64,000 nt of DNA from the IMG/VR virus record IMGVR_UViG_3300045988_092303; one strand, given 5' to 3'. A program made the translations under genes and the position numbers. This stretch comes from a virus. Positions within the stretch are counted from its first letter, which is position 1, and the number at the start of each line of letters is the position of its first letter. Of the stretch, positions 1-64,000 are shown one piece after another. The notes beneath the pieces are model-generated. The model searched no databases. It was not told the origin of the DNA and saw nothing but the letters and a program-made list of their open reading frames with translations.

Positions 1-778
1 ATTTTTTTTGCAGGCGTTTGGATAAAGATTGATCGCTTATTCCGATTTCTGCGGCCCATTCATGAAGAGTCTTTGAAACTCCGTTATGTTCAATGATTCT
101 GTTTGTTGACTTGTTTGTAGATTGAATTTTGGAATCAGCCCATCTGCAATTTTCTGGACAGTAATTTTTATCATTGTTTATTCGGTCTAAGGAAAAGCCA
201 TTTGGTCTTCCTCCGACAGAAATAGACCACGAAACAAAACTCCAAAAATTATGCCATTCATTGCACACTTTGATTCCTCTAGCGCCATACCGGTAAAATT
301 TTGGGTGATTTGGATTTTCGCATCTTCCAAGCATGTTTTTCCAAAGTCCATAAAGTTCGTTGGCGCTTCTCCCGTCCAAGTAGTTTGGACTGTTTTTGAG
401 CAAGCAACCGCAACTTTTTATAGATCCTTTTTTGAATTGATATGGTAAAACTTCTGTAGTTTTACCACAATCGCATAGACAAATTAGCTTTGTTCTTCCC
501 TTTGGCTCTTTGTGTGTGGAAACAACAGTTAAAAGATTATTTCTTTTTCCGATGTAGTCTTCCGGCTTTATTCTTGCGGGAGACTCGTTAGAAAACAAAC
601 ATTTTCCGCAGGATTTCTGATGTCCTTTTATAACTAGGTCAGGAGCGAGAGAGATTTCTCTTCCGCAGTCACATAGAAACAAAAAACAATTAGGAACATT
701 TGACTCAATAGCTTTTCCTAAAATTTTTAGGTGACCATATTTTTTGCCAATATAGTCTTCAATTTTGTATTTGAGCAT
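1..778 (-). CDS. Homing-endonuclease-like DNA-binding protein with degenerate HNH_3-like motif, paralog 1 of 3; 3' end runs off window
   Basis: Own minus-strand translation from ATG at 778, SD AGGTG upstream. Motifs ELYGLWKNMLGRC, YGARGIKVCNEW, LDRINNDKNYCPENCRW, C-terminal HTH-like EWAAEIGIS. Absent from ORF track because no stop lies in the window. Confidence 0.6.
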   Translation of the reverse strand, partial: MLKYKIEDYIGKKYGHLKILGKAIESNVPNCFLFLCDCGREISLAPDLVIKGHQKSCGKCLFSNESPARIKPEDYIGKRNNLLTVVSTHKEPKGRTKLICLCDCGKTTEVLPYQFKKGSIKSCGCLLKNSPNYLDGRSANELYGLWKNMLGRCENPNHPKFYRYGARGIKVCNEWHNFWSFVSWSISVGGRPNGFSLDRINNDKNYCPENCRWADSKIQSTNKSTNRIIEHNGVSKTLHEWAAEIGISDQSLSKRLQKK

Positions 779-960
779 AAAAATAACACCTGTCCTTTCA
801 GTGTAAATGTCCTATACAAGTTTTATGTACGGAAACTGTTAGGACAAACAGCTTTCGGGAGCTACCCTATCCGTACACAAATATTATACAACAAGTTTTA
901 TAAAAAAGATACTAATTTCTTGCAAGAATTAAGTATATATCAATTTCAGGAGGTAAAATC

Positions 961-1728
961 ATGTTTAATTCAAACACACCTTTTACAATGCCGGTAACTC
1001 CTGCTTATGGCAACGGAGGAGATGGCTTTGGAGATGGCAATGGATGGTGGATCATCCTGTTTGTTCTGTTTTTCGTATTCGGAGGATGGGGCAATGGAGG
1101 CTGGGGAGGAAACGGTTCCAACTCTAGCTATTATACGGATTCTGCGATCCAGCGTGGTTTTGATAACCAGGCAGTTATCAGCAAACTTGATGGAATTTCT
1201 AATGGATTGTGTGATGGTTTTTATGCCGTGAATAACGGTATGCTTAACGGATTCAATGGAATCAACACAAACATCATGCAGACCGGATTTGGAATCCAGC
1301 AGGCAATCAATGCAGATACCGTTGCCAATATGCAGAACACCAATGCATTGCAGGCACAGCTTGCAAATTGCTGCTGCGAAACCCGTGAAGCTATTCAGGG
1401 TGTAAACTACAACATGGCACAGAATACCTGCGCTTTGCAGAACACCATGAACAGCAACACCAGAGACATCATCGACAGTCAGAATGCAGGAACCCGTGCA
1501 ATCCTTGACTATCTGTGCCAGGAGAAAATCTCTGCTCTTCAGGCAGAGAATAATGATCTTCGTCGGGCAGCTTCTCAGGATCGCCAGAGCGCACTGCTTT
1601 CCACTGCAATGTCTGCTCAGACACAGCAGATCATTGATGCGGTACGTCCAACACCGGTTCCATCATATCCGGCATCTAACCTTTATGGTTATGCAGGTTG
1701 CGGATGCAACACCGGCTGCGGATGCTGA
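961..1728 (+). CDS. Membrane protein of unknown function: Gly/Trp-rich YjcZ-like N-terminal TM segment, Q/N-rich middle, Cys-rich C-terminus (GCGCNTGCGC)
   Basis: ORF track; SD AGGAGG before ATG; hairpin terminator follows. Confidence 0.7.
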   Translation: MFNSNTPFTMPVTPAYGNGGDGFGDGNGWWIILFVLFFVFGGWGNGGWGGNGSNSSYYTDSAIQRGFDNQAVISKLDGISNGLCDGFYAVNNGMLNGFNGINTNIMQTGFGIQQAINADTVANMQNTNALQAQLANCCCETREAIQGVNYNMAQNTCALQNTMNSNTRDIIDSQNAGTRAILDYLCQEKISALQAENNDLRRAASQDRQSALLSTAMSAQTQQIIDAVRPTPVPSYPASNLYGYAGCGCNTGCGC

Positions 1729-1785
1729 CAACAGAATAATTGTAACTTAACCAAACAGGTTATGTCTGCATAGCAGAATTACACA

Positions 1786-1815
1786 GGGCAGGCTTAACGG
1801 TCTGCCCTTATCATT
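1786..1815 (+). terminator. Hairpin GGGCAG..CTGCCC with weak T tract
   Basis: Stem read directly from sequence. Confidence 0.45.
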
Positions 1816-1831
1816 TATGGAGGTAAATATT

Positions 1832-2254
1832 ATGGCTGAATTTGTAACTGTAGCTGCTCAGGAAGTAGCGCAGAACGGGAATGTGGTTTTTTCAAACACA
1901 GCGGTAAAAGCAGGAAACTGCATCAAACACCGGGAAGGTTCCGGCATTATCACTTTAAGAGGACTTACTAACCAGTGCCGGGCAAGATATTTTGTGGAGT
2001 TTTCCGCAAATATCGCAGTACCGGCAGGCGGAACAGCAGGTGAAATTTCTCTGGCAATCGCAATCAGTGGAGAACCGGTTCTTTCTTCACAGATGCGTTC
2101 CACTCCGGCAGCAGTATCGCAGTATAACAACGTGTCCGCTGGAATCTATGTAGATGTACCGGCAGGATGTTGCGTGAACATTGCGATTGAAAATACCAGT
2201 ACGCAAGCTATTGAAGTAGCAAATGCCAATATCGTTGTAACGAGGGAGGCGTAA
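1832..2254 (+). CDS. Small beta-rich protein, possibly C1q/TNF-like (BclA C-terminal-like) fold; function unknown
   Basis: ORF track. The ATG at 1832 follows GGAGG; the ATG at 1817 is part of that SD. Fold guess is by eye only. Confidence 0.5.
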   Translation: MAEFVTVAAQEVAQNGNVVFSNTAVKAGNCIKHREGSGIITLRGLTNQCRARYFVEFSANIAVPAGGTAGEISLAIAISGEPVLSSQMRSTPAAVSQYNNVSAGIYVDVPAGCCVNIAIENTSTQAIEVANANIVVTREA

Positions 2255-2259
2255 AAGCT

Positions 2260-2907
2260 ATGGATGTTAAGAGAATGTATTGCATGACTGAAAAACTGGC
2301 TGAATGCGCCGAAAAGCAGTTTGATGCTGGAATTGAAAATATTGACACTGCCGAGATGGGACAGGTTGTAGACATGATGAAAGATCTGTCGGAAGCAATG
2401 TACTATCGGGAGCTGACAAAAGCCATGCAGGAATTTGATGCAGAAGATGTAATGGAAATGCTTGACCGTTACGGAGATGGACGGAAGTTTTACGATCATT
2501 ACCGGTATGCAGATGGCAGATTTGCACCGAAAGGCCGCGGAACATACCGTCGTGGCTACGAGGAGCCGCCCTACTACCACATGACGCCGGAAATGTACCG
2601 GAACATGGAGCAGTACCGGGATACGGACAGAGGTTCTGGCAGAATGTACTATACGGAGCCGTCTATGAGTTCTGACTCTGTTAGCCACATGGAGAGCCGG
2701 TATGATATGGCAAAGCGTAATTATACCGAGAGCAAAGAGCTTCACCGGGGCAACACACCGGATGATAAGGAACACAAAATGAAAGAACTGGAAAAGTACA
2801 TGCGTGAGATTGGTTCTGACATTGCAGAAGTGATTTCTGATGCATCACCGGAGGAAAAGACTCTTCTCAAACAAAAACTGCAGGTTATCATGCAGAAAAT
2901 CCAGTAA
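2260..2907 (+). CDS. Hypothetical Met/Tyr/Arg-rich protein
   Basis: ORF track; strong terminator follows. Confidence 0.6.
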   Translation: MDVKRMYCMTEKLAECAEKQFDAGIENIDTAEMGQVVDMMKDLSEAMYYRELTKAMQEFDAEDVMEMLDRYGDGRKFYDHYRYADGRFAPKGRGTYRRGYEEPPYYHMTPEMYRNMEQYRDTDRGSGRMYYTEPSMSSDSVSHMESRYDMAKRNYTESKELHRGNTPDDKEHKMKELEKYMREIGSDIAEVISDASPEEKTLLKQKLQVIMQKIQ

Positions 2908-2914
2908 AAAGTGC

Positions 2915-2945
2915 AGGGTGGTGCGGTTTTGCATCACCCTTTTTG
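2915..2945 (+). terminator. Intrinsic terminator
   Basis: AGGGTGGTGC / GCATCACCCT stem followed by TTTTT. Confidence 0.8.
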
Positions 2946-2955
2946 AGGTGCAATT

Positions 2956-3276
2956 ATGTTTGAAATCAATGGAGTAAAATGGAACATAGAATTTGTCAAG
3001 GTAACAAGTCCATTTCTGACGCGCTCTGACGGCTCACAAAGTGTTGGAGTGACAGATGCCAATACTTCTACGGTTTACCTGTCAAACCGGATTAAAGGGG
3101 CATTTCTGCGCCGTGTGTTGGCACATGAATTGTGCCATTGTTTCTGTTTTTCTTTCAACATACATATGCCAATGGAGCAGGAAGAATATCTGGCAGACTG
3201 GGTGAGCCTTTATGGAACAGATTTGATCTACTTGCTGGATGATTTGATGGGAAGTTTGAAAAGGAAATTTGCATAA
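2956..3276 (+). CDS. Small HExxH metallopeptidase-like protein (ImmA/SprT-like motif AHELCH)
   Basis: ORF track; HELCH motif; SD GAGGTG. Confidence 0.5.
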   Translation: MFEINGVKWNIEFVKVTSPFLTRSDGSQSVGVTDANTSTVYLSNRIKGAFLRRVLAHELCHCFCFSFNIHMPMEQEEYLADWVSLYGTDLIYLLDDLMGSLKRKFA

Positions 3277-3501
3277 AAATGCAAAAAGTTTTTTCTATTT
3301 TTTCAAAAATTTCCACGGCAAAAAAATACCCCCCTATATCTCATTTTTTCATCCAAAAATCGGTTACAGGGTCGGTAAAAAAGTGGTGAAATTTTGCGAA
3401 AATTTTTCTGAAATTTCCTTGTCACGGAAGGTGAGAAGGCTGACCTCGATGGTCTCCGGCTTTGCTCCGGTGTAATGCGGCAAATAATCAAGTTTTAATT
3501 T

Positions 3502-3558
3502 TCCCGGATATGTCCCGGCATCCTGCTTTATGGGCATAGAATCACCGGGAACCGGGAC
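3502..3558. repeat. 57-bp imperfect palindrome with four TCCCGG/CCGGGA half sites
   Basis: TCCCGG at 3502 and 3513; CCGGGA at 3545 and 3552; nested TATGggCATA centre; no U tract on either side. Confidence 0.6.
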
Positions 3559-3573
3559 AGGGATAAAATAATA

Positions 3574-3696
3574 TTATAATCGTACACCAAGAGCACCGAA
3601 AACGTCAATGGCTTTTTTCGTCCGGGCATAGTATACCCGTCGATCTGCTGCGATCTGGGCAGACTTTTCCCGCTGTATTAAGTTGTCAATGTACAT
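3574..3696 (-). CDS. Hypothetical 40-aa protein (MYIDNLIQREKSAQ...)
   Basis: Own translation; below the ORF-track size cutoff. Confidence 0.3.
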   Translation of the reverse strand: MYIDNLIQREKSAQIAADRRVYYARTKKAIDVFGALGVRL

Positions 3697-3730
3697 ATGA
3701 GCATCAGAAAAAGGGTGGACAAAATCCACC

Positions 3731-3997
3731 CTAAACCATGCAGAAATCACCGGGAAAGCCGGTTGTAACGATCATTTTCCCATCTGGACGGCGGTAAACA
3801 ACCCCGCACCCGTCCGCATAAGTTGACCATACAAGCCAGCCTGACGGCGTGAGGTTTTTGCCGGTCTTGTAATCCCGGAACGCATAACGCGGAGAAATCC
3901 CGCTTTTTTCCTGCTCCAGTGCGTTGTTGATTGCCTGTGATTCTGTCACGAGCTGCACACCGTCGCGAGTGTGCAAAACATAATTTCTTTCTTTCAT
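3731..3997 (-). CDS. Hypothetical protein
   Basis: ORF track; in a same-strand run of small genes. Confidence 0.55.
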   Translation of the reverse strand: MKERNYVLHTRDGVQLVTESQAINNALEQEKSGISPRYAFRDYKTGKNLTPSGWLVWSTYADGCGVVYRRPDGKMIVTTGFPGDFCMV

Positions 3998-4066
3998 TTC
4001 CTTTTCTCCTTTTCAATTTCATAAAACCGCCGCCGGTAGTGATCCGGCGGACATCCTCTGCGGCGG

Positions 4067-4276
4067 CTAATTCAAACAGTTTTCAATATCTTTCGCAAGG
4101 TGCGGAAATGCTTTTTCTATGTCTTGCACGCTGTCGGCGTAATAATCACCAACAATTTTCCCAAAAATGCGAAGATTGCCGGAATAAAATCCGCCTAAGT
4201 CATTAAAATATATGTCTAATCCTGTCACCTGTTCCGGCTTGTCTCCATACCACATATCAATATTTGTTTTTCCCAT
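4067..4276 (-). CDS. Hypothetical small acidic protein
   Basis: ORF track. The second ATG is preferred because the first ATG (ATGGAGGAA) is itself the SD. Confidence 0.55.
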   Translation of the reverse strand: MGKTNIDMWYGDKPEQVTGLDIYFNDLGGFYSGNLRIFGKIVGDYYADSVQDIEKAFPHLAKDIENCLN

Positions 4277-4290
4277 TTTTATTTCCTCCA

Positions 4291-4467
4291 TTATGCTTTT
4301 CTATATCCGTTTTCAGCGGCGTATTTTTCAAGGTCTTCCAGCGTTTCAAACGTTGCCACGATTCCACCAAATCCTTTGGCGATTCGGTCAATGGTGTATA
4401 TACCGCAGTCATGCAGACACGCACAAAATTTCATGTTTCCTTTTTTGAGCAAAAACAATTTTTTCAT
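4291..4467 (-). CDS. Hypothetical small protein
   Basis: ORF track; same ATGGAGGAAgtgaaaATG arrangement as its neighbour. Confidence 0.55.
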   Translation of the reverse strand: MKKLFLLKKGNMKFCACLHDCGIYTIDRIAKGFGGIVATFETLEDLEKYAAENGYRKA

Positions 4468-4549
4468 TTTCACTTCCTCCATATTCTCAATTTTTCCCGT
4501 TTCCGGGTAAAAGCAAGCCGGGGAGTCGAACCCCGGGGAACCGCCCTTG

Positions 4550-4627
4550 CTAAATTTTTCCGGTGATGATCTCCCAGGAATACCGGAGACCGTAGCCGAT
4601 TATGAGCCAAAAAAGAAAGTCTGCCAT
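4550..4627 (-). CDS. 25-aa hydrophobic peptide (MADFLFWLIIGYGL...)
   Basis: Own translation; SD CAGGAGG upstream. Confidence 0.35.
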   Translation of the reverse strand: MADFLFWLIIGYGLRYSWEIITGKI

Positions 4628-4641
4628 GTTGTCGCCTCCTG

Positions 4642-4779
4642 TTATTCTACAAATTTTTCCAGCTCTTCATCTGTCATGCTGTCCACTTTTCTTCTTGCTG
4701 TGATCGGTTCCAGTTCCATTTCTCCGACAAAGTAAGCAAAGACGATGCTTTCTAAAACGTGTCTATCTTCTCTATTCAT
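4642..4779 (-). CDS. Hypothetical 45-aa protein (MNREDRHVLESIVF...)
   Basis: Own translation; SD GGAAGGGA upstream. Confidence 0.4.
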   Translation of the reverse strand: MNREDRHVLESIVFAYFVGEMELEPITARRKVDSMTDEELEKFVE

Positions 4780-4857
4780 ATTTTCCCTTCCTGGTCTGCC
4801 ATCATCAGCACCGGGAGACCGTCCCGCGGTGGACGCCCTGACGGGCGTTTCGGCTTG

Positions 4858-5460
4858 TTAGTCGCAGATATACGACCATGCATTTACTTTACTAGTCCCG
4901 TATCTTTTCAAATATGAATCGACACGCTTTGCAAATGCTTTCCGGACTTCATAAAGTCCGGCAATGATTATTTCAATTTCTTCTTTTCCGCATTTTTTCA
5001 AGTCCCGGCAGTTGCTCCAATATCCCGGTTCATATTCCGGATTCTGTGAAATCCTGCACACGCTATAATTTTTTAATCGTGATCCGTTTTCCTGCCCGTA
5101 ATAATGGAGTGATGTATAAACTTCATACTCTCCATTAAGAGCCTTTTTAAGTTTTTCAATCTGGCTGTTGATCTCTTCCAGATTTTTTTCTTTGAAGTAG
5201 CTTTCTGAAGTTCTTGCATGTTTAACCATGCTTTCAGCGGCTGCCATTTCCTCATCCGTTGCGCTGGCATACATTCCGGCACCATAGCAAAAATCTTTTT
5301 TTATTGATGGCTTTTCAAAATCAATGATCGAGCCATCCGGCAGCTCCACAACATATGCAAGTTTCTTCCTTGCATAGTCTTGCATGTGTGGATCATCTGC
5401 CCATACTTCCTTTTTAATAATGTCCATATAGATTTCTTTCAATTCCTTTTGATTTTTCAT
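4858..5460 (-). CDS. Hypothetical 200-aa protein, first gene of the leftward early operon
   Basis: ORF track; SD GGAGGAGG upstream; operator-containing promoter upstream. Confidence 0.65.
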   Translation of the reverse strand: MKNQKELKEIYMDIIKKEVWADDPHMQDYARKKLAYVVELPDGSIIDFEKPSIKKDFCYGAGMYASATDEEMAAAESMVKHARTSESYFKEKNLEEINSQIEKLKKALNGEYEVYTSLHYYGQENGSRLKNYSVCRISQNPEYEPGYWSNCRDLKKCGKEEIEIIIAGLYEVRKAFAKRVDSYLKRYGTSKVNAWSYICD

Positions 5461-5507
5461 TTTTCTTTTCCTCCTCCGGTGTTTCCGGTTCTTTATTTGA
5501 TGGTTTT

Positions 5508-5536
5508 ATTATATAACTAAAAAAAGTTATTGTCAA
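5508..5536 (-). promoter_or_regulatory. Leftward sigma70-type promoter with operator O1 (ATAACT-N6-AGTTAT, 5513-5530) filling the spacer
   Basis: On the minus strand: TTGACA, 17 nt, TATAAT. Confidence 0.6.
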
Positions 5537-5544
5537 TATAAAAT

Positions 5545-5597
5545 GCAACTTTTTTTAGTTATTTTTAATTGACTTTTTCGGATAAAAATATTATCAT
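5545..5597 (+). promoter_or_regulatory. Half-degenerate operator O2 (5545-5562) plus rightward promoter of the HTH gene
   Basis: gcAACT-T6-AGTTAT; TTGACT (5569), 17 nt, TATCAT (5592). Confidence 0.5.
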
Positions 5598-5622
5598 CTA
5601 TACATAAGGAGGAAATGCAAAA

Positions 5623-5868
5623 ATGATTCGTTTCAAATTTGACGTTGCCGGAGCACTGAAAACCGCAGGAATGACAGCATACAAGGCACAAAAAACAGGT
5701 ATTATATCACAGGATACATGGAGAAAAATAAAGGAAAATAACGCAAATATAAGTATGAAATCATTGAATAATATATGCGCCGTTCTGAATATGCAGCCGG
5801 AGCACTTAATATATTATGAAAAGGATGCGGCAGAGGAAAAAGAAATAAAAGAAAAACTTGAATTATAG
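5623..5868 (+). CDS. XRE/Cro-type helix-turn-helix regulator (81 aa)
   Basis: ORF track; HTH-like ISMKSLNNICAVLNMQPEHLI; flanked by repeated palindromic operators. Confidence 0.7.
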   Translation: MIRFKFDVAGALKTAGMTAYKAQKTGIISQDTWRKIKENNANISMKSLNNICAVLNMQPEHLIYYEKDAAEEKEIKEKLEL

Positions 5869-5870
5869 TA

Positions 5871-5899
5871 TTGACAATATAACTAAAATAAGTTATTAT
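5871..5899 (+). promoter_or_regulatory. Rightward promoter with operator O3 (ATAACT-N6-AGTTAT, 5879-5896) in the spacer
   Basis: TTGACA (5871), 17 nt, TATTAT (5894); nested palindrome GACAATAT..ATATTGTC. Confidence 0.6.
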
Positions 5900-5946
5900 A
5901 ATATTGTCGAAAGGCAATAGGCAAAAGCCGGAAAGGAAGGTAAAAG

Positions 5947-6117
5947 ATGCAAGACATGAACGAAAACGAGATGAAACAAGTAGCACTTGAGAAGTTCGCA
6001 GCAATCCAGAGAATTAAAAAGTACGGACAAGAAGAACTTGAGTATCAAGAAAAACTTGTCCGGGCAGAGCTTCAAAATCTGGGAATCAGTACAGAAGATC
6101 TTGAGCTGAGCAAGTAA
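5947..6117 (+). CDS. Hypothetical 56-aa coiled protein
   Basis: Own translation (MQDMNENEMKQVALEKF...); SD GGAAGG; below track cutoff. Confidence 0.5.
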   Translation: MQDMNENEMKQVALEKFAAIQRIKKYGQEELEYQEKLVRAELQNLGISTEDLELSK

Positions 6118-6162
6118 CACCACCGGGGCGGGCAACCGCCCCACATGAAAGGAGAAGGAAAC

Positions 6163-6342
6163 ATGAGAAAAAATATAAACCAGATCACAGCTGACAAGCT
6201 GGATAAAATGGAGCTATCAGAAAGGGCTAGAAATATCATAGCACAGACGGATATAAACGTCATGGAAGAGTGTTTCGGAGGACTGGAGACAGCCGAAGAA
6301 GTAGAAACATATATCCGGGAAGAATACCCGGAAGAGGAATAA
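6163..6342 (+). CDS. Hypothetical acidic protein
   Basis: ORF track; ATG at 6163 follows AAAGGAGAAGG. Confidence 0.55.
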   Translation: MRKNINQITADKLDKMELSERARNIIAQTDINVMEECFGGLETAEEVETYIREEYPEEE

Positions 6343-6366
6343 AAAGCAAAGAGAAGGAGAAGGAAA

Positions 6367-6678
6367 ATGGCAAACTGGAAATTGAACTTTGAAAAATTAG
6401 AAAATGCATTTAAAGAAGCGAGAAAAAACGGTTATGAGCCGGTTTATAGGATATGCGAGGGAATAACACAGTATTCTGTTAGTGTAGATTCAGAAGCAAC
6501 CGGGAAAAGCGTATACAGCCAGAATACAGGCGACTGGTCGGAAATCGTGGACTTCTGCGCTACGCATTGCAACCCGGGTTATGATCTGATTTCTGGACTC
6601 GGATGCACTGATGACGAACTGACAGAAGCAACTATGAATTATATTCATAGTCTTGGCAAAAAATGTAAATACGAATAA
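6367..6678 (+). CDS. Hypothetical protein
   Basis: ORF track; SD GAAGGAGAAGG. Confidence 0.6.
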   Translation: MANWKLNFEKLENAFKEARKNGYEPVYRICEGITQYSVSVDSEATGKSVYSQNTGDWSEIVDFCATHCNPGYDLISGLGCTDDELTEATMNYIHSLGKKCKYE

Positions 6679-6684
6679 TAAAAA

Positions 6685-6709
6685 AGCAGCGGTTTCTAGC
6701 TGCTTTTTT
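6685..6709 (+). terminator. Intrinsic terminator
   Basis: AGCAGC / GCTGCT stem followed by T6. Confidence 0.85.
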
Positions 6710-6946
6710 AGTGAAATAATGAATTTTCAACTCAACGTTTCCAGCAGGGCAGAAACGACACACAGCAACCCCATGCGCTGCTGATAGGCTCCTGCATGAT
6801 CTGGCAACCATGCAGGAAAGAAAGTACCCAAATTATAAATAATTCGGAATAACTTCACCGATTAAAAAATATCACATTTTTTGATTTTTGTCAACTTCTT
6901 AAGCCGTCCAGAAATGGGCGGTTTTTCTATGCCAGGATGATAATAG

Positions 6947-7093
6947 TTATATATAAGAATATTATATAAACATGCTATATAACAATTTATATGAATATTT
7001 ATATAAAAATTTATATATACATTTATATAAAAAAGATATATAATAATTTATATAAGTTGCTTATATAAGAAATCTATATAAATATTTATATGC
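6947..7093. repeat. Array of about 12 phased TTATATAA-like repeats spaced about 11-12 bp
   Basis: Read directly: TATATAAG, TATATAAA, TATATAAC, TATATGAA and similar, ending at the SD of the Arc-like gene. Confidence 0.8.
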
Positions 7094-7109
7094 TATGGAG
7101 GGCGAAAAG

Positions 7110-7355
7110 ATGGCAAATACAGCAGATTACACAAGAAGAGCTATTGACAAATACCGGGCGAAATTCGACATTATACAGATCAAGGCACCGAAGGGAACAA
7201 AGGAACGTATAACAACGTTGAGCGGTCAGAGCATGGCGGCTTTCTGTTTGCAATGCGTTCTTGATCGTCTGGACGAGCTGGAAAGATCAGAAACGGCACC
7301 GGAACATGAACAACCAGCAAATACACCAACGAATAGCAAAGCAGACCAGCGGTAA
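7110..7355 (+). CDS. Arc/MetJ-type ribbon-helix-helix DNA-binding protein
   Basis: ORF track; pattern YTRRAIDKYRAKFDIIQIKAPKGTKERI..SMAAFCLQCVLDRL; ATG at 7110 follows GGAGGG. Confidence 0.55.
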   Translation: MANTADYTRRAIDKYRAKFDIIQIKAPKGTKERITTLSGQSMAAFCLQCVLDRLDELERSETAPEHEQPANTPTNSKADQR

Positions 7356-7381
7356 AAATTCCGGTTTAGGTCTGCTTTTTG
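7341..7381 (+). terminator. Intrinsic terminator overlapping the gene end
   Basis: GCAGACC / GGTCTGC stem followed by T5. Confidence 0.6.
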
Positions 7382-7410
7382 TGTGCAAAAAACCGGCAGT
7401 CCTCGCGCGA

Positions 7411-7527
7411 ATAATATAAACCTTTTATACAGTCTATAAGTATATATAATATATAATACGTCTATAGATCTATGGGTCTTCTGAGGTAAAAGTAGTATAT
7501 ATATTTATATATAGGGCAGTATATAAG
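7411..7527. repeat. Second TATA/TCTATA-rich repeat block
   Basis: TCTATAAGTATATATAATATATAATACGTCTATAGATCTATGGG ... GTATATATATTTATATATAGGGCAGTATATAAG. Confidence 0.7.
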
Positions 7528-7550
7528 ACCGGAAGATAAATAAAATAGTA

Positions 7551-7579
7551 TTGACAAATTGAAAGATTATGGATATTAT
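7551..7579 (+). promoter_or_regulatory. Sigma70-type promoter of leader L1 and terS
   Basis: TTGACA, 17 nt, TATTAT. Confidence 0.65.
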
Positions 7580-7585
7580 TATAAC

Positions 7586-7746
7586 TAAATTAAGCCGAGG
7601 CGCGCAGGTTCTCCCGGAGTCCGTAGAGGGATAAAAGAGCCGATCAACGCGAGAGGAAGCAAGAGCAAGGACGGACAGAAACACAAGCAAAGTGAAGCAC
7701 GCTCGTAGATCAGACTTTAACAGGTCTTTTCTACGGGCGTTTTTTA
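7586..7746 (+). ncRNA. Leader RNA L1 (about 160 nt) ending in an intrinsic terminator; homolog of L2 at 36705-36855
   Basis: No ORF. Blocks AGCAAGGACGG, GAAGCACGCTC and GGGCGTTTTTT are identical in L2. Terminator stem 7700-7709 / 7730-7739 followed by T7. Confidence 0.6.
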
Positions 7747-7778
7747 TTTCCCGGAAATCACAGAAGGAGGTGCAGAGC

Positions 7779-8447
7779 ATGGAAAAAGTAGAGGATTGCA
7801 AAGCGGATCCGGAAATATTTGAAAATGACATTGACATGTATTTGCAGATCTTCTGCGAAAACCAGAAGCCGCCCATCGAGGATCTGACGAAAGCAAGTCA
7901 AAGTGTTTGGAATGCAGCGCTAATGTATGTACATAGACATGTATTTAAGAATCGGGAATATTTTAGAAGCACTGAAAATATACAGGCCAATAATAAAGCC
8001 CCCATCAGTAATTATTATATATATAACTATAATCTAGTAAATGATGTATGTGATTATTATATATATCTATGTATGCAATATGAGAAAGAAATAAGTATAT
8101 TAGGATTTAGTAATTTAACAGGTATTCCAGATAGCACAGTTTACGACTGGGGATATAATCCACAGAGACAACTAAGCCGTGTAGGCTCGGATATTTGCAA
8201 AAAGTTGCAAAAATACAACGAGGAAAGTCTGGAAAATAAACTTGCATCAGGCAAGGCGAACCCAGTGGGAGTTATCGCAATTCTCAACCGTCGTCACGGC
8301 TGGGCGAGTCCATACACGGCAGATAGCAACCGCCAGAGGGCGCAGGCATTAACAGCAGATCAGTTGCCGCAATTGGGACAGAACAACAAAGGACTACCAG
8401 ACAAAACGCAAGATATTGTGGATAGCGGAGACGAAGCCACGATATAA
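7779..8447 (+). CDS. terS: Terminase small subunit
   Basis: ORF track; ATG at 7779 after GAAGGAGG; pattern GFSNLTGIPDSTVYDW...NPVGVIAILNRRHGW typical of TerS. Confidence 0.65.
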   Translation: MEKVEDCKADPEIFENDIDMYLQIFCENQKPPIEDLTKASQSVWNAALMYVHRHVFKNREYFRSTENIQANNKAPISNYYIYNYNLVNDVCDYYIYLCMQYEKEISILGFSNLTGIPDSTVYDWGYNPQRQLSRVGSDICKKLQKYNEESLENKLASGKANPVGVIAILNRRHGWASPYTADSNRQRAQALTADQLPQLGQNNKGLPDKTQDIVDSGDEATI

Positions 8448-8600
8448 ACGTAAAGAAAAGGCACGATATTTTTTTACATTGTCAAAACATGTGAGAAATT
8501 GTGGAAAATGACGAACAGAACCGGGAAAGCCGGAGAGAATAACCGGGGGAGGGGGTCTGGCAGATCAGCGAAAACCGCCCTACTAAGTCCCCCAAATTTC

Positions 8601-8638
8601 CCAAAAAACAAAAAGGCCTCCTGCATAAGCAAGAAGCC
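8601..8638 (-). terminator. Intrinsic terminator of the leftward RHH gene
   Basis: Minus strand: GGCTTCTTGC / GCAGGAGGCC stem followed by a U-rich tract. Confidence 0.7.
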
Positions 8639-8650
8639 AATTCAGAAAAA

Positions 8651-8821
8651 CTATTTGTTTGGACTTGATACAGAATCCAGATAAGCGGTGATGGCCTTGT
8701 CAAGTATTTTTGAAATAGGCACACCAGATTCCGTAGAATAAGATTTAAGTTTTGCATTAACATCAATAGATAATGTACTTGAAAATCTGACTCTATTTTT
8801 TAATTCGCTGTCATTAGGCAT
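8651..8821 (-). CDS. CopG-type ribbon-helix-helix protein (56 aa)
   Basis: Own translation MPNDSELKNRVRFSSTLSIDVNAKLKSYSTESGVPISKILDKAITAYL; SD GGAGTG; below track cutoff. Confidence 0.6.
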   Translation of the reverse strand: MPNDSELKNRVRFSSTLSIDVNAKLKSYSTESGVPISKILDKAITAYLDSVSSPNK

Positions 8822-8842
8822 ATAGACACTCCTTTCCGTAAA

Positions 8843-8916
8843 CTTATTTAATTTTATTGCAATATGTGCTTGAAGTCAACAATGACATATGGTATACTTA
8901 ATTAAGGTTAAATAAG
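8843..8916. promoter_or_regulatory. Divergent control region: inverted repeat CTTATTTAA / TTAAATAAG flanking the recombinase promoter
   Basis: Inverted repeat at 8843-8851 and 8908-8916; TTGAAG (8870), 17 nt, TATACT (8893). Confidence 0.5.
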
Positions 8917-8932
8917 AAAAGGGGATAAAACA

Positions 8933-9505
8933 ATGAAAGTAGGATATGTCAGAGTCAGTACAGTTGAGCAGAATGAGGCAAGACAGATAGAAGGACTGCA
9001 AAAGTACGGGATTGATAAATGGTACATTGAGAAAGTTTCTGGCAAAAATACAAATCGGGCGAAACTACAGGAAATGATTTCGACACTCCAGTCTGGAGAC
9101 ACGGTTTATATCCATGATTTTTCTAGGCTTGCCAGATCGACCAGTGATCTTCTGAAAATGGTTGAAGAATTGAATAGTCGTGGTATCCACCTCGTCAGCA
9201 ACAAAGAAAACATTGACACATCAACACCTACTGGAAAACTGATGCTTACTATGATTGGCGCGATAAATGAATTTGAGAGAACAAACATGCTGGAGCGTCA
9301 GAAAGAGGGAATAGCAATTGCCAAGCGTGAGAACAAATACAAAAACTGCGGCAGGAAGAAAAAAGAGCTTGATGGTGAGTATGAATCCTTGATTCAGAGT
9401 TATGTGGACGGAGAAATTAGCAAAGTGCAGTTGGCGGTAATGATGAATGTATCAAGGCCAACATTGAACAGGATTTTGAAAGATTATGGGGGAAAAGAAG
9501 AATGA
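8933..9505 (+). CDS. Small serine recombinase (resolvase/invertase family, C-terminal HTH)
   Basis: ORF track; YVRVSTVEQN catalytic-Ser motif; 190 aa. Confidence 0.9.
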   Translation: MKVGYVRVSTVEQNEARQIEGLQKYGIDKWYIEKVSGKNTNRAKLQEMISTLQSGDTVYIHDFSRLARSTSDLLKMVEELNSRGIHLVSNKENIDTSTPTGKLMLTMIGAINEFERTNMLERQKEGIAIAKRENKYKNCGRKKKELDGEYESLIQSYVDGEISKVQLAVMMNVSRPTLNRILKDYGGKEE

Positions 9506-9957
9506 TGGATTTGTCAAATAAGTGTTTTATCACAGAAAATTCAAATGAAAGTGAAAAACTCCTTCGTCTTGCGGTTTCGCTTGGATATTCATTACCGAAA
9601 GGCTTAAAGGTTCTTGCTTCTGGCAGAATCTTTAAGTTTACAGGATATCCGTACAAAGCGGTTACTTGTCCTGAAATGGCACCAGATAGTGCACTTTACT
9701 ATTCTGAAGCTTTTGGGGATGAGGATATGGAACTGAAAGACATAATTTCAAGAGCAACACGTTTTTGCAGAGCACATGGATACAACACATTAAGATTGTA
9801 TGCAGATGAAACAGATGAAAATTATACCGGAAGTGCTTATGCAAGAACGGCTGACGGAGGTTCTCTGAAATCTGATTGCATTATACCGAAACCAAGAAGA
9901 GTAACGCTGGAAGAAATTGAAAAACGTTTTGGATGTCCAATTGAAATTGTATCGTAA
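9502..9957 (+). CDS. Hypothetical protein
   Basis: ORF track; ATGA overlap with the recombinase stop. Confidence 0.6.
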   Translation: MMDLSNKCFITENSNESEKLLRLAVSLGYSLPKGLKVLASGRIFKFTGYPYKAVTCPEMAPDSALYYSEAFGDEDMELKDIISRATRFCRAHGYNTLRLYADETDENYTGSAYARTADGGSLKSDCIIPKPRRVTLEEIEKRFGCPIEIVS

Positions 9958-9973
9958 TAGGAGGCATAGACAA

Positions 9974-10354
9974 ATGACCGGAAGTGAATATCAGAGATTA
10001 GCAATGAGGACAAATGACAGGAAATCAAATGACAGGCTGTTTGAAGCGTCTGCATCAATACATCAGGAATGTAAAGACTTTGGCGGAATCTTAAACGTCT
10101 GCCTTGGATTGTCTGGTGAAGTTGGAGAGTTCAACGACATGATTAAAAAGTGGGTGTTCCACGAAAAAGAACTGGACGTTGAACACGCAAAGAAAGAAGC
10201 TGGAGATATTTGCTGGTACTTGGCAATGCTGTGTGAGTCTTTTGGCTGGAGCTTGGATGAAATCATGCAAATGAACGTAGATAAGCTGAAAGCACGTTAT
10301 CCGGAAGGCTTTGACACGTACATTGCTAATCACCGGAAAGATGGGGATGTATAG
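9974..10354 (+). CDS. mazG: MazG-like nucleotide pyrophosphohydrolase
   Basis: ORF track; GLSGEVGEFNDMIKK ... EAGDICWYL EExxE/D-type motifs; ATG at 9974 after AGGAGG. Confidence 0.75.
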   Translation: MTGSEYQRLAMRTNDRKSNDRLFEASASIHQECKDFGGILNVCLGLSGEVGEFNDMIKKWVFHEKELDVEHAKKEAGDICWYLAMLCESFGWSLDEIMQMNVDKLKARYPEGFDTYIANHRKDGDV

Positions 10355-10515
10355 TGAAGATCGGGAACAAAGAAATCAACGATGAATGCCAGAACTGCTC
10401 GGAAGTCCTACAATGCGAACTGTTCCGGCAGGGTCATGGAATTGGCAGACAGCGTGAGAACGTAGCAGAAATGATTATCTGCCAGTTAGAGCATCAGGGA
10501 AGATGCAAGAAGTAA
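10354..10515 (+). CDS. Hypothetical 53-aa Cys-containing protein (GTG start)
   Basis: Own translation; TAGTG overlap with the mazG stop. Confidence 0.3.
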   Translation: MKIGNKEINDECQNCSEVLQCELFRQGHGIGRQRENVAEMIICQLEHQGRCKK

Positions 10516-10587
10516 TGGGCTATCGCCAAGCGGTTAAGGCACAGGACTTTGACTCCTGTATCCCCGGTTCGAGTCCGGGTAGCCTAG
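10516..10587 (+). tRNA. tRNA-Gln (anticodon TTG)
   Basis: Manual cloverleaf: TGGGCTA acceptor, anticodon loop CTTTGAC, T arm CCCGG-TTCGAGT-CCGGG. Same architecture as E. coli tRNA-Gln. Confidence 0.85.
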
Positions 10588-10857
10588 TTGGGGACTTTGG
10601 GGTGTCCCCAGAATGGATTCTTTCCATTGTTTGGCTTCTCCTTTCCCCACTAGCGGAAAGCTGATTAAAGAGCCGTCGCAAGGCTCGGTGGGGTTTTAGG
10701 TTTTGCTGTGGTAGTTTCCTTGGTGTGAAGGAGTTCGCCAAAAAGAATCACAGCAGGCGGTTTAGTAGATGCGCGGCGCGTTGAAAGATTGTCTTAGTTG
10801 GCAGCTACGTAAAAAGCTGTAAAATGCATATGTCAGTTGCGCAGGCATATGCAATCT

Positions 10858-10929
10858 TGGAACATAGCTCAGTGGTAGAGCTTCCGGCTTATATCCGGAG
10901 AGTCCCGGGTTCGATTCCTGGTGTTCCAA
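10858..10929 (+). tRNA. tRNA-Ile (anticodon TAT, reads AUA)
   Basis: Manual cloverleaf: TGGAACA-TA-GCTC-AGTGGTA-GAGC, anticodon stem TCCGG/CCGGA, loop CTTATAT, T arm CCGGG-TTCGATT-CCTGG. Confidence 0.8.
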
Positions 10930-10933
10930 TTCT

Positions 10934-11023
10934 GGGGAAGCGGCAACGATTGGCGGTGTTGCAGCTGACTGTAAATCAGTTCCCATGTGGTAAACAATGG
11001 AGGTTCAATTCCTCTCTTCCCCA
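10934..11023 (+). tRNA. tRNA-Tyr (anticodon GTA), class II with long variable arm
   Basis: GGGGAAG acceptor, loop CTGTAAA, variable stem CCAT/ATGG, T loop TTCAATT. Confidence 0.8.
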
Positions 11024-11198
11024 CTTTGCAGAAATAAAATAGAGCGTGAGATACGGTAGCGGCTCAAGGTATTGCGTAAATATACAAGTCAGGTAAACAG
11101 CTGGGTGATACCCTACCGATAAACAGCAGAAAATCATAACGCGTGTCCCTGCTTGCAGGTGCTGACTAACTGCTGCATAGTATCATTTCTGCAATCAA

Positions 11199-11282
11199 GC
11201 AGTGTTCCCATAATGGTATTGGAGCCGGTTGCTAACCGGCCGGCGTTTATTCGCCCTGCAGGTTCGAATCCTGCACACTGCG
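11199..11282 (+). tRNA. tRNA-Ser (anticodon GCT), class II
   Basis: GCAGTGT/ACACTGC acceptor, anticodon stem GCCGG/CCGGC, loop TTGCTAA, variable stem GGCG/CGCC, T arm GCAGG-TTCGAAT-CCTGC. Confidence 0.7.
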
Positions 11283-11380
11283 TTTCGGTCAGATATGACT
11301 GAAACAGTCTGGGAGAGCCGACAGGACTTAAAATTGGAGAGCTTGCGTAAGTCACGCTAAAGATCATTGTTGCAACGATG

Positions 11381-11453
11381 CCTACGATAGCATAACTGGA
11401 AATGCCACGGATAAGCATCCGGAGATAGTGGGGTTCGATACCCCACCGTAGGA
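11381..11453 (+). ncRNA. tRNA-like gene with canonical acceptor, D and T arms but no usable anticodon loop
   Basis: CCTACGA..CCGTAGG acceptor, D arm GCAT-AACTGGAA-ATGC, T arm TGGGG-TTCGATA-CCCCA. The anticodon region folds as CGGAT-AAGC-ATCCG (5 bp plus tetraloop). Confidence 0.45.
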
Positions 11454-11668
11454 CGAGGTCATAAGGTTACAAGGTGCGCCGATGACCTAATAAACCCAAG
11501 CGAACCTGAGTTTTGGCAACGATTTTGACTTAAAAATCGAACGCGCAGAGGAATGTAGTAGAGGCGGAGAACTGCGAGAACAACGTACATCCGAGGTAAG
11601 GCACAAAGAGTTGGGATGTGCCAAAGCTCTCTGAGTGAGTAATCGGTGGTTTATGAGAGCATAAAAAT

Positions 11669-11752
11669 GCCAACGTGCCCGAGCGGTAAAGGGAGCGGTC
11701 TTGAAAATCGTCTGTCAGAAATGGCTTGTGGGTTCAAATCCTACCGTTGGCG
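11669..11752 (+). tRNA. tRNA-Ser (anticodon TGA), class II
   Basis: GCCAACG/CGTTGGC acceptor, D arm CCC-GAGCGGTAAA-GGG, loop CTTGAAA, variable stem GTCA/TGGC, T arm GTGGG-TTCAAAT-CCTAC. Confidence 0.8.
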
Positions 11753-11805
11753 TTCCCATTGGGTATCACGAAATCCTACCAAAATTTCAAAATGGAGGTG
11801 CAACC

Positions 11806-12258
11806 ATGATAAGTGAATTTGTTGAATATGTTAAACAGGCATGGAAGAATAAGCCAAATGTCAGCAGTCCATTGAATGCAGACCGTCTGAATCATATGGA
11901 AGATGGAATTTGGAACAATTATGGAAAGATAAAAGAAATCATTGCAGAACTCGTTTCTTTGAATGTTGATATTGAATCTATTATAAATCCAAACGGTGCA
12001 GAAAACGGTACAGAACGTTGGTGCAGATATGTGGTTTTAGGAGATTTGGTACTTGCTTTTTGCCACCTTGAATTACTTTCGCAGGCAGCAGCATACACAA
12101 CTGGTGTAGGCGTTCCGGCTCCCAAGAATGGATCACTTAATGTTAAGGATGAAACGGCAACATACTCTTTTCAAATAAATCAAAACGGCGTTTTTCAAAA
12201 TTCTGTCGTGCTTCCCGCTGGAAAATACAATGTGTTTGCTGCTTATTTAAAAGCTTAA
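11806..12258 (+). CDS. Orphan tail-fibre/receptor-binding-tip-like protein A
   Basis: ORF track; ATG at 11806 after GGAGGTG. N-terminus FVEYVKQAWKNKPNVSSPLNADRLNHMEDGI is shared with the next gene; C-terminus is unrelated. Confidence 0.5.
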   Translation: MISEFVEYVKQAWKNKPNVSSPLNADRLNHMEDGIWNNYGKIKEIIAELVSLNVDIESIINPNGAENGTERWCRYVVLGDLVLAFCHLELLSQAAAYTTGVGVPAPKNGSLNVKDETATYSFQINQNGVFQNSVVLPAGKYNVFAAYLKA

Positions 12259-12274
12259 AAATGGAGATGCAAAA

Positions 12275-12733
12275 ATGTTAGAAAATTTTGTGAAATATAT
12301 TAAACAAGAATGGAAAAATAAACCAGATACATCTACCCCTCTGTCAGCTGATAGGCTGAATCATATTGAGGGGGGGGTAAAAACTAATTCGGATGCAATT
12401 AACGAAATTATTACTGGCGTTGCGAATTACAGTTCTGATGAAACGGAATGCGGTACATGGAAAGGAAAACCGCTGTACAGAAGAATCTTAGAACTTACTG
12501 ACGCAACAGACAGGAAAAATTACGATTTTAAAAAAATTATTGGGTCTGTAACAGTTGTGAAAACAGTTGGTCATACGGCTCAACCGAATGGAAACTTTGT
12601 TCCGCTCCCATATTATTTGAATGATAGAGACTATGCCGCATATTATATCAGTTCGAGCCTACTTTTTACTTATCGCTGCGGAGGATCGTATGGTGCCGGA
12701 GATGTGGAGTTGGAAGTATACTACACGAAATAG
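12275..12733 (+). CDS. Orphan tail-fibre/receptor-binding-tip-like protein B
   Basis: ORF track; N-terminus FVKYIKQEWKNKPDTSTPLSADRLNHIEGGV; TWKGKPLYRRI motif seen in phage RBP head domains. Confidence 0.5.
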   Translation: MLENFVKYIKQEWKNKPDTSTPLSADRLNHIEGGVKTNSDAINEIITGVANYSSDETECGTWKGKPLYRRILELTDATDRKNYDFKKIIGSVTVVKTVGHTAQPNGNFVPLPYYLNDRDYAAYYISSSLLFTYRCGGSYGAGDVELEVYYTK

Positions 12734-12778
12734 TAGCTTACATCTCGAAACGGACGGCATAGGTGGAAGGGAGAAAAG

Positions 12779-13015
12779 ATGTTTAAAAGACTTTTCAATT
12801 TTTGGATTCGGCGGAAAACGAAGAATCTCACCAGGATTCCGCTGTTTACCATGGTATTTGATTACCGGAAGTATCAGCGAGATGGCAAGCCGGGGAGTTG
12901 CACATTTTACGCGCACCCGGACATTGCACAGGATGAATTTGTGAAAGAGAAACTTGGCGAAGTTGTTGACCATATCCGGGACAATTACGATCTGGATATT
13001 TTTACGAGGATTTAA
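12779..13015 (+). CDS. Hypothetical protein
   Basis: ORF track; SD GGAAGGGAG. Confidence 0.55.
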   Translation: MFKRLFNFWIRRKTKNLTRIPLFTMVFDYRKYQRDGKPGSCTFYAHPDIAQDEFVKEKLGEVVDHIRDNYDLDIFTRI

Positions 13016-13016
13016 G

Positions 13017-13283
13017 ATGAGCATGGCAGAAGTAATTGAGAGCATAGAAAAAGACATGTGGCGAGATTTGGAGAGTCGGAGCGTACCGGAAGAACAGATG
13101 GAAGTGATTGATTGTACGACTTTAGGAGAAGAGCCAAATTCACAACATATTTGTGGAAGAATATCTGGGAATTATTCTTCAAAAGTGCCGTGGATAAGTG
13201 AAAATTCAATGCCGGAAGAACTTAGAAGATGTGTCGAAGAGGCATTGAAAAAAGGCATTGCTCAACATGCAGGCATTACATAG
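13017..13283 (+). CDS. Hypothetical protein
   Basis: ORF track with internal ATG at 13017 directly after the previous stop. Confidence 0.5.
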   Translation: MSMAEVIESIEKDMWRDLESRSVPEEQMEVIDCTTLGEEPNSQHICGRISGNYSSKVPWISENSMPEELRRCVEEALKKGIAQHAGIT

Positions 13284-13376
13284 AGCGTGACGGAGAATGT
13301 TGCAATGCGGATTCTGACTACTGCGGTGGCTTCAGATGTTTAAATGATTCATGTGAACATTGGGAGGGATGGAAAA

Positions 13377-13673
13377 ATGGAAAAGTATAGAAAAAAGCCA
13401 GTTGTCGTAGAAGCGTTTCGGTATGACGGCGATCTGATTTACTCAAATGGTGAATGGTACTGCCCAGACTGGGCTAGAGATGCATTCCAGAATGGAACCA
13501 TGTATTTTGATTCTCTGGACTGCGAGGAACCGCCGGTAGAGCTGTTCATTGACACGCTGGAAGGTAAACACCATGTTTCTGTTGGAGATTTTATTATCCG
13601 TGGCGTTCATGGTGAACTTTATCCGTGCAAACCGGATATTTTCGCAAAGACATATGAGCTTGTAGAAGAGTAA
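13377..13673 (+). CDS. Conserved phage protein of unknown function (KKPVVVEAF ... GELYPCKPDIF)
   Basis: ORF track; ATG at 13377 after GGGAGGG. Confidence 0.6.
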   Translation: MEKYRKKPVVVEAFRYDGDLIYSNGEWYCPDWARDAFQNGTMYFDSLDCEEPPVELFIDTLEGKHHVSVGDFIIRGVHGELYPCKPDIFAKTYELVEE

Positions 13674-13691
13674 ATTGGTGGAGGTATAAAA

Positions 13692-14096
13692 ATGTTTACA
13701 TTAGGACAATGGATTGTTTTAGGAGTTTTATTATTAACAGGAATTGCTGTTGGTATACTTCTTTTTCTGGCCTGCGATAGCAAAACGGCAGGAATTGTAA
13801 CTATTATCGGTACTGTGGTAATTGTTGGAGCGTTGGCATTTGGAATGAACTGGTACAATACATCAACTGCCAGTGGAATAAGAGGACTGAAAGACTTTAA
13901 GTCTGAACTGACAAACGGAATTGAACGGGAGATTACGATAACCGCAGAGGATGGACGGGAAATCTTTCACTATCAAGGAAAAGTTGATGTAGAAAGCGAT
14001 CATACCGACAATTACATTAAATTTGAGAGCGAAGAAGGAAAACGGTACTTGATCTATTATGGTATTCAGGACACTATAACGATTATTGAAAAATGA
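13692..14096 (+). CDS. Membrane protein (two N-terminal TM segments)
   Basis: ORF track; hydrophobic N-terminus. Confidence 0.6.
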   Translation: MFTLGQWIVLGVLLLTGIAVGILLFLACDSKTAGIVTIIGTVVIVGALAFGMNWYNTSTASGIRGLKDFKSELTNGIEREITITAEDGREIFHYQGKVDVESDHTDNYIKFESEEGKRYLIYYGIQDTITIIEK

Positions 14097-14111
14097 AATG
14101 GGAGATAAGTG

Positions 14112-14375
14112 ATGAAAAACTTAGAAAATTGGAAAGAAGTAACAAAAGGACTATACAGGTATGTAATTGGTGCAAATGTAGCATATGAAATCCATGTGCT
14201 GTTTTGGGATCATGCAACGGATATTAAGACGGCAAAATCCAGTTTGTTTTTAGTAGGTGAATGGAGAACAAAAGCTGGCAAAAATACAACGGAGCGTGAA
14301 TGTTTACTTTCTGAACAGCCGTTATTTGAATGTCTTGCAAAAGCTTTTGAAGATAATGAAGAAAACAATCAATAA
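14112..14375 (+). CDS. Hypothetical protein
   Basis: ORF track. Confidence 0.55.
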   Translation: MKNLENWKEVTKGLYRYVIGANVAYEIHVLFWDHATDIKTAKSSLFLVGEWRTKAGKNTTERECLLSEQPLFECLAKAFEDNEENNQ

Positions 14376-14412
14376 GTAATTATTACCTGCTGCAAAAAAA
14401 GGGGGAATTATT

Positions 14413-14637
14413 TTGCAAATTGTTTTAATTACATCATCAATCTGTATTTTGTTTATTTTTTGTTACTGGATCTTTGATAGAATCATTACCGCAAAAAGAC
14501 TAAAAGAGAATCAGATTGCTTGGGATGAATATAGCCGAAACATGAGTAAATCCGAAAAAGACGCTTGCTACCTTGAATGGTGCAATGAACGCAAAATGCA
14601 AATGGGATGGAGTGCTTTTTATTTTCCACAAAAATAA
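14413..14637 (+). CDS. Small membrane protein (TTG start)
   Basis: ORF track; N-terminal TM segment. Confidence 0.45.
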   Translation: MQIVLITSSICILFIFCYWIFDRIITAKRLKENQIAWDEYSRNMSKSEKDACYLEWCNERKMQMGWSAFYFPQK

Positions 14638-14704
14638 AAATGTGATTAAAACAATTATCGGCTGATAAAAGATGTGACAACGGTTAGTTAAAAAGGAGAC
14701 AAGC

Positions 14705-14884
14705 ATGCTTACTAAATTTAATCGTTTTGCTATTTTTCCCAAAATGTGCAACTCATGTCATGGATACATATTTCTGGAAAGATATCGTAGAGCAGATGTT
14801 TTTCATCATTTTGCAGATGTTCCTAATGGGCATCCGTTTTGGAAAGAAAATATTTGCCAGGAATGTATAAAAAAGTATAGTTGA
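14705..14884 (+). CDS. 59-aa CxxC...CxxC zinc-ribbon-like protein
   Basis: Own translation MLTKFNRFAIFPKMCNSCHGY...ICQECIKKYS; SD AAAGGAG. Confidence 0.45.
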   Translation: MLTKFNRFAIFPKMCNSCHGYIFLERYRRADVFHHFADVPNGHPFWKENICQECIKKYS

Positions 14885-14986
14885 AACAATTACCGACTGA
14901 ATATTGATTCAGCCGCTAACCTAGAAAAATTATAGGCAGAGGTCTTACAAGCACCTTTGCTTTTTGAAAGTGGAGGTGCTTTTCTA

Positions 14987-16765
14987 TTGGCATCTGAAAA
15001 TCTGAAACAAACAATCCAAGGATACGAAAATTATATACAGTCGCATGGCATAGATGAGACGGTCATTGAGGCATACGTAGAAGCCTGTTCCGTGGCTATA
15101 AATAATGAAAAGGATACAGAATACGGCTTGCAACTCACAAAGCGGTCTAAGGAGCTTATAGAGCGTTACTGCATGGATCAGACCGGTGGGACGATCTGGG
15201 ATCTGGAAAAATATGCACAGGACAGCAGCAGTTCTTTCCAGCTAATCAACCAATATTATGAGATTTTAAAGCTTGAAACTTTTTGGAGCTTTGAAAGTTT
15301 CATGTACTACATGGAGAAGAAGAGACCATACGGGAAGCGTTTTTATTATCCCAGAAGGAAATCACTTGGAATTGTAATAAAAGATCTGGAAGATCTGGAA
15401 AATAGAGTTATTAAATTCTATGGGCTTTCAATGCCGTCTCGTGTCGGTAAATCTACAATTTGTATATTTTTTCTTGCGTGGATAGCTTTAAGGCGTCCAA
15501 ATAGCCATTCAGCTATGGGCGGACATTCTGGAATACTGGCAAAGGGATTCTATAAAGAGTTAATGAATCTTTTCACCACAGAAGAATATACCTTTGCGGA
15601 GCTGTTTGCATTTTGGCATCCAGAATATGCAAAAAGAGCATTACCCACAGACAAAAGTGCGGATGAATTTACGATTACGCTTGGCGACCCGGATAGATTT
15701 GCGACCGTTACTTGTCGTGGTATTGATGGTACTTGGACTGGTGCAGTTGACGTATCAAAAGACGGGTATCTGTATGTGGATGACCTTGTAAGGGATCGTG
15801 AACATTCATTAAGTCCTATGCGAATGGAAAACACATTTCAAGAATACCTAAACAAGATGGTAGACCGTAAAAATGATGGTGCTAGGGAGCTTATGGTCGG
15901 TACTCTTTGGAATGTTCTTGACCCTCTTGAAAGATTAAGAAAACAGTATGATGGAAACCCGGAATATAGATTTAGACGTATACCGGCGCTTAACGATAAC
16001 GATGAAAGTAATTTTGACTATGAAATAAATGGATTTTCAACAGCATATTACCGTGATATGCGTGAGCGCCTTGATAAAGCGGAATGGGAAGCTAAATTTA
16101 TGCAACGACCGTTTGTACGAGAAGGACTTCTTTTCCCAACGGATGAGCTGCGGTACTTCAACGGCATTCTTCCGGATGGTGATTTCAGAAGAATCGGTGT
16201 TACGGACATTGCGTGGGGCGGAGGGGACAGTTTGTCAATGCCTATCGGAGCTGAATATGAAAACGGAGATGTCTACATTTACGACTGGGTGTTTAACGGA
16301 GGTCCGAAAGAAGTTACGGTTCCGCTAGTTGTCGGAAGAATCGTAGGAAATGAGATTAGGCAGACGCGTTTTGAAGGAAATGTCGGTGGCGATCTTTATT
16401 GTCAGTATGTTGACGAAAAATTACAAGACATTGGCTATAAATGTTCTTGCACAAGCAAAAAAGCTCCAAATAAAGTTGAAAAGTTAGCAAAAATCATTGC
16501 TTATTCTGGAGACGTAAAGAGAAAATTTATTTTTTTGGAAAGCAAAAGGCCTACGCAGGAAGAACTGCAACGAGATGCAGATCTTGGAATTGTAAGATAC
16601 CGAAGGAATGATGAGTACCAGAAAGCAATGGACGAGCTGACTATGTTTGTAAGCATTGGTGGCAATGATCATGACGACGCGGCAGATGCATTAACACAGC
16701 TTGAAATGTTTATTGAAAATCCGCTTGCGATCAGAAAAGCAACAATTATGTCAAGCCCGATTTAA
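14987..16765 (+). CDS. terL: Terminase large subunit
   Basis: ORF track (14957-16765). TTG at 14987 lies 8 nt after GGAGGTG. Walker-A-like PSRVGKST; C-terminal nuclease-like DDAADAL. Confidence 0.85.
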   Translation: MASENLKQTIQGYENYIQSHGIDETVIEAYVEACSVAINNEKDTEYGLQLTKRSKELIERYCMDQTGGTIWDLEKYAQDSSSSFQLINQYYEILKLETFWSFESFMYYMEKKRPYGKRFYYPRRKSLGIVIKDLEDLENRVIKFYGLSMPSRVGKSTICIFFLAWIALRRPNSHSAMGGHSGILAKGFYKELMNLFTTEEYTFAELFAFWHPEYAKRALPTDKSADEFTITLGDPDRFATVTCRGIDGTWTGAVDVSKDGYLYVDDLVRDREHSLSPMRMENTFQEYLNKMVDRKNDGARELMVGTLWNVLDPLERLRKQYDGNPEYRFRRIPALNDNDESNFDYEINGFSTAYYRDMRERLDKAEWEAKFMQRPFVREGLLFPTDELRYFNGILPDGDFRRIGVTDIAWGGGDSLSMPIGAEYENGDVYIYDWVFNGGPKEVTVPLVVGRIVGNEIRQTRFEGNVGGDLYCQYVDEKLQDIGYKCSCTSKKAPNKVEKLAKIIAYSGDVKRKFIFLESKRPTQEELQRDADLGIVRYRRNDEYQKAMDELTMFVSIGGNDHDDAADALTQLEMFIENPLAIRKATIMSSPI

Positions 16766-16781
16766 GTATGGAGGAAAGTTA

Positions 16782-17198
16782 ATGGAAACAAAAAAATACC
16801 TTGGCCAGATCAAAAGATATGACTGTATGATTGCAAATAAAATCGAGGAGATCAAGAATCTCCGTGCAACACTTTATGGAATGCCGTCACTCTCCGGCGG
16901 AGAACGTGTGCAGACATCCGGCACAAAGGACATTGTTGGCAGCGGAGCACCTAAGATTGCTGATATGGAGTCAGAAGTGCGTACTCTCTCACGGAAAAGA
17001 GAAGAGATTGTTCGACAAATTGAGAAAATCCCGGATACGGACATGTATGATGTACTGGCAAAGCGGTTCGTGCTGGACAAAGATTTTAAGGTAATCAGCG
17101 TAGAAATCAAAAAATCAAAGCGTCAGACGTTTTTCATTTACGATAATGCTATTGATATGTTTGAAAAAATGTTTGGATACCTGTACATGGGAGACTAA
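16782..17198 (+). CDS. Sigma-70 region-4-like / DUF1492-ArpU-RinA-like putative late transcription regulator
   Basis: ORF track; ATG at 16782 after GGAGGAAAG; pattern KKYLGQIKRYDCMI..IEEIKNLRA...YDVLAKRF. Confidence 0.45.
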   Translation: METKKYLGQIKRYDCMIANKIEEIKNLRATLYGMPSLSGGERVQTSGTKDIVGSGAPKIADMESEVRTLSRKREEIVRQIEKIPDTDMYDVLAKRFVLDKDFKVISVEIKKSKRQTFFIYDNAIDMFEKMFGYLYMGD

Positions 17199-17241
17199 CC
17201 GCACAAAAATGCACTAAATAGCATAAAAACGTGTATTTTCT

Positions 17242-17269
17242 TTGAAAAATAAGTAGTATACAATATGAT
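17242..17269 (+). promoter_or_regulatory. Candidate promoter in the terL-portal gap
   Basis: TTGAAA, 16 nt, TATGAT. Confidence 0.4.
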
Positions 17270-17308
17270 TGTAAAGTTTTAAGAAACTTTTCTCCCATCG
17301 GTAAGAGA

Positions 17309-17343
17309 GAGCATTGCTGGAAACGGCAGTGCTCTTTTCTTTT
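17309..17343 (+). terminator. Intrinsic terminator just upstream of the zinc-ribbon and portal genes
   Basis: GAGCATTGC / GCAGTGCTC stem followed by TTTTCTTTT. Confidence 0.75.
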
Positions 17344-17361
17344 GCAGAAATGAGGAAAATT

Positions 17362-17559
17362 ATGGAATACAAGCCAAAAACAATATATTGTCCACGGTGC
17401 GGCAGGAAAGTTGCTACATGGGACGGACGTTCTTCTATGCCGGTGATCGGCAGGTGTAAGAAATGTAATAAACGAGTTGTCTATTACGTTGACAACGATG
17501 AAACAGAAATTAAGAACATGCCGGGAAGAAATTGCTCTTCCGGAGTCACGTATTTGTAG
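17362..17559 (+). CDS. Com-like zinc-ribbon protein (CxxC-x19-CxxC)
   Basis: ORF track; CPRCGRKV...GRCKKCNKRV; ATG at 17362 after GAGGA. Confidence 0.5.
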   Translation: MEYKPKTIYCPRCGRKVATWDGRSSMPVIGRCKKCNKRVVYYVDNDETEIKNMPGRNCSSGVTYL

Positions 17560-17568
17560 AGGTGTGAG

Positions 17569-19113
17569 ATGGCAAATCCGGGAAGAAAAATAATATGGAC
17601 TGATGAACCAGAAATTACATATGAAAATGTTATTGATGTTCTCCGGGATGCAATTCTTGTCCATACTGCGAACGCACAAAGAATCCAGTTCCTTTTAGAT
17701 TATGACGGTGGAGATCAGCCGATCATACGAAAAAAGCCAAAAACATACAGACCGGACATAGACTGCCGGTGCAATGATAATGTTGCGCATCAGGTTTCTA
17801 ACTTTTGGACTGGATTTGGTTGGGGAAATGCTATAACGCTTGTCCAGAATGGAGACGGGAAAGATCAATACGTATCGGATGGCATTTCTGAGCTTAACAA
17901 GCAATACGATCTGGTGAAAATCCGGGCGAAAACACAGGAGCTTGGACGCTTTGTTGAAATCGGTGCATTGTGTTACATCTATGTTGATACAAATATGAAT
18001 TGGATGGAAGGAAAAAGCTATTTTACGCTTGATATCCTAGATCCCAGAACCTCTTTTGTAATCAGATCAAATTATTATCCTGATAAACGTGTAATGCTCG
18101 GGGTCACTTATCGTTGCGATAAAAGAGGAATTAAGCATTATACCTGCTTCACACCGGATGCTCGTTATGAAATCTCAGAATGGGAACATGCAGAACGAAG
18201 CGGAGAGTTAAATCCGCTTGGTATGATACCGATTGTTGAATACATCAGATCGTATGATCGCATGGGTGTGTGGGAGCATCAGATTTCGGAGATGGACAAT
18301 CTGAATTTGCTCATTTCAGATTTCTCAAATGATGTTGAGCAGAACACGCAGGCTGTATGGCACGCAAACGATGTTGATTTTCCTGTTAAGCAGGAAGTCA
18401 TCGAAGAAAAAGACGGAACAAAGAAGTCTGTGGAGGAAGTTGTAAAACCAAAGTCTGGAGAATGGCTTAGTACATTCACTTCCCCTGACGGAAAGACTCC
18501 GTTTGTTAAGGCTCTGTCGATTGATTATGACTACGACGGAATGCTGAATGCAATACAATATCGCAGGAATAAAATTCTGGAAAAATGCAACGTTCCCCTC
18601 ACAAGTGACAATGCATCAAACATCACAGGAGTGGCAGCGAGCAATGCTTCCGGATGGGATCATGCGGAAGCGGCAGCATCAAAGCAGCAGATGATCACAG
18701 AAAGTTGCAAACTGGAAGAAGTTGAAGTTGTTCTTGCGGCAATAGCAAACAATCCAAACCTTCCAGCTGACAGCCCGTTAAAGAAAATCACTCCGGCAGA
18801 CATTGAAGTTAATGTGAAACGTCAAAAACTGTATGAGCTGTCAACGAAAGTAAACAGTGCTGTAACACTTATAAAAGCTGGATTTGATGGAGGAAAGGTA
18901 TTAAATGCCATTCCGATTTTTGACGATCCTAATGAAGTGTGGGATGCCAGCAAAGAAACGGTGAAAAAAATCCAAAACAGCGGAATCTCTCAAGACGCAA
19001 TCACCGGAGATGATATAGAACCGGAAAAACCAAATTCTGACAGGATAATGCAGGATTTATCAGATCAGGTTACAAACAGTCCACTGATTGATAAAAGCAG
19101 AGCTGAGAAATAA
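17569..19113 (+). CDS. Portal protein (SPP1 gp6-like)
   Basis: ORF track; size and position after terL, followed by a Mu-F-like gene. Confidence 0.85.
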   Translation: MANPGRKIIWTDEPEITYENVIDVLRDAILVHTANAQRIQFLLDYDGGDQPIIRKKPKTYRPDIDCRCNDNVAHQVSNFWTGFGWGNAITLVQNGDGKDQYVSDGISELNKQYDLVKIRAKTQELGRFVEIGALCYIYVDTNMNWMEGKSYFTLDILDPRTSFVIRSNYYPDKRVMLGVTYRCDKRGIKHYTCFTPDARYEISEWEHAERSGELNPLGMIPIVEYIRSYDRMGVWEHQISEMDNLNLLISDFSNDVEQNTQAVWHANDVDFPVKQEVIEEKDGTKKSVEEVVKPKSGEWLSTFTSPDGKTPFVKALSIDYDYDGMLNAIQYRRNKILEKCNVPLTSDNASNITGVAASNASGWDHAEAAASKQQMITESCKLEEVEVVLAAIANNPNLPADSPLKKITPADIEVNVKRQKLYELSTKVNSAVTLIKAGFDGGKVLNAIPIFDDPNEVWDASKETVKKIQNSGISQDAITGDDIEPEKPNSDRIMQDLSDQVTNSPLIDKSRAEK

Positions 19114-19736
19114 TGGAACATGAATTTGACGAACTGAATAATCCAAAGAGCAGAGCAATTCCATATGAGCAGTATTTTGGGGAGATGGAACTGACGGAAG
19201 AACAGAAAGAAGAGAGGATAAAAGCATCTAAACGTATTGAAGATATGATGCTTTTTCTTTTTTCTTTACTTTCAGTCATGAAAGAATATTCCTACGAAAA
19301 TTTAGAATTTGTTGTTTCGCAAGTAAAAAATCAGTATTCCGATGTTTTGTCCGTAAGCATGGAAATGGATGAATACTTAAATGGGTACGTGAATGATTTT
19401 TCCGAGCAGATCGTAGAAACAACACAAAATCATATGGATGATGAATGGTATCTTTCAGATGACCGGGCAATGTTTGTTGCGGAGAATGAAGCAAATACGA
19501 CGTTTAATTACCTGGAATACAAAAAAGCTATTGAGTCCGGGAAGAAAAAGAAAAGGTGGATCACCATGCGTGACCGCCATGTAAGGAATACACACCAACT
19601 TGTTGAAGGAAAAACCATTGGAATCAATGATGTTTTCCTTGTTGGTGACAGTGAGATGTTTTATCCCAAAGACACAACATTCGGTGCGAGTGCACGTGAA
19701 ATCGTGAATTGCAGATGCTCAATTAAATATTTTTGA
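19113..19736 (+). CDS. Minor head protein (Mu F / SPP1 gp7-like)
   Basis: ORF track; C-terminal RHVRNTHQ...NCRCS motif. Confidence 0.75.
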   Translation: MEHEFDELNNPKSRAIPYEQYFGEMELTEEQKEERIKASKRIEDMMLFLFSLLSVMKEYSYENLEFVVSQVKNQYSDVLSVSMEMDEYLNGYVNDFSEQIVETTQNHMDDEWYLSDDRAMFVAENEANTTFNYLEYKKAIESGKKKKRWITMRDRHVRNTHQLVEGKTIGINDVFLVGDSEMFYPKDTTFGASAREIVNCRCSIKYF

Positions 19737-19740
19737 CACG

Positions 19741-19770
19741 AAACCGCTGATTCTTATTGGCGGTTTTTTA
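19741..19770 (+). terminator. Intrinsic terminator
   Basis: AAACCGC / GCGGTTT stem followed by T run. Confidence 0.85.
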
Positions 19771-19850
19771 TATGCCCCAGAGAAGGGGCAGAAAAAATAT
19801 CGCAAGAAGTTAGAGAAAACTTAAATCGCAGAAAGAAAGAGGTATGAATC

Positions 19851-20438
19851 ATGGCAGACACTAACACTACCACTACAACAACTAAGGCAGCTGAAACGCA
19901 GGTAAACACAGGGCAAGAGCCAACCACTACTCAGGAGAATGAAACAAAGACTCCAACTGTAGAAGAACTTATGGCGCAGCTGGCCAGCGAGAGGGCAGAG
20001 AAAGAGAAATATAAAAATGCTTCTGACAAAGCAAGTTCCGAAGCTGCTCAGTACAAAAAACAGTTACGTTCCAAGCAGACGGCAGAGGAACAGGAAGCAG
20101 AAGCAAAAGCAGAAGCTGAACGCTTGCAGAACGAAAGGTATGAGAACGCAATTAAAGAGCTGAATCATATGAAAGCTGTATCTGCTTACAAGAATGTTTC
20201 TGAAAAATCTATCGAAACCCTGATTGAAGCTGTTGCAGAGGGAGATCACAGTGCAATTGCCACAATTATTGACAACGAAGTAAAAGCGGCGGTCACTGCT
20301 GCAAAAGCGGAATGGATGAAAACAAGACCGGCTGTAAATGCAGGAAAATATTCATCCATGACACGTGAGCAGATCATGGCAATTTCAGACAGAGATGAAA
20401 GATTAAAGGCTATCGCTTTGAACCCAACTTTATTTTAG
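19851..20438 (+). CDS. Scaffolding protein
   Basis: ORF track; Ala/Glu/Lys-rich coiled coil immediately before the capsid gene. Confidence 0.75.
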   Translation: MADTNTTTTTTKAAETQVNTGQEPTTTQENETKTPTVEELMAQLASERAEKEKYKNASDKASSEAAQYKKQLRSKQTAEEQEAEAKAEAERLQNERYENAIKELNHMKAVSAYKNVSEKSIETLIEAVAEGDHSAIATIIDNEVKAAVTAAKAEWMKTRPAVNAGKYSSMTREQIMAISDRDERLKAIALNPTLF

Positions 20439-20450
20439 GAGGAATATTAA

Positions 20451-21551
20451 ATGGCAGCTGAAACAAATTTAATCAAAAGTGCAGACCTCGTAAAAGCCAG
20501 AGAGGTCGAGTTCACCTTTATGTTTGGTGAGAGTATTAAGAAGTTAATGGAGGCTCTGGGAGTAACCAGAATGATCCAGAAACAGGCTGGTATGGTGCTG
20601 AAAGCATACAAGGCCAGAGGAACACTGGAAGATGGAAATGTCGGTGAGGGTGAAACCATTCCGCTTTCCAAATACGAGACTTACCCGATTGTATTCGATG
20701 AGATCACTCTGAAAAAGTGGAGAAAAGCCACTTCCGCAGAGGCAATCATCGAAAAGGGATACAATCAGGCAGTTATCGAGACTACAGACGAGATGCTGAA
20801 AGACATCCAGAAGGGCATCAGAAGAGACTTCTTCACATTCCTTGAAAAAGGAACCGGAAGAGCAAACGGAACTGGCTTTCAGTCCACTCTTGCAAAGGCA
20901 TGGGGACAGCTTGAGGTTCTGTTTGAGGATGATGAGATCGAGGCAGTATATTTCATGAATCCGCTGGATGTTGCTGATTATCTGGCAACCGCAAACATCA
21001 CCCTGCAGAGTGCATTCGGTATGACTTACGTGGAGAACTTCCTTGGTCTTGGAACTGTGATCTTTAATAAATCCGTACCGACTGGAAAGATTTATGCAAC
21101 TGCAAAGAAAAATATCGTGATGTATTACATCCCAGTAAATGGCGCTGATCTGAACGAAGCATTTACGTTTACTTCCGATCAGACCGGCCTTATTGGAATC
21201 CATGAAAGTCCGGATTACAACAATATGACCGCTTCCGATACTGTTGTGTCTGGAATCGTACTGTTTGCTGAGAGAATTGACGGTATCGTTGTTGGCTCCA
21301 TTGGAGGTTCTGGAAGCATCACGCTTTCCCTCGACAAAGAAACGGCAACCGTTCCGATCAATGGAAAAATTACCCTTAAAGCAACTGTAGCACCGGTTGG
21401 AACGGCAGTAACATGGGAGAGTGACCAGCCAACTTATGCAACCGTTGAAAATGGTGTAGTAACCGGTAAGGCAGCAGGAACAGCAAACATCACGGCAAAA
21501 GCAGGTAGCCAGACCGCAACTTGCGCAGTAACCGTGAGCGCAGGAGCGTGA
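20451..21551 (+). CDS. Major capsid protein with C-terminal Ig-like (Big_2-type) domain
   Basis: ORF track; position; C-terminus ITLSLDKETATVPINGKITLKATVAP..VTWESD..ATVENGVVTGKAAGTANITA. Confidence 0.85.
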   Translation: MAAETNLIKSADLVKAREVEFTFMFGESIKKLMEALGVTRMIQKQAGMVLKAYKARGTLEDGNVGEGETIPLSKYETYPIVFDEITLKKWRKATSAEAIIEKGYNQAVIETTDEMLKDIQKGIRRDFFTFLEKGTGRANGTGFQSTLAKAWGQLEVLFEDDEIEAVYFMNPLDVADYLATANITLQSAFGMTYVENFLGLGTVIFNKSVPTGKIYATAKKNIVMYYIPVNGADLNEAFTFTSDQTGLIGIHESPDYNNMTASDTVVSGIVLFAERIDGIVVGSIGGSGSITLSLDKETATVPINGKITLKATVAPVGTAVTWESDQPTYATVENGVVTGKAAGTANITAKAGSQTATCAVTVSAGA

Positions 21552-21555
21552 TCGA

Positions 21556-21867
21556 ATGTATAAGGTAATCAGATTTTTCACTGATTTGCAAGACAATGAT
21601 TATCCGTATAACGAGGGAGATATCTTCCCTCGTGACGGATTATCCGTATCTAAAGAGAGATTGGTTGAGCTTTCCAGCACCAACAATAAGCAGAGAGAGC
21701 GTCTTATTGAGCTTGTCGTTGATGAAGGAAAGCTTACCAAAACAGAGATCAACCGGATGCCCGTATCCGATCTTCGGAAGATGGCATCTGACAGCGGAGT
21801 TGAAAATGCGGAAGCAATGACCGGCTCTGAATTAAAAACGTATCTCATTCACCTCATGGGTCTGTAG
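21556..21867 (+). CDS. Small protein with Rho-N/SAP-like C-terminal motif
   Basis: ORF track; ..SDLRKMASDSGVENAEAMTGSELKTYL. Confidence 0.5.
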   Translation: MYKVIRFFTDLQDNDYPYNEGDIFPRDGLSVSKERLVELSSTNNKQRERLIELVVDEGKLTKTEINRMPVSDLRKMASDSGVENAEAMTGSELKTYLIHLMGL

Positions 21868-21878
21868 GGAGGTTCTAT

Positions 21879-22232
21879 ATGGCATACACAATGCTTGAGC
21901 AGGTGAAAATCCGGCTGAAACAATTTCATATTGATGATAAAGAATCCGTTGTGTTTGACCGTAAGGAAGAGAACCCTCTTATTGAGCAGTTAATTGAGCA
22001 GGCGAGGCAAGAAGTGATTATCAATAGGATGTACCCAGAAGATTATACGCAGGAACAGATAGATGATGATGTGAAGAAGTATGAGGGAGTCATAGTAAAT
22101 CTAGCTGTGTATGATCGCTCACAGGCAGGTGAGGCTTACATGGAATCTTATTCAGAGAATGGAGTAAGTAGGAGCTGGAAAGACCGTGACAGCCTCTTTT
22201 CCGGGGTATATCCGATTGCCAAACTGCTATAA
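21879..22232 (+). CDS. Head-tail connector (gp6-like)
   Basis: ORF track; size and position; N-terminus LEQVKIRLKQFHIDD. Confidence 0.6.
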   Translation: MAYTMLEQVKIRLKQFHIDDKESVVFDRKEENPLIEQLIEQARQEVIINRMYPEDYTQEQIDDDVKKYEGVIVNLAVYDRSQAGEAYMESYSENGVSRSWKDRDSLFSGVYPIAKLL

Positions 22233-22379
22233 CCTATCTGCCATGAGCAGAAAAGGAATCCGGTTTTTGCAAAGCATTTACCGGTTTTTGAAGATTGAGC
22301 GTTGCCGGAAGGCAGCAGGGGCGTGCTATAGGTGGTGGAGGGCAGCACGCAAAATTACAGTAGGAAGGCGGTATATGAT

Positions 22380-22694
22380 GTGACGATACAGGTATCGGCA
22401 GCAATCATTATAAGCGTGTTATCACTGAGTTTTTCCGTCTTTATGGGTCTGAAAAGTGATAAGCGGACAGACACAAAGGATATTGAGGAACGTGTAAAAG
22501 AAAATACACGCATTAACATGAAACTGGATGCAATATCGAATAACACAACTGAAATCAAAAACGAGGTTTCCGAGATGAGGAAAGAAATCAATTCCCATGA
22601 TGGAAGAATCGTTAAGGTTGAGGAAAGTGTAAAGTCGGCGCATCACAGGTTGGACGGCTTGGAAGAGCGTCTTAATGAGCATAAGGAGGCTTAG
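22380..22694 (+). CDS. XhlA-like membrane/coiled-coil lysis accessory protein (GTG start)
   Basis: ORF track frame; GTG lies 8 nt after GGAAGGCGG; N-terminal TM then coiled coil EVSEMRKEINSHDGRIVKVEESVKSAHHRLDGLEERL. Confidence 0.45.
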   Translation: MTIQVSAAIIISVLSLSFSVFMGLKSDKRTDTKDIEERVKENTRINMKLDAISNNTTEIKNEVSEMRKEINSHDGRIVKVEESVKSAHHRLDGLEERLNEHKEA

Positions 22695-22697
22695 ATT

Positions 22698-22967
22698 ATG
22701 GACATCACACAGATTGGCACATCTTTGGCAATCATCGTTATTTGCTATCTGATCGGTTTAGGAGCGAAGACCGTTCCGAGTATTAAAGATAATCTTATCC
22801 CGGTTATCGTCGGAGTGTCTGGCGGAATCCTTGGTGCAGTAGGAATGTATGTTATGCCGGAGTTTCCGGCAAGTGACATTATGACAGCAATTGCAGTTGG
22901 TATTGTGAGCGGTCTGGCCAGCACCGGAGTAAATCAGGTCTACAAACAGGTAAAGAAGGATGCTTGA
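22698..22967 (+). CDS. Holin (three predicted TM segments, charged C-terminus)
   Basis: ORF track; 89 aa; TM1 IGTSLAIIVICYLIGLGA, TM2 LIPVIVGVSGGILGAVGMYV, TM3 IMTAIAVGIVSGLASTGV; tail YKQVKKDA. Confidence 0.65.
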   Translation: MDITQIGTSLAIIVICYLIGLGAKTVPSIKDNLIPVIVGVSGGILGAVGMYVMPEFPASDIMTAIAVGIVSGLASTGVNQVYKQVKKDA

Positions 22968-23385
22968 CATTAACAAGCAGCTGATGAAGTATTCACAGCA
23001 CGGTCAAAAAGTCACCATCTATGAAAAAGGTGATGATGGAAACATCAAATACTACGTGGATGGTGACGGAAACAAAATCCCTCTGATTGCAGATGAGAAA
23101 GTTGGTTTTTCAGAGCCAAAAGAGTTCTATGCCAATATCAGTAATAAGTTGAGCGAAGTTCTGGTAAAAGAGTTTGGAGTTGACGACAGTAGCACTTATG
23201 TACAGATCGTTACCGATAAAGGATACCTTCCTTTGAAAGCCGGTGATGTGGTTTGGAAGAAGTCAGAAATTGTTTACGACGAAGATGGACTCGTTGACAG
23301 CACAACAGCTGATTATGAAGTTAAGGGAGTTGCTGATGAGGGTCTGACCGTTGATCTGTTTTTGCTCCAGAAAGTTGTGAAGTAA
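22960..23385 (+). CDS. Putative head-closure / head-tail adaptor protein
   Basis: ORF track; assigned by position only. Confidence 0.4.
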   Translation: MLDINKQLMKYSQHGQKVTIYEKGDDGNIKYYVDGDGNKIPLIADEKVGFSEPKEFYANISNKLSEVLVKEFGVDDSSTYVQIVTDKGYLPLKAGDVVWKKSEIVYDEDGLVDSTTADYEVKGVADEGLTVDLFLLQKVVK

Positions 23386-23386
23386 T

Positions 23387-23890
23387 ATGTCAAAAACCAT
23401 TTCAGTATCATTGTCAGAAAAATCATTCCGGGATGCATCAAAAGAGATTTTGAAGTACAAAAAGGAAATCATTGCAAAGTGCCGGACGTTTGCGGAGCGT
23501 CTGGCAGAACGTGGCGTAGAAATTGCTCAAATGAAAATTCAAAGCCACAATGCTGTTTATACAGGTGAGCTGTGGGCGAGCATACAGAAGACTCCGGGAA
23601 TGGTTTTACATTATGGCAGCACCTATATCGTCTACACGGATTGCCCGTGGGCGAAATATGTTGAGTTTGGTACTGGTATTACCGGTTCGCATAATCCACA
23701 CCCGAGTGCATCAGTATCCGGCTGGAAATATGATGTCAATGAGCATGGAGAATCTGGCTGGTTTTACTATAGGGACGGAGAATGGCACTGGACAAAAGGA
23801 ATGCCGTCCAGACCATTCATGTATGAGACTGATCTGGAATTGATACTGGAAATTTCAAAGATTGCAAAGGAGGTGTTCGACAATGGCTAG
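23387..23890 (+). CDS. HK97 gp10-like head-tail joining protein
   Basis: ORF track; VYTGELWASIQK...AKYVEFGTG. Confidence 0.6.
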   Translation: MSKTISVSLSEKSFRDASKEILKYKKEIIAKCRTFAERLAERGVEIAQMKIQSHNAVYTGELWASIQKTPGMVLHYGSTYIVYTDCPWAKYVEFGTGITGSHNPHPSASVSGWKYDVNEHGESGWFYYRDGEWHWTKGMPSRPFMYETDLELILEISKIAKEVFDNG

Positions 23891-24281
23891 TGGTAATCAA
23901 TGGGCATTTGATATTGAAACCAACGTGTTCTCAAAAATCTATGCTCAGCTTCATGAGAAATATCCGAAAGCACTTATCACCCGTGATGAGCAGTCGAGCA
24001 CCACACCTACATTTCCAACGATTCTTATACAGGCATTAGAGCCGGTAGAACGGAATCCAGATCTGGAAACGCAGATCAATAGCGTGCTGTTTAGTACGCA
24101 AATCAAAGTAACTACAAACAAAAGCAGAAGTGAAGCCATGAGCATAGCAAGCGAAGTGGCAAAGCGTTATAAGGATTTATCGTTTCAGTTGATTGGAATG
24201 CCTTATTGCCGGAAAGAAGATAAGCTGTGGGCAGCTACCTTCCGGGCGAGACGAACATTCGACTGGAACGACAGATTATAA
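23883..24281 (+). CDS. Putative tail terminator / tail completion protein
   Basis: ORF track; ATG at 23883 overlaps the previous stop; assigned by position. Confidence 0.4.
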   Translation: MASGNQWAFDIETNVFSKIYAQLHEKYPKALITRDEQSSTTPTFPTILIQALEPVERNPDLETQINSVLFSTQIKVTTNKSRSEAMSIASEVAKRYKDLSFQLIGMPYCRKEDKLWAATFRARRTFDWNDRL

Positions 24282-24308
24282 AGAGCAGCAATGCTCTTAT
24301 TTTTTTAC
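24282..24308 (+). terminator. Hairpin terminator directly upstream of the major tail gene
   Basis: AGAGCA-gcaa-TGCTCT followed by T run. Confidence 0.7.
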
Positions 24309-24330
24309 TTATTTTTAGGAGGTAAGAATT

Positions 24331-24831
24331 ATGGCAACAGGCTTAAAAAGTAGAATTGCTTATAAGGAACCGAGTTCCAGCGCGGCAGCAGGTGCTTACT
24401 GGGCAGGAACTTACAAGCTGCTTATCAGAGCAAAATCAATCCCGTCCCCGTTCGGTTCCCAAAACATGGTTGACACTTCCACTCTGGAAGACCTTGTTGA
24501 GACCCAGGAGATGGGAAGACGTTCTGCAGGTTCCATGGAAGTTGAAGGTGCTTTTGAGAAGAAGTACAAAGATGAGATGGTGCAAAACGAGGGCAAGAAG
24601 CTCGACTTTATCATCCTGTACGGTACGGACGGAAAAGGATCTGAAGGTATTTGCGGATTCATTGGGCAGGAGGCTTTTGCTCCCGGTGAGGCATCTGACG
24701 ATCATCTGACTGGTACTGCTACGGTATCCGTGCAGACCGTTCCGAAGTGGATTGAGGATGACTATGATGTTGCGGTAACAGAGGATGAGAATGGTTATCC
24801 TACTGCTATTACCCTGACAAAAAAATCATAA
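24331..24831 (+). CDS. Major tail protein
   Basis: ORF track; strong SD AGGAGG; lies before the G/GT chaperone pair. Confidence 0.65.
   Translation: MATGLKSRIAYKEPSSSAAAGAYWAGTYKLLIRAKSIPSPFGSQNMVDTSTLEDLVETQEMGRRSAGSMEVEGAFEKKYKDEMVQNEGKKLDFIILYGTDGKGSEGICGFIGQEAFAPGEASDDHLTGTATVSVQTVPKWIEDDYDVAVTEDENGYPTAITLTKKS
24819..24825 (+). promoter_or_regulatory. A7 slippery run (A_AAA_AAA) two codons before the major tail stop
   Basis: The -1 frame stays open to the TAA at 24909-24911 (28 extra codons). Confidence 0.3.
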
Positions 24832-24922
24832 GCCAGTCTGCTAAAAGCAGAAAAGCCGTGGTGACTGGCTACGATGATGAAACGGCTGAGCCGGAAGTTG
24901 ATATGTGGTAAAGGTGAAATGT

Positions 24923-24950
24923 GGGGCGGTCTACGGACTGCCCCCTTTCC
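24923..24950 (+). terminator. Hairpin terminator
   Basis: GGGGCGGTC / GACTGCCCC stem followed by CTTTCC. Confidence 0.55.
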
Positions 24951-24979
24951 TATAACAGATTCATGGAAAGGGAAAAGAA

Positions 24980-25438
24980 ATGAAAGAAATTACAGTTAAT
25001 GGAAACGACTACAAATTAGAGTTTAGCTTTGAAGCGGCAGAGAGAAAAGACTTTGTGTCTATGATGTTCCGCATTGTCTCCTGTGCAGCACTTTTGGAAG
25101 ATGCGGCTGACATGGAAAATCCGACACCTAAAGACATGATTAACGGAACAATCAACATGGTGTCTGATATTCCGCACATCTGCCGTACCGGATTTTTTGT
25201 TGGTCTGATGGAAAATAATCCGGTACCGGAGACAGAAGCAAAAGCTCTGATGAAATCATATATGAAAGAGAACAAAATCGGCTATGCAGACCTGTACGAA
25301 GACCTGCGTAAATGCATGGAGGAGGACGGTTTTTTCGAGCTGTCCGGAATCACCAAAATGCTAAACCAGTTGGCAGAGAATCAGAAGCCGAGAAAAGTGC
25401 CGCAGGATCACAAGCAGAAATCGACTGGCACAAAATAA
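24980..25438 (+). CDS. Tail assembly chaperone (gpG-like)
   Basis: ORF track; lies before an overlapping -1 frame ORF and upstream of the TMP. Confidence 0.7.
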   Translation: MKEITVNGNDYKLEFSFEAAERKDFVSMMFRIVSCAALLEDAADMENPTPKDMINGTINMVSDIPHICRTGFFVGLMENNPVPETEAKALMKSYMKENKIGYADLYEDLRKCMEEDGFFELSGITKMLNQLAENQKPRKVPQDHKQKSTGTK

Positions 25439-25794
25439 TCTGGGAGGAATACTTCCCGGTGGCTTTTTCCATTGGAATTTCAATAGACGAATTTAAGCAT
25501 CTCAATCCTACGAAGCTTGGATATTGTCTGAAGGGCTATGCAATCCAGGAACGTAGGAAGGATGCACAGATGTGGGCATGGTTAGGAAATTATGGCTTGT
25601 CTGCCGTGGCTACAGCCATTGAGCATAACTTTGCAAAACATCCGAAGTCTAAATACATTGAAAAACCGATGCTTCAAGACGAGAAAGAAAATACTTCCGG
25701 TAACACCGAGTCTCGAGAGGAATGTGCTGTATACGAAATGAAGCAGCGAATCAATCTTCTCCGGCAGCAAGGTTTACCAGAAAGTCCTGACTAG
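24980..25794 (+). CDS. Tail assembly chaperone -1 frameshift product (gpGT-like), slip at T_TTT_TTC 25330-25336
   Basis: The G frame reads GGT TTT TTC. The -1 frame (ORF 25312-25794) is open across the site and continues RAVRNHQ...IIWEEYFPVAFSIGISIDEF. Confidence 0.6.
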
Positions 25795-25807
25795 GAGGAA
25801 TTTTTTT

Positions 25808-26524
25808 ATGAGAATTAACGTACATGCCGGACATAACCCGGCAGGAAAAGTTGCGTGTGGCGCAGTAGGTCTTATTCAGGAATCCGTAGAGGACAGGAGA
25901 GTAAAGGATGAGGTTATCAATCAGCTCCGGCAGCTTGGACATACGGTCTATGACTGTACCGTGGATAATGGCACGGGACAGAAAGACGTATTACAGAAAA
26001 TCGTGCAGAAATGCCGACTTCATGAAGTTGATCTGGATGTATCCATCCACTTCAATTCCGGTGCGAATGATAAATCCGGCAACGGCAAGACAACTGGAGT
26101 CGAGGTACTGGTCTACTCCGCGTCCAGCAAGGCAAAAGGATATGCGGATAAAGTCTGTGCTGCTATTGCAAGATTAGGTTTCCGAAATCGTGGTGTAAAG
26201 ACAAATTCCAGTCTGCATGTCTTAAAAAATACCAAAGCACCTGCAATGCTGGTTGAATGTTGCTTCGTGGACGACAAGGATGACGTAAAGCTCTACAATT
26301 ACTATGAGATGGCATCTGCTATCGTTTACGGAATTACCGGTGAGAAGGTCTCTGTGACCTCTGAAACGGCAAAAGCAGATGCAGGTGAGGAAACTACCAC
26401 TGGCAATCCGAAAGCTCTTTATCGGGTGCAGGTGGGCGCATACGGTGTGAAGGAAAATGCAAATGCAATGGTTGAAAAACTGAAAAAAGCCGGATTCACT
26501 GATGCGGCAATCGTGCAGGCATAG
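25808..26524 (+). CDS. Endolysin: N-acetylmuramoyl-L-alanine amidase (Amidase_3-like) with C-terminal SPOR domain
   Basis: ORF track; INVHAGHN...DLDVSIHFNS...MLVECCFVD; SPOR-like LYRVQVGAYGVKENANAMVEKLKKAGF. Confidence 0.85.
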   Translation: MRINVHAGHNPAGKVACGAVGLIQESVEDRRVKDEVINQLRQLGHTVYDCTVDNGTGQKDVLQKIVQKCRLHEVDLDVSIHFNSGANDKSGNGKTTGVEVLVYSASSKAKGYADKVCAAIARLGFRNRGVKTNSSLHVLKNTKAPAMLVECCFVDDKDDVKLYNYYEMASAIVYGITGEKVSVTSETAKADAGEETTTGNPKALYRVQVGAYGVKENANAMVEKLKKAGFTDAAIVQA

Positions 26525-26539
26525 AAAAGAGGTTGAGAA

Positions 26540-26860
26540 ATGGAAATTCTAATTCAAGGTGACAATAAACCAATCATAATTGAATTTGATGAATCGGTCG
26601 AAAATGTTGAGCAATTTAGCGCAATGTTAAGTTATGAATCCCATGAATTTAAAAAATGGGATGAAAACGATGTTAAAATTGAAGGGACTACCATTTCTCT
26701 GCCACTTACACAGGAAGAATCGCGTGGTATAACCAGTCGATACGCAGACCTTGAAATTAAGCTCGTTGCAAACGGAGATATTGAATTTTTCGATGTAATA
26801 CGTTTTGAAATATTATCTCGTAGAGATAAAAGAATATTTCAGATTGGCGGTGAATTATGA
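26540..26860 (+). CDS. Hypothetical protein upstream of the fibre gene
   Basis: ORF track. Confidence 0.55.
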   Translation: MEILIQGDNKPIIIEFDESVENVEQFSAMLSYESHEFKKWDENDVKIEGTTISLPLTQEESRGITSRYADLEIKLVANGDIEFFDVIRFEILSRRDKRIFQIGGEL

Positions 26861-28743
26861 AAATCACAAAAATCCAATCCGGGAAAATGTCAAAAGCATC
26901 ACCGGTACAAAATCTGATTTATAAGAAAGGTTATTCTCCGTTTATAGGGGGGGACGGAACTTGGTTTGTATTCGATGAATCCTCAAAATCTTTTGTTGAC
27001 ACCGGAATCCGTGCTCAAGGTCCGCAAGGTGAGCAGGGACCGACCGGAGAGCGTGGTCTTACCGGGGAAACAGGCGCGCAGGGAGAACGTGGAGAAACTG
27101 GTCCGCAAGGAGCACAGGGCGTTCCTGGCGCTAAAGGAGACAAAGGTGACAAGGGAGAACAGGGCGTCCAGGGTGAGCGTGGAGAAAAAGGGAATACTGG
27201 TGAAAAGGGTGATAAGGGCGAACCGGGAGCAAAAGGTGAACAAGGTCCCATAGGTCCTCGTGGCGAGAAAGGAGAAACCGGACCCAAGGGAGATACAGGT
27301 GAGACTGGTCCACAAGGCCCTAAAGGGGATAAAGGCAATCCTGGACCTCAAGGACCTAAAGGTGATATCGGCGAACAGGGACCCATTGGACCCGCTGGAA
27401 AAAACGGGAAAACTCCTATAAAAGGAACAGACTATTTTACTTCAGCCGACATTGAGGCCATTGAAGCTGATGTGAAAAAGGCTATTCCCAGTAATGTTTC
27501 CGCATTTAAGAATGACAGTGAGTATATATCTTCAAAGCCTATTATGTCTATGACTCATGAACACATTTGGAATACAAAAGAAACATATTCTGGAAGTAGT
27601 AGTCAGAAGTATTGTGGTTGGTTTTTCTTTCGCATTAAGCCGATAGACAAGAGTAAAAACTTTGCCATTAAATACGGAGCAAAAGCATGGATGCCTGATT
27701 GGACAAAGGAAAATCTTACAGCACAAGGTTTAACGCCAGCCAATTATGGTGGTGGCGGTGAAAATTATTTATTTGGGCGGCAAGAAGTAGAACTTCAAAT
27801 GTCTTTTTCGCCTGTAAATAACAAATCATATACGAAATATGTAATGGATTGCGATATTCCTTTTTCACAGTATAGGTCTTTATATTATATGTTGTTGGCA
27901 TATCCAAAATCACAGACGCAAGATGATGATTGGTATTATCTTGGGTGGTCAATTTGTAATTCATATCAATATTATGCCAGCTCACAAAGCACATTTGAAA
28001 AATTAAAGGCTTGTTTTGGGAGAACAATTATTACTGATATTTATGAATTGGAAAACTGTGAAATTGAATCGTTAAATGAATTGATTGAGTTTGATAGTGC
28101 ACTTTTTCCACAACATACACTTATACAGCCGACAACATCCACTAACGGACGCACTCAGACTGGAGACGCAAACAGTATAGATAGAGACTGTATACCAATG
28201 TATAAAACAGCGGATGGGGCATTGACAGCATATGCGTTCGTAATGCAGACGGAAGACCCAGGTAAAGTCGGACAGGTTATGGCAAATACATCAAATGCTA
28301 GTGCTCAAACCAAAGAGTTTTCTTCAAGAAGATTCAATATTTCTAAAGGAATATATTACTATACTTCGTCTGTGGTTAAAACAGATGGAACGGCTTTAGG
28401 TGGAACGTCTATGTATACGTTATATCCAAGTTGTGATTTAAGATATAGTTTTAACTGTGGAAACAATATACTTTCAAACAGGCCCGGAGTTGACGTATAT
28501 CTTGTGGGAATGATTGAAAGCGATGGATTTTTCGTGCCACATCAGTTTGAGAGAGTTGTAAACGGAAAAACATATAAAGACTGCCTTGCTGATGAAACAA
28601 TGCTTCCAACCGAAGCTGATGGACTTGTGTATATTTTGCTTGGACATACAGCAACAGCGTCACGATATAGTATTGTATTCCTTCCGAAACATCCGATTTA
28701 CAAGCACAACGGCACATATATGGAGTGCATAGGAACAGTTTGA
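26857..28743 (+). CDS. Collagen-like tail fibre protein
   Basis: ORF track; 44 uninterrupted G-X-Y triplets then GKTPIKGTDYFT; about 430-aa unique C-terminal domain. Confidence 0.75.
   Translation: MKITKIQSGKMSKASPVQNLIYKKGYSPFIGGDGTWFVFDESSKSFVDTGIRAQGPQGEQGPTGERGLTGETGAQGERGETGPQGAQGVPGAKGDKGDKGEQGVQGERGEKGNTGEKGDKGEPGAKGEQGPIGPRGEKGETGPKGDTGETGPQGPKGDKGNPGPQGPKGDIGEQGPIGPAGKNGKTPIKGTDYFTSADIEAIEADVKKAIPSNVSAFKNDSEYISSKPIMSMTHEHIWNTKETYSGSSSQKYCGWFFFRIKPIDKSKNFAIKYGAKAWMPDWTKENLTAQGLTPANYGGGGENYLFGRQEVELQMSFSPVNNKSYTKYVMDCDIPFSQYRSLYYMLLAYPKSQTQDDDWYYLGWSICNSYQYYASSQSTFEKLKACFGRTIITDIYELENCEIESLNELIEFDSALFPQHTLIQPTTSTNGRTQTGDANSIDRDCIPMYKTADGALTAYAFVMQTEDPGKVGQVMANTSNASAQTKEFSSRRFNISKGIYYYTSSVVKTDGTALGGTSMYTLYPSCDLRYSFNCGNNILSNRPGVDVYLVGMIESDGFFVPHQFERVVNGKTYKDCLADETMLPTEADGLVYILLGHTATASRYSIVFLPKHPIYKHNGTYMECIGTV
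27019..27414 (+). repeat. Collagen G-X-Y coding repeat (44 triplets)
   Basis: Counted from the translation GPQGEQGPTGERG...GPAGKNGKT. Confidence 0.9.
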
Positions 28744-28757
28744 TAAATGACTAATCA

Positions 28758-28795
28758 GGGGCAATAGGTGTTACAGCCTACTGCCCCCTTTTTTG
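28758..28795 (+). terminator. Intrinsic terminator between fibre gene and TMP
   Basis: GGGGCAATAGG / CCTACTGCCCC stem followed by T6. Confidence 0.8.
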
Positions 28796-28867
28796 CTTAT
28801 AACAAGCAACCGAACACTGTTTGAAGTGTTCGCTAACCATCTAAAAACTAATGGTGGAGGTGATAAA

Positions 28868-30209
28868 ATGGGAGCAACCACGATTGATGATCTCCAGATC
28901 AAGATTGAAGCGGATGCGAAAACCGCTTCTGATAAGCTGGATGCGCTTGCTCAAAGCATGGTGAAACTGGCATCAAGCCTGAGCATCAATGTTGGCAAGA
29001 TGTCCGGTGTTGCTATTGGACTTAATAGCATTACCAAGGCATCGCAGAATCTCAATTCCAGAAATATTACGACGCTGGCAACTTCTATGGGGAAGGTAGC
29101 CGGTGTGGACTCTGCTCAAATTTCCAGAGTGGCAGGTTCTATGACACAGCTCAAAAACAGCGTTTCCGGTGGTTTTAATACCGATATGACCGGAATAGTG
29201 AATGTTGCTAATTCACTGTCAAAATTGGGCGGTAAGAACGCTACACAGGGCGCACAGAACCTTGTGCTGATAAAAGATCAGCTTGCTCAATTTGTGCAGG
29301 GGATGAACAGCGTAGGAACATTTACGTTTGACCCAACCGGTCTTACAAACACAATTAAAGCTATTGCGAAACTGGGCGGAAAGACTGCAACGCAGGCAAC
29401 GGCAAATCTTCCGAGTATTTCTGCTCAATTACAGAATTTTGTCCGGCAGATGAACCAGATCGGCTCCATGTCGTTTGACAACAAGAATCTGACTGACCTT
29501 GTAACGTCCATAGGCAGGCTAGGAAGCGTTGCAAGTGGGCGAGCGGTAAATAATATACCTTTGCTTGCAAACAACCTTAAATACCTGTTTGAGACGCTTT
29601 CAAAAGCACCATACATCAGCCAGAACATTATCCAGATGACTACGGCACTGGCTAATCTGGCACGTACAGGAGCATCTAGTGGTACTGCGGCAAGATCACT
29701 GGGGACAAATCTTTTCTCCTTCTCAAAATCTGCCGGTAACGCAAGTAAGAGTGCATTTTCTTTGGCAGGTGCTATCGGTAAGTTTTACGCAACTTACTGG
29801 ATGGTTATCAGAGGATTTGGACTTTTCCGGAATGCTATTGACATCTCATCCGATTTAACAGAGGTTGAGAACGTGGTACGTACCACGTTCGGAAATATGG
29901 AGTACAAGGTTAATGACTTTGTGCAAAACTCCATTCAGCAGTTCGGTATGTCCGAGCTTTCCGTTAAGCAGTATGCCAGTACATTCCAGGCTATGGGAAC
30001 TGCTATGGATGTTGGCGGCAAACAGATTGAGAACGCAAACAGGTTCTTAAATGGTGCCACAGACGGATATATTGGATTGTCAGATTCTATGTCCGATGTG
30101 TCTTTGAATCTTACTAAACTGACGGCGGATATGGCATCTTTCTACGACAAAGATCAGGCAGATGTAGCAAAAGATTTACAGTCCGTGTTTACCGGCATGG
30201 TTGTTCCGT
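28868..30209 (+). CDS. Tape measure protein, exon 1
   Basis: ORF track (28793-30226); ATG at 28868 after GGTGGAGGTG. The reading frame is cut in ...DLQSVFTGMVVP by intron sequence. Confidence 0.8.
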
Positions 30210-31548
30210 TGACTTTAGCGGCTTAACACAGAAATGTGTTTTGAAAAATCCGGAGAACGCAAGCAAAAGCGGTGTCAGAAGAAATTCTGGCTAACGGTAA
30301 AACTCTAAATTTGTATTTGCAATCTTCTTTATTTACTGTGCAAATTCGGTTATAATAATCATGAAAGGATATGGTTATTATGGAATTTGGGCAGGAAAAG
30401 AAATATTATGTATATGCTTGGTTTTACAAGCAATCAGGAAAATTATTTTATATTGGGAAAGGAACAAAATATAGATATCGTTCAAAGAAAAGAGATAATC
30501 ATAAACTTGTGGATATAATAAATTCTTGCGATTGTGACTCTAAAATTCTGGAAGGGAATCTTACAGAAGAAGAAGCCTATGATCTTGAAAAAGAGATGAT
30601 AAAGAAATATCGGTCACTTGGACATCCTTTAATAAATATTCAAGATGGAGGGCATCTTCCCCCTAATCACTCTGGCACACATAAAAGTGAAGAAGCAAAA
30701 AGGAAGATGAGTGAGAGTAGAAAAAAATATTTCAAAAATCATCCAGAGGCAAGAATAGAAGCTTCCGAAAGAATGAAAGATTTTTTCTTAACAGAAGAAG
30801 GAAAAGAATTTCAGAAAAAGTCTATAGAAGCAAGAAACAATGATGAGTTTAGAATGAAGTTATCCGAAAAATGTAGGAAAGCAAATAACACAGAAGAATA
30901 TAAAAATCGTCAATCCCAAATAATCAAAAAAAGATGGGAGTCTAAAGAATATGCAGATTCCTTTAGCGGAGAGAACAATCCTAATGCTCAGGCGGTTAGA
31001 CAGTATGACTTGAGTCATAATTTCATAGCAGAATATCAAACGATGGCAGAAGCAAGCAAAATTACCGGAGTTGGCCAGAGCAAAATTTCCTTGGTTTCAA
31101 GTGGAAAAAGGAAAACAGCAGGTGGATATATTTGGGAATATGCAACTGACAAAAGAATTTCCTACAAGAGAACGAAATCTACATATGATGTAAAAAAAGA
31201 TAAATCCGCAATTCCTATTTTGCAATATGATTTATCTGGAAAACTTGTCTCAGAATACAATAGCGTTGCAGAAGCAGCAAGAATAAATAATTTTCCAAAT
31301 AGAACTAATATTTCCACAAATTTGAGAGGAAGATCAAAAAGCGCATACGGCTTTGTATGGAAATACAAACATGACAATACCGTGCCGAGCCAATTAAAAA
31401 CCACCAATTGAGGTGGTTTTTTTATTGGAAGGTGTAACGACTAATTGTAGGGCGGAGATTAGCACCGCTCGAAGTACCGGAAATCCTTTTAGGATTGTGA
31501 GATAGTCTAATCCCCTAATAAATATCGGGAAACCGAGGGTAGTTAATG
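30210..31548 (+). mobile_element. Group I intron carrying a GIY-YIG homing endonuclease gene
   Basis: P1 CCGU (30206-30209) pairs with GCGG (30218-30221), giving U.G at the splice site. Last intron nt is G31548. P7 GACTA (31439) / TAGTC (31503); P8 AAATCC-tttt-AGGATT. Joining gives an in-frame 1347-aa TMP. Confidence 0.7.
30380..31411 (+). CDS. GIY-YIG homing endonuclease (I-TevI-like, NUMOD3-like linker, two C-terminal IENR1/NUMOD1-like HTH repeats)
   Basis: ORF track (30371-31411); YVYAW..GKLFYIGKGTKYR; repeats VRQYDLSHNFIAEY...GGYIWEY and ILQYDLSGKLVSEY...YGFVWKY. Confidence 0.85.
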   Translation: MEFGQEKKYYVYAWFYKQSGKLFYIGKGTKYRYRSKKRDNHKLVDIINSCDCDSKILEGNLTEEEAYDLEKEMIKKYRSLGHPLINIQDGGHLPPNHSGTHKSEEAKRKMSESRKKYFKNHPEARIEASERMKDFFLTEEGKEFQKKSIEARNNDEFRMKLSEKCRKANNTEEYKNRQSQIIKKRWESKEYADSFSGENNPNAQAVRQYDLSHNFIAEYQTMAEASKITGVGQSKISLVSSGKRKTAGGYIWEYATDKRISYKRTKSTYDVKKDKSAIPILQYDLSGKLVSEYNSVAEAARINNFPNRTNISTNLRGRSKSAYGFVWKYKHDNTVPSQLKTTN

Positions 31549-34250
31549 TAAGAAAGTACGGACTCGATTTAACGCAGGCTACTCTGAAAGAGTGGGCAAT
31601 GAAGAACGGCATGGATGCTGATATTAAGTCCATGACGCAGTCAGAAAAGGCAATGTTGCGGTATCAGTACGTCCTAGCAAATACCACGGCAGCACAAGGG
31701 GACTTCGCCAGAACAGCCGATAGCTGGGCCAATCAGGTACGAATTTTGAAGCAGAACTTCCAGCAGTTAGGCGGCATTATTGGTGGGGCACTGATTAACG
31801 CATTCAAACCGTTTTTACGGACTCTGAATTTTGTTATGCAAAAGGTAATCAGTTTTGCAACAATGGTAACAAATGCCCTTGGCGCAATATTCGGCTGGAA
31901 ATTTGAAGTGTCCGGCGGTGGTGTAGCTGATGACTGGTCAGATGCGGCAAGTTCAGCTGATGATCTGGCAGACAGTACCGGTAAAGCAGCTGACAATACA
32001 AAGAAGATGAAAACCAACCTTCTGGCTATTGACGAATTAAATGTACTTAACCCGGATGATTCAGATTACGGTTCCGGCGGTTCTGGTTCCGGTGCAGGTG
32101 GCGCAGGTGGCGGTGCAGGTGGTCTGGTTAAGACAGACACTATCTGGAAAGATTTTGAGAGTAATATCAAAGATCTGTATCAGCTTGGTGAGTATATACG
32201 TGATGCACTTATCGGTGCAATGGAAAGCATTGACTGGGACAGTGTGTATGAAAAAGCACGAAACTTTGGAACTGGCTTAGCACAGTTTCTTAATGGACTC
32301 TTTGCTGATGCTAACGGTATTACGCTTTTTGGAGAAGTCGGAAAAACCATTGCAAGCGCGCTGAACACAGTGATCTATGCAGCACTGGCGTTTGGACAGG
32401 AATTTGATTTTACGCAATTTGGATATAATATAGCAGATGGAATTAACCATTTTTTTGAAACATTCGATTTTGCTTCTTTAGCTGAAACTCTTAATGTATG
32501 GGCAAATGGAATTTTAAATGCTGCACAAGAAGCAGTAAGTGCTGTGCATTGGAATGAAGTGTTTAAAGGAATTGGTACTCTGTTTTTCAATTTGGACGCA
32601 ACTGCAATAGTCGAGGTGCTTGCACTTGGATTTGCTTGGAAAAATAAAGCTAAAATATTAAAAATGGCTGGTCTTTCTTTAGCAAAAGTGTTTGTTGGCG
32701 GAATTAAACTATCAGATATTTTAGTATCTATAACAAAATTGAGTTTTGTTCTTCCTGGAACACCTGCTTTTGATGTAATCGCAAGCAGAATTCTCGATAC
32801 GTTAAGTGATTGCCTTAGAAACTTGATTCCAGATTGGGCATTCGAAGCATTGAGTAAAATAGGTGCAGGATTAGTACTTGGTGCGGCTGGTGGTTCTTGG
32901 CTTCCTGGCCTTGGAACTATTGCAGGTGCAATTGTTGGAGGAATTGTAGGTGCATTAGATTCGATTGAAATTGATGGACAAAGTATTCTTCAAAATATCT
33001 TTGGAAAAATTTTCAATTTTGATACCACAATGGTGTTTTTTGAATCTGCCAAAGAAAATTTTAAAAAAGGCGGATTATATATAATTCTTGGGATTATTGA
33101 AGGAATCGAAGGTGCTATCAGCCTTTTACTAGAGCCAATCGCAGATGTGTTTACTTCTGTTATCGAATTTTTTTGCAATGTGTTTGGAATCCACAGTCCT
33201 GCTGAAACAATGAAACCAATTGGAGAAAATATTATCAGAGGTATAATTGTCGGTTTTAGTGAAACAGTTGGAGAATTTCTTGTTGAATTCCAAAGCCTTG
33301 CAACTTCTGTTACAGATTATTTGAATGAAAATTTAATTGTTCCGGTAGTAGAAATATTCACTATAGCCAGCCAGAATATAGAAAATTTGTTCAGTAATGC
33401 GTGGATAGCAATACAAGGAATTTGGTCTGTAGTATCAGCATGGTTTAATTCTACGGTGATCGTGCCGACTGTAAATTTCTTTACTACCATGAAAAACACT
33501 GTAACTAATCTTTTCCGATTACTGTGGACAGCTGTTCAAAATATCTGGATTGTTGTATCATCATGGTTTAACAACAACGTTATTGTGCCGACGGTAACAT
33601 TTTTCACAAAGTTCTACGAAAAAGTGAAAAAATTATTCTCTGATTTGTGGTCAAATGTGCAGGAAATCTGGAAAGTGGTTTCCGGCTGGTTTAGTGATAA
33701 TGTTATCACTCCGGTATCAAATTCATTTTCAGAAGCATGTAAAAATATTGCATCATACTTTGAAAATTTGTGGAAAAATGTGAAAAATGGCGTTGTCGGT
33801 GCTATGAACGTAGTCATTCAATCTGTAGAAAAAGCGGTTAATGGCGTTATTTCTATGCTGAATACGTTGCACTGGGAAATCCCGGACTGGGTGCCGGAGT
33901 TTGGTGGAAGATCGTTTGGTTTTCATATTAAACCTATAGCTTTGGAAAGAATCCCGATGTATGAAGTCGGAGGTTTCCCGGAGGACGGCTTGTTCTTTGC
34001 TAATCACAATGAAATGGTTGGTCAGTTCTCGAATGGCAGAACTGCAGTAGCAAACAATGAACAGATCGTTGCCGGAATCCGTGAAGGTGTTAAGGCTGCG
34101 GTTACGGAAGCACTGGCTCCTTATCTGTCAGACATTGCAGATACAAACCGGGAGATTGCCGAGAAGGATGCATCCATCAATGTGGATGGCCGGGAACTGG
34201 TTAATGCGATTAACAGCCGGATTAGCCGGAACGGTTTCAGTTTCACGTAA
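31549..34250 (+). CDS. Tape measure protein, exon 2
   Basis: Frame open from 31506; (L)RKYGLDLTQATLKEWAMKNGMDADIKSMTQSEKAMLRYQYVLANTTAAQGDFARTADSWANQ is the canonical TMP core. Confidence 0.8.
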
Positions 34251-34256
34251 AATTAA

Positions 34257-34290
34257 GGCGGTGGGGTAAAACCTGCCGCCTCTTTTCTTT
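34257..34290 (+). terminator. Intrinsic terminator after the TMP
   Basis: GGCGG..CCGCC stem followed by TCTTTTCTTT. Confidence 0.7.
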
Positions 34291-34342
34291 TACCTTTTTT
34301 CGTGGTATAATCTGCATATATTTTCATGGGAGGAAAAGTTGT

Positions 34343-34966
34343 ATGGAGAAGAAAGAAACAAAATTATGTAAATATTGCCAGACGGAAATTCCAAAAAAAG
34401 CAAAAGTTTGTCCTAATTGCAAACGCAGGCAGGGCGGAATAGGATGTTTAGGTGTTGTTTTGCTAGTTTTAGGTGTTTTCATTTTTATCGGCTCGTTTGG
34501 TGCTTCTATGAGCAAGGATAAAAATCCGGAAAAGGTAGGAGAAGTTGGAACTGAACTTTCTGAAACTGGAACGCAGACAATTGACAATACTTTCAATGTT
34601 GGTGATGTAGTAGAAACTGATAATTTTAGAATCACCTATGAGTCTGCCGGAGAGTACACAGACAGCAATGAGTTTTTACAGCCGAAAGACGGATATGTAT
34701 ACTGGGAGTTTAAATTTAAATTTGAGAACATTTCCAATACAGATCAAACAGTTTCCACCATGATGGACTGGGAATGTTATGCGGATAATTCAAAAGCAGA
34801 TCAGACATGGATTGTTGATGATAATGGACTTGACGGAAAATTATCTGCCGGAAGAGAAGCAGAAGGAGCTGTGTATTTTGAGGTTCCCAAAGATGCTGAA
34901 AACATTGAACTTGAATATGATATTAACTTCTGGCAAAGTGACAAAATTATTTTTGTTGGGAAGTAA
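34343..34966 (+). CDS. Zinc-ribbon + TM + DUF4352-like extracytoplasmic domain protein (moron; possible superinfection exclusion)
   Basis: ORF track; CKYCQTEIPKKAKVCPNCK, TM GCLGVVLLVLGVFIFIG, beta-rich C-terminus; terminators on both sides. Confidence 0.5.
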   Translation: MEKKETKLCKYCQTEIPKKAKVCPNCKRRQGGIGCLGVVLLVLGVFIFIGSFGASMSKDKNPEKVGEVGTELSETGTQTIDNTFNVGDVVETDNFRITYESAGEYTDSNEFLQPKDGYVYWEFKFKFENISNTDQTVSTMMDWECYADNSKADQTWIVDDNGLDGKLSAGREAEGAVYFEVPKDAENIELEYDINFWQSDKIIFVGK

Positions 34967-34974
34967 CAGTTTTT

Positions 34975-35002
34975 GGGGCAGAGAAATCTGCCCTTATTTT
35001 TT
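34975..35002 (+). terminator. Intrinsic terminator
   Basis: GGGCAG / CTGCCC stem followed by T run. Confidence 0.8.
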
Positions 35003-35013
35003 TGTAAAAAAGT

Positions 35014-35042
35014 GTTGACTAAATGTCATGACAATTATATAA
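35014..35042 (+). promoter_or_regulatory. Consensus-like sigma70 promoter
   Basis: TTGACT, 17 nt, TATAAT. Confidence 0.7.
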
Positions 35043-35074
35043 TACAATTAAATCAAATGAAAGGAGCGGATGAA

Positions 35075-35254
35075 ATGTCACCTAGAAATGGTAGACCACC
35101 ATCAGAAAACCCAAAATCTCATAGAGAAAGTTTTCGATTATCTGATGATGACATGATGAAGTTAAATTATTGCATGGAAAAAACCGGAATGAAGAAAACG
35201 GAAGTCATCAGAAAAGGCATTGATTTGGTCTATAATAAACTAAAAAAGGAGTAA
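35075..35254 (+). CDS. CopG-type ribbon-helix-helix protein
   Basis: ORF track frame; ATG at 35075 after AAAGGAG; GRPPSENPKSHRESFRLSDDDMMKLNYCMEKTGMKKTEVIRKGI. Confidence 0.6.
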   Translation: MSPRNGRPPSENPKSHRESFRLSDDDMMKLNYCMEKTGMKKTEVIRKGIDLVYNKLKKE

Positions 35255-35369
35255 CCTACGTGTACTTGGCGGTATCAGGGTTACTCCAATGGGACACATC
35301 CACAAGGGATATGCACTAATACTGTAGCATACCTCTTGTGGAAAATCAATATTTCACAGGAGGTTTTTT

Positions 35370-35534
35370 ATGGTAACAGAACAGTACAAAGCATTATTAT
35401 CTCAACTTACAGAGGAATGCGATAACGCATTATATCTTCGTAGCGCAGTTATTTTCATGGCAACACTGAATGACAAGGAACTGACGGAATCTGATGGTGT
35501 TCTCAAAATTACGAAGAAAGGCGGTGCTCATTGA
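35370..35534 (+). CDS. Tiny ORF a (54 aa)
   Basis: Own translation; SD AGGAGG; ends ..KKGGAH. Its AAAGGCGGTG tail is the SD of the next ORF. Confidence 0.45.
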   Translation: MVTEQYKALLSQLTEECDNALYLRSAVIFMATLNDKELTESDGVLKITKKGGAH

Positions 35535-35686
35535 TGGAAGAGAACAGAAAGAAAATTCACGAGATGGTTGACTGCATGGACACTGACGGGAGGTTAGCAT
35601 ACTGGGAGACATTCATGAGACGCTGGTTAGAATATTGGGGGCATGGATGCTTGGACAACATGGGAAAGAAAGGCGGTGTGCAGTAA
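35534..35686 (+). CDS. Tiny ORF b (50 aa), paralog of ORF c
   Basis: Own translation MEENRKKIHEMVDCMDTDGRLAYWETFMRRWLEYWG..; TGATG overlap. Confidence 0.5.
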   Translation: MEENRKKIHEMVDCMDTDGRLAYWETFMRRWLEYWGHGCLDNMGKKGGVQ

Positions 35687-35808
35687 TGGAAGAAAACAGA
35701 AAGAAATTGCATGAAATGGTTGACTGTATGAACACCGAGGAAATGCTTGCCTACTGGGAGACTTTTATGAGGCTCTGGCTGGAAGAGTGGGGAGGTGACT
35801 GTTTATGA
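35686..35808 (+). CDS. Tiny ORF c (40 aa), paralog of ORF b
   Basis: Own translation MEENRKKLHEMVDCMNTEEMLAYWETFMRLWLEEWG..; TAATG overlap. Confidence 0.5.
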   Translation: MEENRKKLHEMVDCMNTEEMLAYWETFMRLWLEEWGGDCL

Positions 35809-35939
35809 GTTACAAAGAAGAGATTGTTAAGATGCTGGAATGTATCAGCAATGAGCGGATTTTGAAACTCATTTACGGATTTGTCCGTAGCGGTTACAGA
35901 GAGGACAGAGCAATGAAAGGCGGTGCCAGAAATGACTGA
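35805..35939 (+). CDS. Tiny ORF d (44 aa), same family as the ORF at 44983-45093
   Basis: Own translation MSYKEEIVKMLECISNERILKLIYGFVRSGY..; ATGA overlap. Confidence 0.5.
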   Translation: MSYKEEIVKMLECISNERILKLIYGFVRSGYREDRAMKGGARND

Positions 35940-36681
35940 TATTCAGATTTTTAATAACCCGGATTTTGGAGACATTAGAACCGTTGAGGTTGACGGAAAA
36001 CCATATTTTGTTGGAAGAGACATTGCAAAAGCATTAGGATATAGTGACCCGCACAAAGCAGTATCCCGGCACTGTAAGGGTGGGATGAAATATCCCATAG
36101 GGGTGCAAACTGGTACGGGAGCTGATGGAACACCGATAATACAGGATATAGATATGCTTATCATTTCAGAAGGTGATGTTTACAGACTCATTATAAAGTC
36201 GCAGTTGCCGGCAGCAGAAAAGTTTGAAGGATGGGTAATGGATGAAGTCCTCCCGGCAATTAGGAAGAACGGCTCTTACACCATGCCGATCAGCACCAAC
36301 GACAAGATCATGCTTCTTGCGCAGGGACATATGGAGTTGCAACAGGAGGTTGACAGCATTAAGAAGGACATGGAGAGTCTGAAAATGGATTTACCGATTC
36401 TTCCAGTAGAGGAAGACCGGATAACATCCGCTGTGAAGCGCAAGGGACTGGCTGTGATGGGCGGTAAGACCTCTAATGTGTACCGGGATAAATCCATCCG
36501 CCGGAAGGTGTATCAGGGCATCTATGCGAATTTGAAGTACAACTTCCAGATCAAGACCTATCGGGCATTGAAACGGAGTCAGGTGGACAAGGCTATTGAG
36601 ATCATCAATAACTACCAGCCGCCGTATGTTCTGGCAGAACAGATAGACTCTGCAAATGCACAGCAGACCTTGATATTCTAG
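35932..36681 (+). CDS. Antirepressor-like protein (Bro-N domain + ORF6C-like C-terminal domain)
   Basis: ORF track; IQIFNNPDFGDIRTVEVDGKPYFVGRDIAKALGY. Confidence 0.8.
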   Translation: MTDIQIFNNPDFGDIRTVEVDGKPYFVGRDIAKALGYSDPHKAVSRHCKGGMKYPIGVQTGTGADGTPIIQDIDMLIISEGDVYRLIIKSQLPAAEKFEGWVMDEVLPAIRKNGSYTMPISTNDKIMLLAQGHMELQQEVDSIKKDMESLKMDLPILPVEEDRITSAVKRKGLAVMGGKTSNVYRDKSIRRKVYQGIYANLKYNFQIKTYRALKRSQVDKAIEIINNYQPPYVLAEQIDSANAQQTLIF

Positions 36682-36698
36682 GGAAAAACTGCTATAAT
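36670..36698 (+). promoter_or_regulatory. Sigma70-type promoter of leader L2
   Basis: TTGATA, 17 nt, TATAAT; overlaps the end of the previous gene. Confidence 0.65.
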
Positions 36699-36704
36699 AA
36701 AATC

Positions 36705-36855
36705 AAATTCAGCCGAATCCATCAGCTCCGCCCGGCTTGTCGTTGAGGGGAGAACGGGGCGAAAAGGATAGGACGAATCGAGCAAGGACGGCAAACATTT
36801 TGAGAAGCACGCTCACTGGACATGGTAGAGATACTGTGTCTGGTGGGCGTTTTTT
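36705..36855 (+). ncRNA. Leader RNA L2 (about 150 nt) ending in an intrinsic terminator; homolog of L1
   Basis: Shares blocks AGCAAGGACGG (36781), GAAGCACGCTC (36804) and GGGCGTTTTTT (36845) with L1. Terminator stem 36810-36822 / 36837-36849. Confidence 0.6.
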
Positions 36856-36886
36856 GTTTGTCTGAAAAATGGGAGGAAAGGGAAAA

Positions 36887-37609
36887 ATGGAAGAAACGAA
36901 GATTTTTAAGAGCGAAGAGTTTGGAGAAGTTAGAACTGCTGTGATCGACGGTGAAGCATGGTTCGTTGGCAAGGACGTTGCGGATATTCTTGGGTACCAG
37001 AATGGAAGCAGGGACATCAATGCACACGTAGACGATGAAGACAGAAGAATTATCAAAAGTACCGAAACGGTATCTTTGGATATTCCAAGTAGAGGAATGC
37101 TTTTAATCAATGAGTCAGGTCTCTACAGCCTTATTCTTTCAAGTAATATGCCGAACGCAAAGAAATTCAAAAAGTGGGTGACATCAGAGGTACTGCCGTC
37201 CATCAGAAAACATGGCATCTATGCCACTGACAATGTGATCGACAACATCCTGAATAACCCGGACTTTGGCATTGAGCTTCTTACAAAGCTGAAAGAAGAA
37301 CGTGCAGCAAGGGTAGAAGCTGAGAAAAAGAATGCGATCCTTACCCATGTGAATAAAACATATACCATGACCGAGATTGCGAAGGAACTGAATCTGAAAT
37401 CTGCCGTGGAGCTGAACAAAATCCTGGCGGATAAGAAGATCCAGTACAAGGTGAATGGAACATGGGTACTTTATTCCGATTATAGCAATCTTGGGTACGA
37501 AGATATCAAGCAGGAAGTCCTTGACAACGGAAGGGTGATTTATCACCGGAAGATCACACAGATGGGACGGGCATTTATCCTTGGACTTTTTGAGGACAAG
37601 GCGTCATAA
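36887..37609 (+). CDS. Antirepressor (Bro-N + KilAC domains)
   Basis: ORF track; ATG at 36887 after GGGAGGAAAGGG; KIFKSEEFGEVRTAVIDGEAWFVGKDVADILGY; KilAC-like C-terminus. Confidence 0.8.
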   Translation: MEETKIFKSEEFGEVRTAVIDGEAWFVGKDVADILGYQNGSRDINAHVDDEDRRIIKSTETVSLDIPSRGMLLINESGLYSLILSSNMPNAKKFKKWVTSEVLPSIRKHGIYATDNVIDNILNNPDFGIELLTKLKEERAARVEAEKKNAILTHVNKTYTMTEIAKELNLKSAVELNKILADKKIQYKVNGTWVLYSDYSNLGYEDIKQEVLDNGRVIYHRKITQMGRAFILGLFEDKAS

Positions 37610-37614
37610 AGATT

Positions 37615-37661
37615 AGCAGTAGTCAGTGGTTTATGGAGGTTCGACTCCTCCGGCTGCTTTT
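37615..37661 (+). terminator. Terminator hairpin containing a perfect tRNA T-arm plus acceptor-like stem (tRNA 3'-half mimic)
   Basis: AGCAG...GGAGG-TTCGACT-CCTCC-GG-CTGCT followed by TTTT. Confidence 0.55.
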
Positions 37662-37662
37662 A

Positions 37663-37721
37663 CAACTGGATAGGGTAGCTCCCGAAGAGCGGAAATCCTA
37701 CACCGCCTGCCAGTTGTTTTT
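37663..37721 (+). terminator. Second long hairpin terminator
   Basis: CAACTGG (37663) / CCAGTTG (37710) followed by T5. Its interior holds a 19-mer that is the exact reverse complement of 854-872. Confidence 0.55.
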
Positions 37722-37758
37722 CATAAATGTAGGAGTCTATTTGTAGGAGGTAGAGTAT

Positions 37759-38493
37759 ATGGAAAGAAAATCAAGAAAATTAGCAACAGAAAAGCAAATT
37801 TTATATGCAAATGCAATTGCAAAATCCCTTGAAATTGATTTGTGTTTTAAAAATGGTGATCCATATTATACGGTTTCAAAATTTATTAAAGAAAATGAAG
37901 AATACTATAAAGAAAATATCAAAATGGCAACACCAAGACAAATTGATTATGCAAATGCTATTTCTGACGAACTTAAAATCGAAAAGAAATTTGATGAAAC
38001 TGCTCTTGCAAAAGATGTTGCAAAATTTATAAGCGATCATGGAGAGGAATTTGCCCTGAATTGTGCAAAAAAGAAATATTTGGAAGAAAAAGTTGGATAT
38101 ATAAATAAAAATGGAGAATTTATTAGTTTTCCATTTGAATGTTGCGAATTTATGAGCGAAAACTTATATGGAAAACATGGAGTATATGCATTTTTAGATG
38201 GTTCTGAAAATGTAGTCTATATAGGAAAATCCATAAATCTCGCAGATAGAATAACAGGTTCATACCATGAAAGACAAGATGGAAGAATCGAAAAAATCAT
38301 GTATTACACAGATGAAAGTATGGCAAATGCTCATGTTTTGGAACTTATTTTGATAAACAAATATAAACCGATTTTTAATACGGATTGCAAATCTGATGAT
38401 GATTTTACTTTATTTCCATGCGATATAAGCATTGAAAAAGATTTTAAAGTTCTTCCGTATTTTTCAAATAAATGTAAGGAGGTAAATGCATGA
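37759..38493 (+). CDS. GIY-YIG domain protein with two N-terminal ATxxQIxYANAI repeats
   Basis: ORF track; GVYAFLDGSENVVYIGKSINLADRI; repeats ATEKQILYANAIAKSLEID and ATPRQIDYANAISDELKIE. Confidence 0.65.
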   Translation: MERKSRKLATEKQILYANAIAKSLEIDLCFKNGDPYYTVSKFIKENEEYYKENIKMATPRQIDYANAISDELKIEKKFDETALAKDVAKFISDHGEEFALNCAKKKYLEEKVGYINKNGEFISFPFECCEFMSENLYGKHGVYAFLDGSENVVYIGKSINLADRITGSYHERQDGRIEKIMYYTDESMANAHVLELILINKYKPIFNTDCKSDDDFTLFPCDISIEKDFKVLPYFSNKCKEVNA

Positions 38494-39500
38494 ATTACAA
38501 AGAGCTTTTATACAACAAAGATGCTGCATTAACCTTCTTTCCTAGACTGGCCGTAATTTTTAATAAATACGATGACATTGAGTCAGAGAAAGTTTTTCGT
38601 GAGACAGGGGAAAAAAGAAAATCTGATAAAAGTGGTCTTTCAAAAGCAATTGTTATTAACCAGCTTAATTACTGGTTAGGTATTAACCAGAAGAGTGGTA
38701 ACAATTTTAGAGATGGTTATTACTGGACGTATAATACATATCAAATGTGGGCGGATAATGACTTCGTTTTTTGGTCTGCTGATACCGTAAAACGGGTATT
38801 TACTTCCCTAGAAAAAATCGGAGTTGTTGTTTCTACGTCAGCATATAACAAACTTAGACTTGATAAAACAAAGTGGTACAGGATTGATTATGATAGATTG
38901 CAGGAAGTTATTGACACCGTAGAAGAAGACGAAAAAACACGAGCAGTGCAATGTGCACCGTCGAGGAGGGCAATGTGCACCGTCGAGGAGGGCAATGTGC
39001 ACCATAGAGGAGGGCAACTTGCACCGAGCAATACCATAGACTACACAGAGACTTCTTCAGAGACTACATCAGAGAGTATGAGAGTATGCTCTTTTTCAGC
39101 GGAAAAAGAGGTCTCTCCCACATCTGAAGGTGGTACGTTATCTCCTACGGTCACAAAAGCCATTGACGAGGCAATGACGGAAGAAGGAGAATCTCCAGAT
39201 AGCTTCTGTAGAGCCGAATTGAAGGATATAGCTGAATACTTTGTAAGCGAATATGCCAGAACGCAAGGAAAGCCGCATAAGCCACTCACAAGACCGGCTA
39301 TTAGCAATATCGTATACAATTACTTGCATCAAGACGAGGACGAATACGGAATCATGGATGATGTGTGGACGCTAGACCAGTACATTCCGTTAATTGATAT
39401 GTATATGCAGACGAACTACCGGGAGGGCATAGAAAAGAGCCTGTCCCACTTTATGTCCGGTTCTATCCGCCGGAATTTAAAAGCAAAATTGATAGAGTAA
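38490..39500 (+). CDS. Putative replication initiator (winged-helix N-terminal domain) containing iterons
   Basis: ORF track; AIVINQLNYWLG...YWTYNTYQMWADN..FWSADTVKRVFTSLEKIGVV...KTKWYRIDYD; internal 22-bp DNA repeats. Confidence 0.5.
   Translation: MNYKELLYNKDAALTFFPRLAVIFNKYDDIESEKVFRETGEKRKSDKSGLSKAIVINQLNYWLGINQKSGNNFRDGYYWTYNTYQMWADNDFVFWSADTVKRVFTSLEKIGVVVSTSAYNKLRLDKTKWYRIDYDRLQEVIDTVEEDEKTRAVQCAPSRRAMCTVEEGNVHHRGGQLAPSNTIDYTETSSETTSESMRVCSFSAEKEVSPTSEGGTLSPTVTKAIDEAMTEEGESPDSFCRAELKDIAEYFVSEYARTQGKPHKPLTRPAISNIVYNYLHQDEDEYGIMDDVWTLDQYIPLIDMYMQTNYREGIEKSLSHFMSGSIRRNLKAKLIE
38948..39035. repeat. 22-bp direct repeats x3.5 (GCAATGTGCACCGTCGAGGAGG): iteron-like ori candidate
   Basis: R1 38948-38969 equals R2 38970-38991; R3 has 2 mismatches; R4 is partial. 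The 22-nt period is not a multiple of 3, so this is not a peptide repeat. Confidence 0.7.
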
Positions 39501-39598
39501 GAATCATACCGGGTGCCGACGACGTAGGCATCCGCTAACCAGAAAAAGATACTGGCAGACTGCCGGAGGGCACTTCTGCCGAGAACGGAGGTGCCTGT

Positions 39599-40012
39599 AT
39601 GGCAACAAAAATAGTACGAGCAGGTTCCGGCCTGTCTTCTTTCTTGAATGTGAACGGGGTAGATTTCCCGTGCCCTAGGGTGGGATTTTCGTATATTATC
39701 AGCACAACGGTAAATGCAGGGCGAAATGCGAACAATGCGGTTATTGGCCAGAGAGTAGGAAGAGACATTTTTAAACTGAACAATTTGGAATGGGCAATGC
39801 TGGATGCAGAAACATGGCAGCGGATGTTAAAAGCAATTAAACCATTTTATGTGCCGGTAACTTTTGAAGATTATCGGACAGGTCGTCCGATCACCATTAC
39901 AATGTATCCGGGAGACAGGACGGCAACACCATTATTTGCAGACCCGGATTCTCACATTGTTACAAAGTATGAAAACTGCAAATTCAATCTGATTGATGCC
40001 GGTTGGGAGTGA
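39599..40012 (+). CDS. Small tail protein (putative distal-tail/baseplate component)
   Basis: ORF track; SD GGAGGTG; assigned by position. Confidence 0.4.
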   Translation: MATKIVRAGSGLSSFLNVNGVDFPCPRVGFSYIISTTVNAGRNANNAVIGQRVGRDIFKLNNLEWAMLDAETWQRMLKAIKPFYVPVTFEDYRTGRPITITMYPGDRTATPLFADPDSHIVTKYENCKFNLIDAGWE

Positions 40013-40018
40013 TAGATC

Positions 40019-42322
40019 ATGCAAAATGTAAGTGCAGCATATAAAAAGGCCATGCGACAACCGATGCGGAACCGTGGCTATATAACTGCCCGAATCGGAA
40101 TTATCAGTTCCACAGCGCAGGATAACGTAGTTGCAAAAGAATCTGATAATGATTTTGCTTACTTTGCGAATATCACGGAAGTGTTCAAAGATAACACAGT
40201 AAGCCGGGTATATGCCACCATGGAGCAGGATTTCGCAAAGGTTGACGGAACCATGTACTTCCTTCCAGAGGAATACGACGGGTATGACTACTACAATAAT
40301 GGTCTGGTGACGAATGAGCTGCTAAGTCCCATGTACATTTCCTTTGACGGAAACATTGCGGATATTAAGGGACTCACAATTGATTTTGGGGAATACTACC
40401 CGACTTCATTTACGGTTCAGTCTGATAACGGTACGAAAACATATGAAAATGCAGGGAAAATATTTGTTACCGAGGATACATTTGATGCGGTAACGTTCCT
40501 GCGGATAACACCTGTGACTATGGTTAATGGACAGGGAAGGATGCGAATTTTACAGTTTACCTGCGGAATTTCCAATACTTTCTCAAATAAGCAGGTGAAA
40601 TCATTCACATATAAAGATTACGTATCGTCTGTATGCGAGTCCCTTCCGAGTCAGGATATGACTTTGACGGTAGATAATCAGGATTTATATTATAACCCGG
40701 ATAACCCGGAATCAGCCGTTGCATACATGGAGCAGGGGCAGGAAATGAAAGTTTCCTTCGGATATGACATTGACGGAGCTGGAACGATTGAATGGGTGCC
40801 GGAAATAACCACATTCCTTAAATCGTGGTCGGCGACCGATACAGAAGCTAAATTTACTATGGTTGATGTATTTAACTGGAAACTAAATGGAACGTATTAC
40901 AAGGGTCTGTACCGCACGGAGGGCATATCTCTGTATGATATGGCGTTGGATGTTTTGACAGATGCCGGCATGAAGCCAGAAGAATATGTGATCGACCCGT
41001 ATTTGCATGATGTCAAGGTATACAATCCTATGCCCGCGGTGAAACATTCAGAGGCCTTGCAGATCATATCGAATGCCGGACGCTGCGTTTTAAGCGTTGA
41101 CCGGAAAGGAAGGGTACTGATTAGATCATCTTTTATCCCGGATATGACTTCCAGTGACGGAATAGATTTGCTGTATCCAAGTAATTTCCTGTATCCGGGA
41201 GAAGATGTACTACCGATAGGGGACAACGGGACGGCAGCACAAACAGAATTCAGCCATGCAGAAAATGTTCTGAAATCAGGAAAGCGGACAGCATATGCAA
41301 TGTTCAGTAACGATTTTTCCGTGGTAGATGGAACGGTGATGTTTCTTCCAGAGTCAGAAGCGGATTATGTTGATACGACTGGATATGTCAGTGATAGCAT
41401 AGCGGATGAAAACGGGGAGTTTCAGGACATACCAAAAATTATCATCGAATTGGAGTCTGGATATATTTGTTACGGTTTTGCTATTCAATTCCGGAATGTG
41501 GCACCTAAAGAATACCACGTAGTAACCTACTATCAGGAAGAACAGGTGCAGGATGTAACGGTCGAAAATCCTGGATTATACAGCCAGTACACAGAACAGC
41601 TTGACCGGTTCGACGTCATGGAGATTGTGTTCAAGAAAGGTTACCCAAATGCCAGAGTGGCGGTTGACTCGGTATTGTTCGGAAATGCAACAGATTACAC
41701 GCTGTCAAGAGATTACAATTTGAAGGGTTCACCGACTGCAACAAGACAAGAAAGAGTCAAAACGATTGCAGTTAAGCGAAGCCTTTACAGAAATTCTACA
41801 TTGGCAATTAAAGAATTATCGTCAGAAGAACTCACGCTGGCCGGAACAGAGATCACGAAAACGATTCATTTTAGCAAAGCGTCATACGGTCTTACAGTGT
41901 CCATAGAAGAGGGGACTGCAACGGCAACGATTACTGCCAGCAGCAACTACTTCGCAGATATTAAGATCACAGGAGCAGCCGGCGAAAAAATCAGATATTC
42001 TGTCAAGGGATATGAATATGTTGTGGATGAACTGTATTACAGAGTCAACCACAATGACACAGGAATTGAAAAAGCATGGAGCAATCCTCTAATCAGCACC
42101 GAAGAGCTGGCAAAAGATCAGGAAGAATGGCTTGCATCCTACTATCTGGGTGATGTAGATTATCAGATCACATGGAATGGAGACCCACGGACGGATGCGA
42201 ATGATCTTTTCTATCTGGAATTAAAAGAGAGAGACAACACGATGATACGAGCCTACCAGAATGAGTTGAAATATAGCTCCGGATGGTCAGGCACTTTAAA
42301 GGCAAGAAAGGTGGTGCTGTAA
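40019..42322 (+). CDS. Large tail/baseplate protein (Tal-like) with an internal duplicated segment
   Basis: ORF track; 767 aa; repeats ..MEQDFAKVDGTMYFLPEEYDGYDY.. and ..MFSNDFSVVDGTVMFLPESEADYVD.. Confidence 0.5.
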   Translation: MQNVSAAYKKAMRQPMRNRGYITARIGIISSTAQDNVVAKESDNDFAYFANITEVFKDNTVSRVYATMEQDFAKVDGTMYFLPEEYDGYDYYNNGLVTNELLSPMYISFDGNIADIKGLTIDFGEYYPTSFTVQSDNGTKTYENAGKIFVTEDTFDAVTFLRITPVTMVNGQGRMRILQFTCGISNTFSNKQVKSFTYKDYVSSVCESLPSQDMTLTVDNQDLYYNPDNPESAVAYMEQGQEMKVSFGYDIDGAGTIEWVPEITTFLKSWSATDTEAKFTMVDVFNWKLNGTYYKGLYRTEGISLYDMALDVLTDAGMKPEEYVIDPYLHDVKVYNPMPAVKHSEALQIISNAGRCVLSVDRKGRVLIRSSFIPDMTSSDGIDLLYPSNFLYPGEDVLPIGDNGTAAQTEFSHAENVLKSGKRTAYAMFSNDFSVVDGTVMFLPESEADYVDTTGYVSDSIADENGEFQDIPKIIIELESGYICYGFAIQFRNVAPKEYHVVTYYQEEQVQDVTVENPGLYSQYTEQLDRFDVMEIVFKKGYPNARVAVDSVLFGNATDYTLSRDYNLKGSPTATRQERVKTIAVKRSLYRNSTLAIKELSSEELTLAGTEITKTIHFSKASYGLTVSIEEGTATATITASSNYFADIKITGAAGEKIRYSVKGYEYVVDELYYRVNHNDTGIEKAWSNPLISTEELAKDQEEWLASYYLGDVDYQITWNGDPRTDANDLFYLELKERDNTMIRAYQNELKYSSGWSGTLKARKVVL

Positions 42323-42323
42323 T

Positions 42324-42731
42324 ATGGCGTGGATTCAGCCTAAAACAAACTGGGCGGTTGGAGACCGGTTCAATATATCGGATTACAACAGGATTAAGGG
42401 AAATCTGAATTTTTTACACGAACGAGCGGAAGAGCTTTACCCGGATTTCAAAATCATCAATATGGGAGCGGATAAAGGATATTCCGATTACCCATATGCC
42501 CGTGAAATCAATAATTTTGAGAAGAACCTGGAAACAATCAACGATAATGTTTTCACACAAGATTTTGGTGTAACAGCAACATTCTACAGCAATGGGGCTT
42601 TTATTCAGTGGAACGAACTGAACCGGATAGAGTCAGGCATTTTAAGCATTTATGAAATGTTGAATAGGCAGGAAGCGGGACTTCCGGTGCTGTCATTCAG
42701 ACTTGGTAATATGAGAGGAGTGAAGTTGTGA
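42324..42731 (+). CDS. Tail fibre-associated protein
   Basis: ORF track; assigned by position. Confidence 0.45.
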   Translation: MAWIQPKTNWAVGDRFNISDYNRIKGNLNFLHERAEELYPDFKIINMGADKGYSDYPYAREINNFEKNLETINDNVFTQDFGVTATFYSNGAFIQWNELNRIESGILSIYEMLNRQEAGLPVLSFRLGNMRGVKL

Positions 42732-43183
42732 TGTTAAAGACGGATTACAAAGATGATATTATTGCTAACGGAACAAAGAGAAAGTACACGCAGACAACAA
42801 ATTCTGACGGGACGATCTCTTTGACTGATGCTACGGAGTATCAGCAGGAGGGAGACAATTTTGGAGCAAAGGACATCAATGATACAAATATCGTTGTTAA
42901 TGGATTAAAAGGAGTCAAAGAAGCAGCTTTACTGGCTGCAGGATGGACGGGATCCGAAGCACCATATCAGCAGATCGTATTAGTTGATGGAATAAAAGAG
43001 GATGATTCACCGATACTTGTAAGTTTGTTAGCTGATGGAGCGTCAGAAGCAACGCAGAAAGCTTACAGTAAGGCTTTTGGAATTGTTTCTTCTGGAACAG
43101 GGACAACCTCTGCAGGAAGTGTCACTTTCAAAGTATACAAAAAACCAGCCACGGATATCACGGTCGGCTTGAAAGGAGTATAA
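42731..43183 (+). CDS. Tail fibre/baseplate accessory protein
   Basis: ORF track; ATG at 42731. Confidence 0.45.
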   Translation: MLKTDYKDDIIANGTKRKYTQTTNSDGTISLTDATEYQQEGDNFGAKDINDTNIVVNGLKGVKEAALLAAGWTGSEAPYQQIVLVDGIKEDDSPILVSLLADGASEATQKAYSKAFGIVSSGTGTTSAGSVTFKVYKKPATDITVGLKGV

Positions 43184-43186
43184 TCT

Positions 43187-43948
43187 ATGGGAATGATTTT
43201 AATGCCGGGCGGCGGTGGTGGAATTGATCTTGACCTTGTTACTGCGCTTGCAGGTGATGTACTTAGCGGAAAAGTAATTGTTGGGGCGGATGGGGAACCA
43301 ATAACAGGAACGCTTGCTTTAACAGGAGATGCAGGTACGGGAGATGTACTGTCCGGGAAGACGTTCTACAATGCCGATGCAAAAACAAAGCGTTCTGGAA
43401 CAATGGCGAACAGAGGCGCGTTGAACTGGTCTGGAAGTAATACAACAAAATCTGTGGATGCCGGATATTATAGCGGAGGTACACTAGATAGTAGACCATC
43501 GTATAATTCTGGACGTACTCAAGGACAGAATGATGTAAAAAATAGCCCGAATTCATACGGGCTATATACAAAGGCGCAGTATGATGCGAATTATAATAAC
43601 GGCTTAAACGCAAAAGTAAACAATTTATCAGTCAAACAAGAACAATTTAATAACAAGACAACAGATTCGAGCAAGAAAGCCTACTTCAATGTTGCAGCAA
43701 ATACAGGAAAACACTATGTAGTAGTAAGTGTCGTATCGAGAGCAAATACTACGGCGGATACGCTAAAACATTCTCTTGCTGTAACAAATGGATCTATAAG
43801 TCAATTACAACAAATTTTAAGCAACTCAAGTACCTGCGTTACTGTTTGGCACTTAGAAAAAACGAATTCATCTGCCGTTTCTACAATAACTGTTACCGCT
43901 GGAAGATCAGATGCTGATGCATTTATGCTTGTAATTAAATTAACTTAA
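43187..43948 (+). CDS. Tail fibre / receptor-binding protein
   Basis: ORF track; repeated GDVLSGK(V/T)F motif; last gene of the + strand structural operon. Confidence 0.5.
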   Translation: MGMILMPGGGGGIDLDLVTALAGDVLSGKVIVGADGEPITGTLALTGDAGTGDVLSGKTFYNADAKTKRSGTMANRGALNWSGSNTTKSVDAGYYSGGTLDSRPSYNSGRTQGQNDVKNSPNSYGLYTKAQYDANYNNGLNAKVNNLSVKQEQFNNKTTDSSKKAYFNVAANTGKHYVVVSVVSRANTTADTLKHSLAVTNGSISQLQQILSNSSTCVTVWHLEKTNSSAVSTITVTAGRSDADAFMLVIKLT

Positions 43949-44702
43949 AGACATACGCCACATATCCGATCATATCATCGACATCACCTTCTGAGCATCG
44001 GGATCTGTTATCTCTGATGCTCACATATTCACATTTTCCATTTCCGCAAGGAATTCTGCGGGCAATGAACACATTGTCCCCGTAAATGATGATGCTATCC
44101 TCGGTATGGCGTGGATTGCGGTCATTGGCGATTAGAAGAATGTCATATGGCGTGTAGTGCGGCATATAGTTGTCGACGGATGTTTTTATGCCCATAAAAA
44201 TTTGCGGCTTGATATTTTGCGGAATATCAGTGATATCAAGGGATTCAAACTCGCCGGAAATATGTAACGTGCCGTCTGGATGTTCCTCCAGATTCATCAC
44301 AGGGACAGTTTTTCTCCCTTGCCGGAAACCGCCCAAAGAAAGATCATATTGCCTGCGGACGAACCAGCGCACAAAATACTGATAGTGTTCAGGCATTTCA
44401 CGGAACATAGAAATGCAGTCCATGTCCTCTTCGGAAATAGTGTCAAGTCCGATTAGCTCATCCACTGTAACACCTATAGCCTTGGCTAAGAGGGCGGCAG
44501 TGGACAACTTACAGTCTTTGGAATTCTGGTACAACAGATTTTTAAGCGTGTCAAAAGAAATACCGGCGGATTCAGCCAATTCATGAATGGTAATATCTGA
44601 ATACTTTAAGCAAATATCCAAATTGTGACGTAAATTATCTGTAAAGATAGTGCTTTCTCTGGTAAAATGTCCCGATAATTTATACAAATTTTCTTTTTTC
44701 AT
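43935..44702 (-). CDS. CI-like repressor: XRE HTH + S24/LexA-like C-terminal domain lacking recognisable Ser/Lys catalytic residues
   Basis: ORF track; HTH ITIHELAESAGISFDTLKNLL. By-eye alignment puts VDNYMPH where GDSMxP is expected and IARRI where VKRL is expected. Confidence 0.6.
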   Translation of the reverse strand: MKKENLYKLSGHFTRESTIFTDNLRHNLDICLKYSDITIHELAESAGISFDTLKNLLYQNSKDCKLSTAALLAKAIGVTVDELIGLDTISEEDMDCISMFREMPEHYQYFVRWFVRRQYDLSLGGFRQGRKTVPVMNLEEHPDGTLHISGEFESLDITDIPQNIKPQIFMGIKTSVDNYMPHYTPYDILLIANDRNPRHTEDSIIIYGDNVFIARRIPCGNGKCEYVSIRDNRSRCSEGDVDDMIGYVAYVFKLI

Positions 44703-44901
44703 AGTGTTCCGTCCTCCCTCTTTAAAGTGTTAAAATATGCTTGTCTCAAAAAAGAGACATCAACTTCCGGCTGGGGGAACACTAATCCGCATGGTGTTTC
44801 CCCATACGAATAGCTTACTTTTTTCGGGAAAATCTGTCAATCTTTTCGCATACATAATCTTTCTGCAAAATCCGACACGGTTCGACAAGATTTGATTGAT
44901 A

Positions 44902-44931
44902 TTGGCAAAATAAGAACATATGTTCTATAAT
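44902..44931 (+). promoter_or_regulatory. Promoter with a LexA (Cheo/DinR-type) box in the spacer
   Basis: TTGGCA, 18 nt, TATAAT; AGAACATATGTTCT at 44913-44926 matches GAAC-N4-GTTC. Confidence 0.6.
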
Positions 44932-44982
44932 TCTATTAAGCTACTTTACGGCACATGCGGATTTTTGATTGGAGGGTTTTTA

Positions 44983-45093
44983 GTGAATGAGAAGGAAGTT
45001 TACCGACGACGAATTATTGAAATGGTTAATAGGATTGAGAATCCGTGTTGGCTACGTTCGATTTACATATTTATAAAAACACTTCTGGAATAA
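44983..45093 (+). CDS. 36-aa protein (GTG start), candidate SOS-controlled small antirepressor
   Basis: Own translation VNEKEVYRRRIIEMVNRIENPCWLRSIYIFIKTLLE; GTG lies 6 nt after GGAGGG. Confidence 0.45.
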   Translation: MNEKEVYRRRIIEMVNRIENPCWLRSIYIFIKTLLE

Positions 45094-45095
45094 CG

Positions 45096-45137
45096 AAAAA
45101 GACCATGTACTCACGTGTTGTACATGGTCTTTCTTTT
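45096..45137. terminator. Bidirectional terminator between convergent genes
   Basis: AAAGACCATGTAC / GTACATGGTCTTT, A-run on the left and T-run on the right. Confidence 0.8.
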
Positions 45138-45501
45138 AATTTTTTCCTGCAATCATATCAATCAATTCTTCAAGATGCGTCCATCCATCATCATCGAGCA
45201 TTGCAAGAGCATTGATAAGACGTCTTCTGAAATTAGAATCATCCATCTTAGAAACATTTCCCAAAAGCCTTGCAATTTCATCATTCTTGGTGGTCGGCTG
45301 AAACATTTCCCCGGTTCCGGTTCGGAGCCACTCTTCATTTACATTAAAAACAGAACATATCAATGCAATAGCAGAATCGCTTGGAACGCTTCGCCCCATT
45401 TCATAAGTAGCAACAGTGTTTCTCTTTACTTTTATTTTATCAGCAAATTCCTGTTGAGTGAATCCGAGAGTGTTTCTAATTTCTTTTATTCGCTCATTCA
45501 T
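45136..45501 (-). CDS. XRE-family HTH repressor
   Basis: ORF track; ATG at 45501 after GGAGGTG; IKEIRNTLGFTQQEFADKIKVKRNTVATYEMGR. Confidence 0.8.
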   Translation of the reverse strand: MNERIKEIRNTLGFTQQEFADKIKVKRNTVATYEMGRSVPSDSAIALICSVFNVNEEWLRTGTGEMFQPTTKNDEIARLLGNVSKMDDSNFRRRLINALAMLDDDGWTHLEELIDMIAGKN

Positions 45502-45564
45502 TTTCGCACCTCCTTTCCGTATTTGTATAATAACATAGAATGTTGAAAAAATCAACAAAAACTA

Positions 45565-45593
45565 TTGACAAATGTTTTTGACCGACTTATAAT
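45565..45593 (+). promoter_or_regulatory. Rightward early promoter
   Basis: TTGACA, 17 nt, TATAAT. Confidence 0.7.
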
Positions 45594-45623
45594 TGTTTTA
45601 CAATCAACAAGGAGGTGAGGAAA

Positions 45624-46136
45624 ATGGAAGGAGATGAGGAACGTCTAAAGAGGATTTGGACTTTGATGATAGGGAGGTGTCATGGTAATTACAAAGATGA
45701 TTCTTATAAAAGAAATGGAATTAAAGTTTGTGATGAATGGAGAAATTCTTTTGATGAGTTCAAACATTGGGCACTAGAAAATGGATATAGCTCTCGATTG
45801 CTGATAGATAGAATGGATACATTCGGAAATTATGAACCGAACAATTGTAGATGGATAACAAGGGAGGAAAACGCGAGAAACAAAAGAAACACAATTTTTG
45901 TTTTGTATGACGGAAAAGTTGTTAAGCTGTGCGAACTATGCAGAGAAAAGAGAGTTTCACTTTCTACTGTTTATTCCAGATTAAGAAATGGATGGGACAT
46001 AGAAAAAGCGTTATCTGAACCTGTGCGAAAAAGAAAAAGAAAAAAGTATGGTATTCGCAAGTCCGAAACAAAGAAAACAGGGAAAAAGTTGTACTGTGCC
46101 GTTCCGTATCAAAAGGCAAAGAGAGAAGAAAACTGA
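45624..46136 (+). CDS. Homing-endonuclease-like DNA-binding protein, degenerate HNH_3-like, paralog 2
   Basis: ORF track; LKRIWTLMIGRC..NGIKVCDEW..IDRMDTFGNYEPNNCRW..; basic tail. Confidence 0.6.
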   Translation: MEGDEERLKRIWTLMIGRCHGNYKDDSYKRNGIKVCDEWRNSFDEFKHWALENGYSSRLLIDRMDTFGNYEPNNCRWITREENARNKRNTIFVLYDGKVVKLCELCREKRVSLSTVYSRLRNGWDIEKALSEPVRKRKRKKYGIRKSETKKTGKKLYCAVPYQKAKREEN

Positions 46137-46166
46137 ACTCACGAAGTCAATAAAGGAGGTGATGGA

Positions 46167-46442
46167 ATGGCAAAAATCGAAATTAGACAGGTTGATGGGG
46201 AAAAAGGAATATTCACCGAAATTCTTATTGGTGGTCGCAAAATTGATGGTGTCAGAAGCTACGAATTAAAGCAAAAAGCTGGGGAGCTTCCTGTGCTGAC
46301 AATTGACTTGAACGCTTTTGAAATTGCGACAGACTTGAGGGTGCTACTTGTTAATCAGGACACTGCTGGAGAGATTAAAAGCATCAGATTCAAAGATGGG
46401 TATGAGGTTGAAATTGGCTCTCCTGTTACAGAGAGCCAGTAA
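46167..46442 (+). CDS. Hypothetical protein
   Basis: ORF track; SD AAGGAGGTG. Confidence 0.6.
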   Translation: MAKIEIRQVDGEKGIFTEILIGGRKIDGVRSYELKQKAGELPVLTIDLNAFEIATDLRVLLVNQDTAGEIKSIRFKDGYEVEIGSPVTESQ

Positions 46443-46443
46443 A

Positions 46444-46629
46444 TCATTTGTTGAGATTTTGAAGTATGGAACATTGTTTAGGACTGCGGCAACAGCCAGA
46501 TAACATTGCATATTGGCAGATTAAGCGACCGGTTTCAAAATGCTGTTTTTCCAAATCGGAAGAATCTGCCATTTTAATCTCAACAGAATAATTCTTGCTC
46601 TGTTTATCACAGAAGCCAGTAAAAACCAT
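46444..46629 (-). CDS. Hypothetical 61-aa protein
   Basis: Distal part of track ORF 46444-46890; ATG at 46629 follows AAGGAGGTG. Confidence 0.45.
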   Translation of the reverse strand: MVFTGFCDKQSKNYSVEIKMADSSDLEKQHFETGRLICQYAMLSGCCRSPKQCSILQNLNK

Positions 46630-46688
46630 AATAAGCCACCTCCTTAGTTGTTTTAAGGAGATTATACCACAGGAAGGAAGTGAATTGA

Positions 46689-46832
46689 ATGAGTGAAAGA
46701 GAAAAGCAGGTAGTTGAGAAACTGAAAGATGCAATTCCGAAGATGTCAGATTTTGACAAGGGTTATATTCTTGGGAAAGTTGAGAGCATGGCAGAAAAGA
46801 AGGAAAAACAAGAGAAGAAAGATGGTGATTAA
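46689..46832 (+). CDS. Hypothetical 47-aa protein
   Basis: Own translation MSEREKQVVEKLKDAIPKMSDFDKGYILGKVE.. Confidence 0.4.
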   Translation: MSEREKQVVEKLKDAIPKMSDFDKGYILGKVESMAEKKEKQEKKDGD

Positions 46833-46881
46833 ATGCTTGAAGTTCAAAGAATTTAACTTCTGAAAGGAGAGATAAGGAAGA

Positions 46882-47043
46882 ATGCAGCATGACATCGCTG
46901 GGTTAAAAGAAGCCCTCTACCAGCAAATTGAGAAACTGGCAGAGGAAAGCAACAGTAATTCTGCTGATGCGGAAACCAAAATTCGCATTGCGGGCGAAAT
47001 TTGCCGTATCACAGATACGATTATCAGGATTGATGCCGATTAA
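46882..47043 (+). CDS. Hypothetical 53-aa protein
   Basis: Own translation MQHDIAGLKEALYQQIEKLAEE..; SD AAAGGAGAG. Confidence 0.45.
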   Translation: MQHDIAGLKEALYQQIEKLAEESNSNSADAETKIRIAGEICRITDTIIRIDAD

Positions 47044-47212
47044 GTGCGGATTCGATACTGGATATATTTCTTTCTATGGACTTAAGCTCTACGAGATTTG
47101 ATACGCTATGTAGACTGCTTAATTTATGCATAGCACAACATTCATACTTGGAAATATACCACGCACAGTCATGTACACAATCCTTGAAATCGTTAAGAGG
47201 ACATTTACTTAT
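47024..47212 (-). CDS. Small Cys-rich protein; apparent non-canonical ATA start
   Basis: Track ORF 47024-47281. A strong SD AAGGAGGTG lies 6 nt before in-frame ATA (47210-47212). The ATG at 47281 has no SD and overlaps the divergent gene. Confidence 0.35.
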   Translation of the reverse strand: MSKCPLNDFKDCVHDCAWYISKYECCAMHKLSSLHSVSNLVELKSIERNISSIESALNRHQS

Positions 47213-47263
47213 CTTTATCACCTCCTTTATAGGAGAGTATACCACGAAAGAAGGTGAATTGAA

Positions 47264-48058
47264 ATGAATGAACCGGTACAAAGCAATATGCGTACTCCGA
47301 TTGAGATTGCGCTTGATATTGACGGCGAGGGGATGACTACGGCTAGAAAGCTGTATGAGTTTCTGGAACTGGCACCGCAGAATTATGCAAGATGGCTTAA
47401 AGCTAATATTCTTGATAATGAATTTGCTACTGAAAATGAGGATTATTTTTACTCTTCATCAATGAAGAGTGAACATGGAAGAGGCAATTTTGCCGAGGAT
47501 TACCGTCTGACAGCCCATTTTGCAAAGAAACTCTCCATGAAGGGAAATGGTGAGAAAGCAGAACAGGCAAGAGAGTATTTTTCGTTGGTTGAGGAAAAAG
47601 TTAAGCAGACTGTCATTGACCGTTCGCAACTGTCACCGCAGTTACAGCTTATGAATATGCTTGTCGAAAATATGAACAGGGCAGAGATTGAGCAGAAACG
47701 GCAGGCACAGCAGATCGCAAAGGTTGAGCAGACAGTTGACACCATAAAAGAGATATTCACAGAGCCTATTGGGGACTGGAAAGCGGAAATAAATGCGAGG
47801 GTGCGTGAAATCTCAATAAAGAGCGGTACTGACTATCAGTCTTTATACAGCCAACTTTACGGGGAACTGGAAACAACGGCACATTGCAGTCTGAAGAGAT
47901 TGCAGGATAACAAACGTTCCAGAATGGAGAAAGCCGGGAACACAAAGACGGCTATCAAGGATGGAACAACAAAAATTGCAATCATTTATGAAAAACCGCA
48001 GCTGAAAGCCATTTTTGAGGGAATCGTAAAGAGATATGCAATGAAATATTGCTCATAG
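47264..48058 (+). CDS. Antirepressor (AntA-like N-terminal domain + ORF6C-like C-terminal domain)
   Basis: ORF track; MTTARKLYEFLELAPQNYARWLKANI...DYRLTAHFAKKLSM. Confidence 0.7.
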   Translation: MNEPVQSNMRTPIEIALDIDGEGMTTARKLYEFLELAPQNYARWLKANILDNEFATENEDYFYSSSMKSEHGRGNFAEDYRLTAHFAKKLSMKGNGEKAEQAREYFSLVEEKVKQTVIDRSQLSPQLQLMNMLVENMNRAEIEQKRQAQQIAKVEQTVDTIKEIFTEPIGDWKAEINARVREISIKSGTDYQSLYSQLYGELETTAHCSLKRLQDNKRSRMEKAGNTKTAIKDGTTKIAIIYEKPQLKAIFEGIVKRYAMKYCS

Positions 48059-48072
48059 GGAAGGGAAACAGA

Positions 48073-48276
48073 ATGGGTAACATAAAGAATACGGCAATAG
48101 AGGCGTATCGTATAAGAACTCTTGATCGTAGTTTAATTACTAAAAAAAGCATGAAATGTGCAATTAGAAAAATTGCTGATGACGACGAAGATTTTGAAAA
48201 TATTGTTTTTGAATTGGGATGCTCTGTTTTAGCAAAAAGCATATACAAAAGGAAGCTGAAAGGGAACTATTCGTAA
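48073..48276 (+). CDS. Hypothetical protein
   Basis: ORF track; ATG at 48073. Confidence 0.5.
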   Translation: MGNIKNTAIEAYRIRTLDRSLITKKSMKCAIRKIADDDEDFENIVFELGCSVLAKSIYKRKLKGNYS

Positions 48277-48290
48277 AACAGGAGGCACTT

Positions 48291-48485
48291 ATGCGGACAG
48301 CACCATGCTTAAAGTGTGAACGTCGTGGATGCGGAAGTTACCATGATGAATGTGAGCAGTACAAAGCATTCAGAGCGGAGCAGGATGCATTGAGCGAGAA
48401 GAAAAAGAAGTTTCGAGGTGAAGATGTTCCGGCACGACATTACAGATGGCGAGAGCATTCACCTATCAAATGTCACAAAAAGTAG
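48291..48485 (+). CDS. Small Cys-rich protein
   Basis: ORF track; ATG at 48291 after CAGGAGG. Confidence 0.5.
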   Translation: MRTAPCLKCERRGCGSYHDECEQYKAFRAEQDALSEKKKKFRGEDVPARHYRWREHSPIKCHKK

Positions 48486-48495
48486 GAGGGAGCAA

Positions 48496-48972
48496 GTGAA
48501 AAGAATGGCAATAGCGGTAGTAATTGCATTCCTGTTGTTCGCCGGTTTTGCCATGATTGCAAATGCCGGAAGTGATCATCAGGGAGACTGGCAGGAGTAC
48601 ATTGAACGGCTTTGCGAAAGCAAAAACATTTCACCGGAGCTTGTGGAAGCCATGATAGAAAGGGAGTCTAGCTGGAACCCGGATGCGGTAAACGGTAACT
48701 GCGTTGGCCTCATGCAGGTGGACAAGGAAATTCACCGGGAACTGATCGGAGATCGGAATATGACTGACCCATACGACAACATTTATGTGGGAGTAACGCT
48801 TCTGGAAGAGCTGCTACACAAATATGGCGAGGTAGCACCGGCACTGATGTTCTATAACGCAGGATATTCCGATAATTACGGAGTCGGAGCATATGAGGAC
48901 GGAACACTTAGCAACTATGCTGAAGAAATTTTAAAGCGTGCAGCGGAACTAGAAAGATTGCACGGGAAATAG
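48496..48972 (+). CDS. Membrane-anchored lytic transglycosylase (SLT domain)
   Basis: ORF track; GTG at 48496 after AGGAGGGAG; N-terminal TM; ERESSWNPDAV..GLMQV...YNAG. Confidence 0.75.
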   Translation: MKRMAIAVVIAFLLFAGFAMIANAGSDHQGDWQEYIERLCESKNISPELVEAMIERESSWNPDAVNGNCVGLMQVDKEIHRELIGDRNMTDPYDNIYVGVTLLEELLHKYGEVAPALMFYNAGYSDNYGVGAYEDGTLSNYAEEILKRAAELERLHGK

Positions 48973-48984
48973 GAGGAAAAAGTA

Positions 48985-49095
48985 ATGACAATTTATATTC
49001 CAGAATTTTGGGCAGGCTTTGTAGCTTGTATCATTGCAGAGCTTGGTGCTTGCATCGCATACAGCTGGTATCTTTCACGGAGAAAGAAAAGATGA
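48985..49095 (+). CDS. 36-aa membrane peptide
   Basis: Own translation MTIYIPEFWAGFVACIIAELGACIAYSWYLSRRKKR; SD AGGAGGA. Confidence 0.4.
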   Translation: MTIYIPEFWAGFVACIIAELGACIAYSWYLSRRKKR

Positions 49096-49268
49096 AGCAG
49101 CCAAAGAGATTAACCAGAGAGCAGAAAGAAGCTGTGGCGGCAGCTAGATTTAATCCGGCTAACTGGATGCTGGTGGATGAAACGGAGTTTTATTTAAAGA
49201 TCATCCACAAAGGAACAGGTATTATTCGGTCGGTGGATAAGTTTAGAAGATTAAATTACAGGAGATAA
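49092..49268 (+). CDS. Hypothetical 58-aa protein
   Basis: Inner ATG of track ORF 49008-49268; ATGA overlap. Confidence 0.5.
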   Translation: MKQPKRLTREQKEAVAAARFNPANWMLVDETEFYLKIIHKGTGIIRSVDKFRRLNYRR

Positions 49269-49271
49269 AAA

Positions 49272-49388
49272 ATGAACATGGAAGCTATTACATTGCAGAA
49301 CTGCATTGACAATTATGAGAAAAAAGATCAGGCAGCAGTTATTAACGACGGTCAGGTGCTTGGATTTGAACAGGTGGAGGAAAAATGA
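49272..49388 (+). CDS. Hypothetical 38-aa protein
   Basis: Own translation MNMEAITLQNCIDNYEKKDQ.. Confidence 0.35.
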   Translation: MNMEAITLQNCIDNYEKKDQAAVINDGQVLGFEQVEEK

Positions 49389-49633
49389 AAGTGGATTTAC
49401 TGGAGGATGCGTATATATGCATCAGCAAAGACGAGTATCTCGATTTGGTAGATCAGGAAACCAGAGTGAATGTTCTGGTTGATTTGATAGCTGCCGGATG
49501 TAAGCCGAGCGGAGAGGAAATACTTCGTATCCTTGGAACGGAACTGGCAATCGTAACCGCAAACGAATTAAGGGAGAAAAGAAATGGAACTGAAACTTTT
49601 GCGAATGAAGCTGAAAAACTTCACAAAATATAA
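49385..49633 (+). CDS. Hypothetical protein
   Basis: ORF track. Confidence 0.55.
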   Translation: MKVDLLEDAYICISKDEYLDLVDQETRVNVLVDLIAAGCKPSGEEILRILGTELAIVTANELREKRNGTETFANEAEKLHKI

Positions 49634-51515
49634 CGAAAAAGAGATTGATTTCTCTAATATCACTAAAATTTCCGGCATGAACGGAGCTGGAAAGTCCAGC
49701 ATTGCGACCGCATATACTTGGGTACTGTTTGATTGCGACTACAATTTGAAAAGCAGTCCGGCAGTCCGTAGGGAAGTTGACGGGGAACCGGTAATGGATT
49801 CTGATGTAGAAGTAACACTGGTTTTTAACCTGGATGGGAAAGAAATTTCCATGCGGAAGGTACAGCACCGGACGATCAGCAAGGACGGAGCATCTTACAA
49901 AGATGATAATAAATATTTTATCAATGATGTTCCAAAGAAAAAAACAGAATTTGAATCATATCTTGGAATTGATATGGGTCTTTTGAAAAGTTGTTCCAAT
50001 CCAGAGGCTTTTCTTACTAAAAAAGCAGATGAAATGAGAGCATATTTATTCTCATTGTCAAAAGAGTTTTCGGATTTATCCGTTTGCCGGGAAAATGAAG
50101 AACTTTCAGAACTGGCAGAAAGGCTGAAAGATTACTATGTAGAAGAATTATCTGCAATGAACAAGAAAAAGAAATCAGACATCGAGAAAGAGCTTCCGGT
50201 TCTGGACGGACAGATTAAGGAGAAAGAACGAGATATCAAGTTGAAATCTGACATTGATGTATCTGATCTGGAATTGCAGAGAAATACATTGAAAGAACAG
50301 ATTGCAGAGAATCTGAAAAAACAGGCTGACAGTCAGAACATTTTGAAAGATTATGAAGCTGCGACTGCCGGAATCATGGAGCTGAAATTCAAACTGTCAG
50401 ATATGCAGAATCAGGCAAATAATGTTCTGTCAGAAAAAGTCCGGAAGATCAGAAGTGAGATTGCAGAAAAAACAGCTGAAAGGCGGAAATTAGAAATTGA
50501 GTCTGACAATTACAGCCGGAAAGTAGAAATTTTGAAAGATTCGATTAAAAGATTGACCGAAGATAAGCAGAAAATGGCTGAACTTTGGAAGCAGGAAAAA
50601 ACCAGAGTTTTTGATGAAAGTAGTACCGTGTGCGTGTACTGCGGGCAGGAATATCCAGAGGACAAGAAAAAACAGCTCCGGTCAGAGTTCGCAGTGCGTA
50701 AAGAAGCTGAGTTAAAACGAATTACCGATAAAGGAATGTCGTTGAAAAAGACGATTGAAGAAGATGAACAGGAAGTCGAGAAACTGAATGATTCTTTGAA
50801 AGAGACAACTGAAGATATCAGAAATGTCGAAGAAGGAATTCGACTTCTCAAAGAAAAAGAAGCCAAAATTCCGGTCGCTGCGGATATTTCCGGCACTGAA
50901 GAATATAAGAACATTCAGAAACAGATTTCGGAAAAAGAAAAATATCTGGAGCAGTTCAGCAATGTGGAAGAATTGAAAGTACAGCTTAAACAGGAAGAGA
51001 TGGAACTGAATGAGCAGCTGAGAGCTTGCGAACAGAAGATTGCACAGTCAGATACTTCCGCAGAAGAAGAACGGCTGGAAGAACTGAAATCCAAGAAACT
51101 TGACCTGGGGCAGAAAAAGACGGATGCAGAACATATCCTTGACCTTCTGGCAGAACTGGAAAAGAAGAAAAATGAGCTGCTTTCCGATGAAATCAACAGC
51201 AATTTTGGACTGGTTAAGTGGAAGTTGTTCGAGAATGCAAAGAACGGCAATTATAAGTCCGTATGCATTCCACAGATTGACGGAAAGTCTATTCTGACCA
51301 CAATCAGCAATAAGGGAAACCGGATTCTCGGAAAACTGGATATTTGCCGGAGCATCCAGAAAATCGAAGGAATTTCAGTTCCTATTTGGTTGGACGATTG
51401 CGAGTCGTTGGACTCCGAAAACCAGAAAAAAGTTATTGATATGGTAGACGGGCAGTTGATTATGTTGATCGTAAATGATGGCAAAGAACTAAAAGTGGAG
51501 GGAGAAAATGAGTAG
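49584..51515 (+). CDS. Rad50/SbcC-like recombination ATPase
   Basis: ORF track; P-loop GMNGAGKSS; long coiled coil with central CxxC hook-like CVYCGQEY; C-terminal WLDDCESLD. Confidence 0.65.
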   Translation: MELKLLRMKLKNFTKYNEKEIDFSNITKISGMNGAGKSSIATAYTWVLFDCDYNLKSSPAVRREVDGEPVMDSDVEVTLVFNLDGKEISMRKVQHRTISKDGASYKDDNKYFINDVPKKKTEFESYLGIDMGLLKSCSNPEAFLTKKADEMRAYLFSLSKEFSDLSVCRENEELSELAERLKDYYVEELSAMNKKKKSDIEKELPVLDGQIKEKERDIKLKSDIDVSDLELQRNTLKEQIAENLKKQADSQNILKDYEAATAGIMELKFKLSDMQNQANNVLSEKVRKIRSEIAEKTAERRKLEIESDNYSRKVEILKDSIKRLTEDKQKMAELWKQEKTRVFDESSTVCVYCGQEYPEDKKKQLRSEFAVRKEAELKRITDKGMSLKKTIEEDEQEVEKLNDSLKETTEDIRNVEEGIRLLKEKEAKIPVAADISGTEEYKNIQKQISEKEKYLEQFSNVEELKVQLKQEEMELNEQLRACEQKIAQSDTSAEEERLEELKSKKLDLGQKKTDAEHILDLLAELEKKKNELLSDEINSNFGLVKWKLFENAKNGNYKSVCIPQIDGKSILTTISNKGNRILGKLDICRSIQKIEGISVPIWLDDCESLDSENQKKVIDMVDGQLIMLIVNDGKELKVEGENE

Positions 51516-52107
51516 AGCATTGGATATGGCAAGAGAACTGGTTAAGAAGCTGGAAGAAGAGGAAGAGCAGTCAAAAGTGCAGCTTTCGACTTTGAATCCG
51601 GGAGAAATTTTCAAAATTGGGGAATACGACTTTGTGGTTTTGAAGCAACATGAGGAAACAACAGAAGTGATCTCCAAAGGATTCATGGCGGGAAATGTAA
51701 AGTTTGATGATGATTCAAAGGACTACAGTAAATCAAACCTTAGAAAAGTTATTGAGACAAAAATTCAGCCAGCTATTGAGGCGGAAGTAGGAGAGGAAAA
51801 CCTTGTTGAAACTGTTGCGGACCCGAAATCTGTAGATTCACAGTATGAATTTACCGGATGCAAGTGCAAAGTTAGACCGATTACGTTTGATGAGGCAAGG
51901 ATGTACAACAATTTGCTGGTTAATAAAGATCTTAACGATTGGTGGTGGACATGCACACCTTGGAGCACAGAAGACAGAGGATGGAAATATTCTATGACCG
52001 TTGTTTCTCCGGCCAGCGGTATCGGCAGCCGCATTTGCAACTACGGCAACGGTGTTCGTCCGTTTTGCATCTTAAAATCTAATATCTTTGTATCGAAAGG
52101 GGAATGA
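51508..52107 (+). CDS. DUF6273-like protein, paralog 1
   Basis: ORF track; ..DWWWTCTPWST...VVSP...GVRPFCILK. Confidence 0.45.
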   Translation: MSRALDMARELVKKLEEEEEQSKVQLSTLNPGEIFKIGEYDFVVLKQHEETTEVISKGFMAGNVKFDDDSKDYSKSNLRKVIETKIQPAIEAEVGEENLVETVADPKSVDSQYEFTGCKCKVRPITFDEARMYNNLLVNKDLNDWWWTCTPWSTEDRGWKYSMTVVSPASGIGSRICNYGNGVRPFCILKSNIFVSKGE

Positions 52108-52724
52108 AAATGGCATTGACAATGAAAGCATTGCAGGAACAGATTGATGTGTTAAAAAAAGAAATGGAAGAGCTGAGAAGTGGACAGAAAGTAGAATGCA
52201 ACAAGAGATTTTCTAAATGTCTTACCATTGGCGACACATTTGAACTGGCAGAAGTTAATTGGAAGATTATTGACATCACAAGTGACGGTTATGTTTGCCT
52301 GGCTGATTCTATCGGTAACATGGAATTTGACTCTAAAAATAATGACTGGAGAACCAGCGATCTTCGGAAGTATTTGAATGAAGAATTTTTGAAAAAGATG
52401 GAATCAGAAATCGGGACAGGTAATCTGATCGAATTTGAAAGAAATCTTCTTTCATTGGACGGTCAGACGGAGTACGGAACATGTGATGATAAAGTGTCAC
52501 TTTTGACAGTGGACGAGTATCGAAAATACAGAAAGTTGATTCCAAATACAGGCGATTGGTTCTGGTTGATTTCTCCGTGGAGTACGCCTTGCAATGATTT
52601 CAAAAGCAGTGTTGTCGTTGTTTCTCCGTCCTGCTTTATCAGCCGCAGCTATTGCTATGACGGCGGCGGTGTTCGCCCATTCTGTATCTTTTCTTCTGCA
52701 ATCTTTGAACCAGAGGAAAAATAA
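52104..52724 (+). CDS. DUF6273-like protein, paralog 2
   Basis: ORF track; ..DWFWLISPWST...VVSP...GVRPFCIFS. Confidence 0.45.
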   Translation: MKMALTMKALQEQIDVLKKEMEELRSGQKVECNKRFSKCLTIGDTFELAEVNWKIIDITSDGYVCLADSIGNMEFDSKNNDWRTSDLRKYLNEEFLKKMESEIGTGNLIEFERNLLSLDGQTEYGTCDDKVSLLTVDEYRKYRKLIPNTGDWFWLISPWSTPCNDFKSSVVVVSPSCFISRSYCYDGGGVRPFCIFSSAIFEPEEK

Positions 52725-52811
52725 ATGGCGGAAACAGAACTGAAAGTAATTCTGAAAGCAAAAGATCTGGCAGAGCATACTTTGCAGGAGGTGATTAGGT
52801 ACGGGAAATAG
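52725..52811 (+). CDS. 28-aa ORF with good SD, out of frame with the downstream endonuclease-like coding region
   Basis: Own translation MAETELKVILKAKDLAEHTLQEVIRYGK; SD GAGGAAAAA. Confidence 0.35.
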   Translation: MAETELKVILKAKDLAEHTLQEVIRYGK

Positions 52812-53265
52812 ATTTAATAAAAAACACGGATTTTCTGACTCAAGGTTATATCGTATATACAACAATATTAAAAGTAGATGTTATAAAATGTATGCGAAAG
52901 AATATGAAAATTATGGTGGAAGAGGAATTGGAATGTGTGATCAATGGCTAGGAGAAAATGGATTTGTAAAATTTTTAGATTGGGCATTGAAAAACGGATA
53001 TTCGGAAGAATTAACTATTGACAGAATTGATAATAATGGAAACTATTGTCCAGAAAATTGTAGATGGGTAACTAGTTTGGTTCAAAACAATAATAGCAGA
53101 CATGCGAAATTTATTGAGTATAACGGAAAGAAAAAAAGCATATCTGAATGGGCTAGAATTATAGGGATTTCCAGAGATTCGTTAGCAAAGAGATTACATA
53201 TGGGATGGAGCATTGATAAGGCATTGAGTACGCCTATTGATAAAAGATATTCAAGAAAATGCTAA
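52795..53265 (+). pseudogene. Homing-endonuclease-like protein, paralog 3; its conserved N-terminal block has no start codon (frameshifted, truncated or recoded)
   Basis: Track ORF 52888-53265. The same frame is open from 52795 and encodes HGFSDSRLYRIYNNIKSRC, homologous to paralog 1 RSANELYGLWKNMLGRC. No ATG/GTG/TTG occurs before 52888. Confidence 0.5.
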
Positions 53266-53317
53266 TGTTATATTCGATGGATTTATATGTAAAAGAATTA
53301 TTGGAGGAAAAGTAATT

Positions 53318-54055
53318 ATGGCAGATACACAGGTAGCAGTAACAGAGGAAAAGAAAGAAGTATCAAGAAATAAAGTGACGGATTACAGTCTTGGAATTTT
53401 TGGAACGTCAGATAACTTCATTATGGCTATGCAGATGGCAAAAGCATTGTCAAGTTCAACGATAGTGCCACAAACGTTCCAGAGAAACGAAGCGAATTGT
53501 CTGATTGCCATTGAGCAGGCACAGAGATTGCACGTAAGTCCGCTTATGGTAATGCAGAATCTCAATGTGATTCAGGGAAGACCGTCATGGAGTTCCAAGT
53601 TTTTGATTGCTGCGATCAATAACAGCGGAAAATTCGATACGGAATTACAGTTCGAGGAGAAGAAGGACAAGGATGGAAAGCCATTTTCTTGCACAGCATG
53701 GGTAATGAAGAATGGTAGAAAAGTTGAAGGAATGACGGTTGACATGGACATGGCGAGAGCAGAGGGATGGCTTGGAAAAAACGGAAGTAAATGGAAAACC
53801 ATGCCACAGCTGATGCTTCGTTACAGAGCGGCATCTTTCTTTTCCAGTCTTAATTGCCCGGAACTGACTATGGGTCTGTACACAAAAGAAGAGATTATTG
53901 ACGGTGATTTCAAAGAATACAAGATTGAAGATGTACAGGAGCAGGCTCATGAAGAGATCGTTCAGAATGCAAATTCTATGGATTTTGAACCGGAAGAAAC
54001 TGCTGGAACAGTGACAGAGCCAGACGGGCAGCAGGCAATGCCGGAGTTTATGTAG
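53318..54055 (+). CDS. recT: RecT-like single-strand annealing protein
   Basis: ORF track; ATG at 53318 after GGAGGAAAAG; ..NCLIAIEQAQRLHVSPLMVMQNLNVIQGRPSWSSKFLIA...SKWKTMPQLMLRYRAASFF. Confidence 0.6.
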   Translation: MADTQVAVTEEKKEVSRNKVTDYSLGIFGTSDNFIMAMQMAKALSSSTIVPQTFQRNEANCLIAIEQAQRLHVSPLMVMQNLNVIQGRPSWSSKFLIAAINNSGKFDTELQFEEKKDKDGKPFSCTAWVMKNGRKVEGMTVDMDMARAEGWLGKNGSKWKTMPQLMLRYRAASFFSSLNCPELTMGLYTKEEIIDGDFKEYKIEDVQEQAHEEIVQNANSMDFEPEETAGTVTEPDGQQAMPEFM

Positions 54056-54148
54056 GAGGGATAGAACGCATCACCACGACTGGATTAAAGTTTGCAAGCA
54101 CCATAAATTGGGATATGAATGCAAAATATGTTGGAGGTTTTGGAGATC

Positions 54149-54403
54149 ATGAATAAAACAGTTCAATTTAATATAAGAGTAACAATGAGCGAAAGATGGG
54201 TTAATAATTTTTGTTCGATGTTGCATTGGATGGAAAGTTGTGGAAAGTTAGGTCATTCGTCCATGATTGAATTTTATTCTGATGGTGATGGAGATTTTAG
54301 ACCTACGTTTGAATTTGATAGAGAATATGAGAAAACAGAAGGCAGATGGAAAACAGCACATAGTCAATTGCCAGATGCCGAAGTGCTTTTTGATGCAGGT
54401 TAA
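54149..54403 (+). CDS. Hypothetical protein
   Basis: ORF track; ATG at 54149 after GGAGG. Confidence 0.5.
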   Translation: MNKTVQFNIRVTMSERWVNNFCSMLHWMESCGKLGHSSMIEFYSDGDGDFRPTFEFDREYEKTEGRWKTAHSQLPDAEVLFDAG

Positions 54404-54420
54404 GACTTGGAGGAGTAGTT

Positions 54421-54696
54421 ATGAGAGTAATTTCACAGGATGGAACGGATGATATTCCATATGAAAATTTTACATTTTCGATAACTGTAGATAATTGCAT
54501 AATCGCAAGCAAAAATTTAGCAGCAAGTCCGCAAGAACTTTTTTGCGGAAGAATTGCAGAATATTCGTCCAGAGAAAAAGCACTGAAAGCCATGGAAATG
54601 CTGAGAAAAACATGGTTAGGAGAAAGCGTAGAGTTTGAAAACGGATTTTACCGAAAAAATTGCGTTTTCCAATTTCCGGCAGATGATGAGGTGTAA
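54421..54696 (+). CDS. Hypothetical protein
   Basis: ORF track; SD GGAGGAG. Confidence 0.55.
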   Translation: MRVISQDGTDDIPYENFTFSITVDNCIIASKNLAASPQELFCGRIAEYSSREKALKAMEMLRKTWLGESVEFENGFYRKNCVFQFPADDEV

Positions 54697-54702
54697 ATAC
54701 GA

Positions 54703-55278
54703 ATGGATGAAGAGTGGAAATGGGTAAATGGCTTTTCCGGAATATACCAAATATCGAATTTTGGAAGATTGAAAAGTTTCAAAAGATGCTCCGACGGATA
54801 TATTCTTTCTGAGAGAAATGAAAAAGGAGGGTATTTTAGCGTTGTTCTTCGTGATTCTATTCAAAATAAGAGACGTAGTGTAAGGATTCATGTATTGGTG
54901 GCGGAGACATTTATCGGAGAAATCCCTAAAGGTTACCATGTTCATCATAAAGACGACAACAAACAAAACAATATTGTTACTAATCTTGAAATCATACATC
55001 CAAAGAAACACCGAAAGGAAACGCTAAAGAAACACCCTCAAATAAATGTAGGCATTGCAAATTACAATAGGTTTGAAAAGACGAAACATATTTTACAGTA
55101 TGATTCAGACGGAAATTTTATTGCAGAATATGCAAATGGACGAATTGCGAGTGAACTTACAGGAATTTGTCAAAGAAATATATTGCAAGTGGCAAATGAG
55201 GAAGAATATAAGCCTGGAAAGGTAAGAAAACAAGCTGGAGGTTATGTGTGGAAGTTAAAGGAAAGCGAGGTGATTTAA
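54703..55278 (+). CDS. HNH homing endonuclease (NUMOD4-like N-terminus, HNH_3, C-terminal IENR1-like HTH)
   Basis: ORF track; WKWVNGFSGIYQISNFGRL; HVHHKDDNKQNNIVTNLEIIHPKKH; ILQYDSDGNFIAEY...GGYVWKLK. Confidence 0.85.
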   Translation: MDEEWKWVNGFSGIYQISNFGRLKSFKRCSDGYILSERNEKGGYFSVVLRDSIQNKRRSVRIHVLVAETFIGEIPKGYHVHHKDDNKQNNIVTNLEIIHPKKHRKETLKKHPQINVGIANYNRFEKTKHILQYDSDGNFIAEYANGRIASELTGICQRNILQVANEEEYKPGKVRKQAGGYVWKLKESEVI

Positions 55279-56005
55279 TGCTCAAATTGCTATGCTGCGG
55301 AACTGGAAGTTCGGGAAATTCATATGCGCTTAGGACGAATACAGAAACGCTTCTGCTTGATGCAGGAATGCCGATTAAGGATATCAAGAGAATGTGCGGA
55401 TGGAATATCAGAGACATTTCCGGCTGTGTTGTAACTCATGAGCATGGTTAGGAGACCATAGCAAATCACTGAAAGAATTAGAAGCAATGGGAATACCTGT
55501 ATTTGCTCCGTATAGACATGATACCGGTGTGAAATTCAAAGGCAGATGGAAAATCAGATCATTTGATTTGACCGATTTAAACGGCAAGTGGACTCATACG
55601 AACGGAGATGGCTCCGAATGCCCGTGTTACGGATTTTTGATTCGTCACCCAGAGATGGGGACAATGATTTATGCAACTGACACAGAACTGATTAAGTGGC
55701 GGTTCAAAAATGTAAATCACATTCTACTTGGTGTTAATTATGACCCGGAATTGTTATCCGGTGACGATGCAAAGAAAAACCATGTTATCCGCGGTCATAT
55801 GAGCATTGATACGGCTTGCGACTTTGTAAAAGCCAATGTGTCAGATCAGTTGCAAAACGTGATTATGTGCCATTTATCAAAAGAAAATGCTGATAGTGAT
55901 AGTTTTATCGAGAAGATGAAAAAAGTTGCTTATGGGGCGAATGTAGATGTTGCGGTTGCAGGGAAAAGTTGGGATTTGAAAAATCCTAGTGAGTGTCCGT
56001 TTTAG
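55278..56005 (+). pseudogene. Metallo-beta-lactamase-fold nuclease/hydrolase interrupted by 5 nt inside the HxHxDH motif
   Basis: Track ORFs 55248-55451 and 55487-56005. Sequence CAT GAG CAT GGT TAG GA GAC CAT AGC; omitting 5 nt (55449-55453 or 55447-55451) restores VTHEHGDHSKSLKELEAMGIPVF. Confidence 0.7.
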
Positions 56006-56017
56006 AAAGGAGATTAT

Positions 56018-56173
56018 ATGGCTAAATACAAAGATATTTTAGGAAATATAAGAGAGTGTGAGGATAAAACAATAACAATCAGCCTTGAAAGATACAATAC
56101 TTTGATTATTAAAGAAGCTATTACTGATGGCTTTGTAGAACTCAAGGAAATAGAGGGAAAAAAGAATGATTAA
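56018..56173 (+). CDS. Hypothetical 51-aa protein
   Basis: Own translation MAKYKDILGNIRECEDKTITISLERYN..; SD AAAGGAG. Confidence 0.45.
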   Translation: MAKYKDILGNIRECEDKTITISLERYNTLIIKEAITDGFVELKEIEGKKND

Positions 56174-56320
56174 AGGCAGAAAAGTCTATGACCCATTAAC
56201 TGATACTTGGAGCACAGGTTATTGGGTTGCGGATGATAAAGGGAATTATTACCCAATATGGTAGAAGAATATCCAAATTCAGAATATGAAATGGTGATTA
56301 GAAGAAAGGCGGAATGACTT

Positions 56321-56758
56321 ATCAATAAAGTAATTTTAACAGGTAGATTCGTGAAAGACCCTGACGTTAGATACTCAAACGGAGAGAAAACAACTGCGGT
56401 TGCGAGATTTACTCTGGCAGTAGAACGAAGATTCAAAGGTGATGGAAACCCGACAGCTGATTTTATCAACTGTGTAGCATTCGGAAAATCCGGGGAGTTT
56501 ATCGAAAAATACTTCCGTAAAGGCATGAGGGCTAATATTTGCGGACGGATTCAGACCGGTTCCTATACGAACAAGGACGGGAACAAGGTCTACACCACGG
56601 ATGTTCTGGTGGAAGAAATTGAGTTTGGAGAAAGTAAAAACAGCAATCAGCAGAGTGCAGCTCCGGCTAATCCGAATAATGAAGTTAATCCAATGACAGA
56701 TGAAAATGGTTTCATGAACATACCAGATGGAATTGACGAAGAGTTACCGTTTGCTTGA
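56321..56758 (+). CDS. ssb: Single-stranded DNA-binding protein; probable non-canonical ATC start
   Basis: Track ORF starts at GTG 56351, but the frame is open from 56318 and encodes INKVILTGRF, the normal SSB N-terminus. SD-like AAAGGCGG lies 8 nt before ATC. C-terminal DEELPF tail. Confidence 0.75.
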   Translation: MNKVILTGRFVKDPDVRYSNGEKTTAVARFTLAVERRFKGDGNPTADFINCVAFGKSGEFIEKYFRKGMRANICGRIQTGSYTNKDGNKVYTTDVLVEEIEFGESKNSNQQSAAPANPNNEVNPMTDENGFMNIPDGIDEELPFA

Positions 56759-56774
56759 TAGAGAGGGTGAGAAA

Positions 56775-57467
56775 ATGAAAAAATTTGAACTTACAGCAGA
56801 ATATGTGACCAATATTTTTGGAAAGAAATTATTTAGAATTAAGGCTCTTGTGGAATTTGGAAATGTGAAAGAAGGAGAATTGGGAGGATTCATAGAGAAA
56901 GAATCTAACCTCGCTAATAGCGGTAATGCATGGGTCTACGGTGATGCACAGGTCTGCGGTAATGCACGGGTCTACGGTAATGCATGGGTCTGCGGTAATG
57001 CACGGGTCTACGGTAATGCACGGGTCTACGGTGATGCACAGGTCTACGGTAATGCACGGGTCTACGGTGAAGCACGGGTCTACGGTGAAGCATGGGTCTG
57101 CGGTAATGCACGGGTCTGCGGTAATGCACGGGTCTGCGGTGAAGCACGGGTCTACGGTGAAGCATGGGTCTGCGGTAATGCACGGGTCTACGGTGAAGCA
57201 TGGGTCTGCGGTAATGCACGGGTCTACGGTGATCTGGATTATGCAATTGTTGGAGGTTTTGGAAGTGAGCAGCGGACAACTACATTTTTCCGGCAGAAGG
57301 ACGGAACAGTAGGAGTGAGGTGCGGATGCTTTTACGGAACACTGGAAGAATTCAGGGGAAAAGTTAAGAAAACGCACAAAGACAGCAAATACGGACAGGA
57401 ATACCTGATGATTGCAGATCTGATGGAATTACATTTTGCAGGAGGAAAAGAAGATGATGAACGATAA
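56775..57467 (+). CDS. Hexapeptide-repeat (G-N/E/D-A-R/W/Q-V-Y/C) beta-helix-like protein
   Basis: ORF track; ATG at 56775; about 17 tandem hexapeptides then a globular C-terminus. Confidence 0.6.
   Translation: MKKFELTAEYVTNIFGKKLFRIKALVEFGNVKEGELGGFIEKESNLANSGNAWVYGDAQVCGNARVYGNAWVCGNARVYGNARVYGDAQVYGNARVYGEARVYGEAWVCGNARVCGNARVCGEARVYGEAWVCGNARVYGEAWVCGNARVYGDLDYAIVGGFGSEQRTTTFFRQKDGTVGVRCGCFYGTLEEFRGKVKKTHKDSKYGQEYLMIADLMELHFAGGKEDDER
56922..57227 (+). repeat. 18-bp tandem repeat x17 (GGTAATGCACGGGTCTAC consensus)
   Basis: Read directly. Units differ only at a few positions (AAT/GAT/GAA, CGG/TGG/CAG, TAC/TGC). Confidence 0.9.
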
Positions 57468-57702
57468 TGTGGCAGTTAAAGCGAGCGATGAAGTAAACCT
57501 TGCCGAGGTAGTGGTGAATACAGGAGAGATTCTGACTGTAGTTGAAAACCTTGTGTGTGAGATCGGCAGAAAACTGTATGGATACGATATGACTCAGAAG
57601 AACGATGAACAGGTGAACTGCATGGAGCAGGCACTTGTTAGCAATCGAGAGAGATTAGCCGAAATCCGCAATAAGTTGGAGGTTATCTGCAGGAGGCTGT
57701 GA
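57454..57702 (+). CDS. Hypothetical protein
   Basis: ORF track; ATG at 57454 after AGGAGGA. Confidence 0.55.
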   Translation: MMNDNVAVKASDEVNLAEVVVNTGEILTVVENLVCEIGRKLYGYDMTQKNDEQVNCMEQALVSNRERLAEIRNKLEVICRRL

Positions 57703-57703
57703 T

Positions 57704-57877
57704 ATGGCAATGATTAAGACAAGCCTGAAGGTGTGCCGGAGCTGCAAATACGGCTTATACAATGGCACGAACGGCGGAGTGAGTTGCAGTTATATCTTGA
57801 AAACGTTACATAGCCGAAACTGTCCGGTATGGCAGTGCGACAAATATGAGGCGAAGAGAAGGAAAAGAAAGGAATAA
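57704..57877 (+). CDS. 57-aa Cys-rich basic-tailed protein
   Basis: Own translation MAMIKTSLKVCRSCKYGLYNG..CPVWQCDKYEAKRRKRKE. Confidence 0.45.
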   Translation: MAMIKTSLKVCRSCKYGLYNGTNGGVSCSYILKTLHSRNCPVWQCDKYEAKRRKRKE

Positions 57878-57879
57878 AA

Positions 57880-58413
57880 ATGAGCGATATTATCGAATAT
57901 GCAAAATCTGAACTTGATCGCATTCCGAAAGGCGAAGATGGAATGCAGGAAATGATGAATAACAACATTTTGGAGATTCTTGAAAAATTTGCAGATCAGG
58001 GGCACAGCGGTTTTTCTGCCAGCTACGCGATCAGTGTTCTGGAAAGACTGATGAGGTGGAAACCTATTAGCCCACTGACAGGAGAAGAAGATGAATGGAT
58101 TACGGTATATGGACAAACAAAGCAGAACAAGAGATGCCCTGGTGTATTTCTTAAGCCGGATGGAACGGCATATGACATTGACGGAATCATTGTAAGTGAC
58201 AACGGAGGAATTACTTGGTTTTCAAGCGGACGATTCCGGAAAGAAATCACATTCCCATACATGCCACCTAGCCATCCAGAGAAAGTGTATATCGAGTATA
58301 CGGAGGATGTACCGCCGGGGTTTACAGGCGATAAATACGACATTATCACCGACGATAAAGAACGCATCAGAGCGTTATATGAGAGGAAAAGAAAAGAGTT
58401 TGATGAGGCATAG
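57880..58413 (+). CDS. Hypothetical protein
   Basis: ORF track. Confidence 0.6.
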   Translation: MSDIIEYAKSELDRIPKGEDGMQEMMNNNILEILEKFADQGHSGFSASYAISVLERLMRWKPISPLTGEEDEWITVYGQTKQNKRCPGVFLKPDGTAYDIDGIIVSDNGGITWFSSGRFRKEITFPYMPPSHPEKVYIEYTEDVPPGFTGDKYDIITDDKERIRALYERKRKEFDEA

Positions 58414-58629
58414 AAGTGAAGTAGGCTGGTGCGACAAGTCCCAGCCGAGAAAGAGAAAAAGAAAGGAATAACGAATCCTCGGTAAACCGAGGTTGCGCAA
58501 TGGGTAAAGTAAAACAGAATTGCGCACAAAGCATAGTAAAATGAGTTCCGCGCAAGACCGGATTAAAGTATGCTAAAAAACGCTTGCTGACTATGTTATC
58601 CACGATACATGGATTTGTAACGTGGTGTT

Positions 58630-59376
58630 ATGACAAAAAAGAAACTAAAGGTATGTTGGATAAGTGCAGGAATATCTAGTTTTATGGCTGGATATCTTGC
58701 TGGAGATGTAGACGAATGGATATACATTGACATTGCAGACCAACATCCAGACAGCATGAGATTTATCAAAGATTGCGAAAAGGCTATCGGAAAAGAGATA
58801 AAGATTTTGAAGTCAAGCGAGTACAATTCTGTTGAGGATTGCATAAGAACGGCTGGATTTATTGGAAATTACAGAACAGGAATAAATCCATGTACTAATT
58901 GGCTGAAAAAGCGGATTCGTAAAGAATGGGAAGAACGACACAAAGATTGTGAGATTACTTATGTGTGGGGATTTGACCTTAAGGAAACTGAAAGGGCTGA
59001 AAGAACCATTGAAGCTAATCCACAGGCGCAACATGAATTTCCATTGATTGACAGAGGATTGTCGAAAGAAGAGGTACACGGATTGTTTGAACGGACTTTT
59101 GATTTTGCCCGACCAAAGATGTACGAACTTGGATATGCGAACAATAATTGCGTCGGCTGTGTAAAAGGCGGCATGGGTTATTGGAACCATATCAGAAAGG
59201 ATTTTCCGGAAGTCTTTGAAAGTCGGGCGAAGTTGGAAAGAGAAGTTGGTTATTCAATCCTTAAGGACGGAAAAGGTAATCCGGTATATCTGGATGAACT
59301 TGAACCGAACAGAGGTAACATGAACACAGAGATTTTCCCGGAATGCGGGATCATGTGCTACTTGGCACAGAAATAA
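58630..59376 (+). CDS. PAPS-reductase / PP-loop ATPase-like protein (DndC-like superfamily)
   Basis: ORF track; N-terminal VCWISAGISS PP-loop-like motif; NNCVGCVKGG; directly upstream of two methyltransferases. Confidence 0.5.
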   Translation: MTKKKLKVCWISAGISSFMAGYLAGDVDEWIYIDIADQHPDSMRFIKDCEKAIGKEIKILKSSEYNSVEDCIRTAGFIGNYRTGINPCTNWLKKRIRKEWEERHKDCEITYVWGFDLKETERAERTIEANPQAQHEFPLIDRGLSKEEVHGLFERTFDFARPKMYELGYANNNCVGCVKGGMGYWNHIRKDFPEVFESRAKLEREVGYSILKDGKGNPVYLDELEPNRGNMNTEIFPECGIMCYLAQK

Positions 59377-59431
59377 CAGAAAGGAGCCGGGACCTATCCG
59401 GATAAAAGGCGCGCCGGGTTCCTTTCAAAAA

Positions 59432-60256
59432 ATGAAAACAAAATGTGAGATTTATCGTGATTCGATGCAGAATTACAAAAAATACGGAATACCTAAAGCA
59501 CAGCTTGTTATTGCAGATGTGCCGTATAACCTGGGAAACAATATGTACGGCAGTAACCCTATGTGGTATGTCGGTGGTGACAATAAAAATGGAGAGAGCA
59601 AGCTGGCCGGAAAAGCGGCGTTCAATTCCGACTTCAACTTCAATCTCTATGAGTATTTCCATTTCTGCAGCAAGATGCTGAAAAAAGAGCCAAAGGAAAA
59701 AGGAAAAGCGCCATGCATGATTGTGTTCTGCAGTTTTCAACAAATACCGACCATGCTCAAAGCAGCAGAAAAACACGGATTCAGGAATAGTATACATGTT
59801 ACATTCTGCAAAAATTATTCTGCGCAGGTGCTTAAAGCAAATATGAGGGTAGTGGGAGCTACAGAACATGCGCTTATCCTGTACCGAGACAAGCTGCCAA
59901 AGTTCAACAATAACGGAAAGATGATATTTGACTGGATGCCGTGGGAAAAAGACCCGGATGGCAAGTATCCGAAAATTCATCCAACGCAGAAGCCAGTATG
60001 TCTGCTAAAAAAGCTAATTAAGATTTTTACGGATGAAGGGGATGTGGTAATCGACCCGTGTTGTGGCAGTGGCAGCACACTTCGGGCGGCAATGGAGCTT
60101 GGCAGGCCGTGTTATGGATTCGAGATTGATCGGAATTTCTATGAACGAGCAAAAAATGAAATGCTCGTGGAGAATTACGGCGAGGTTTCCATGCGAGCTG
60201 CAGACAAAAGTACGGGACAGCAGAATATCTTCGATATGTTGGATGGGGTGATGTAA
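59432..60256 (+). CDS. DNA methyltransferase (beta-class N6A/N4C; motif IV DVPY precedes motif I)
   Basis: ORF track; IADVPYN; HPTQKPVCLLKKLI; VIDPCCGSGST. Confidence 0.8.
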   Translation: MKTKCEIYRDSMQNYKKYGIPKAQLVIADVPYNLGNNMYGSNPMWYVGGDNKNGESKLAGKAAFNSDFNFNLYEYFHFCSKMLKKEPKEKGKAPCMIVFCSFQQIPTMLKAAEKHGFRNSIHVTFCKNYSAQVLKANMRVVGATEHALILYRDKLPKFNNNGKMIFDWMPWEKDPDGKYPKIHPTQKPVCLLKKLIKIFTDEGDVVIDPCCGSGSTLRAAMELGRPCYGFEIDRNFYERAKNEMLVENYGEVSMRAADKSTGQQNIFDMLDGVM

Positions 60257-61014
60257 TGGATTTTGGCTACTACAACATGGACTGCATAGACGGAATGAAA
60301 GAGTTCCCAGACAAATATTTTGATCTGGCAGTTGTTGACCCGCCGTATTTCTCTGGACCTGAACGCAGAGGATTCTATGGGAGAAAAATCTCTCCCATAG
60401 GTGTCCAACGGATATATGAAAAATCAGAATGTTGGCAAGTGCCGGATGAAGATTACTTCAAAGAATTGTTCCGGGTATCAAAGGAGCAGATCATCTGGGG
60501 ATGCAATTATTTTGAATACCAATTCGCACCGGGAAGAATTGTATGGGATAAGTGTAACGGCAATAGTGATTTTTCGGATTGCGAGATTGCTTACTGCAGT
60601 ATGCATGATTCTGTGAGATTGTTCCGGTACATGTGGAACGGGATGTTCCAGGGAAAATCCATAAGTGAAGGGCATATCCAGCAGGGAAACAAAAAGTTGA
60701 ATGAGAAGCGGATACACCCAACGCAGAAGCCAAAAGTTTTGTATGACTGGATTTTCGGCAGATATGCAAAGCCAGGGCAGAAGCTATTAGATACTCACGT
60801 CGGAAGCGCAAGCAGTCTTATGGCAGCTCATGACGCCGGACTGCAGTATGTGGGATTTGAGAAGGATCCGTATTATTACGATCTGTCAAAAAATAGACTT
60901 GAACAGCATGAGGTGCAATTGAGTTTAACTCAACTTAACTTAATTAACGAATTGGAGGATGGAAAGGAGAATGAGTATGAACGTATACATCAGCGGCCCT
61001 ATGCGGGGCATTGA
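60256..61014 (+). CDS. DNA methyltransferase (beta-class, DPPY)
   Basis: ORF track; VVDPPYF; HPTQKPKVLYDWI; LLDTHVGSASS. Confidence 0.8.
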   Translation: MDFGYYNMDCIDGMKEFPDKYFDLAVVDPPYFSGPERRGFYGRKISPIGVQRIYEKSECWQVPDEDYFKELFRVSKEQIIWGCNYFEYQFAPGRIVWDKCNGNSDFSDCEIAYCSMHDSVRLFRYMWNGMFQGKSISEGHIQQGNKKLNEKRIHPTQKPKVLYDWIFGRYAKPGQKLLDTHVGSASSLMAAHDAGLQYVGFEKDPYYYDLSKNRLEQHEVQLSLTQLNLINELEDGKENEYERIHQRPYAGH

Positions 61015-61264
61015 CAACTACTATGAAAATTTCCAGATAGCAGAAAGAAAGATCAAAGAGTACGGGCACCGGGTAGCTAATCCGGCAGATCTTGATGTTG
61101 AAGGACTTACTAGAGAACAGATGCTTAATGTAGACTTTGCGATGATGAATCTGTGCGACGCGATCTATATGCTGAAAGGCTGGGAAAATTCCTGCGGAGC
61201 TAATCGGGAATATGGATATGCACTTGGCAAAGGAATGGATATCATGTTTGAGAGTGACAAGTAA
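60971..61264 (+). CDS. DUF4406 / nucleoside 2-deoxyribosyltransferase-like protein
   Basis: ORF track; VYISGPMRG...CDAIYMLKGWENSCGANREYGYA. Confidence 0.65.
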   Translation: MSMNVYISGPMRGIDNYYENFQIAERKIKEYGHRVANPADLDVEGLTREQMLNVDFAMMNLCDAIYMLKGWENSCGANREYGYALGKGMDIMFESDK

Positions 61265-61284
61265 ACAGCGGGGAGGCAAAGCTA

Positions 61285-61455
61285 ATGGAGAAACTTAAAC
61301 CGTGCCCGTTCTGCGGGGGAAAGAGTATACATATTTGGAGAACAAGCACGCCTTGGGTATCATGTAATAACTGCCTTGCAAATACAGCCTGTGCGCTGAC
61401 AGAGGAAGAAGCAGTTAAGTATTGGAATAGGAGGGTAAATGATGAGGCTGATTGA
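61285..61455 (+). CDS. Lar-family restriction-alleviation-like zinc protein (56 aa)
   Basis: Own translation MEKLKPCPFCGGKSIHIW...CNNC...EEEAVKYWNRR; SD GGGGAGG. Confidence 0.55.
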   Translation: MEKLKPCPFCGGKSIHIWRTSTPWVSCNNCLANTACALTEEEAVKYWNRRVNDEAD

Positions 61456-61714
61456 TGCAGATCTGCTGATTGAGGGCAGAGTTGAGAATGATCCGGTAGT
61501 TATAGCTGCGAGATGCGCACCGACTGCCTACGATCTGGACAAGGTTGTGGAACAGTTGGAAGAACGGACAACATTCCTGAAGGAATGCACAAAATATGGG
61601 AACAAGGATGCGGAACAGCAGGAAAAGTCATATGCCACCATGATGATGTATGAAGTTGCATACTTGGTAGATGATCTGCTGGAAATCGTGAAAGGAGGTG
61701 GAGTAGATGGTTAA
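61439..61714 (+). CDS. Hypothetical protein
   Basis: ORF track. Confidence 0.55.
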   Translation: MMRLIDADLLIEGRVENDPVVIAARCAPTAYDLDKVVEQLEERTTFLKECTKYGNKDAEQQEKSYATMMMYEVAYLVDDLLEIVKGGGVDG

Positions 61715-61934
61715 TTTTAGCGGATTCGATAGGGGTGTGATCGGGAAGCCGCTTCCGGCTGATTCTACGCTTAATAACATGAAAAAATACCAGCTGATCG
61801 AGCTATTGCATATTGCGGAGAGTAACCATAAGGTGCTGGTTGATGCCTATGACAATGCAGTTAATACCAACAAGTGCAATAGCTGTCCAATTATGCAGGC
61901 GGCGAAAAAAATGAGGTGCGAAGATGAGGTTTGA
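61707..61934 (+). CDS. Hypothetical protein
   Basis: ORF track. Confidence 0.55.
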   Translation: MVNFSGFDRGVIGKPLPADSTLNNMKKYQLIELLHIAESNHKVLVDAYDNAVNTNKCNSCPIMQAAKKMRCEDEV

Positions 61935-62085
61935 CAGATTCGACTTTCTGGTTGATATACAAGATGTATATATTCTTCCAACAATCAGAATAAGCACACA
62001 GTATGAAATGATTGATAAAAATTTCAACATTCAGATTCATTTTGCAGTATTTCATTTTAGATGGAGGTGGGTAGATGGCAATTAA
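61924..62085 (+). CDS. Hypothetical 53-aa protein
   Basis: Own translation MRFDRFDFLVDIQDVYILPTIRIS.. Confidence 0.35.
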   Translation: MRFDRFDFLVDIQDVYILPTIRISTQYEMIDKNFNIQIHFAVFHFRWRWVDGN

Positions 62086-62812
62086 ACAGATTCTGATGAG
62101 AACCGAAATGGTGAGAGCAATTCTGGACGGGCGGAAGACCTGCACACGGAGGATTGTGAAATCTACACCATCTTTCTTTGAAGTGAATGAAAAACCGGTA
62201 TATCTATATGACACGGAGCCATCAATGGGGAAAATTTATCCACCATGCCAGCCGGGAGATATCTTGTATGTCCGGGAAACATGGGGTATCAGCAATATGG
62301 ACGATGAAAGCAAGATGGCCTATATAGTATATCGAGCATCTGAAGAGCAGGAAAACGAAGGCTGTCGAGAAGTGCATCTCCCAGATGAAAAATTTGAAAA
62401 GATGTATGAATCTATGGTGGAAAGTGAACCAGAATGGCGCCCATCCATCCACATGCCCAAAGAGGCAGCTCGTATCTGGCTGAAGGTTACGGATGTGAGG
62501 GTGGAGCGGTTGCAGGATATGACAGATGATGATGCAGAAGCAGAGGGAATGCCAGACAGCTTTGATTATCCAGTTGATAAGGCATATTGCCCATTGTGCA
62601 AAGGGGAAGGAATAATCGGCACTGTAGATGTTCATTCGCTTGGACATATGGATGTTGACTGCCCGTACTGCGACAGCTACCGAAAGAGATTTGAAAATTT
62701 GTGGAACAGCATTAACCAAAAGTGCCTTGACTGCTACGGATGGGATGCAAACCCGTGGGTCTGGGTGATCGAGTTTGAGCGGTGTGAGAAACCGAAGGAG
62801 GTAGAAGAATGA
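62075..62812 (+). CDS. ASCH-domain-like protein
   Basis: ORF track; ILMRTEMVRAILDGRKTCTRRIV...GDILYVRETW. Confidence 0.5.
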   Translation: MAIKQILMRTEMVRAILDGRKTCTRRIVKSTPSFFEVNEKPVYLYDTEPSMGKIYPPCQPGDILYVRETWGISNMDDESKMAYIVYRASEEQENEGCREVHLPDEKFEKMYESMVESEPEWRPSIHMPKEAARIWLKVTDVRVERLQDMTDDDAEAEGMPDSFDYPVDKAYCPLCKGEGIIGTVDVHSLGHMDVDCPYCDSYRKRFENLWNSINQKCLDCYGWDANPWVWVIEFERCEKPKEVEE

Positions 62813-63060
62813 AATATACGATTGAGACAACGGAAGATGGATGGGTTGAAACGTTGGAGATCAGCGGTCATTCCTACGAGAAAAACTGGAAGAGGCGTAG
62901 CAGTGGTTGTTATCGGTGTGAAGAGGGAGATTTTACTGATCGCATAATTGCCGATGGATACGCACCTGATTATTTGGGAGATGATCTGTATGAAGTTATT
63001 GATGAAAGCCCAAATGGGCTAGATATGCACAACTTAGTGCGTGATTATCTGGAGGAATGA
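62809..63060 (+). CDS. Hypothetical protein
   Basis: ORF track. Confidence 0.55.
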   Translation: MKYTIETTEDGWVETLEISGHSYEKNWKRRSSGCYRCEEGDFTDRIIADGYAPDYLGDDLYEVIDESPNGLDMHNLVRDYLEE

Positions 63061-63479
63061 CTATGAAAGAGATTCTTTTCCGTGGTAAGCGGATTGATAA
63101 CGGCGAGTGGGTAGAAGGTTATTATGTAAAAGCACTGGATATGTATGATAAGGAAATACATGTAATTTTCGACACAACGGCAACTTTTTACTCATTTGGA
63201 GAAACATCTGGTTTTGAATTAGTTGACGCTGAAACAATCTGCCAGTGCACTGGATTGACCGATAAGTGTGGCAACAAGATCTGGGAAGGCGATATTATGC
63301 GAGAAATATATTGTCCGCATCATCCATACGAAGTTATTTGGGATGATGAACAAGGCGGATGGGCGTTAGGAATTGATCATGAGCCATTATATTACATTGG
63401 TAGCGAAAGCGGCGAGAAACACGAAGTAATAGGAAACGTATATGACAACCCGGAATTGTTGGAGAAAAGTAATGAATGA
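63057..63479 (+). CDS. YopX-family protein
   Basis: ORF track; ILFRGKRIDNGEWVEGYY...CTGLTDKCGNKIWEGDI...VIGNVYDNPELLE. Confidence 0.7.
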   Translation: MTMKEILFRGKRIDNGEWVEGYYVKALDMYDKEIHVIFDTTATFYSFGETSGFELVDAETICQCTGLTDKCGNKIWEGDIMREIYCPHHPYEVIWDDEQGGWALGIDHEPLYYIGSESGEKHEVIGNVYDNPELLEKSNE

Positions 63480-63825
63480 GAATGAAGTAGAAATCCTGTT
63501 GAGAGATATGCAGGAGTATCGTGAATTAACAAACCGTGTGAAAGCCATCTATGGAGATCAGATGACTCTAAAAGATATGGTGGATGTAATGGAACGTATC
63601 ATCCGGGAGCCGGGCAGAAAAGATCCGGTCAATGCCAGAATCCTTACATACGATGAATCTGCCATGTGGGATGAATATAGAAAAGTCGGAACACCAGAAG
63701 AATGCTTGCGGAATAAAGACTTCTTGGATTTTCTTTCGGATGAGATGGATCCTGACGATTATGAGATGTATTTGCGCATATATAATTCGCTTGATGAGAA
63801 AGGAGACGGCCATGACGGAGAATGA
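63472..63825 (+). CDS. Hypothetical protein
   Basis: ORF track; ATG at 63472 after GGAGAAAAG. Confidence 0.5.
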   Translation: MNENEVEILLRDMQEYRELTNRVKAIYGDQMTLKDMVDVMERIIREPGRKDPVNARILTYDESAMWDEYRKVGTPEECLRNKDFLDFLSDEMDPDDYEMYLRIYNSLDEKGDGHDGE

Positions 63826-64000
63826 AGCACTCGAAAGCGCATTGAAAAAAATAATCGCACAGGAAAAGTCTGATTGGGGATATATAGAAAACTTTGATGT
63901 TGATGAGAATTGGGCGGTAAGAACAGCTATTGAACATGTGAAGCAGTACAGGAAGATCGGTACAGTGAGGGCACTGAAAGAAGCAGCTAAGTATCTGGGA
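63812..64000 (+). CDS. Hypothetical protein, 3' end runs off window
   Basis: Own translation MTENEALESALKKIIAQEKSDWGYIENF..; SD AAAGGAGA; no stop before 64000. Confidence 0.45.
   Translation, partial: MTENEALESALKKIIAQEKSDWGYIENFDVDENWAVRTAIEHVKQYRKIGTVRALKEAAKYLG

Follow-up and report, generated by a model that had tools for sequence, protein, structure and literature searches.

The window analysed here, the whole 64,000-nt stretch of IMG/VR virus record IMGVR_UViG_3300045988_092303, contains two modules of the same build (7551-7745 and 36670-36855), each consisting of a near-consensus sigma70 promoter, a conserved leader of ~85 nt and a strong predicted terminator (Table 1). The first module precedes a terS-like gene, with the large terminase subunit, the portal protein and head genes further on, and the second precedes an antirepressor-like gene and a replication module.

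Table 1. Features of the two modules, the genes behind them and the helix variants found across the family
Feature	Position	Strand	Description
Copy 1 promoter	7551..7579	+	-35 TTGACA 7551-7556, 17-nt spacer, -10 TATTAT 7574-7579
Copy 1 pseudoknotted leader domain	7601..7676	+	Hand structural alignment A4, 54-sequence count, RNAalifold (P3)
Copy 1 P2	7601-7604 with 7648-7651		
Copy 1 P3	7607-7612 with 7636-7641		
Copy 1 P4	7613-7615 with 7628-7630		
Copy 1 pseudoknot	7619-7623 with 7672-7676		GUCCG with CGGAC
Copy 1 A-rich bulge	7631-7635		
Copy 1 conserved single strand	7652-7671		AGAGG...GAGCAAGGA; GAGC within at 7663-7666
Copy 1 linker	7677..7699	+	Across types 6-25 nt long and variable in sequence; CA before terminator kept
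Copy 1 intrinsic terminator	7700..7745	+	CGCUC 7700-7704 invariant; upper stem variable; GGGCG 7735-7739; U6 7740-7745
terS-like gene, first behind copy 1	7779..8447	+	222 aa; weak GP3_package match
terL	14957-16765		Behind copy 1
Portal	17569-19113		Behind copy 1, as are head genes
Copy 2 promoter	36670..36698	+	TTGATA, 17-nt spacer, TATAAT; TG before -10
Copy 2 pseudoknotted leader domain	36717..36794	+	Hand structural alignment, 54-sequence count
Copy 2 P2	36717-36720 with 36766-36769		
Copy 2 P3	36725-36730 with 36755-36760		
Copy 2 P4	36731-36733 with 36747-36749		
Copy 2 pseudoknot	36737-36742 with 36789-36794		UUGUCG with CGGCAA
Copy 2 GAGC	36780-36783		
Copy 2 intrinsic terminator	36810..36855	+	CGCUC 36810-36814; GGGCG 36845-36849; U6 36850-36855
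Antirepressor-like gene, first behind copy 2	36887..37609	+	Bro-N + KilAC, 240 aa
int-alpA RNA	37663-37729	+	Rfam RF02996; follows the copy 2 antirepressor gene
DnaD-like replication initiator	38490-39500		Behind copy 2, with more replication-module genes
P2 variants			CGCG/CGCG, AUCC/GGAU, GUUCCG/CGGGAC, AUCAC/GUGAU, CCCCG/CGGGG, GGCGUUG/CAACGCU, AUCUUU/AAAGAU
P3 variants			GGUUCU/AGAGCC, GCUCCG/CGGGGC, AGUGCU/AGCAUU, GAUUGC/GCGAUC, GCUUUG/CAAGGC, GCUUUA/UAAGGC
P4 variants			CCC/GGG, CCCC/GGGG, CCA/UGG, UCC/GGA, CCG/CGG, CCGC/GUGG
Pseudoknot variants			P4 loop with tail after GGA: UGACCG/CGGUCA, UAACCG/CGGUUA, GUCCG/CGGAC, UUGCCG/CGGCAA

Most of what the initial annotation had described at copy 1 holds. 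The proposed promoter matches the sigma70 consensus at 11 of 12 positions, and transcription is predicted to start near 7586, where a -10-like hexamer, TAAATT (7586-7591), occupies the predicted +1 to +6. Between the promoter and the terminator hairpin lies a leader of ~120 nt. The terminator arms (CGCTCGTAGA at 7700-7709 and TCTACGGGCG at 7730-7739) are exactly as given, and folding predicts a hairpin of -24.3 kcal/mol, but the T7 claimed to follow them is a T6 succeeded by ATTT. The distance of 33 nt to the next gene is likewise correct, the T run ending at 7745 and the ATG lying at 7779. The leader had also been described as free of ORFs; mechanical ORFs do overlap it (7505-7876 on the minus strand, and one that starts at GTG 7692 and shares the frame of the downstream gene), but neither is supported. 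Copy 1 forms a separate unit, since a terminator at 7338-7378 closes the operon upstream of it.

A homologous second leader had been placed at 36705-36855, and we find it there, beginning at about 36705 and equipped with its own promoter and terminator (predicted hairpin -28.9 kcal/mol by folding). The shared blocks GCCGA, (G)AGCAAGGACGG, GAAGCACGCTC and GGGCGTTTTTT are exact in both copies, the start-to-start spacing from block 2 to block 3 is 41 nt in each (7694 to 7735 and 36804 to 36845), and the upper terminator stems of the two copies differ by compensatory changes, all in agreement with the earlier description. A family profile run against the 64-kb window finds two places only (E = 5.5e-19 and 1.1e-14; the next best match has E = 3.9), and the signature CGCTC..GRGCGTTTT occurs within the window only in the two leaders, where 0.02 occurrences are expected; these values place the shared leaders far beyond chance.

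The genes behind the two copies are of different kinds. The name terS, as used in the initial annotation, can be kept only with reservation, because the match of the gene itself to Pfam GP3_package stays below threshold (E = 1.1e-5; 26 bits against a cut-off of 29.4), although the protein has more than 1400 homologues and most of them carry a precomputed PF16677 match. The gene lies ~7 kb from terL, and the stretch between the two holds a small serine recombinase/invertase, MazG, three tRNA genes and two paralogous tail-fibre-like ORFs (at 8933-9505 and 11701-12733; tRNAs at 10516, 10858 and 11669); such an insertion between terminase subunits is unusual. The notion of copy 2 as a late-operon leader has to be given up, since a Bro-N/KilAC antirepressor and a replication module stand behind it, not a late gene. 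The int-alpA RNA in this operon may act as a second conditional terminator; int-alpA RNAs were also seen in two related loci (L360 598-666 and L436 1143-1208), in L360 directly after the leader terminator with no ORF between. By gene content, copy 1 heads a packaging/structural operon and copy 2 an antirepressor/replication operon, and as the two contexts differ, the element would gate two different operons. The two genes put forward earlier as candidate regulators, 16782-17198 (PHROG 'transcriptional regulator') and 17362-17559 (zinc-ribbon-like), both with uninformative annotations, lie downstream of the copy 1 terminator, inside the gated operon, and nothing ties them to the element. No RNA-binding or antiterminator protein was identified among the ORFs examined, and in the 2.3 kb upstream of the leader the relatives compared contain no protein family specific to phages of the pseudoknot type.

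Upstream of copy 1, at the place where lambda would have Q, a conserved ORF of 86 aa (7095-7355, +) encodes an RHH-like protein (best PDB match the PutA RHH domain, E = 1.1), and an AT-rich region of TATATA repeats (7400-7545) extends between the terminator at 7338-7378 and the copy 1 promoter. This ORF is a candidate for regulating the late promoter at the level of DNA; another possible role of the region is that of a packaging site. The RHH-like ORF is present in 56 of 63 relatives, irrespective of their leader type, and its equal presence where the pseudoknot is missing counts against a link to the element. Elsewhere in the window, a Cro/C1-type HTH gene (5623-5868) has consensus promoters on either side that point in divergent directions (minus strand, 5536-5508; plus strand, 5569-5597 and 5871-5899), which gives 5508-5899 the look of a genetic-switch region; another HTH repressor-like gene is present at 43935-44702 (-). 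Immediately 3' of the ORF at 4858-5460 (-) is a type II hammerhead ribozyme (4790-4855, -; 59.6 bits), and relatives have hammerheads in the same relative position, ~2.2-2.9 kb upstream of the terS leader (L307 295-364, L263 128-196 and L520 3237-3303, all on the minus strand). The stretch 35015-35939 contains a strong promoter (35015-35043), a 59-aa RHH/MobC-like ORF (35075-35254) and a terminator-like hairpin (35331-35364), after which come several small ORFs in tandem, three of them preceded by GAAAGGCGGTG and two of them paralogues (MEENRKK...).

The initial annotation spoke of a two-member family. Instead, the element belongs to a large one: gut phage contigs and gut metagenomes yielded over 100 instances with about 95 distinct cores, which fall into 15 or more sequence types. 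A blastn search of 7400-8500 against GenBank phages gave no match. In IMG/VR, nearly all matches to the first patterns were chance ones, as judged by nhmmer; an aptamer-only DNA pattern yielded 12 true homologues, a second aptamer-only pattern an extra type with a different T tract, and a leader-plus-terminator pattern 70 loci (IMG/VR) and 88 (metagenomes), every true one from the human gut. Several more sequence types came from loci reached via terS homologues, that is, independently of the leader. A pattern scan of genome contigs gave no true homologue among the matches listed (Streptomyces chance matches; the pattern was too G+C-friendly), and a look-up of encoding contigs led to human-gut metagenome records only. 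In these human-gut data the element is seen in phage contexts only. According to a catalogue of 10,006 viral candidate RNAs published in 2023 (PMC10690425), an 86-nt candidate RNA from Lachnospiraceae phages is highly expressed in human faecal small-RNA-seq; this catalogue may contain a prior, unnamed listing of the motif, for example as its 86-nt candidate.

The arrangement around the element is constant. In each homologue, a near-consensus promoter of its own precedes the structure by 12-19 nt; in all instances with enough flank and a callable ORF, the first gene of an operon follows the element after 20-120 nt in the same orientation, and no other promoter occurs between the element and the downstream gene in those with a callable ORF. 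The downstream genes form two groups, one of divergent terS-like proteins (201-222 aa) and one of Rha, Bro-N or ORF6N antirepressor-like proteins or replication initiators, with one GIY-YIG-like exception. Moreover, at least 12 contigs carry two divergent copies, one of each downstream kind (IMGVR_UViG_3300045988_064641, _067221, _058782, _069168, _070442, _034838, _076693, _071387, _087778, _104722, _065977 and _073970), and the paired copies within a genome have the conserved core in common while their helix sequences differ. In sister phages with a terS that is ~58% identical, promoter, leader, terminator and terS follow one another in this order too, but the leader is ~30 nt long and has no pseudoknot. 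Among the sister loci (L282-L333, at about 2350-2500; L334-L340; L316), the leader is either of this short kind or unrelated, as in L334, which has a GCGCCC GGAG...AGA GGGCGC hairpin. It would thus seem that one leader type can replace another here.

The initial annotation had argued for selection on RNA structure. Covariation bears this out, but the selection reaches beyond the terminator to a pseudoknotted domain of ~85 nt that had been missed. The leader folds into three stacked helices, P2, P3 and P4, and a pseudoknot in which the P4 loop pairs with a 3' CGGN tail. In the hand-made structural alignment A4 (43 sequences), 98.4% of cells pair and both sides have changed in 15 of 23 pairs, figures that are favoured by the hand fitting, in which helices were aligned by hand and columns forced with N padding. 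The covariation score of A4 is 0.542 as against 0.148 in shuffles, with none of 500 shuffles reaching 0.542, and sliding the partners by 1-3 columns leaves 33-45% pairing. When 11 further types and variants were added (54 distinct sequences), 98.5% of cells pair and compensatory double changes are found in 17 of 24 pairs; covariation among relatives had been proposed earlier as a check, and the homologues do conserve the fold. Furthermore, RNAalifold on an unguided MAFFT alignment recovered P3, with 6 of 6 pairs compensated. On this comparative evidence, we regard the leader fold as established.

Several unpaired positions are invariant or nearly so: (C/U)AG between P2 and P3, the A-rich bulge 3' of P4, the G after P3, AGG after P2 (in most types), and GAG(C/U)A(A/G)GGA before the pseudoknot strand. 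Some types have an extra covarying hairpin inserted between P2 and P3. In locus L496, the leader variant has an inserted hairpin and a GCGUUAUUUUUUU tract; the same locus contains a 574-nt ROOL RNA (7048-7621, -) flanked by five tRNA genes. A helix P1 between the 5' GCCGA and the CGGC tail was dropped, as it is the P4 loop, and not the 5' end, with which the tail covaries; a short outer helix (GCC/GGC, UCC/GGA, AGCG/CGCU) may form as an optional element. A leader peptide, or a role of AAGGA like that of a Shine-Dalgarno sequence, was also dropped, because start codons and spacing differ between the two copies.

That the element matches no known RNA family, as had been stated, agrees with our scans of Rfam 15. 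At the gathering threshold, the whole window gave no match at either leader; with the two leaders as queries and E <= 10, only chance miRNA and HCV matches far below gathering were returned; and 11 diverse relatives gave no match on the leader at the gathering threshold. We consider it well supported by the comparison of sequences that this is a structured leader RNA family, absent from Rfam, by which a known regulatory layout gains a new RNA.

The terminator itself is under an additional constraint. Across copies, folding predicts hairpins of -16 to -32 kcal/mol followed by U5-U7. The upper stem covaries freely, whereas the foot does not. Its 5' strand is CGCUC in all 48 distinct true instances retrieved without requiring CGCUC, a count read by eye, and its 3' partner is GGGCG in 43 and GAGCG in 5 of the 48, so that the U of the foot stands opposite G or A and is never C, though a C-G pair would be stronger. 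The foot of sister phages that have no pseudoknot takes several forms (GCUCG, GCCUG, GCCCG). Fixed with the pseudoknot and variable without it, the 5' strand is thus under specific constraint where the pseudoknot domain occurs. The sole conserved complement of the foot in the leader is the invariant GAG(C/U), which lies 5 nt before the pseudoknot strand. Pairing of GAGC with GCUC comprises 4 bp, never extends, and shows no covariation, as it cannot covary. No conserved antiterminator or alternative hairpin was found in folds of the leader up to the terminator loop, and GAGC:GCUC is the only candidate for a switching contact at the RNA level.

We suggest, tentatively and at somewhat below an even chance, that the leader is the RNA recognition site of a trans-acting factor, most likely a phage protein, and that it makes the terminator conditional. 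The strong constitutive-type sigma70 promoter would start the RNA, and its first ~90 nt would fold into the pseudoknotted domain. By default, RNA polymerase would presumably stop at the terminator and release an RNA of ~150 nt. A trans-acting factor would recognise the folded leader and suppress the terminator, allowing the operon to be read; this factor would most likely be a phage-encoded protein from the earlier lytic programme, like lambda N at nut. Pairing of GAG(C/U) with the GCUC foot would deprive the terminator of base pairs beside the U tract. Because the copies in one genome share the conserved core and not the helix sequences, one factor could switch both operons together. The lack of a conserved alternative hairpin in the folds fits suppression by a factor better than a classical switch.

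It would be tempting to see in the domain the aptamer of a small-molecule riboswitch, binding a metabolite or signalling nucleotide, in which ligand binding would settle the place of GAGC, either paired with the GCUC foot (ON) or kept within the fold (OFF). Compact aptamers typically have A-rich bulges and an H-type pseudoknot, and the A-rich bulges and pseudoknot of the leader are of this kind; the size of the domain, its covarying helices, its invariant purine-rich junction nucleotides, the intrinsic terminator directly downstream and a 5' terminator strand constrained beyond the needs of pairing all accord with such a device. If it were true, phage replication and packaging would be tied to a physiological signal of the host. 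However, there is no conserved extended antiterminator helix that would exclude the terminator, no Rfam match, and no instance before metabolic or transport genes or outside phages, the element standing at phage operon heads only, and sister phages regulate the same junction without it. The restriction to phages, together with the missing extended alternative helix, favours a phage-specific effector over a metabolite, and we consider a riboswitch unlikely.

The nascent leader might instead act in cis without any factor, binding RNA polymerase so that it resists the adjacent and later terminators, with regulation left to the promoter, as for HK022 put, B. subtilis EAR and Tn916 canT. Two homologous structured copies per genome just after operon promoters recall putL and putR (PMC11658703), the domain and the terminator share no alternative pairing, and the operons behind the copies are long (7.8-34 kb) and contain a few terminator-like sites (for example at 24923 and 34256). 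Yet the conservation of CGCUC at the terminator foot would go unexplained if the RNA did no more than modify polymerase, and this speaks against such a mode of action; it is hard to see what purpose a terminator that is always overridden would serve, placed 6-25 nt behind the RNA and with its foot invariant. In addition, the promoters are near consensus, and around copy 2 we noticed no conserved DNA of operator type. Such a mode of action therefore seems to us quite unlikely.

A mechanism that would give the RNA fold a secondary role is that of lambda Q, in which a DNA-bound factor loads at a sigma-dependent promoter-proximal pause, and the leader RNA would do no more than modulate pausing, stability or folding. 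The layout is common to sister phages with a leader of ~30 nt, and since these share the junction, terminator control does not intrinsically need this RNA, which keeps a Q-type reading alive. The hexamer at +1 to +6 of copy 1 also suits it, as does the recurrence of AAATT before the structure in most types, and the RHH-like gene and the AT-rich repeats lie just upstream of the late promoter. Against it, heavy compensatory covariation and invariant loop and junction nucleotides point to direct selection on a complex fold, copy 2 has neither an RHH gene nor an AT-rich region upstream, and no Q-family domain was found in any tested ORF (no Pfam or PHROG match to a Q-type protein in ORFs 5623-7355 and the other candidates). 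We hold this mechanism to be decidedly unlikely. Very improbable, finally, is a stand-alone trans-acting small RNA, for which the ~150-nt terminated transcript would be the product and the operon position incidental: the element does have its own promoter and terminator, and the catalogue reports high expression of the 86-nt Lachnospiraceae-phage candidate (PMC10690425), which may or may not be this element, but wherever a downstream ORF could be called the element stands on the same strand, 20-120 nt before an operon-first gene with no intervening promoter, and without read-through the terS-like and antirepressor genes would have no evident promoter.

Beyond the favoured reading of a recognition site for a phage protein, one may speculate that the element is an RNA master switch of lytic development in a large group of human-gut phages, probably those of Lachnospiraceae, either as a new riboswitch class that senses a small molecule of host or phage or as the first put-like, polymerase-binding RNA known from Gram-positive phages, whose two diverged copies gate both operons and whose terminator foot is stripped through the pseudoknot-stabilised 4-nt GAGC:GCUC contact. 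We regard this as possible but doubtful. To our knowledge, late-gene timing in temperate gut Firmicutes phages is largely unknown, and lambda-style Q and N proteins are unrecognisable there; the element offers a concrete, widespread and easily mutated RNA handle on this timing. If it is read by a protein, a new antiterminator family would be at hand; if by a small molecule, a metabolite would feed into the development of phages in the gut. In both cases, the element could be used as a compact regulatory part and could mark this group of phages.

How the element relates to known systems depends on which of its traits is compared. By sequence, both copies have the G+C-rich hairpin and U6 of an intrinsic terminator. 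With pseudoknot riboswitches such as preQ1, SAM-II and fluoride, it shares a compact pseudoknot, invariant junction nucleotides and an adjoining intrinsic terminator, and the leader has a conserved domain supported by covariation, as a riboswitch should. It differs from them in matching no Rfam class, in having no conserved alternative helix longer than 4 nt, and in its place at phage operon heads only, where the downstream genes are terS-like, antirepressor-like or replication initiators only and follow no single metabolic or transport theme. HK022 put, B. subtilis EAR, pLS20 conAn2 and Tn916 canT are, like it, structured cis-acting leader RNAs of mobile elements that control terminator read-through (PMC11658703, PMC8191782), and put, too, is present in two divergent copies, each behind a promoter of its own. 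However, sequence and fold are unrelated and the sizes differ, put consisting of two stem-loops and conAn2 and canT of 300-450 nt (PMC11658703, PMC8191782); moreover, these RNAs act on distant terminators and have no conserved adjacent one, whereas here a terminator with an invariant foot is an integral part.

The likeness to lambda PR'-tR' noted in the initial annotation holds for the overall architecture: a strong constitutive-type promoter, a short leader, a strong terminator and a packaging/structural operon, together with a -10-like hexamer at the predicted transcript start. Unlike qut, the element contains a covarying pseudoknotted RNA domain, which qut does not need, and it also heads an antirepressor/replication operon. 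The nut site of lambda consists of boxA and a 15-nt boxB hairpin. No boxA or boxB was noticed by eye in the two leaders and no N-like arginine-rich protein was identified, and in place of such a site stands a three-helix pseudoknot of ~85 nt with an integral terminator 6-25 nt away. Nevertheless, both are cis-acting RNA sites on the nascent transcript of which a genome has two, one heading each of two operons, and in the model that we favour a phage protein would read the site and suppress terminators, as in the lambda N system.

What the first reader, a model, noticed from the sequence alone, without database searches (positions are those of the whole stretch)
34251..39598. 5.3 kb autonomous-looking island with its own replication initiator and iterons between the tape-measure and distal tail genes
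In siphoviruses the distal tail protein gene normally follows the TMP directly. Here the junction holds terminator-bounded units in this order: a zinc-ribbon/TM/DUF4352-like moron; a consensus promoter plus RHH; four translationally coupled tiny ORFs; two Bro-N antirepressors; the L2 leader; a double terminator with a tRNA T-arm mimic; a GIY-YIG protein; and a winged-helix replication-initiator-like gene carrying 22-bp iterons. No other initiator, helicase or primase is visible in the 45-64 kb replication/recombination module. Either the phage keeps its ori and initiator inside the tail operon, or this is a hitch-hiking replicon (satellite-like or moron island) inserted in the phage.
Basis: inference. 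Interest (0 to 1): 0.65.

Follow-up and report, generated by a model that had tools for sequence, protein, structure and literature searches.

The report
Phage replication origin beside tail-tip genes
The stretch between the tape-measure gene and the tail-tip genes holds this gut phage's own replication-origin cassette, buried among swappable accessory genes, and it is not a separate parasite; the cassette is an ordinary kind sitting in an unusual place.

Summary
The listed features are real. The exception is the 'L2 leader', which is an unannotated structured RNA unit (E1).

**Initiator and origin.** The 336-aa protein (38490-39500) matches phage initiator families (E 6e-28). Four 22-bp iterons (38940-39026) encode its disordered inter-domain linker, as in lambda O.

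**What relatives show.**
- Relatives keep a near-identical C-terminal domain but carry five different N-terminal domains.
- Two of these types show their own iteron arrays at the same spot.
- The initiator always lies directly upstream of the tail-tip genes.
- In one sister group the whole initiator-plus-tail-tip block is inverted and lies next to the CI-like repressor gene.
- Two other groups lack the initiator at this site.

**The mobile unit.** It is [tRNA or tRNA remnant] - int-alpA RNA - [optional GIY-YIG or HNH nuclease] - initiator. In other phages this unit sits in the usual early region.

**Against a satellite.**
- There are no flanking repeats and no integrase in the island, and its overall composition matches the phage.
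- Relatives encode a helicase loader, a Phg_2220_C protein, an integrase and an excisionase just beyond the window end.

**Verdict.** This is the phage's own origin cassette, relocated into a hypervariable junction: a new variant of a known kind.

The parts
34256..34281 (+). Terminator-like hairpin closing the tape-measure gene
   Evidence: 10-pair stem, 7 G-C pairs, followed by a T run.
34343..34966 (+). Zinc-ribbon / transmembrane / DUF4352 accessory gene, linked to the tape-measure gene
   Evidence: Pfam DUF4352 3.2e-17 and a weak Zn_Ribbon_1 hit. It stays next to the tape-measure gene in most group 2 contigs (five of six), where the initiator block is inverted. A terminator follows at 34975-34994.
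35015..35254 (+). Near-consensus promoter (35015-35043) and RHH repressor-like gene (35075-35254)
   Evidence: TTGACT-17-TATAAT, 11 of 12. phrog_876 transcriptional repressor 3.8e-16. Present or replaced in relatives.
35370..35939 (+). Four translationally coupled tiny ORFs (54, 50, 40 and 44 aa); the second and third are tandem duplicates
   Evidence: Overlapping stop and start codons read. 152-nt period, 78% match. No family hits. Different subsets occur in relatives.
35932..36681 (+). Bro-N + ORF6C anti-repressor-like gene
   Evidence: Bro-N 3e-23, ORF6C 3e-31, phrog_463 1.6e-69.
36659..36867 (+). E1: promoter (36670-36698) + about 155-nt structured RNA + 19-pair terminator (36809-36850).
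   Evidence: Promoter and terminator. Fold z-score -4.0. 78-93% identical in groups 1-3 and present but more diverged in group 4 (nhmmer 2e-24). 12 of 47 pairs show compensatory changes. No Rfam match.
36869..37609 (+). Bro-N + KilAC (ANT) anti-repressor-like gene, inserted between E1 and int-alpA relative to group 2
   Evidence: Bro-N 7e-29, ANT 1.3e-13. In group 2, E1 and int-alpA lie 10-34 nt apart with no gene between them. A Rha gene occupies this slot in L004.
37616..37662 (+). tRNA 3'-half remnant (T-arm 37635-37651 plus acceptor strand): the 'T-arm mimic'
   Evidence: Sequence read. In L198 and L099 a complete tRNA sits at exactly this position, immediately before int-alpA.
37663..37729 (+). 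int-alpA RNA (RF02996), terminator-shaped leader of the initiator cassette
   Evidence: 47.5 bits against a gathering score of 35.8. The same motif lies 24-48 nt upstream of the first cassette gene in 9 other loci. 10 of 14 pairs are compensatory.
37759..38493 (+). GIY-YIG nuclease with two N-terminal repeats, probably a free-standing homing endonuclease, translationally coupled to the initiator
   Evidence: Catalytic residues invariant. GC 28%, GC3 0.17. The slot holds an HNH nuclease in L203 and is empty in group 2. Homologues always sit directly upstream of an initiator gene.
38490..39500 (+). Replication initiator: N-terminal winged-helix origin-binding domain, disordered linker, lineage-specific helical C-terminal domain
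   Evidence: PHROG initiator and DnaD-like families. AlphaFold pLDDT about 90 for residues 20-154 and 214-336, below 50 for 155-213. Top fold matches are all winged-helix proteins but not significant. Five N-terminal types sit on one C-terminal domain.
38940..39026 (+). Four 22-bp iterons (consensus GCAATGTGCACCGTCGAGGAGG): the candidate origin
   Evidence: L203 has an equivalent array. Type B initiators carry their own 23-nt iterons at the same relative position, and only type B loci have them.
39599..42322 (+). Tail-tip genes p137 (phrog_1194, Dit position) and p767, always directly downstream of the initiator
7577..7758 (+). E1b, a second copy of the E1 RNA unit, ahead of the block that runs through the tRNAs to the terminase and structural genes
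   Evidence: nhmmer E 5.8e-9. It has its own TTGACA-17-TATTAT promoter and its own terminator, with compensatory changes relative to E1.

Best explanation
The region is a hypervariable junction of a temperate gut siphophage, not one island. Part of it is the phage's own lambda-O / SPP1-G38P-type origin cassette.

**The cassette.** tRNA remnant (37616-37662), int-alpA RNA (37663-37729), GIY-YIG nuclease (37759-38493), initiator (38490-39500) with four 22-bp iterons in the DNA that encodes its disordered linker.

**Proposed mechanism (all steps inferred).**
1. The N-terminal winged-helix domain binds the iterons.
2. The conserved C-terminal domain recruits phage proteins encoded about 30 kb away in relatives: a Phg_2220_C protein and a G39P-like helicase loader. 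These load the host helicase.
3. Transcription enters from the E1 promoter and must pass two terminator-shaped RNAs, E1 and int-alpA, before it reaches the initiator and then the tail-tip genes.
4. The GIY-YIG gene is most likely a free-standing homing endonuclease that has landed in the slot before the initiator.

**What is shown rather than inferred.** Homology, the iterons, domain swapping with matching iterons, synteny, the block inversion, RNA covariation and composition.

**Origin of the arrangement.** The cassette was probably relocated from the usual early position next to a tRNA cluster.
For: **Initiator and iterons**
- Initiator homology; the same families hit the canonical-position homologues.
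- Iterons far beyond chance, lying in the predicted disordered linker.
- Five N-terminal domains on one 85-97% identical C-terminal domain.
- Type A and type B each have their own iterons at the same relative place, and type B iterons occur only in type B loci.

**Linkage to the tail-tip genes**
- The initiator is directly upstream of p137 in groups 1 and 2 and in L203, and stays so when the block is inverted.
- A distant clade has the order tape-measure, Rha, int-alpA, GIY, initiator, two further genes, phrog_1194 gene, tail protein.

**Cassette structure and mobility**
- int-alpA precedes the cassette in 10 of 10 loci tested with Rfam, with covariation.
- A tRNA sits directly upstream in canonical contexts and a remnant sits here.
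- The nuclease slot holds GIY-YIG, HNH or nothing.

**Partners and lifestyle**
- Phg_2220_C (3.5e-27), G39P-like loader (4.3e-9), excisionase and integrase (3.8e-76) lie just beyond the window end in relatives.
- The Phg_2220_C protein is 98-100% identical across groups 1 and 2.

**Composition**
- No compositional break except the GIY gene and the initiator's N-terminal half.
Against: - No replication assay exists, and the host is unknown (no relatives in 185,579 reference genomes).
- No clear AT-rich unwinding element adjoins the iterons: the flanks are at most 72% AT.
- The C-terminal domain matches no known family, so its partner is a guess.
- The loader genes are seen only in relatives, because the window ends before that region.
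- Groups 3 and 4 lack the initiator at this junction. This lineage can therefore do without it there, and where those phages keep an initiator was not found.
- Fold matches are not statistically significant (best E 0.1).
- The consistent pairing of GIY homologues with initiator genes in three contexts could mean a replication role rather than homing.
Confidence: 0.68

Rival explanations
1. A hitch-hiking replicon: a satellite or PICI-like element, or a selfish replicon island, inserted in the phage and replicating for its own benefit.
For: - The initiator cassette is mobile. It sits in other positions in other phages and is absent from this junction in groups 3 and 4.
- It is accompanied by a repressor-like gene, anti-repressors and a nuclease.
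- The GIY gene and the initiator's N-terminal half have low GC.
- The int-alpA motif is named after its neighbourhood in integrative elements.
Against: - No integrase, no flanking repeats and no packaging or capsid-redirecting genes.
- Overall composition equals the phage's.
- The pieces vary independently among relatives rather than as one unit.
- The C-terminal domain is lineage-conserved together with distant phage genes.
- No other origin binder was found in the rest of the genome.
- The cassette stays glued to the tail-tip genes even when the block is inverted.
Confidence: 0.07
2. A plasmid-prophage maintenance replicon: the initiator and iterons maintain the prophage as a low-copy plasmid during lysogeny, while lytic replication uses recombination functions (RecT, SbcC-like, SSB).
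For: - In group 2 the initiator is co-oriented with the CI-like repressor gene and immediately downstream of it.
- A small serine recombinase (8933-9505) could serve as a dimer resolvase.
- No integrated copy of this lineage was found in reference genomes.
Against: - Relatives encode a tyrosine integrase and an excisionase.
- No partition genes were seen in any scan.
- A related sub-lineage lies inside a 221-kb contig, which suggests integration.
- Two terminators separate CI from the initiator.
Confidence: 0.08
3. The 'initiator' is now a DNA-binding regulator of the tail-tip operon (an ex-initiator), and the repeats are its operators.
For: - It always lies directly upstream of the tail-tip genes.
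- Groups 3 and 4 have a non-coding repeat array in the same place and no initiator.
- The C-terminal domain is not a recognisable DnaD or DnaB_2 domain.
- No obvious AT-rich unwinding element.
Against: - Full-length homologues at 36-41% identity sit in the ordinary early replication position, far from tail genes.
- N-terminal swapping with matching iterons inside the gene is the classic initiator-origin pattern.
- Otherwise the genome would have a loader and a Phg_2220_C protein but no origin binder.
Confidence: 0.08

Closest known systems
Phage lambda O protein and ori-lambda (lambdoid replication modules)
   Same: - Iterons lie inside the initiator gene, in the DNA that encodes the linker between two domains.
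- The N-terminal domain and the iterons are exchanged together among relatives, while the C-terminal domain is conserved.
- Several PHROG 'replication initiation O-like' families hit weakly (1.9e-8 to 1.3e-3).
- The lambda facts are textbook knowledge, not tested here.
   Different: - The gene sits between tape-measure and tail-tip genes, not in the early operon next to the helicase-loader gene.
- There is no adjacent AT-rich region.
- The C-terminal domain is unrelated by sequence.
- The cassette is preceded by a structured RNA and a nuclease gene.
Bacillus phage SPP1 G38P / G39P / G40P system, and DnaD-like 'replisome organiser' initiators of Firmicute phages (phrog_6493, phrog_11233, phrog_428)
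   Same: - Best sequence matches for the N-terminal domain.
- Relatives encode a G39P-like loader (PF11417, 4.3e-9) and a Phg_2220_C protein.
- SPP1 also has an origin inside its initiator gene and a second origin far away (from memory).
   Different: - The usual single protein (phrog_428, 455 positions) appears split. The window protein covers profile positions 98-219, and a separate 160-aa protein about 30 kb away covers 223-313.
- No phage helicase was found.
Phage-inducible chromosomal islands and other satellites
   Same: A compact set of regulator genes, an initiator with iterons and accessory genes. The RNA motif carries a name taken from int/alpA neighbourhoods.
   Different: No integrase, no att repeats, no packaging or interference genes, and not a unit in comparisons.
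Free-standing homing endonucleases of phages (T4 seg and mob genes)
   Same: - An intergenic nuclease gene that is present or absent between near-identical alleles.
- Strong compositional outlier.
- Two unrelated nuclease families use the same slot.
   Different: - Its homologues are always next to an initiator gene in three diverged contexts.
- It carries two conserved N-terminal repeats of unknown role.
- Cleavage was not tested.
int-alpA RNA motif (Rfam RF02996)
   Same: Passes the family's gathering score here and in nine related loci, and covaries as the model predicts.
   Different: Here it is consistently the leader of a phage initiator cassette and often follows a tRNA. No function for it was found in the library papers searched.
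Lambda late leader (PR' - 6S RNA - tR'), an analogy for E1 only
   Same: A strong promoter, a short RNA and a strong terminator placed ahead of late gene blocks, in two copies per genome.
   Different: The E1 RNA structure is conserved and covaries, which suggests an RNA-based role. No antiterminator gene was identified. This is an analogy from memory, not a membership claim.

Membership tests
Iteron-type phage initiator with intragenic origin (lambda O / SPP1 G38P kind) | Protein homologous to known origin-binding initiators | tested here: met
   phrog_6493 5.9e-28, phrog_11233 1.8e-20, phrog_428 1e-12, and O-like families.
Iteron-type phage initiator with intragenic origin (lambda O / SPP1 G38P kind) | Three or more direct repeats inside or beside the gene | tested here: met
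   4.0 copies of 22 bp; 0 expected in shuffles; equivalent array in L203.
Iteron-type phage initiator with intragenic origin (lambda O / SPP1 G38P kind) | DNA-binding domain and repeats change together among relatives | tested here: met
   Type B initiators have different 23-nt repeats at the same relative position, found only in type B loci. Types C, D and E show only weak A-rich repeats.
Iteron-type phage initiator with intragenic origin (lambda O / SPP1 G38P kind) | AT-rich unwinding element next to the repeats | tested here: inconclusive
   Flanks are 55-72% AT, with no sharp AT-rich block.
Iteron-type phage initiator with intragenic origin (lambda O / SPP1 G38P kind) | Supports replication; the protein binds the repeats | not testable with these tools
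   Needs a plasmid replication assay and binding assays.
Phage satellite / PICI-like island | Own integrase and flanking attachment repeats | tested here: not met
   No integrase among the island genes. No direct repeats flank 34.25 and 39.6 kb.
Phage satellite / PICI-like island | Present or absent as one unit among close relatives of the carrier | tested here: not met
   The pieces vary independently, and the initiator stays with the tail-tip genes.
Phage satellite / PICI-like island | Genes that hijack helper packaging or capsid | tested here: not met
   None in Pfam or PHROG scans of all island ORFs.
GIY-YIG nuclease superfamily | Catalytic Tyr, Tyr, Arg, Glu and Asn | tested here: met
   Y143, Y154, R164, E195 and N207 are invariant in 28 homologues. 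The Pfam hit is below threshold (20.6 against 22.6 bits).
Free-standing homing endonuclease | Presence/absence polymorphism at one intergenic site between otherwise matching alleles | tested here: met
   The same leader, ribosome-binding site and ATG are followed by GIY here, by HNH in L203, and directly by the initiator in group 2.
Free-standing homing endonuclease | Cleaves the endonuclease-free allele | not testable with these tools
   Needs an enzyme assay.
int-alpA RNA (RF02996) | Score at or above the curated gathering score, with the model's helices supported | tested here: met
   47.5 against 35.8 bits; 10 of 14 pairs are compensatory in 6 sequences.
   A permissive Rfam scan of 28000-44000 gives only a chance-level miRNA hit there.

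The most novel reading that the evidence does not exclude
The block from E1 to the tail-tip genes (E1 promoter and RNA, int-alpA, initiator with origin, then the tail-tip genes) is a self-contained 'replication plus host-range' cassette with its own RNA-gated transcription unit. It would be exchanged and inverted as one piece between phages. The two terminator-shaped RNAs, E1 (an undescribed family with a second copy ahead of the packaging and structural genes) and int-alpA, would form an antitermination or attenuation switch. That switch would couple origin firing to late gene expression.
Probability: 0.18. Interest if true: 0.7.

Novelty: new variant of a known kind. Interest (0 to 1): 0.5.

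Why it matters
**Genome mining.** The origin and origin-binding protein of a widespread group of human-gut temperate phages lie in the middle of the tail genes. They stay physically tied to the tail-tip (host-range) genes even when that block flips. Genome-mining rules that look for replication genes only in the early region would miss this.

**A function for int-alpA.** The work gives a concrete genomic role to an orphan RNA motif. int-alpA is the leader of an initiator cassette and often follows a tRNA.

**A new RNA unit.** It points to an undescribed promoter-RNA-terminator unit (E1) ahead of both major late blocks.

**Testable examples.** The five-way swap of the N-terminal domain at a fixed junction, and the nuclease landing slot at the start codon, are clean natural examples of how replication specificity is exchanged. 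Both are directly testable once a host is found.

Tried and rejected
- **Rfam on the 'L2 leader' and on the tape-measure insertion.** No leader family and no group I intron model matched.
- **Close phages in GenBank.** None. The only DNA match is a 64-nt piece of the tape-measure insertion.
- **Hosts or prophages in 185,579 reference genomes.** Two scans, with p767 and with the tape-measure N-terminal part, found nothing. Host and integration site remain unknown.
- **GIY relatives in IMG/VR by exact peptide patterns.** None. They were found only through the large protein database.
- **PDB by sequence for the initiator, p137 and p767.** Nothing useful.
- **Fold search with the initiator model.** Winged-helix proteins top the list, but none is significant.
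- **Programmed inversion by the phage's serine invertase.** No inverted repeats lie at the block boundaries, and the two arrangements differ by more than a flip. I treat the inversion as an evolutionary rearrangement.
- **Co-transfer of the GIY gene with the low-GC N-terminal half of the initiator.** Rejected. L203 has a 94% identical initiator (the N-terminal domain is almost unchanged) with an unrelated HNH gene in the slot.
- **Flanking direct repeats for an inserted element.** None.
- **AT-rich unwinding element.** Not evident.
- **Late-gene activator or antiterminator that might act on E1.** None recognised.
- **Literature on origins inside tail modules and on int-alpA.** Nothing relevant in the library.
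- **Not done.** A structure for p137 or p767 was not predicted, because the listed homologues were too similar to each other. Their tail-tip role rests on synteny and neighbouring tail-protein hits.

Full report
**1. What is in the window**

Almost all genes from 6 kb to 64 kb are on the + strand.
- The region upstream of the finding holds the terminase (phrog_38) and then portal, head and tail genes.
- Next come a lysin-like gene (25808-26524), a collagen-like fibre gene (26857-28743) and the tape-measure gene.
- The tape-measure gene is split. Exon 1 ends near 30207 and exon 2 resumes near 31538.
- Between the exons lie a homing-endonuclease ORF (30371-31411, phrog_314 2.5e-16) and a terminator.
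- Relatives L001-L003, L005, L014 and all of group 2 have the uninterrupted gene. L004 has the insertion.
- Downstream of the finding, p137 (39599-40012) belongs to phrog_1194. A more distant member (L105) has a weak DUF6711 hit.
- In two cultured phages, Eggerthella EL753P1 and Streptococcus Javan253, the p137 homologue follows the tape-measure gene within about 20 bases and precedes a large tail protein.
- In related loci the genes that follow p137 hit 'tail protein' phrog_6616 (6.8e-165) and Gp10_C.

**2. The listed features**

All are present, as set out in the observation check. Two labels change.
- The 'L2 leader' matches no Rfam family. It is a unit of promoter (TTGATA-17-TG-TATAAT, 36670-36698), about 155 nt of structured RNA (fold z-score -4.0) and a 19-pair terminator (36809-36850). 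I call it E1.
- The 'double terminator with a T-arm mimic' has two parts. The first is the 3' half of a tRNA (37616-37662). The second is the Rfam int-alpA RNA (37663-37729, 47.5 bits).

**3. The initiator and the iterons**

- The 336-aa protein hits DnaD-like, 'replication initiation' and O-like PHROG families through residues 45-209. It has no Pfam hit.
- AlphaFold, run with 43 homologues, gives two confident domains (residues 20-154 and 214-336, pLDDT about 90). They are joined by a disordered stretch, 155-213.
- The best fold matches are all winged-helix DNA binders, but none is significant.
- The four 22-bp repeats (38940-39026) fall in the DNA that encodes that disordered stretch. None is expected by chance.
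- No sharp AT-rich block adjoins them.

**4. Relatives**

IMG/VR and the large protein collection give four groups that share the tail-tip genes.

| Group | Loci | Similarity to window | State of the junction |
|---|---|---|---|
| 1 | L001-L005, L014, L203 | p767 96-97% (L203: identified through its 94% identical initiator) | Same order as the window |
| 2 | L008-L012, L016 | p767 about 65% | Initiator plus tail-tip block inverted |
| 3 | L006, L007, L015 | p767 about 75% | No initiator |
| 4 | L205-L208 | p137 81% | No initiator |

Main results:
- (a) In groups 1 and 2 the initiator's C-terminal domain, from '...RVCSFS' onward, is 85-97% identical. It is fused to five unrelated or distantly related N-terminal domains.
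- Type B has its own three 23-nt repeats at the same relative position, and these occur only in type B loci.
- L203, whose initiator is 94% identical to the window's, has a 22-bp array that differs by about three bases in the consensus unit.
- (b) The initiator gene is always directly upstream of p137.
- (c) In group 2 the block runs E1, int-alpA, initiator, p137, p767, p135 and the start of p151.
- That block is inverted in place, between the tape-measure/DUF4352 end and the CI-like repressor gene.
- CI, E1, int-alpA, the initiator and the tail-tip genes then share one strand, opposite to the rest of the structural genes.
- This arrangement is seen in contigs from two sample sets (3300045988 and 7000000352).
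- There are no inverted repeats at the boundaries, and extra sequence differs, so it is not a simple programmed flip.
- (d) Groups 3 and 4 have no initiator at the junction.
- They do keep E1, an anti-repressor-like gene, and a non-coding array just upstream of p137. The array has GAACCACC-type repeats followed by AAGAATGT repeats.
- (e) The rest of the island (Rha, DUF4352, RHH, tiny ORFs, Bro/ANT/ORF6N genes, even a collagen-like fibre cassette in L002) differs from contig to contig.

**5. The cassette is a mobile unit with a fixed leader**

- Rfam finds int-alpA at gathering level 24-48 nt upstream of the first cassette gene in ten loci: the window, L003, L008, L009, L011, L099, L105, L198, L201 and L203.
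- Ten of 14 predicted pairs show compensatory changes across six diverged copies.
- In L198 and L099 a complete tRNA gene ends just before the motif. In the window and in L004 only the T-arm and acceptor strand remain.
- L198-L201 carry full-length initiator homologues (37-40% identity) in the conventional place: after the Cro-like switch, a MazG-like gene and a tRNA cluster, and before the terminase.
- That stretch is syntenic with window 7.7-15 kb, where the tRNA cluster remains but the initiator does not.
- L198 shares a terminase that is 83% identical to the window's.
- The simplest history is a move of [tRNA end, int-alpA, initiator] into the junction. This is an inference.
- A more distant clade (L103-L106) has the order tape-measure (phrog_1535 2.9e-23), Rha, int-alpA, GIY homologue, initiator, two genes, phrog_1194 gene (2.6e-38), tail protein.
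- Its initiator is HTH_36-type, its C-terminal domain is 32% identical to the window's, and it has mid-gene tandem repeats.

**6. The nuclease slot**

- The leader, the ribosome-binding site and the ATG after int-alpA are the same in the window and in group 2.
- What follows the ATG differs: the GIY gene in the window, an HNH gene in L203 (phrog_119 9.4e-12), and the initiator itself in group 2.
- The GIY gene has 28% GC (GC3 0.17) against 41% for the window.
- Its catalytic residues are invariant in 28 homologues.
- These facts fit a free-standing homing endonuclease.
- As a caution, GIY homologues at 41-47% identity sit 2-3 nt upstream of an initiator gene in two further diverged contexts (L099-L102 and L103-L106). 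A role in replication cannot be excluded.

**7. The rest of the replication machinery and the lifestyle**

- In the window's larger ORFs I found SbcC-like, RecT, SSB, HNH, methyltransferase, Tad3 and other genes.
- I found no helicase, primase, loader or second initiator.
- The window is not the whole genome. In relatives, about 7 kb lies between the homologues of the window's last and first genes.
- That stretch encodes five notable products:
  - a 160-aa Phg_2220_C protein (also phrog_428 positions 223-313);
  - a G39P-like helicase loader;
  - an excisionase;
  - a tyrosine integrase;
  - an HNH nuclease.
- The window initiator covers phrog_428 positions 98-219. What is usually one protein therefore appears here as two genes about 30 kb apart.
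- The Phg_2220_C protein is 98-100% identical across groups 1 and 2. This parallels the conserved C-terminal domain of the initiator. An interaction between them is my inference.
- The integrase and excisionase argue for an integrating temperate phage.

**8. E1**

- E1 is 78-93% identical across groups 1-3, where neighbouring genes are about 80% or less. Group 4 has a more diverged copy (nhmmer 2e-24).
- A second copy, E1b (7577-7758; nhmmer 5.8e-9), has its own TTGACA-17-TATTAT promoter and its own terminator.
- E1b lies just ahead of the ORF that opens the long block running through the invertase gene and the tRNAs to the terminase and structural genes.
- With E1b and group 3 included, 12 of 47 pairs show compensatory changes.
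- A strong promoter, a short RNA and a strong terminator ahead of late blocks recalls the lambda late leader. No antiterminator gene was recognised, and the conserved RNA structure suggests an RNA-based mechanism. This part is a hypothesis.

**9. Weighing the readings**

- The satellite reading fails every defining test I could run: no integrase, no att repeats, no unit-like presence or absence, no hijacking genes.
- The plasmid-prophage reading draws some support from the CI-initiator arrangement in group 2 and from the lack of integrated copies in reference genomes. It is opposed by the integrase and excisionase, the missing partition genes, and a related prophage lying inside a 221-kb contig.
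- The 'regulator of tail-tip genes' reading is opposed by homologues sitting in ordinary replication positions.
- The best reading is that this is the phage's own origin cassette: a known kind, in an unusual and evolutionarily stable position, inside a junction that also collects accessory genes.

**10. Limits**

- No experiment exists and the host is unknown.
- The partner genes are seen only in relatives.
- Where groups 3 and 4 keep their initiator is unknown.
- The roles of E1, int-alpA and the GIY nuclease are inferred from position, conservation and covariation only.

Noticed in passing
window 30208-31537 (ORF 30371-31411): The tape-measure gene is interrupted by a roughly 1.33-kb intron-like insertion that carries a GIY-YIG/NUMOD-type homing endonuclease. 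Close relatives have the uninterrupted gene. No Rfam group I intron model matches.
   Followed up: partly
window 31489-31552: 64 nt at the 3' end of that insertion are 89% identical to unannotated DNA in about 200 Herelleviridae genomes (Listeria, Staphylococcus and Enterococcus phages). It may be a shared intron core.
   Followed up: no
window 7577-7758 and 36659-36867: Two paralogous copies of an undescribed unit (E1b and E1): near-consensus promoter, about 155-nt structured RNA and a strong terminator. Each sits ahead of a major late gene block. There is covariation support and no Rfam match.
   Followed up: partly
window 37663-37729; L003, L008, L009, L011, L099, L105, L198, L201, L203: The orphan int-alpA RNA motif is consistently the leader of a phage initiator cassette. 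It directly follows a tRNA gene or a tRNA remnant in several loci.
   Followed up: partly
L006 9327-9472; L205 about 9700-9940: Related phages without the initiator at this junction have a non-coding array of GAACCACC-type repeats followed by AAGAATGT repeats just upstream of the p137 homologue. It could be an origin or an operator region.
   Followed up: partly
window 4790-4855 (- strand): Type II hammerhead ribozyme, 59.6 bits against a gathering score of 37, next to the - strand ORF 4858-5460, which has no family hit.
   Followed up: no
window 8933-9505: Small serine recombinase of the invertase/resolvase type (Resolvase 1.4e-43, phrog_125 3.3e-63). I found no inverted repeats linking it to the inverted block of group 2.
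   Followed up: partly
window 26540-28743; L002 6711-7579: The collagen-like fibre cassette lies before the tape-measure gene in the window. A diverged homologue (about 40-50% identity) lies between the Bro gene and the initiator in L002, and the cassette is absent at the window's position in group 2, so it moves as a unit.
   Followed up: no
window 57880-58413: Tad3, a Thoeris anti-defence protein (PF25185, 1.4e-37).
   Followed up: no
window 10516-11753: Cluster of six tRNA genes, one with an unassignable anticodon loop at 11381-11454. The cluster is syntenic with tRNA clusters that precede the initiator in L198-L201.
   Followed up: partly
window 45615-46136, 52888-53265, 54703-55278: Three further HNH endonuclease genes are scattered through the early region. 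Together with the intron endonuclease and the GIY gene, this makes the genome unusually rich in selfish nucleases.
   Followed up: no
L099 3105-3186: RAGATH-27 RNA (81 bits) in an unrelated phage contig that carries a GIY-initiator pair.
   Followed up: no

What the first reader, a model, noticed from the sequence alone, without database searches (positions are those of the whole stretch)
36670..36855. Second copy of the leader RNA drives a Bro-N/KilAC antirepressor inside the tail-module island
TTGATA-17-TATAAT (36670-36698) is followed by leader L2 with the same three identical blocks as L1. L2 ends in a 13-bp terminator stem (36810-36822 / 36837-36849, three G.U pairs) plus T5, 32 nt before the ATG at 36887. 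The same control element therefore gates both the packaging/late operon and an antirepressor gene in an accessory island. This suggests that the island gene is wired into the phage late or antitermination switch, or that the element is a portable regulatory cassette.
Basis: partly seen in the sequence, partly recalled or inferred. Interest (0 to 1): 0.65.

Follow-up and report, generated by a model that had tools for sequence, protein, structure and literature searches.

The report
Twin leader RNAs gate late operons
A structured RNA of about 150 nt, with a pseudoknot and a built-in transcription stop signal, sits behind a strong promoter at the head of two separate virion-gene operons in a family of uncultured human-gut phages; it matches no catalogued RNA family and most likely acts as an on/off gate for late gene transcription.

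Summary
Window 36670-36856 (L2) and 7551-7746 (L1) are the only two copies in the window of one RNA element. Each has a near-consensus sigma-70 promoter, a structured domain of about 85 nt, an invariant GAGYAAGGACGG, an A-rich linker and a long intrinsic terminator. I collected more than 60 distinct relatives from IMG/VR gut phages. Four nested helices, a pseudoknot and the terminator are supported by covariation: 89.9% of cells paired against 37-44% in slid controls, and 26 of 40 pairs with compensatory changes. No Rfam family matches.

L1 and L2 are old paralogues (60% identical), not a recent duplication. At least 15 contigs carry both classes. Class I always precedes a terS-like gene. Class II always precedes the tail-tip/baseplate genes (window 39599-43948), usually with one interchangeable Bro-N/KilA-N/Rha-type gene first. 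The window's Bro-N/KilAC gene is therefore variable cargo and not the conserved target.

The most likely mechanism is default termination at the 17-19-bp hairpin, relieved when the folded domain, with an unidentified factor, lets the invariant GAGY pair with the invariant GCUC at the base of the terminator. The trigger is unknown. The element is a new RNA family of a known regulatory kind.

The parts
36670..36698 (+). L2 promoter: -35 TTGATA (36670-36675), 17-nt spacer with TG at 36690-36691, -10 TATAAT (36693-36698); predicted start near 36705
   Evidence: 11/12 match, TG present; the position is conserved in all class II relatives
36712..36773 (+). L2 nested helices: P1 36712-14/36771-73, P2 36717-22/36764-69, P3 36725-30/36755-60, P4 36731-33/36747-49; P4 loop 36734-36746
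   Evidence: coordinates; covariation (P1+P2 8/9 pairs, P3 5/6 and P4 2/3 with compensatory changes)
36737..36794 (+). L2 pseudoknot: P4-loop UUGUCGU (36737-36743) pairs with ACGGCAA (36788-36794)
   Evidence: helix 4: the core 5 bp is paired in essentially all 25 sequences, with a G-C to U-A swap in L1-type and C-G to U.G in L2
36780..36791 (+). Invariant 12-mer GAGCAAGGACGG. GAGC is the candidate antiterminator strand (P5), AAGG is unpaired and invariant, ACGG is the 3' strand of the pseudoknot
   Evidence: invariant even when the search pattern did not force it; the only variant is GAGU
36792..36807 (+). A-rich variable linker
36809..36855 (+). L2 intrinsic terminator: 19-pair stem 36809-36827/36832-36850, loop GAGA, T-run 36850-36855. 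The base ACGCUC/GGGCGU is invariant and the upper stem covaries
   Evidence: helices 5-6: 9 of 15 pairs with compensatory changes
36887..37609 (+). First gene after L2 in this window: Bro-N + KilAC/ANT antirepressor-type protein (variable cargo)
   Evidence: replaced by Rha-like or ORF6N genes, or absent, in relatives
37663..37729 (+). int-alpA RNA (Rfam RF02996, 47.5 bits), preceded by a hairpin plus U-run at 37634-37652. Both are terminator-like and lie between L2 and the tail genes; also present after L2 in relatives
39599..43948 (+). Conserved cargo of class II leaders: 137-aa protein (39599-40012), 767-aa protein (40019-42322), 42324-42731, 42728-43183, 43187-43948; inferred tail-tip/baseplate module
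   Evidence: synteny; follows the tape-measure gene directly in relatives, where a Gp10_C baseplate domain occurs; no direct annotation
7551..7579 (+). L1 promoter TTGACA-17-TATTAT
   Evidence: 11/12, best in the region
7594..7677 (+). L1 structured domain: P1 7594-96/7655-57, P2 7599-7604/7648-53, P3 7607-12/7636-41, P4 7613-15/7628-30, pseudoknot GUCCGU (7619-7624) with ACGGAC (7671-7676), invariant 12-mer 7663-7674
7699..7745 (+). L1 terminator (11 + 6 pairs) and T-run
7779..8447 (+). terS-like gene, the conserved cargo of class I leaders
   Evidence: PF16677 GP3_package, 1.1e-05, below the curated cut-off

Best explanation
L2, like L1, is a cis-acting leader RNA that makes transcription of a late (virion-structure) operon conditional. 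A strong, apparently constitutive sigma-70 promoter fires. The first ~85 transcribed nucleotides fold into a stack of four helices (P1-P4), and the apical loop of P4 forms a pseudoknot with ACGG(C) of the invariant GAGYAAGGACGG. By default RNA polymerase then terminates at an unusually long hairpin (17-19 pairs) followed by a U-tract, which releases a leader transcript of about 150 nt. Read-through into the operon is proposed to occur when the folded domain, stabilised by a trans-acting factor that I could not identify, lets the invariant GAGY pair with the invariant GCUC at the bottom of the terminator's 5' strand (helix P5). That pairing removes the U-tract-proximal base pairs that termination needs. 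I judge a phage- or host-encoded protein, or RNA polymerase itself, more likely as the factor than a metabolite. Because class I gates the terS/head/tail operon and class II gates the tail-tip operon, one signal would switch on both virion operons together. The Bro-N/KilAC gene is a passenger that has landed just behind the gate. Shown: the promoter, the structure, the terminator, two copies per genome, and the gene associations. Inferred: default-off behaviour, the P5 mechanism, the existence and nature of the trigger, and any processive effect on downstream terminators.
For: Structure: 25 representative leaders, 89.9% of cells paired against 37-44% with slid partners; 26/40 pairs with compensatory changes against 7-9; 0/500 shuffles reach the observed values. 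G.U pairs on the + strand (for example U.G in 24/25 sequences at the terminator base) mean the folded molecule is + strand RNA and not DNA. Promoters. Terminator. Stems of 17-19 pairs compare with 9+/-2 bp for typical Bacillus terminators (PMC10325885). P5: in transcripts truncated before the terminator's 3' strand, the only consistent upstream partner of GCUC is GAGY (mean probability 0.44 over 25 sequences). It pairs in 25/25 sequences and the only variant, C to U, keeps a G.U pair. Both strands stay invariant in subfamilies retrieved without constraining them. Gene association: CM hits 30-35 nt upstream of terS-like genes in 24 protein-retrieved loci, and 1.1-3.2 kb upstream of the 137-aa gene in 22 loci; at least 15 contigs carry both classes; four further metagenome contigs agree. 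Old paralogy. Phage restriction: only 2 true hits in 185,579 species genomes, both next to terS-like genes. Further same-strand terminator-like hairpins between L2 and the tail genes (37634-37652 and the end of int-alpA), and good terminators that close off upstream transcription (34256, 34975, 35331).
Against: There are no expression data, so neither termination nor read-through has been observed. P5 is only 4 bp and invariant on both strands, so it has no covariation support; its conservation could reflect protein recognition or terminator strength instead. No antiterminator candidate (NusG/KOW, Q, N, ANTAR, CAT or sigma) was found in the window with Pfam, PHROGs or NCBIfam, and many window ORFs remain unannotated. 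The helix registers were set by sequence anchors that I chose, on top of a CM alignment seeded with my own structure, which favours the structure somewhat; the slid-partner control addresses this. Calling the class II cargo 'tail tip' rests on synteny and one Pfam domain in relatives, not on direct annotation. An unrecognised promoter downstream of L2 could make the tail genes partly independent of it.
Confidence: 0.55

Rival explanations
1. Metabolite- or ion-sensing riboswitch (ON switch). P1-P4 plus the pseudoknot form an aptamer for a small molecule, for example a nucleotide-derived signal that reports host state. Ligand binding stabilises P5 and suppresses the terminator.
For: The anatomy is riboswitch-like. 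There is a covarying multi-helix fold with an H-type pseudoknot and highly conserved unpaired nucleotides (A30, G53, A82, GAGYAAGG), and a terminator whose 5' base can pair alternatively with an invariant aptamer-proximal segment. The same invariant nucleotides occur in phages with otherwise different gene content, and no dedicated protein partner was found.
Against: The element is essentially absent from 185,579 bacterial and archaeal species genomes and is never next to metabolic or transporter genes. It matches no known riboswitch model even at E<=10. Related phages place sequence-unrelated leader-terminator cassettes at the same position, a pattern more typical of phage-specific factor/site pairs. 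No ligand can be proposed from the gene context.
Confidence: 0.2
2. RNA-only processive antiterminator of the HK022 put / EAR type. The folded leader binds the RNA polymerase that made it and renders it terminator-resistant, constitutively, so that only transcripts from these two promoters traverse the long operons.
For: Two copies per genome, each immediately after a promoter at the head of a long operon, as with putL/putR. Several additional terminator-like hairpins lie downstream (24281, 24923, 37634, the end of int-alpA). No protein partner was found. RNA-based processive antiterminators are known in Gram-positive mobile elements (PMC8191782).
Against: A very strong terminator is built into the element and shares invariant nucleotides with it in every member. 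That has no purpose if antitermination is constitutive. Stems longer than 14 bp resisted the one processive RNA system tested (PMC10325885). The architecture, four stacked helices plus a pseudoknot, differs from the two-hairpin put RNA (my own knowledge of put; not tested here).
Confidence: 0.12
3. The terminated ~150-nt transcript is itself the functional product: a trans-acting or protein-sequestering small RNA made from two loci. Its position upstream of late operons would be secondary.
For: A strong promoter and strong terminator define a discrete small RNA. The conserved single-stranded AAGGA/AGGA motifs could be protein-binding sites. The neighbouring int-alpA RNA shows that these phages carry other small structured RNAs.
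Against: The element always lies on the same strand and immediately upstream (25-35 nt from the RBS in class I) of the first gene of an operon, in every lineage and in both orientations of the tail block. Two diverged paralogues are kept at two specific operon heads. Both facts point to a cis role. No target complementarity was identified.
Confidence: 0.1
4. No regulatory RNA: a recent duplication, or a DNA-level site (pac/cos, operator or recombination site) that happens to be palindromic.
For: Class I lies next to a terS-like gene, where pac sites often are. The cassette borders coincide with recombination breakpoints.
Against: L1 and L2 are only 60% identical with compensatory changes in three helices. 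G.U pairs are strand-specific. The second copy is far from the packaging genes. The promoter and U-tract are always on the same strand.
Confidence: 0.03

Closest known systems
Lambda late control: pR' promoter, 194-nt '6S' leader, tR' terminator, with Q antiterminator
   Same: A strong constitutive promoter, a short leader transcript that ends at an intrinsic terminator, then the late operon; default-off, with read-through switching on virion genes.
   Different: Q is loaded through a DNA site at the promoter and a sigma-dependent pause, and the lambda leader RNA needs no conserved fold (established knowledge). Here the leader RNA has four covarying helices and a pseudoknot, occurs twice per genome, and no Q-like gene was found.
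Lambda N / nutL-nutR and HK022 putL-putR
   Same: Two copies of an RNA element, one just downstream of the promoter of each of two operons, acting on the polymerase that transcribes them, with terminators downstream.
   Different: nut is a 15-nt boxB hairpin plus boxA and needs N. put is two hairpins of about 70 nt in all with no built-in terminator (established knowledge). This element has about 85 nt of stacked helices plus a pseudoknot, fused to its own terminator through invariant nucleotides. It gates late operons rather than early ones.
Transcriptional riboswitches with H-type pseudoknot aptamers (for example preQ1, SAM-II and guanidine-III classes)
   Same: A hairpin loop pairs with a 3' tail next to an A/G-rich conserved strand, and the expression platform is an intrinsic terminator that competes with an alternative helix. 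The invariant ...AAGGACGGC resembles the guanidine-III ...CAAGACGGCGC tail (my recollection, a lead only).
   Different: No Rfam riboswitch model matches, even at E<=10. The cargo is structural genes, not metabolic or transport genes. The element is confined to phages. No ligand is known.
conAn (ConAn1 protein + conAn2 RNA) of Gram-positive conjugative plasmids; EAR RNA; LoaP leader RNAs
   Same: A 5'-proximal RNA element in a Firmicutes mobile element or long operon that lets polymerase pass intrinsic terminators (PMC8191782).
   Different: conAn2 is about 280 nt, lies after the first gene, has no terminator of its own and needs ConAn1 for long range. No ConAn1- or LoaP-like protein is evident here. 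Sequence and fold appear unrelated (not compared formally).
Unnamed csRNAs of the IMG/VR catalogue (PMC10690425)
   Same: That study mined IMG/VR intergenic regions and reports 8,495 candidate structured RNAs, 1,241 of them with terminators and some upstream of terminase genes. This motif could be one of them.
   Different: Membership could not be checked because the supplements are not held. The paper describes no two-operon leader with a pseudoknot, and its models average 67 nt.

Membership tests
Any Rfam 15 family | Covariance-model match at or near the gathering score | tested here: not met
   Nothing at the gathering threshold for L1 or L2. At E<=10 the only hits are spurious miRNA-type matches to the terminator hairpin.
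Intrinsic (Rho-independent) terminator | G+C-rich hairpin immediately followed by a U-tract on the transcribed strand | tested here: met
   L2: 19 pairs (8 G-C), loop of 4, T6. L1: 17 pairs plus T6. The stem covaries across the family.
Transcriptional riboswitch | Conserved aptamer fold supported by covariation, with conserved unpaired nucleotides | tested here: met
   invariant columns listed.
Transcriptional riboswitch | Expression platform with mutually exclusive terminator and antiterminator pairings | tested here: inconclusive
   GAGY:GCUC is the only consistent alternative partner and pairs in 25/25 sequences, but it is only 4 bp and invariant, so it has no covariation support.
Transcriptional riboswitch | Direct, specific binding of a small-molecule ligand | not testable with these tools
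   Needs in-line probing, ITC or in vitro transcription.
Transcriptional riboswitch | Association with genes for synthesis, transport or use of the ligand, usually in cellular genomes | tested here: not met
   The cargo is terS-like or tail-tip genes. Only 2 hits in 185,579 species genomes, both in phage-like contexts.
Lambda Q / qut late antitermination | Promoter, short leader and terminator upstream of the late operon | tested here: met
Lambda Q / qut late antitermination | A Q-family antiterminator gene, typically just upstream of the late promoter | tested here: not met
   The gene upstream of L1 (7095-7355) is an 86-aa ribbon-helix-helix-like protein by sequence pattern with no Pfam hit. 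No Q-like hit anywhere in the scanned ORFs.
Lambda Q / qut late antitermination | Q-binding DNA element in the promoter and a sigma-dependent promoter-proximal pause | not testable with these tools
   A conserved AAAUUnA lies near the predicted start, but no consistent -10-like hexamer was seen by eye.
N / nut | boxA plus a boxB hairpin, and an arginine-rich N protein | tested here: not met
   The architecture is P1-P4 plus a pseudoknot. No N-like protein was found. No explicit boxB pattern search was run.
HK022 put | Two copies, each directly downstream of an operon promoter | tested here: met
   both classes occur on at least 15 contigs.
HK022 put | Two-hairpin RNA of about 70 nt acting without its own terminator or a protein factor | tested here: not met
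   The fold is different and a terminator is integral to the element. Factor independence cannot be tested.
conAn bipartite system | ConAn1 protein gene followed by a conAn2 RNA of about 280 nt with 20-bp flanking inverted repeats and a GC-rich box | tested here: not met
   The layout differs: the leader lies directly after the promoter, is about 150 nt long, and no gene precedes it within the transcription unit (features taken from PMC8191782). ConAn1 homology was not searched explicitly.

The most novel reading that the evidence does not exclude
The element is a previously undescribed class of phage-borne regulatory RNA that directly senses a signal and synchronises two physically separate virion operons. 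The signal could be a small molecule or alarmone reporting host or defence state, or the element could bind RNA polymerase itself. In either case the pseudoknotted domain would control whether the invariant GAGY captures the base of an otherwise unbeatable terminator. It would then be either the first riboswitch known to govern phage late genes or a fourth kind of RNA-based antiterminator after put, EAR and conAn2.
Probability: 0.3. Interest if true: 0.85.

Novelty: new variant of a known kind. Interest (0 to 1): 0.62.

Why it matters
How uncultured gut Bacillota phages time their late genes is largely unknown. This is a compact, sequence-defined device with a well-supported fold. It marks the start of late transcription units and appears to couple two of them. 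It gives annotators a marker for late-operon starts and for a mosaic junction where Bro/KilA/Rha-type genes are swapped in. It gives experimenters a ~150-nt RNA with clear mutational targets: the pseudoknot, GAGY and GCUC. If the trigger proves to be a ligand or RNA polymerase itself, it would add a new class of riboregulator. It could also provide a tight, portable transcriptional gate for engineering in Clostridia-like hosts.

Tried and rejected
GAAGCACGC is not conserved; relatives have AAUCAC, GCAGCAC or AUACAC.
- BLAST of either leader against 50,697 GenBank phages found nothing.
- RNAalifold on the raw MAFFT alignment recovered only P4 and the terminator, because the variable helices were out of register. 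I solved this with a CM realignment plus sequence anchors.
- Genome scan for hosts: 21 of 23 hits were chance and the 2 true hits are MAG contigs with no reliable taxonomy.
- Programmed inversion of the L2 + tail block by the window's invertase: there are no inverted repeats at the borders.
- Structure prediction of the 137-aa cargo protein failed (pLDDT 30). The tool did not accept an alignment that included locus-derived sequences. PDB, NCBIfam, Pfam and PHROG searches gave no name, and 593 homologs are all 'hypothetical'.
- Matched-leader test: I asked whether phages with another terS leader type carry that same type before their tail-tip genes. It was uninformative, because in that group the 137-aa gene follows a plain gene-end terminator.
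- Searches for an antiterminator protein in the window found none.
- A full-text search for the 12-mer returned only unrelated primer sequences.
- Leader-peptide attenuation is rejected: no conserved ORF is present in the leaders (sequence inspection).
Full report
OBSERVATION. A promoter scan ranks TTGATA-17-TATAAT (36670-36698, 11/12, with a TG extended -10) among the best matches in 20 kb. It reports a terminator of 19 pairs at 36809-36850 followed by a T-run. The counterpart L1 lies at 7551-7746, with TTGACA-17-TATTAT (11/12) and a terminator of 11+6 pairs. L1 and L2 share six identical blocks separated by diverged sequence. Two further matches to AGCAAGGACGG (49878, 56570) are inside ORFs and have no flanking similarity. 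A covariance model later found exactly two copies in the window.

NOT A CATALOGUED RNA. Rfam 15 gives nothing for either leader at gathering thresholds. At E<=10 it gives only spurious miRNA-type matches to the terminator hairpin. BLAST against 50,697 GenBank phages finds nothing. No paper in the library contains the invariant 12-mer in a relevant context. A 2023 catalogue of 8,495 unnamed IMG/VR motifs (PMC10690425) may or may not include it; its supplements are not held.

THE FAMILY.
- A pattern on the 5' core found 12 relatives.
- A pattern on the 3' half found 45 loci and 38 distinct leaders.
- Protein-guided retrieval added variants with GAGU in place of GAGC.
- A pattern that left GAGY and the terminator unconstrained added the L220 subfamily, which has an extra hairpin between P2 and P3.
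- Nearly all contigs come from human-gut metagenomes.
- The nearest cultured phage by TerL is Clostridium phage Maintenon ([Clostridium] innocuum host) at 40% identity.
- Only two true hits occur in 185,579 species genomes. Both are MAG contigs with a terS-like gene downstream.

STRUCTURE. MAFFT plus RNAalifold recovered only P4 and the terminator, because the variable helices were out of register. I built a covariance model with a proposed nested structure and realigned. I then fixed the register using sequence anchors only: the loop YCGW and the AGG after P2. On 25 representative sequences the structure (P1, P2, P3, P4, a pseudoknot between the P4 loop and ACGGC, and the terminator) pairs 89.9% of cells, against 37-44% when the 3' partners are slid by 1-3 columns. 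It has 26/40 pairs with changes on both sides, against 7-9, and a covariation score of 0.416, against 0.04-0.09. None of 500 shuffles reaches the observed values. L1 and L2 alone already show three compensatory changes in P3 (GGUUCU/AGAGCC against GCUCCG/CGGGGC). In the pseudoknot they show G-C to U-A and U-A to G-C swaps. Frequent G.U pairs make this a + strand RNA feature. The unpaired invariants are A30, G53, A82 and GAGYAAGG, and the terminator base ACGCUC/GGGCGU is also invariant.

EXPRESSION PLATFORM. I folded each leader truncated before the terminator's 3' strand. The only consistent upstream partner of the invariant GCUC at the terminator base is the invariant GAGY, with a mean pairing probability of 0.44 over 25 sequences. 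This 4-bp helix (P5) pairs in 25/25 sequences, and the only variant (C to U) keeps a G.U pair. Both strands stay invariant in subfamilies retrieved without forcing them. P5 excludes the U-tract-proximal pairs of the terminator, so it is a plausible antiterminator, but it has no covariation support. The terminators are unusually long at 17-19 pairs. Typical Bacillus stems are 9+/-2 bp, and stems longer than 14 bp resisted the one RNA-based processive system tested (PMC10325885). This suggests a tight default-off gate that needs a dedicated release.

WHAT THE TWO COPIES CONTROL.
- Window annotation. The terS-like gene at 7779-8447 follows L1 (weak GP3_package match). Downstream come an invertase, MazG, tRNAs, TerL (14957-16765), portal, major head protein, neck proteins, major tail protein and an endolysin. 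The tape-measure gene (28793-34250) is split by an HNH-containing insertion. After it lie a variable island (DUF4352 protein, an RHH-like protein, Bro-N+ORF6C Ant1), then L2, then Bro-N+KilAC Ant2, int-alpA RNA, a GIY-YIG-like ORF and a DnaD-like ORF. The 137-aa, 767-aa and three further proteins follow, and a minus-strand HTH regulator closes the block.
- Class I. Clustering the neighbours of 47 leader instances separates two classes. Class I is followed within 25-35 nt by a terS-like gene. All 24 CM-positive loci retrieved through the TerS-like protein have the leader just upstream.
- Class II. The leader is followed by an optional single gene of the Bro-N/KilAC, Rha-like or ORF6N/KilA-N type. 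Then come usually int-alpA RNA and a DnaD-like ORF, then the 137-aa and ~740-767-aa proteins and, in relatives, a Gp10_C baseplate-domain protein.
- Relatives. In some the leader sits directly after an uninterrupted 1,771-aa tape measure.
- Terminators. Three good same-strand terminators (34256, 34975, 35331) separate the tape-measure operon from L2. Two more terminator-like hairpins lie between Ant2 and the tail genes.
- Both classes together. At least 15 contigs carry one leader of each class.
- Paralogy. L1 and L2 are 60% identical over the structured domain, and each is 91-100% identical to same-class leaders elsewhere. Mean identities are I-I 0.68, II-II 0.84 and I-II 0.62. They are old paralogues, not a recent duplication.

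MODULARITY. Homology between the window and its relatives breaks at about 36683 and 36868. The cassette occurs behind Ant1 or behind the HTH regulator. In L008, L010, L014 and L038 the whole L2 + tail-tip block is inverted relative to the tape measure. No inverted repeats flank the block in the window, so this looks like an evolutionary rearrangement. More distant terS homologs still have a consensus promoter, a leader of 100-130 nt and a terminator in the same place, but the leader sequence differs. One type (L109) keeps a loop UCCGUCGAGG and a downstream ACGGAC. L003 has a third cassette of another type after its tape measure. This diversity of leaders at a fixed position is more typical of phage-specific site/factor pairs than of a universal metabolite sensor.

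MECHANISM AND RIVALS. The best-supported reading is a conditional attenuator/antitermination leader for the two virion operons, default-off at a very strong terminator. Release would come through the folded domain and P5, with the help of an unidentified factor (confidence 0.55). I found no NusG-, Q-, N-, ANTAR- or sigma-like protein. The recurrent small RHH-like gene just upstream of class I promoters is more likely a DNA-binding regulator of that promoter. Rivals:
- a true small-molecule riboswitch (0.20): riboswitch-like anatomy, but phage-restricted and with structural cargo;
- a constitutive put-like RNA (0.12): the two-copy logic fits, but the built-in terminator argues against it;
- a stand-alone small RNA (0.10);
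- no RNA function (0.03), contradicted by the covariation.

VERDICT. The element is a new RNA family of a known regulatory kind. Its conserved targets are the packaging/head/tail operon and the tail-tip operon, and the Bro-N/KilAC gene is interchangeable cargo. The trigger and the P5 step remain to be tested.

Noticed in passing
window 4790-4855 (-): Type II hammerhead ribozyme (Rfam RF02276, 59.6 bits, E 8e-10), immediately next to the minus-strand ORF 4858-5460, which has no family hit.
   Followed up: no
window 37625-37729 (+): int-alpA RNA (RF02996, 47.5 bits), preceded by a T-arm-like hairpin GGAGGTTCGACTCCTCC plus a U-run. The same pair follows class II leaders in relatives (directly in L008/L014/L034, after the Rha-like gene in L018). 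Both end in terminator-like hairpins.
   Followed up: partly
window 30209-31537 (HNH ORF 30371-31411); 31489-31552: Relatives join window 30208 directly to 31538, so an insertion of about 1.3 kb carrying an HNH homing endonuclease splits the tape-measure gene (28793-30226 + 31599-34250). It is probably a group I intron. Its 3' end (31489-31552) is 89% identical to unannotated stretches in about 200 Listeria, Staphylococcus, Enterococcus and Bacillus phages.
   Followed up: partly
L008, L010, L014, L038 versus window 36683-43600: The whole class II leader + tail-tip block is inverted relative to the tape-measure gene in some relatives, which places the leader directly behind the HTH regulator (homolog of window 43935-44702). 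The window encodes a serine invertase (8933-9505), but no inverted repeats flank the block.
   Followed up: partly
L078-L136 (upstream of terS at ~2700-3000); L003 7218-7411 (-): More distant terS-like genes, and a site after the tape measure in L003, carry other promoter-leader-terminator cassettes with unrelated leader sequences. The L109 type keeps a loop UCCGUCGAGG and a downstream ACGGAC, which hints at a wider superfamily.
   Followed up: partly
window 57880-58413 (+): Tad3 family type I Thoeris inhibitor (PF25185, 1.4e-37). Nearby are two DNA methyltransferases (59432-61014), an ASCH-domain protein and a YopX protein.
   Followed up: no
window 35923-36681, 36887-37609, 47264-48058: Three antirepressor-type genes in one genome: Bro-N+ORF6C, Bro-N+KilAC, and a phrog_373 anti-repressor. 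There are also two RHH-like small proteins (7095-7355, 34973-35254), two HTH regulators (5623-5868, 43935-44702) and no integrase in the window.
   Followed up: no
window 7380-7550: AT-rich region with repeated TATATA/GTCTATA motifs and a conserved GGCAGTATATAAG box upstream of the L1 promoter, also conserved upstream of class I leaders in relatives. It may be an operator or UP-element region for the adjacent RHH-like protein.
   Followed up: no
window 10516-10587, 10858-10929, 11669-11752: Three tRNA genes lie between the terS-like gene and TerL. The L1-driven operon also contains an invertase and a MazG-like pyrophosphatase before TerL, so the terS-like and terL genes are 6.5 kb apart.
   Followed up: no
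window 56951-57233: Dense short direct repeats inside ORF 56727-57467, which encodes a YdcK-type beta-solenoid/bactofilin-like repeat protein.
   Followed up: no
window 45565-45593: A perfect 12/12 sigma-70 consensus promoter (TTGACA-17-TATAAT) just upstream of an HNH endonuclease gene (45615-46136).
   Followed up: no
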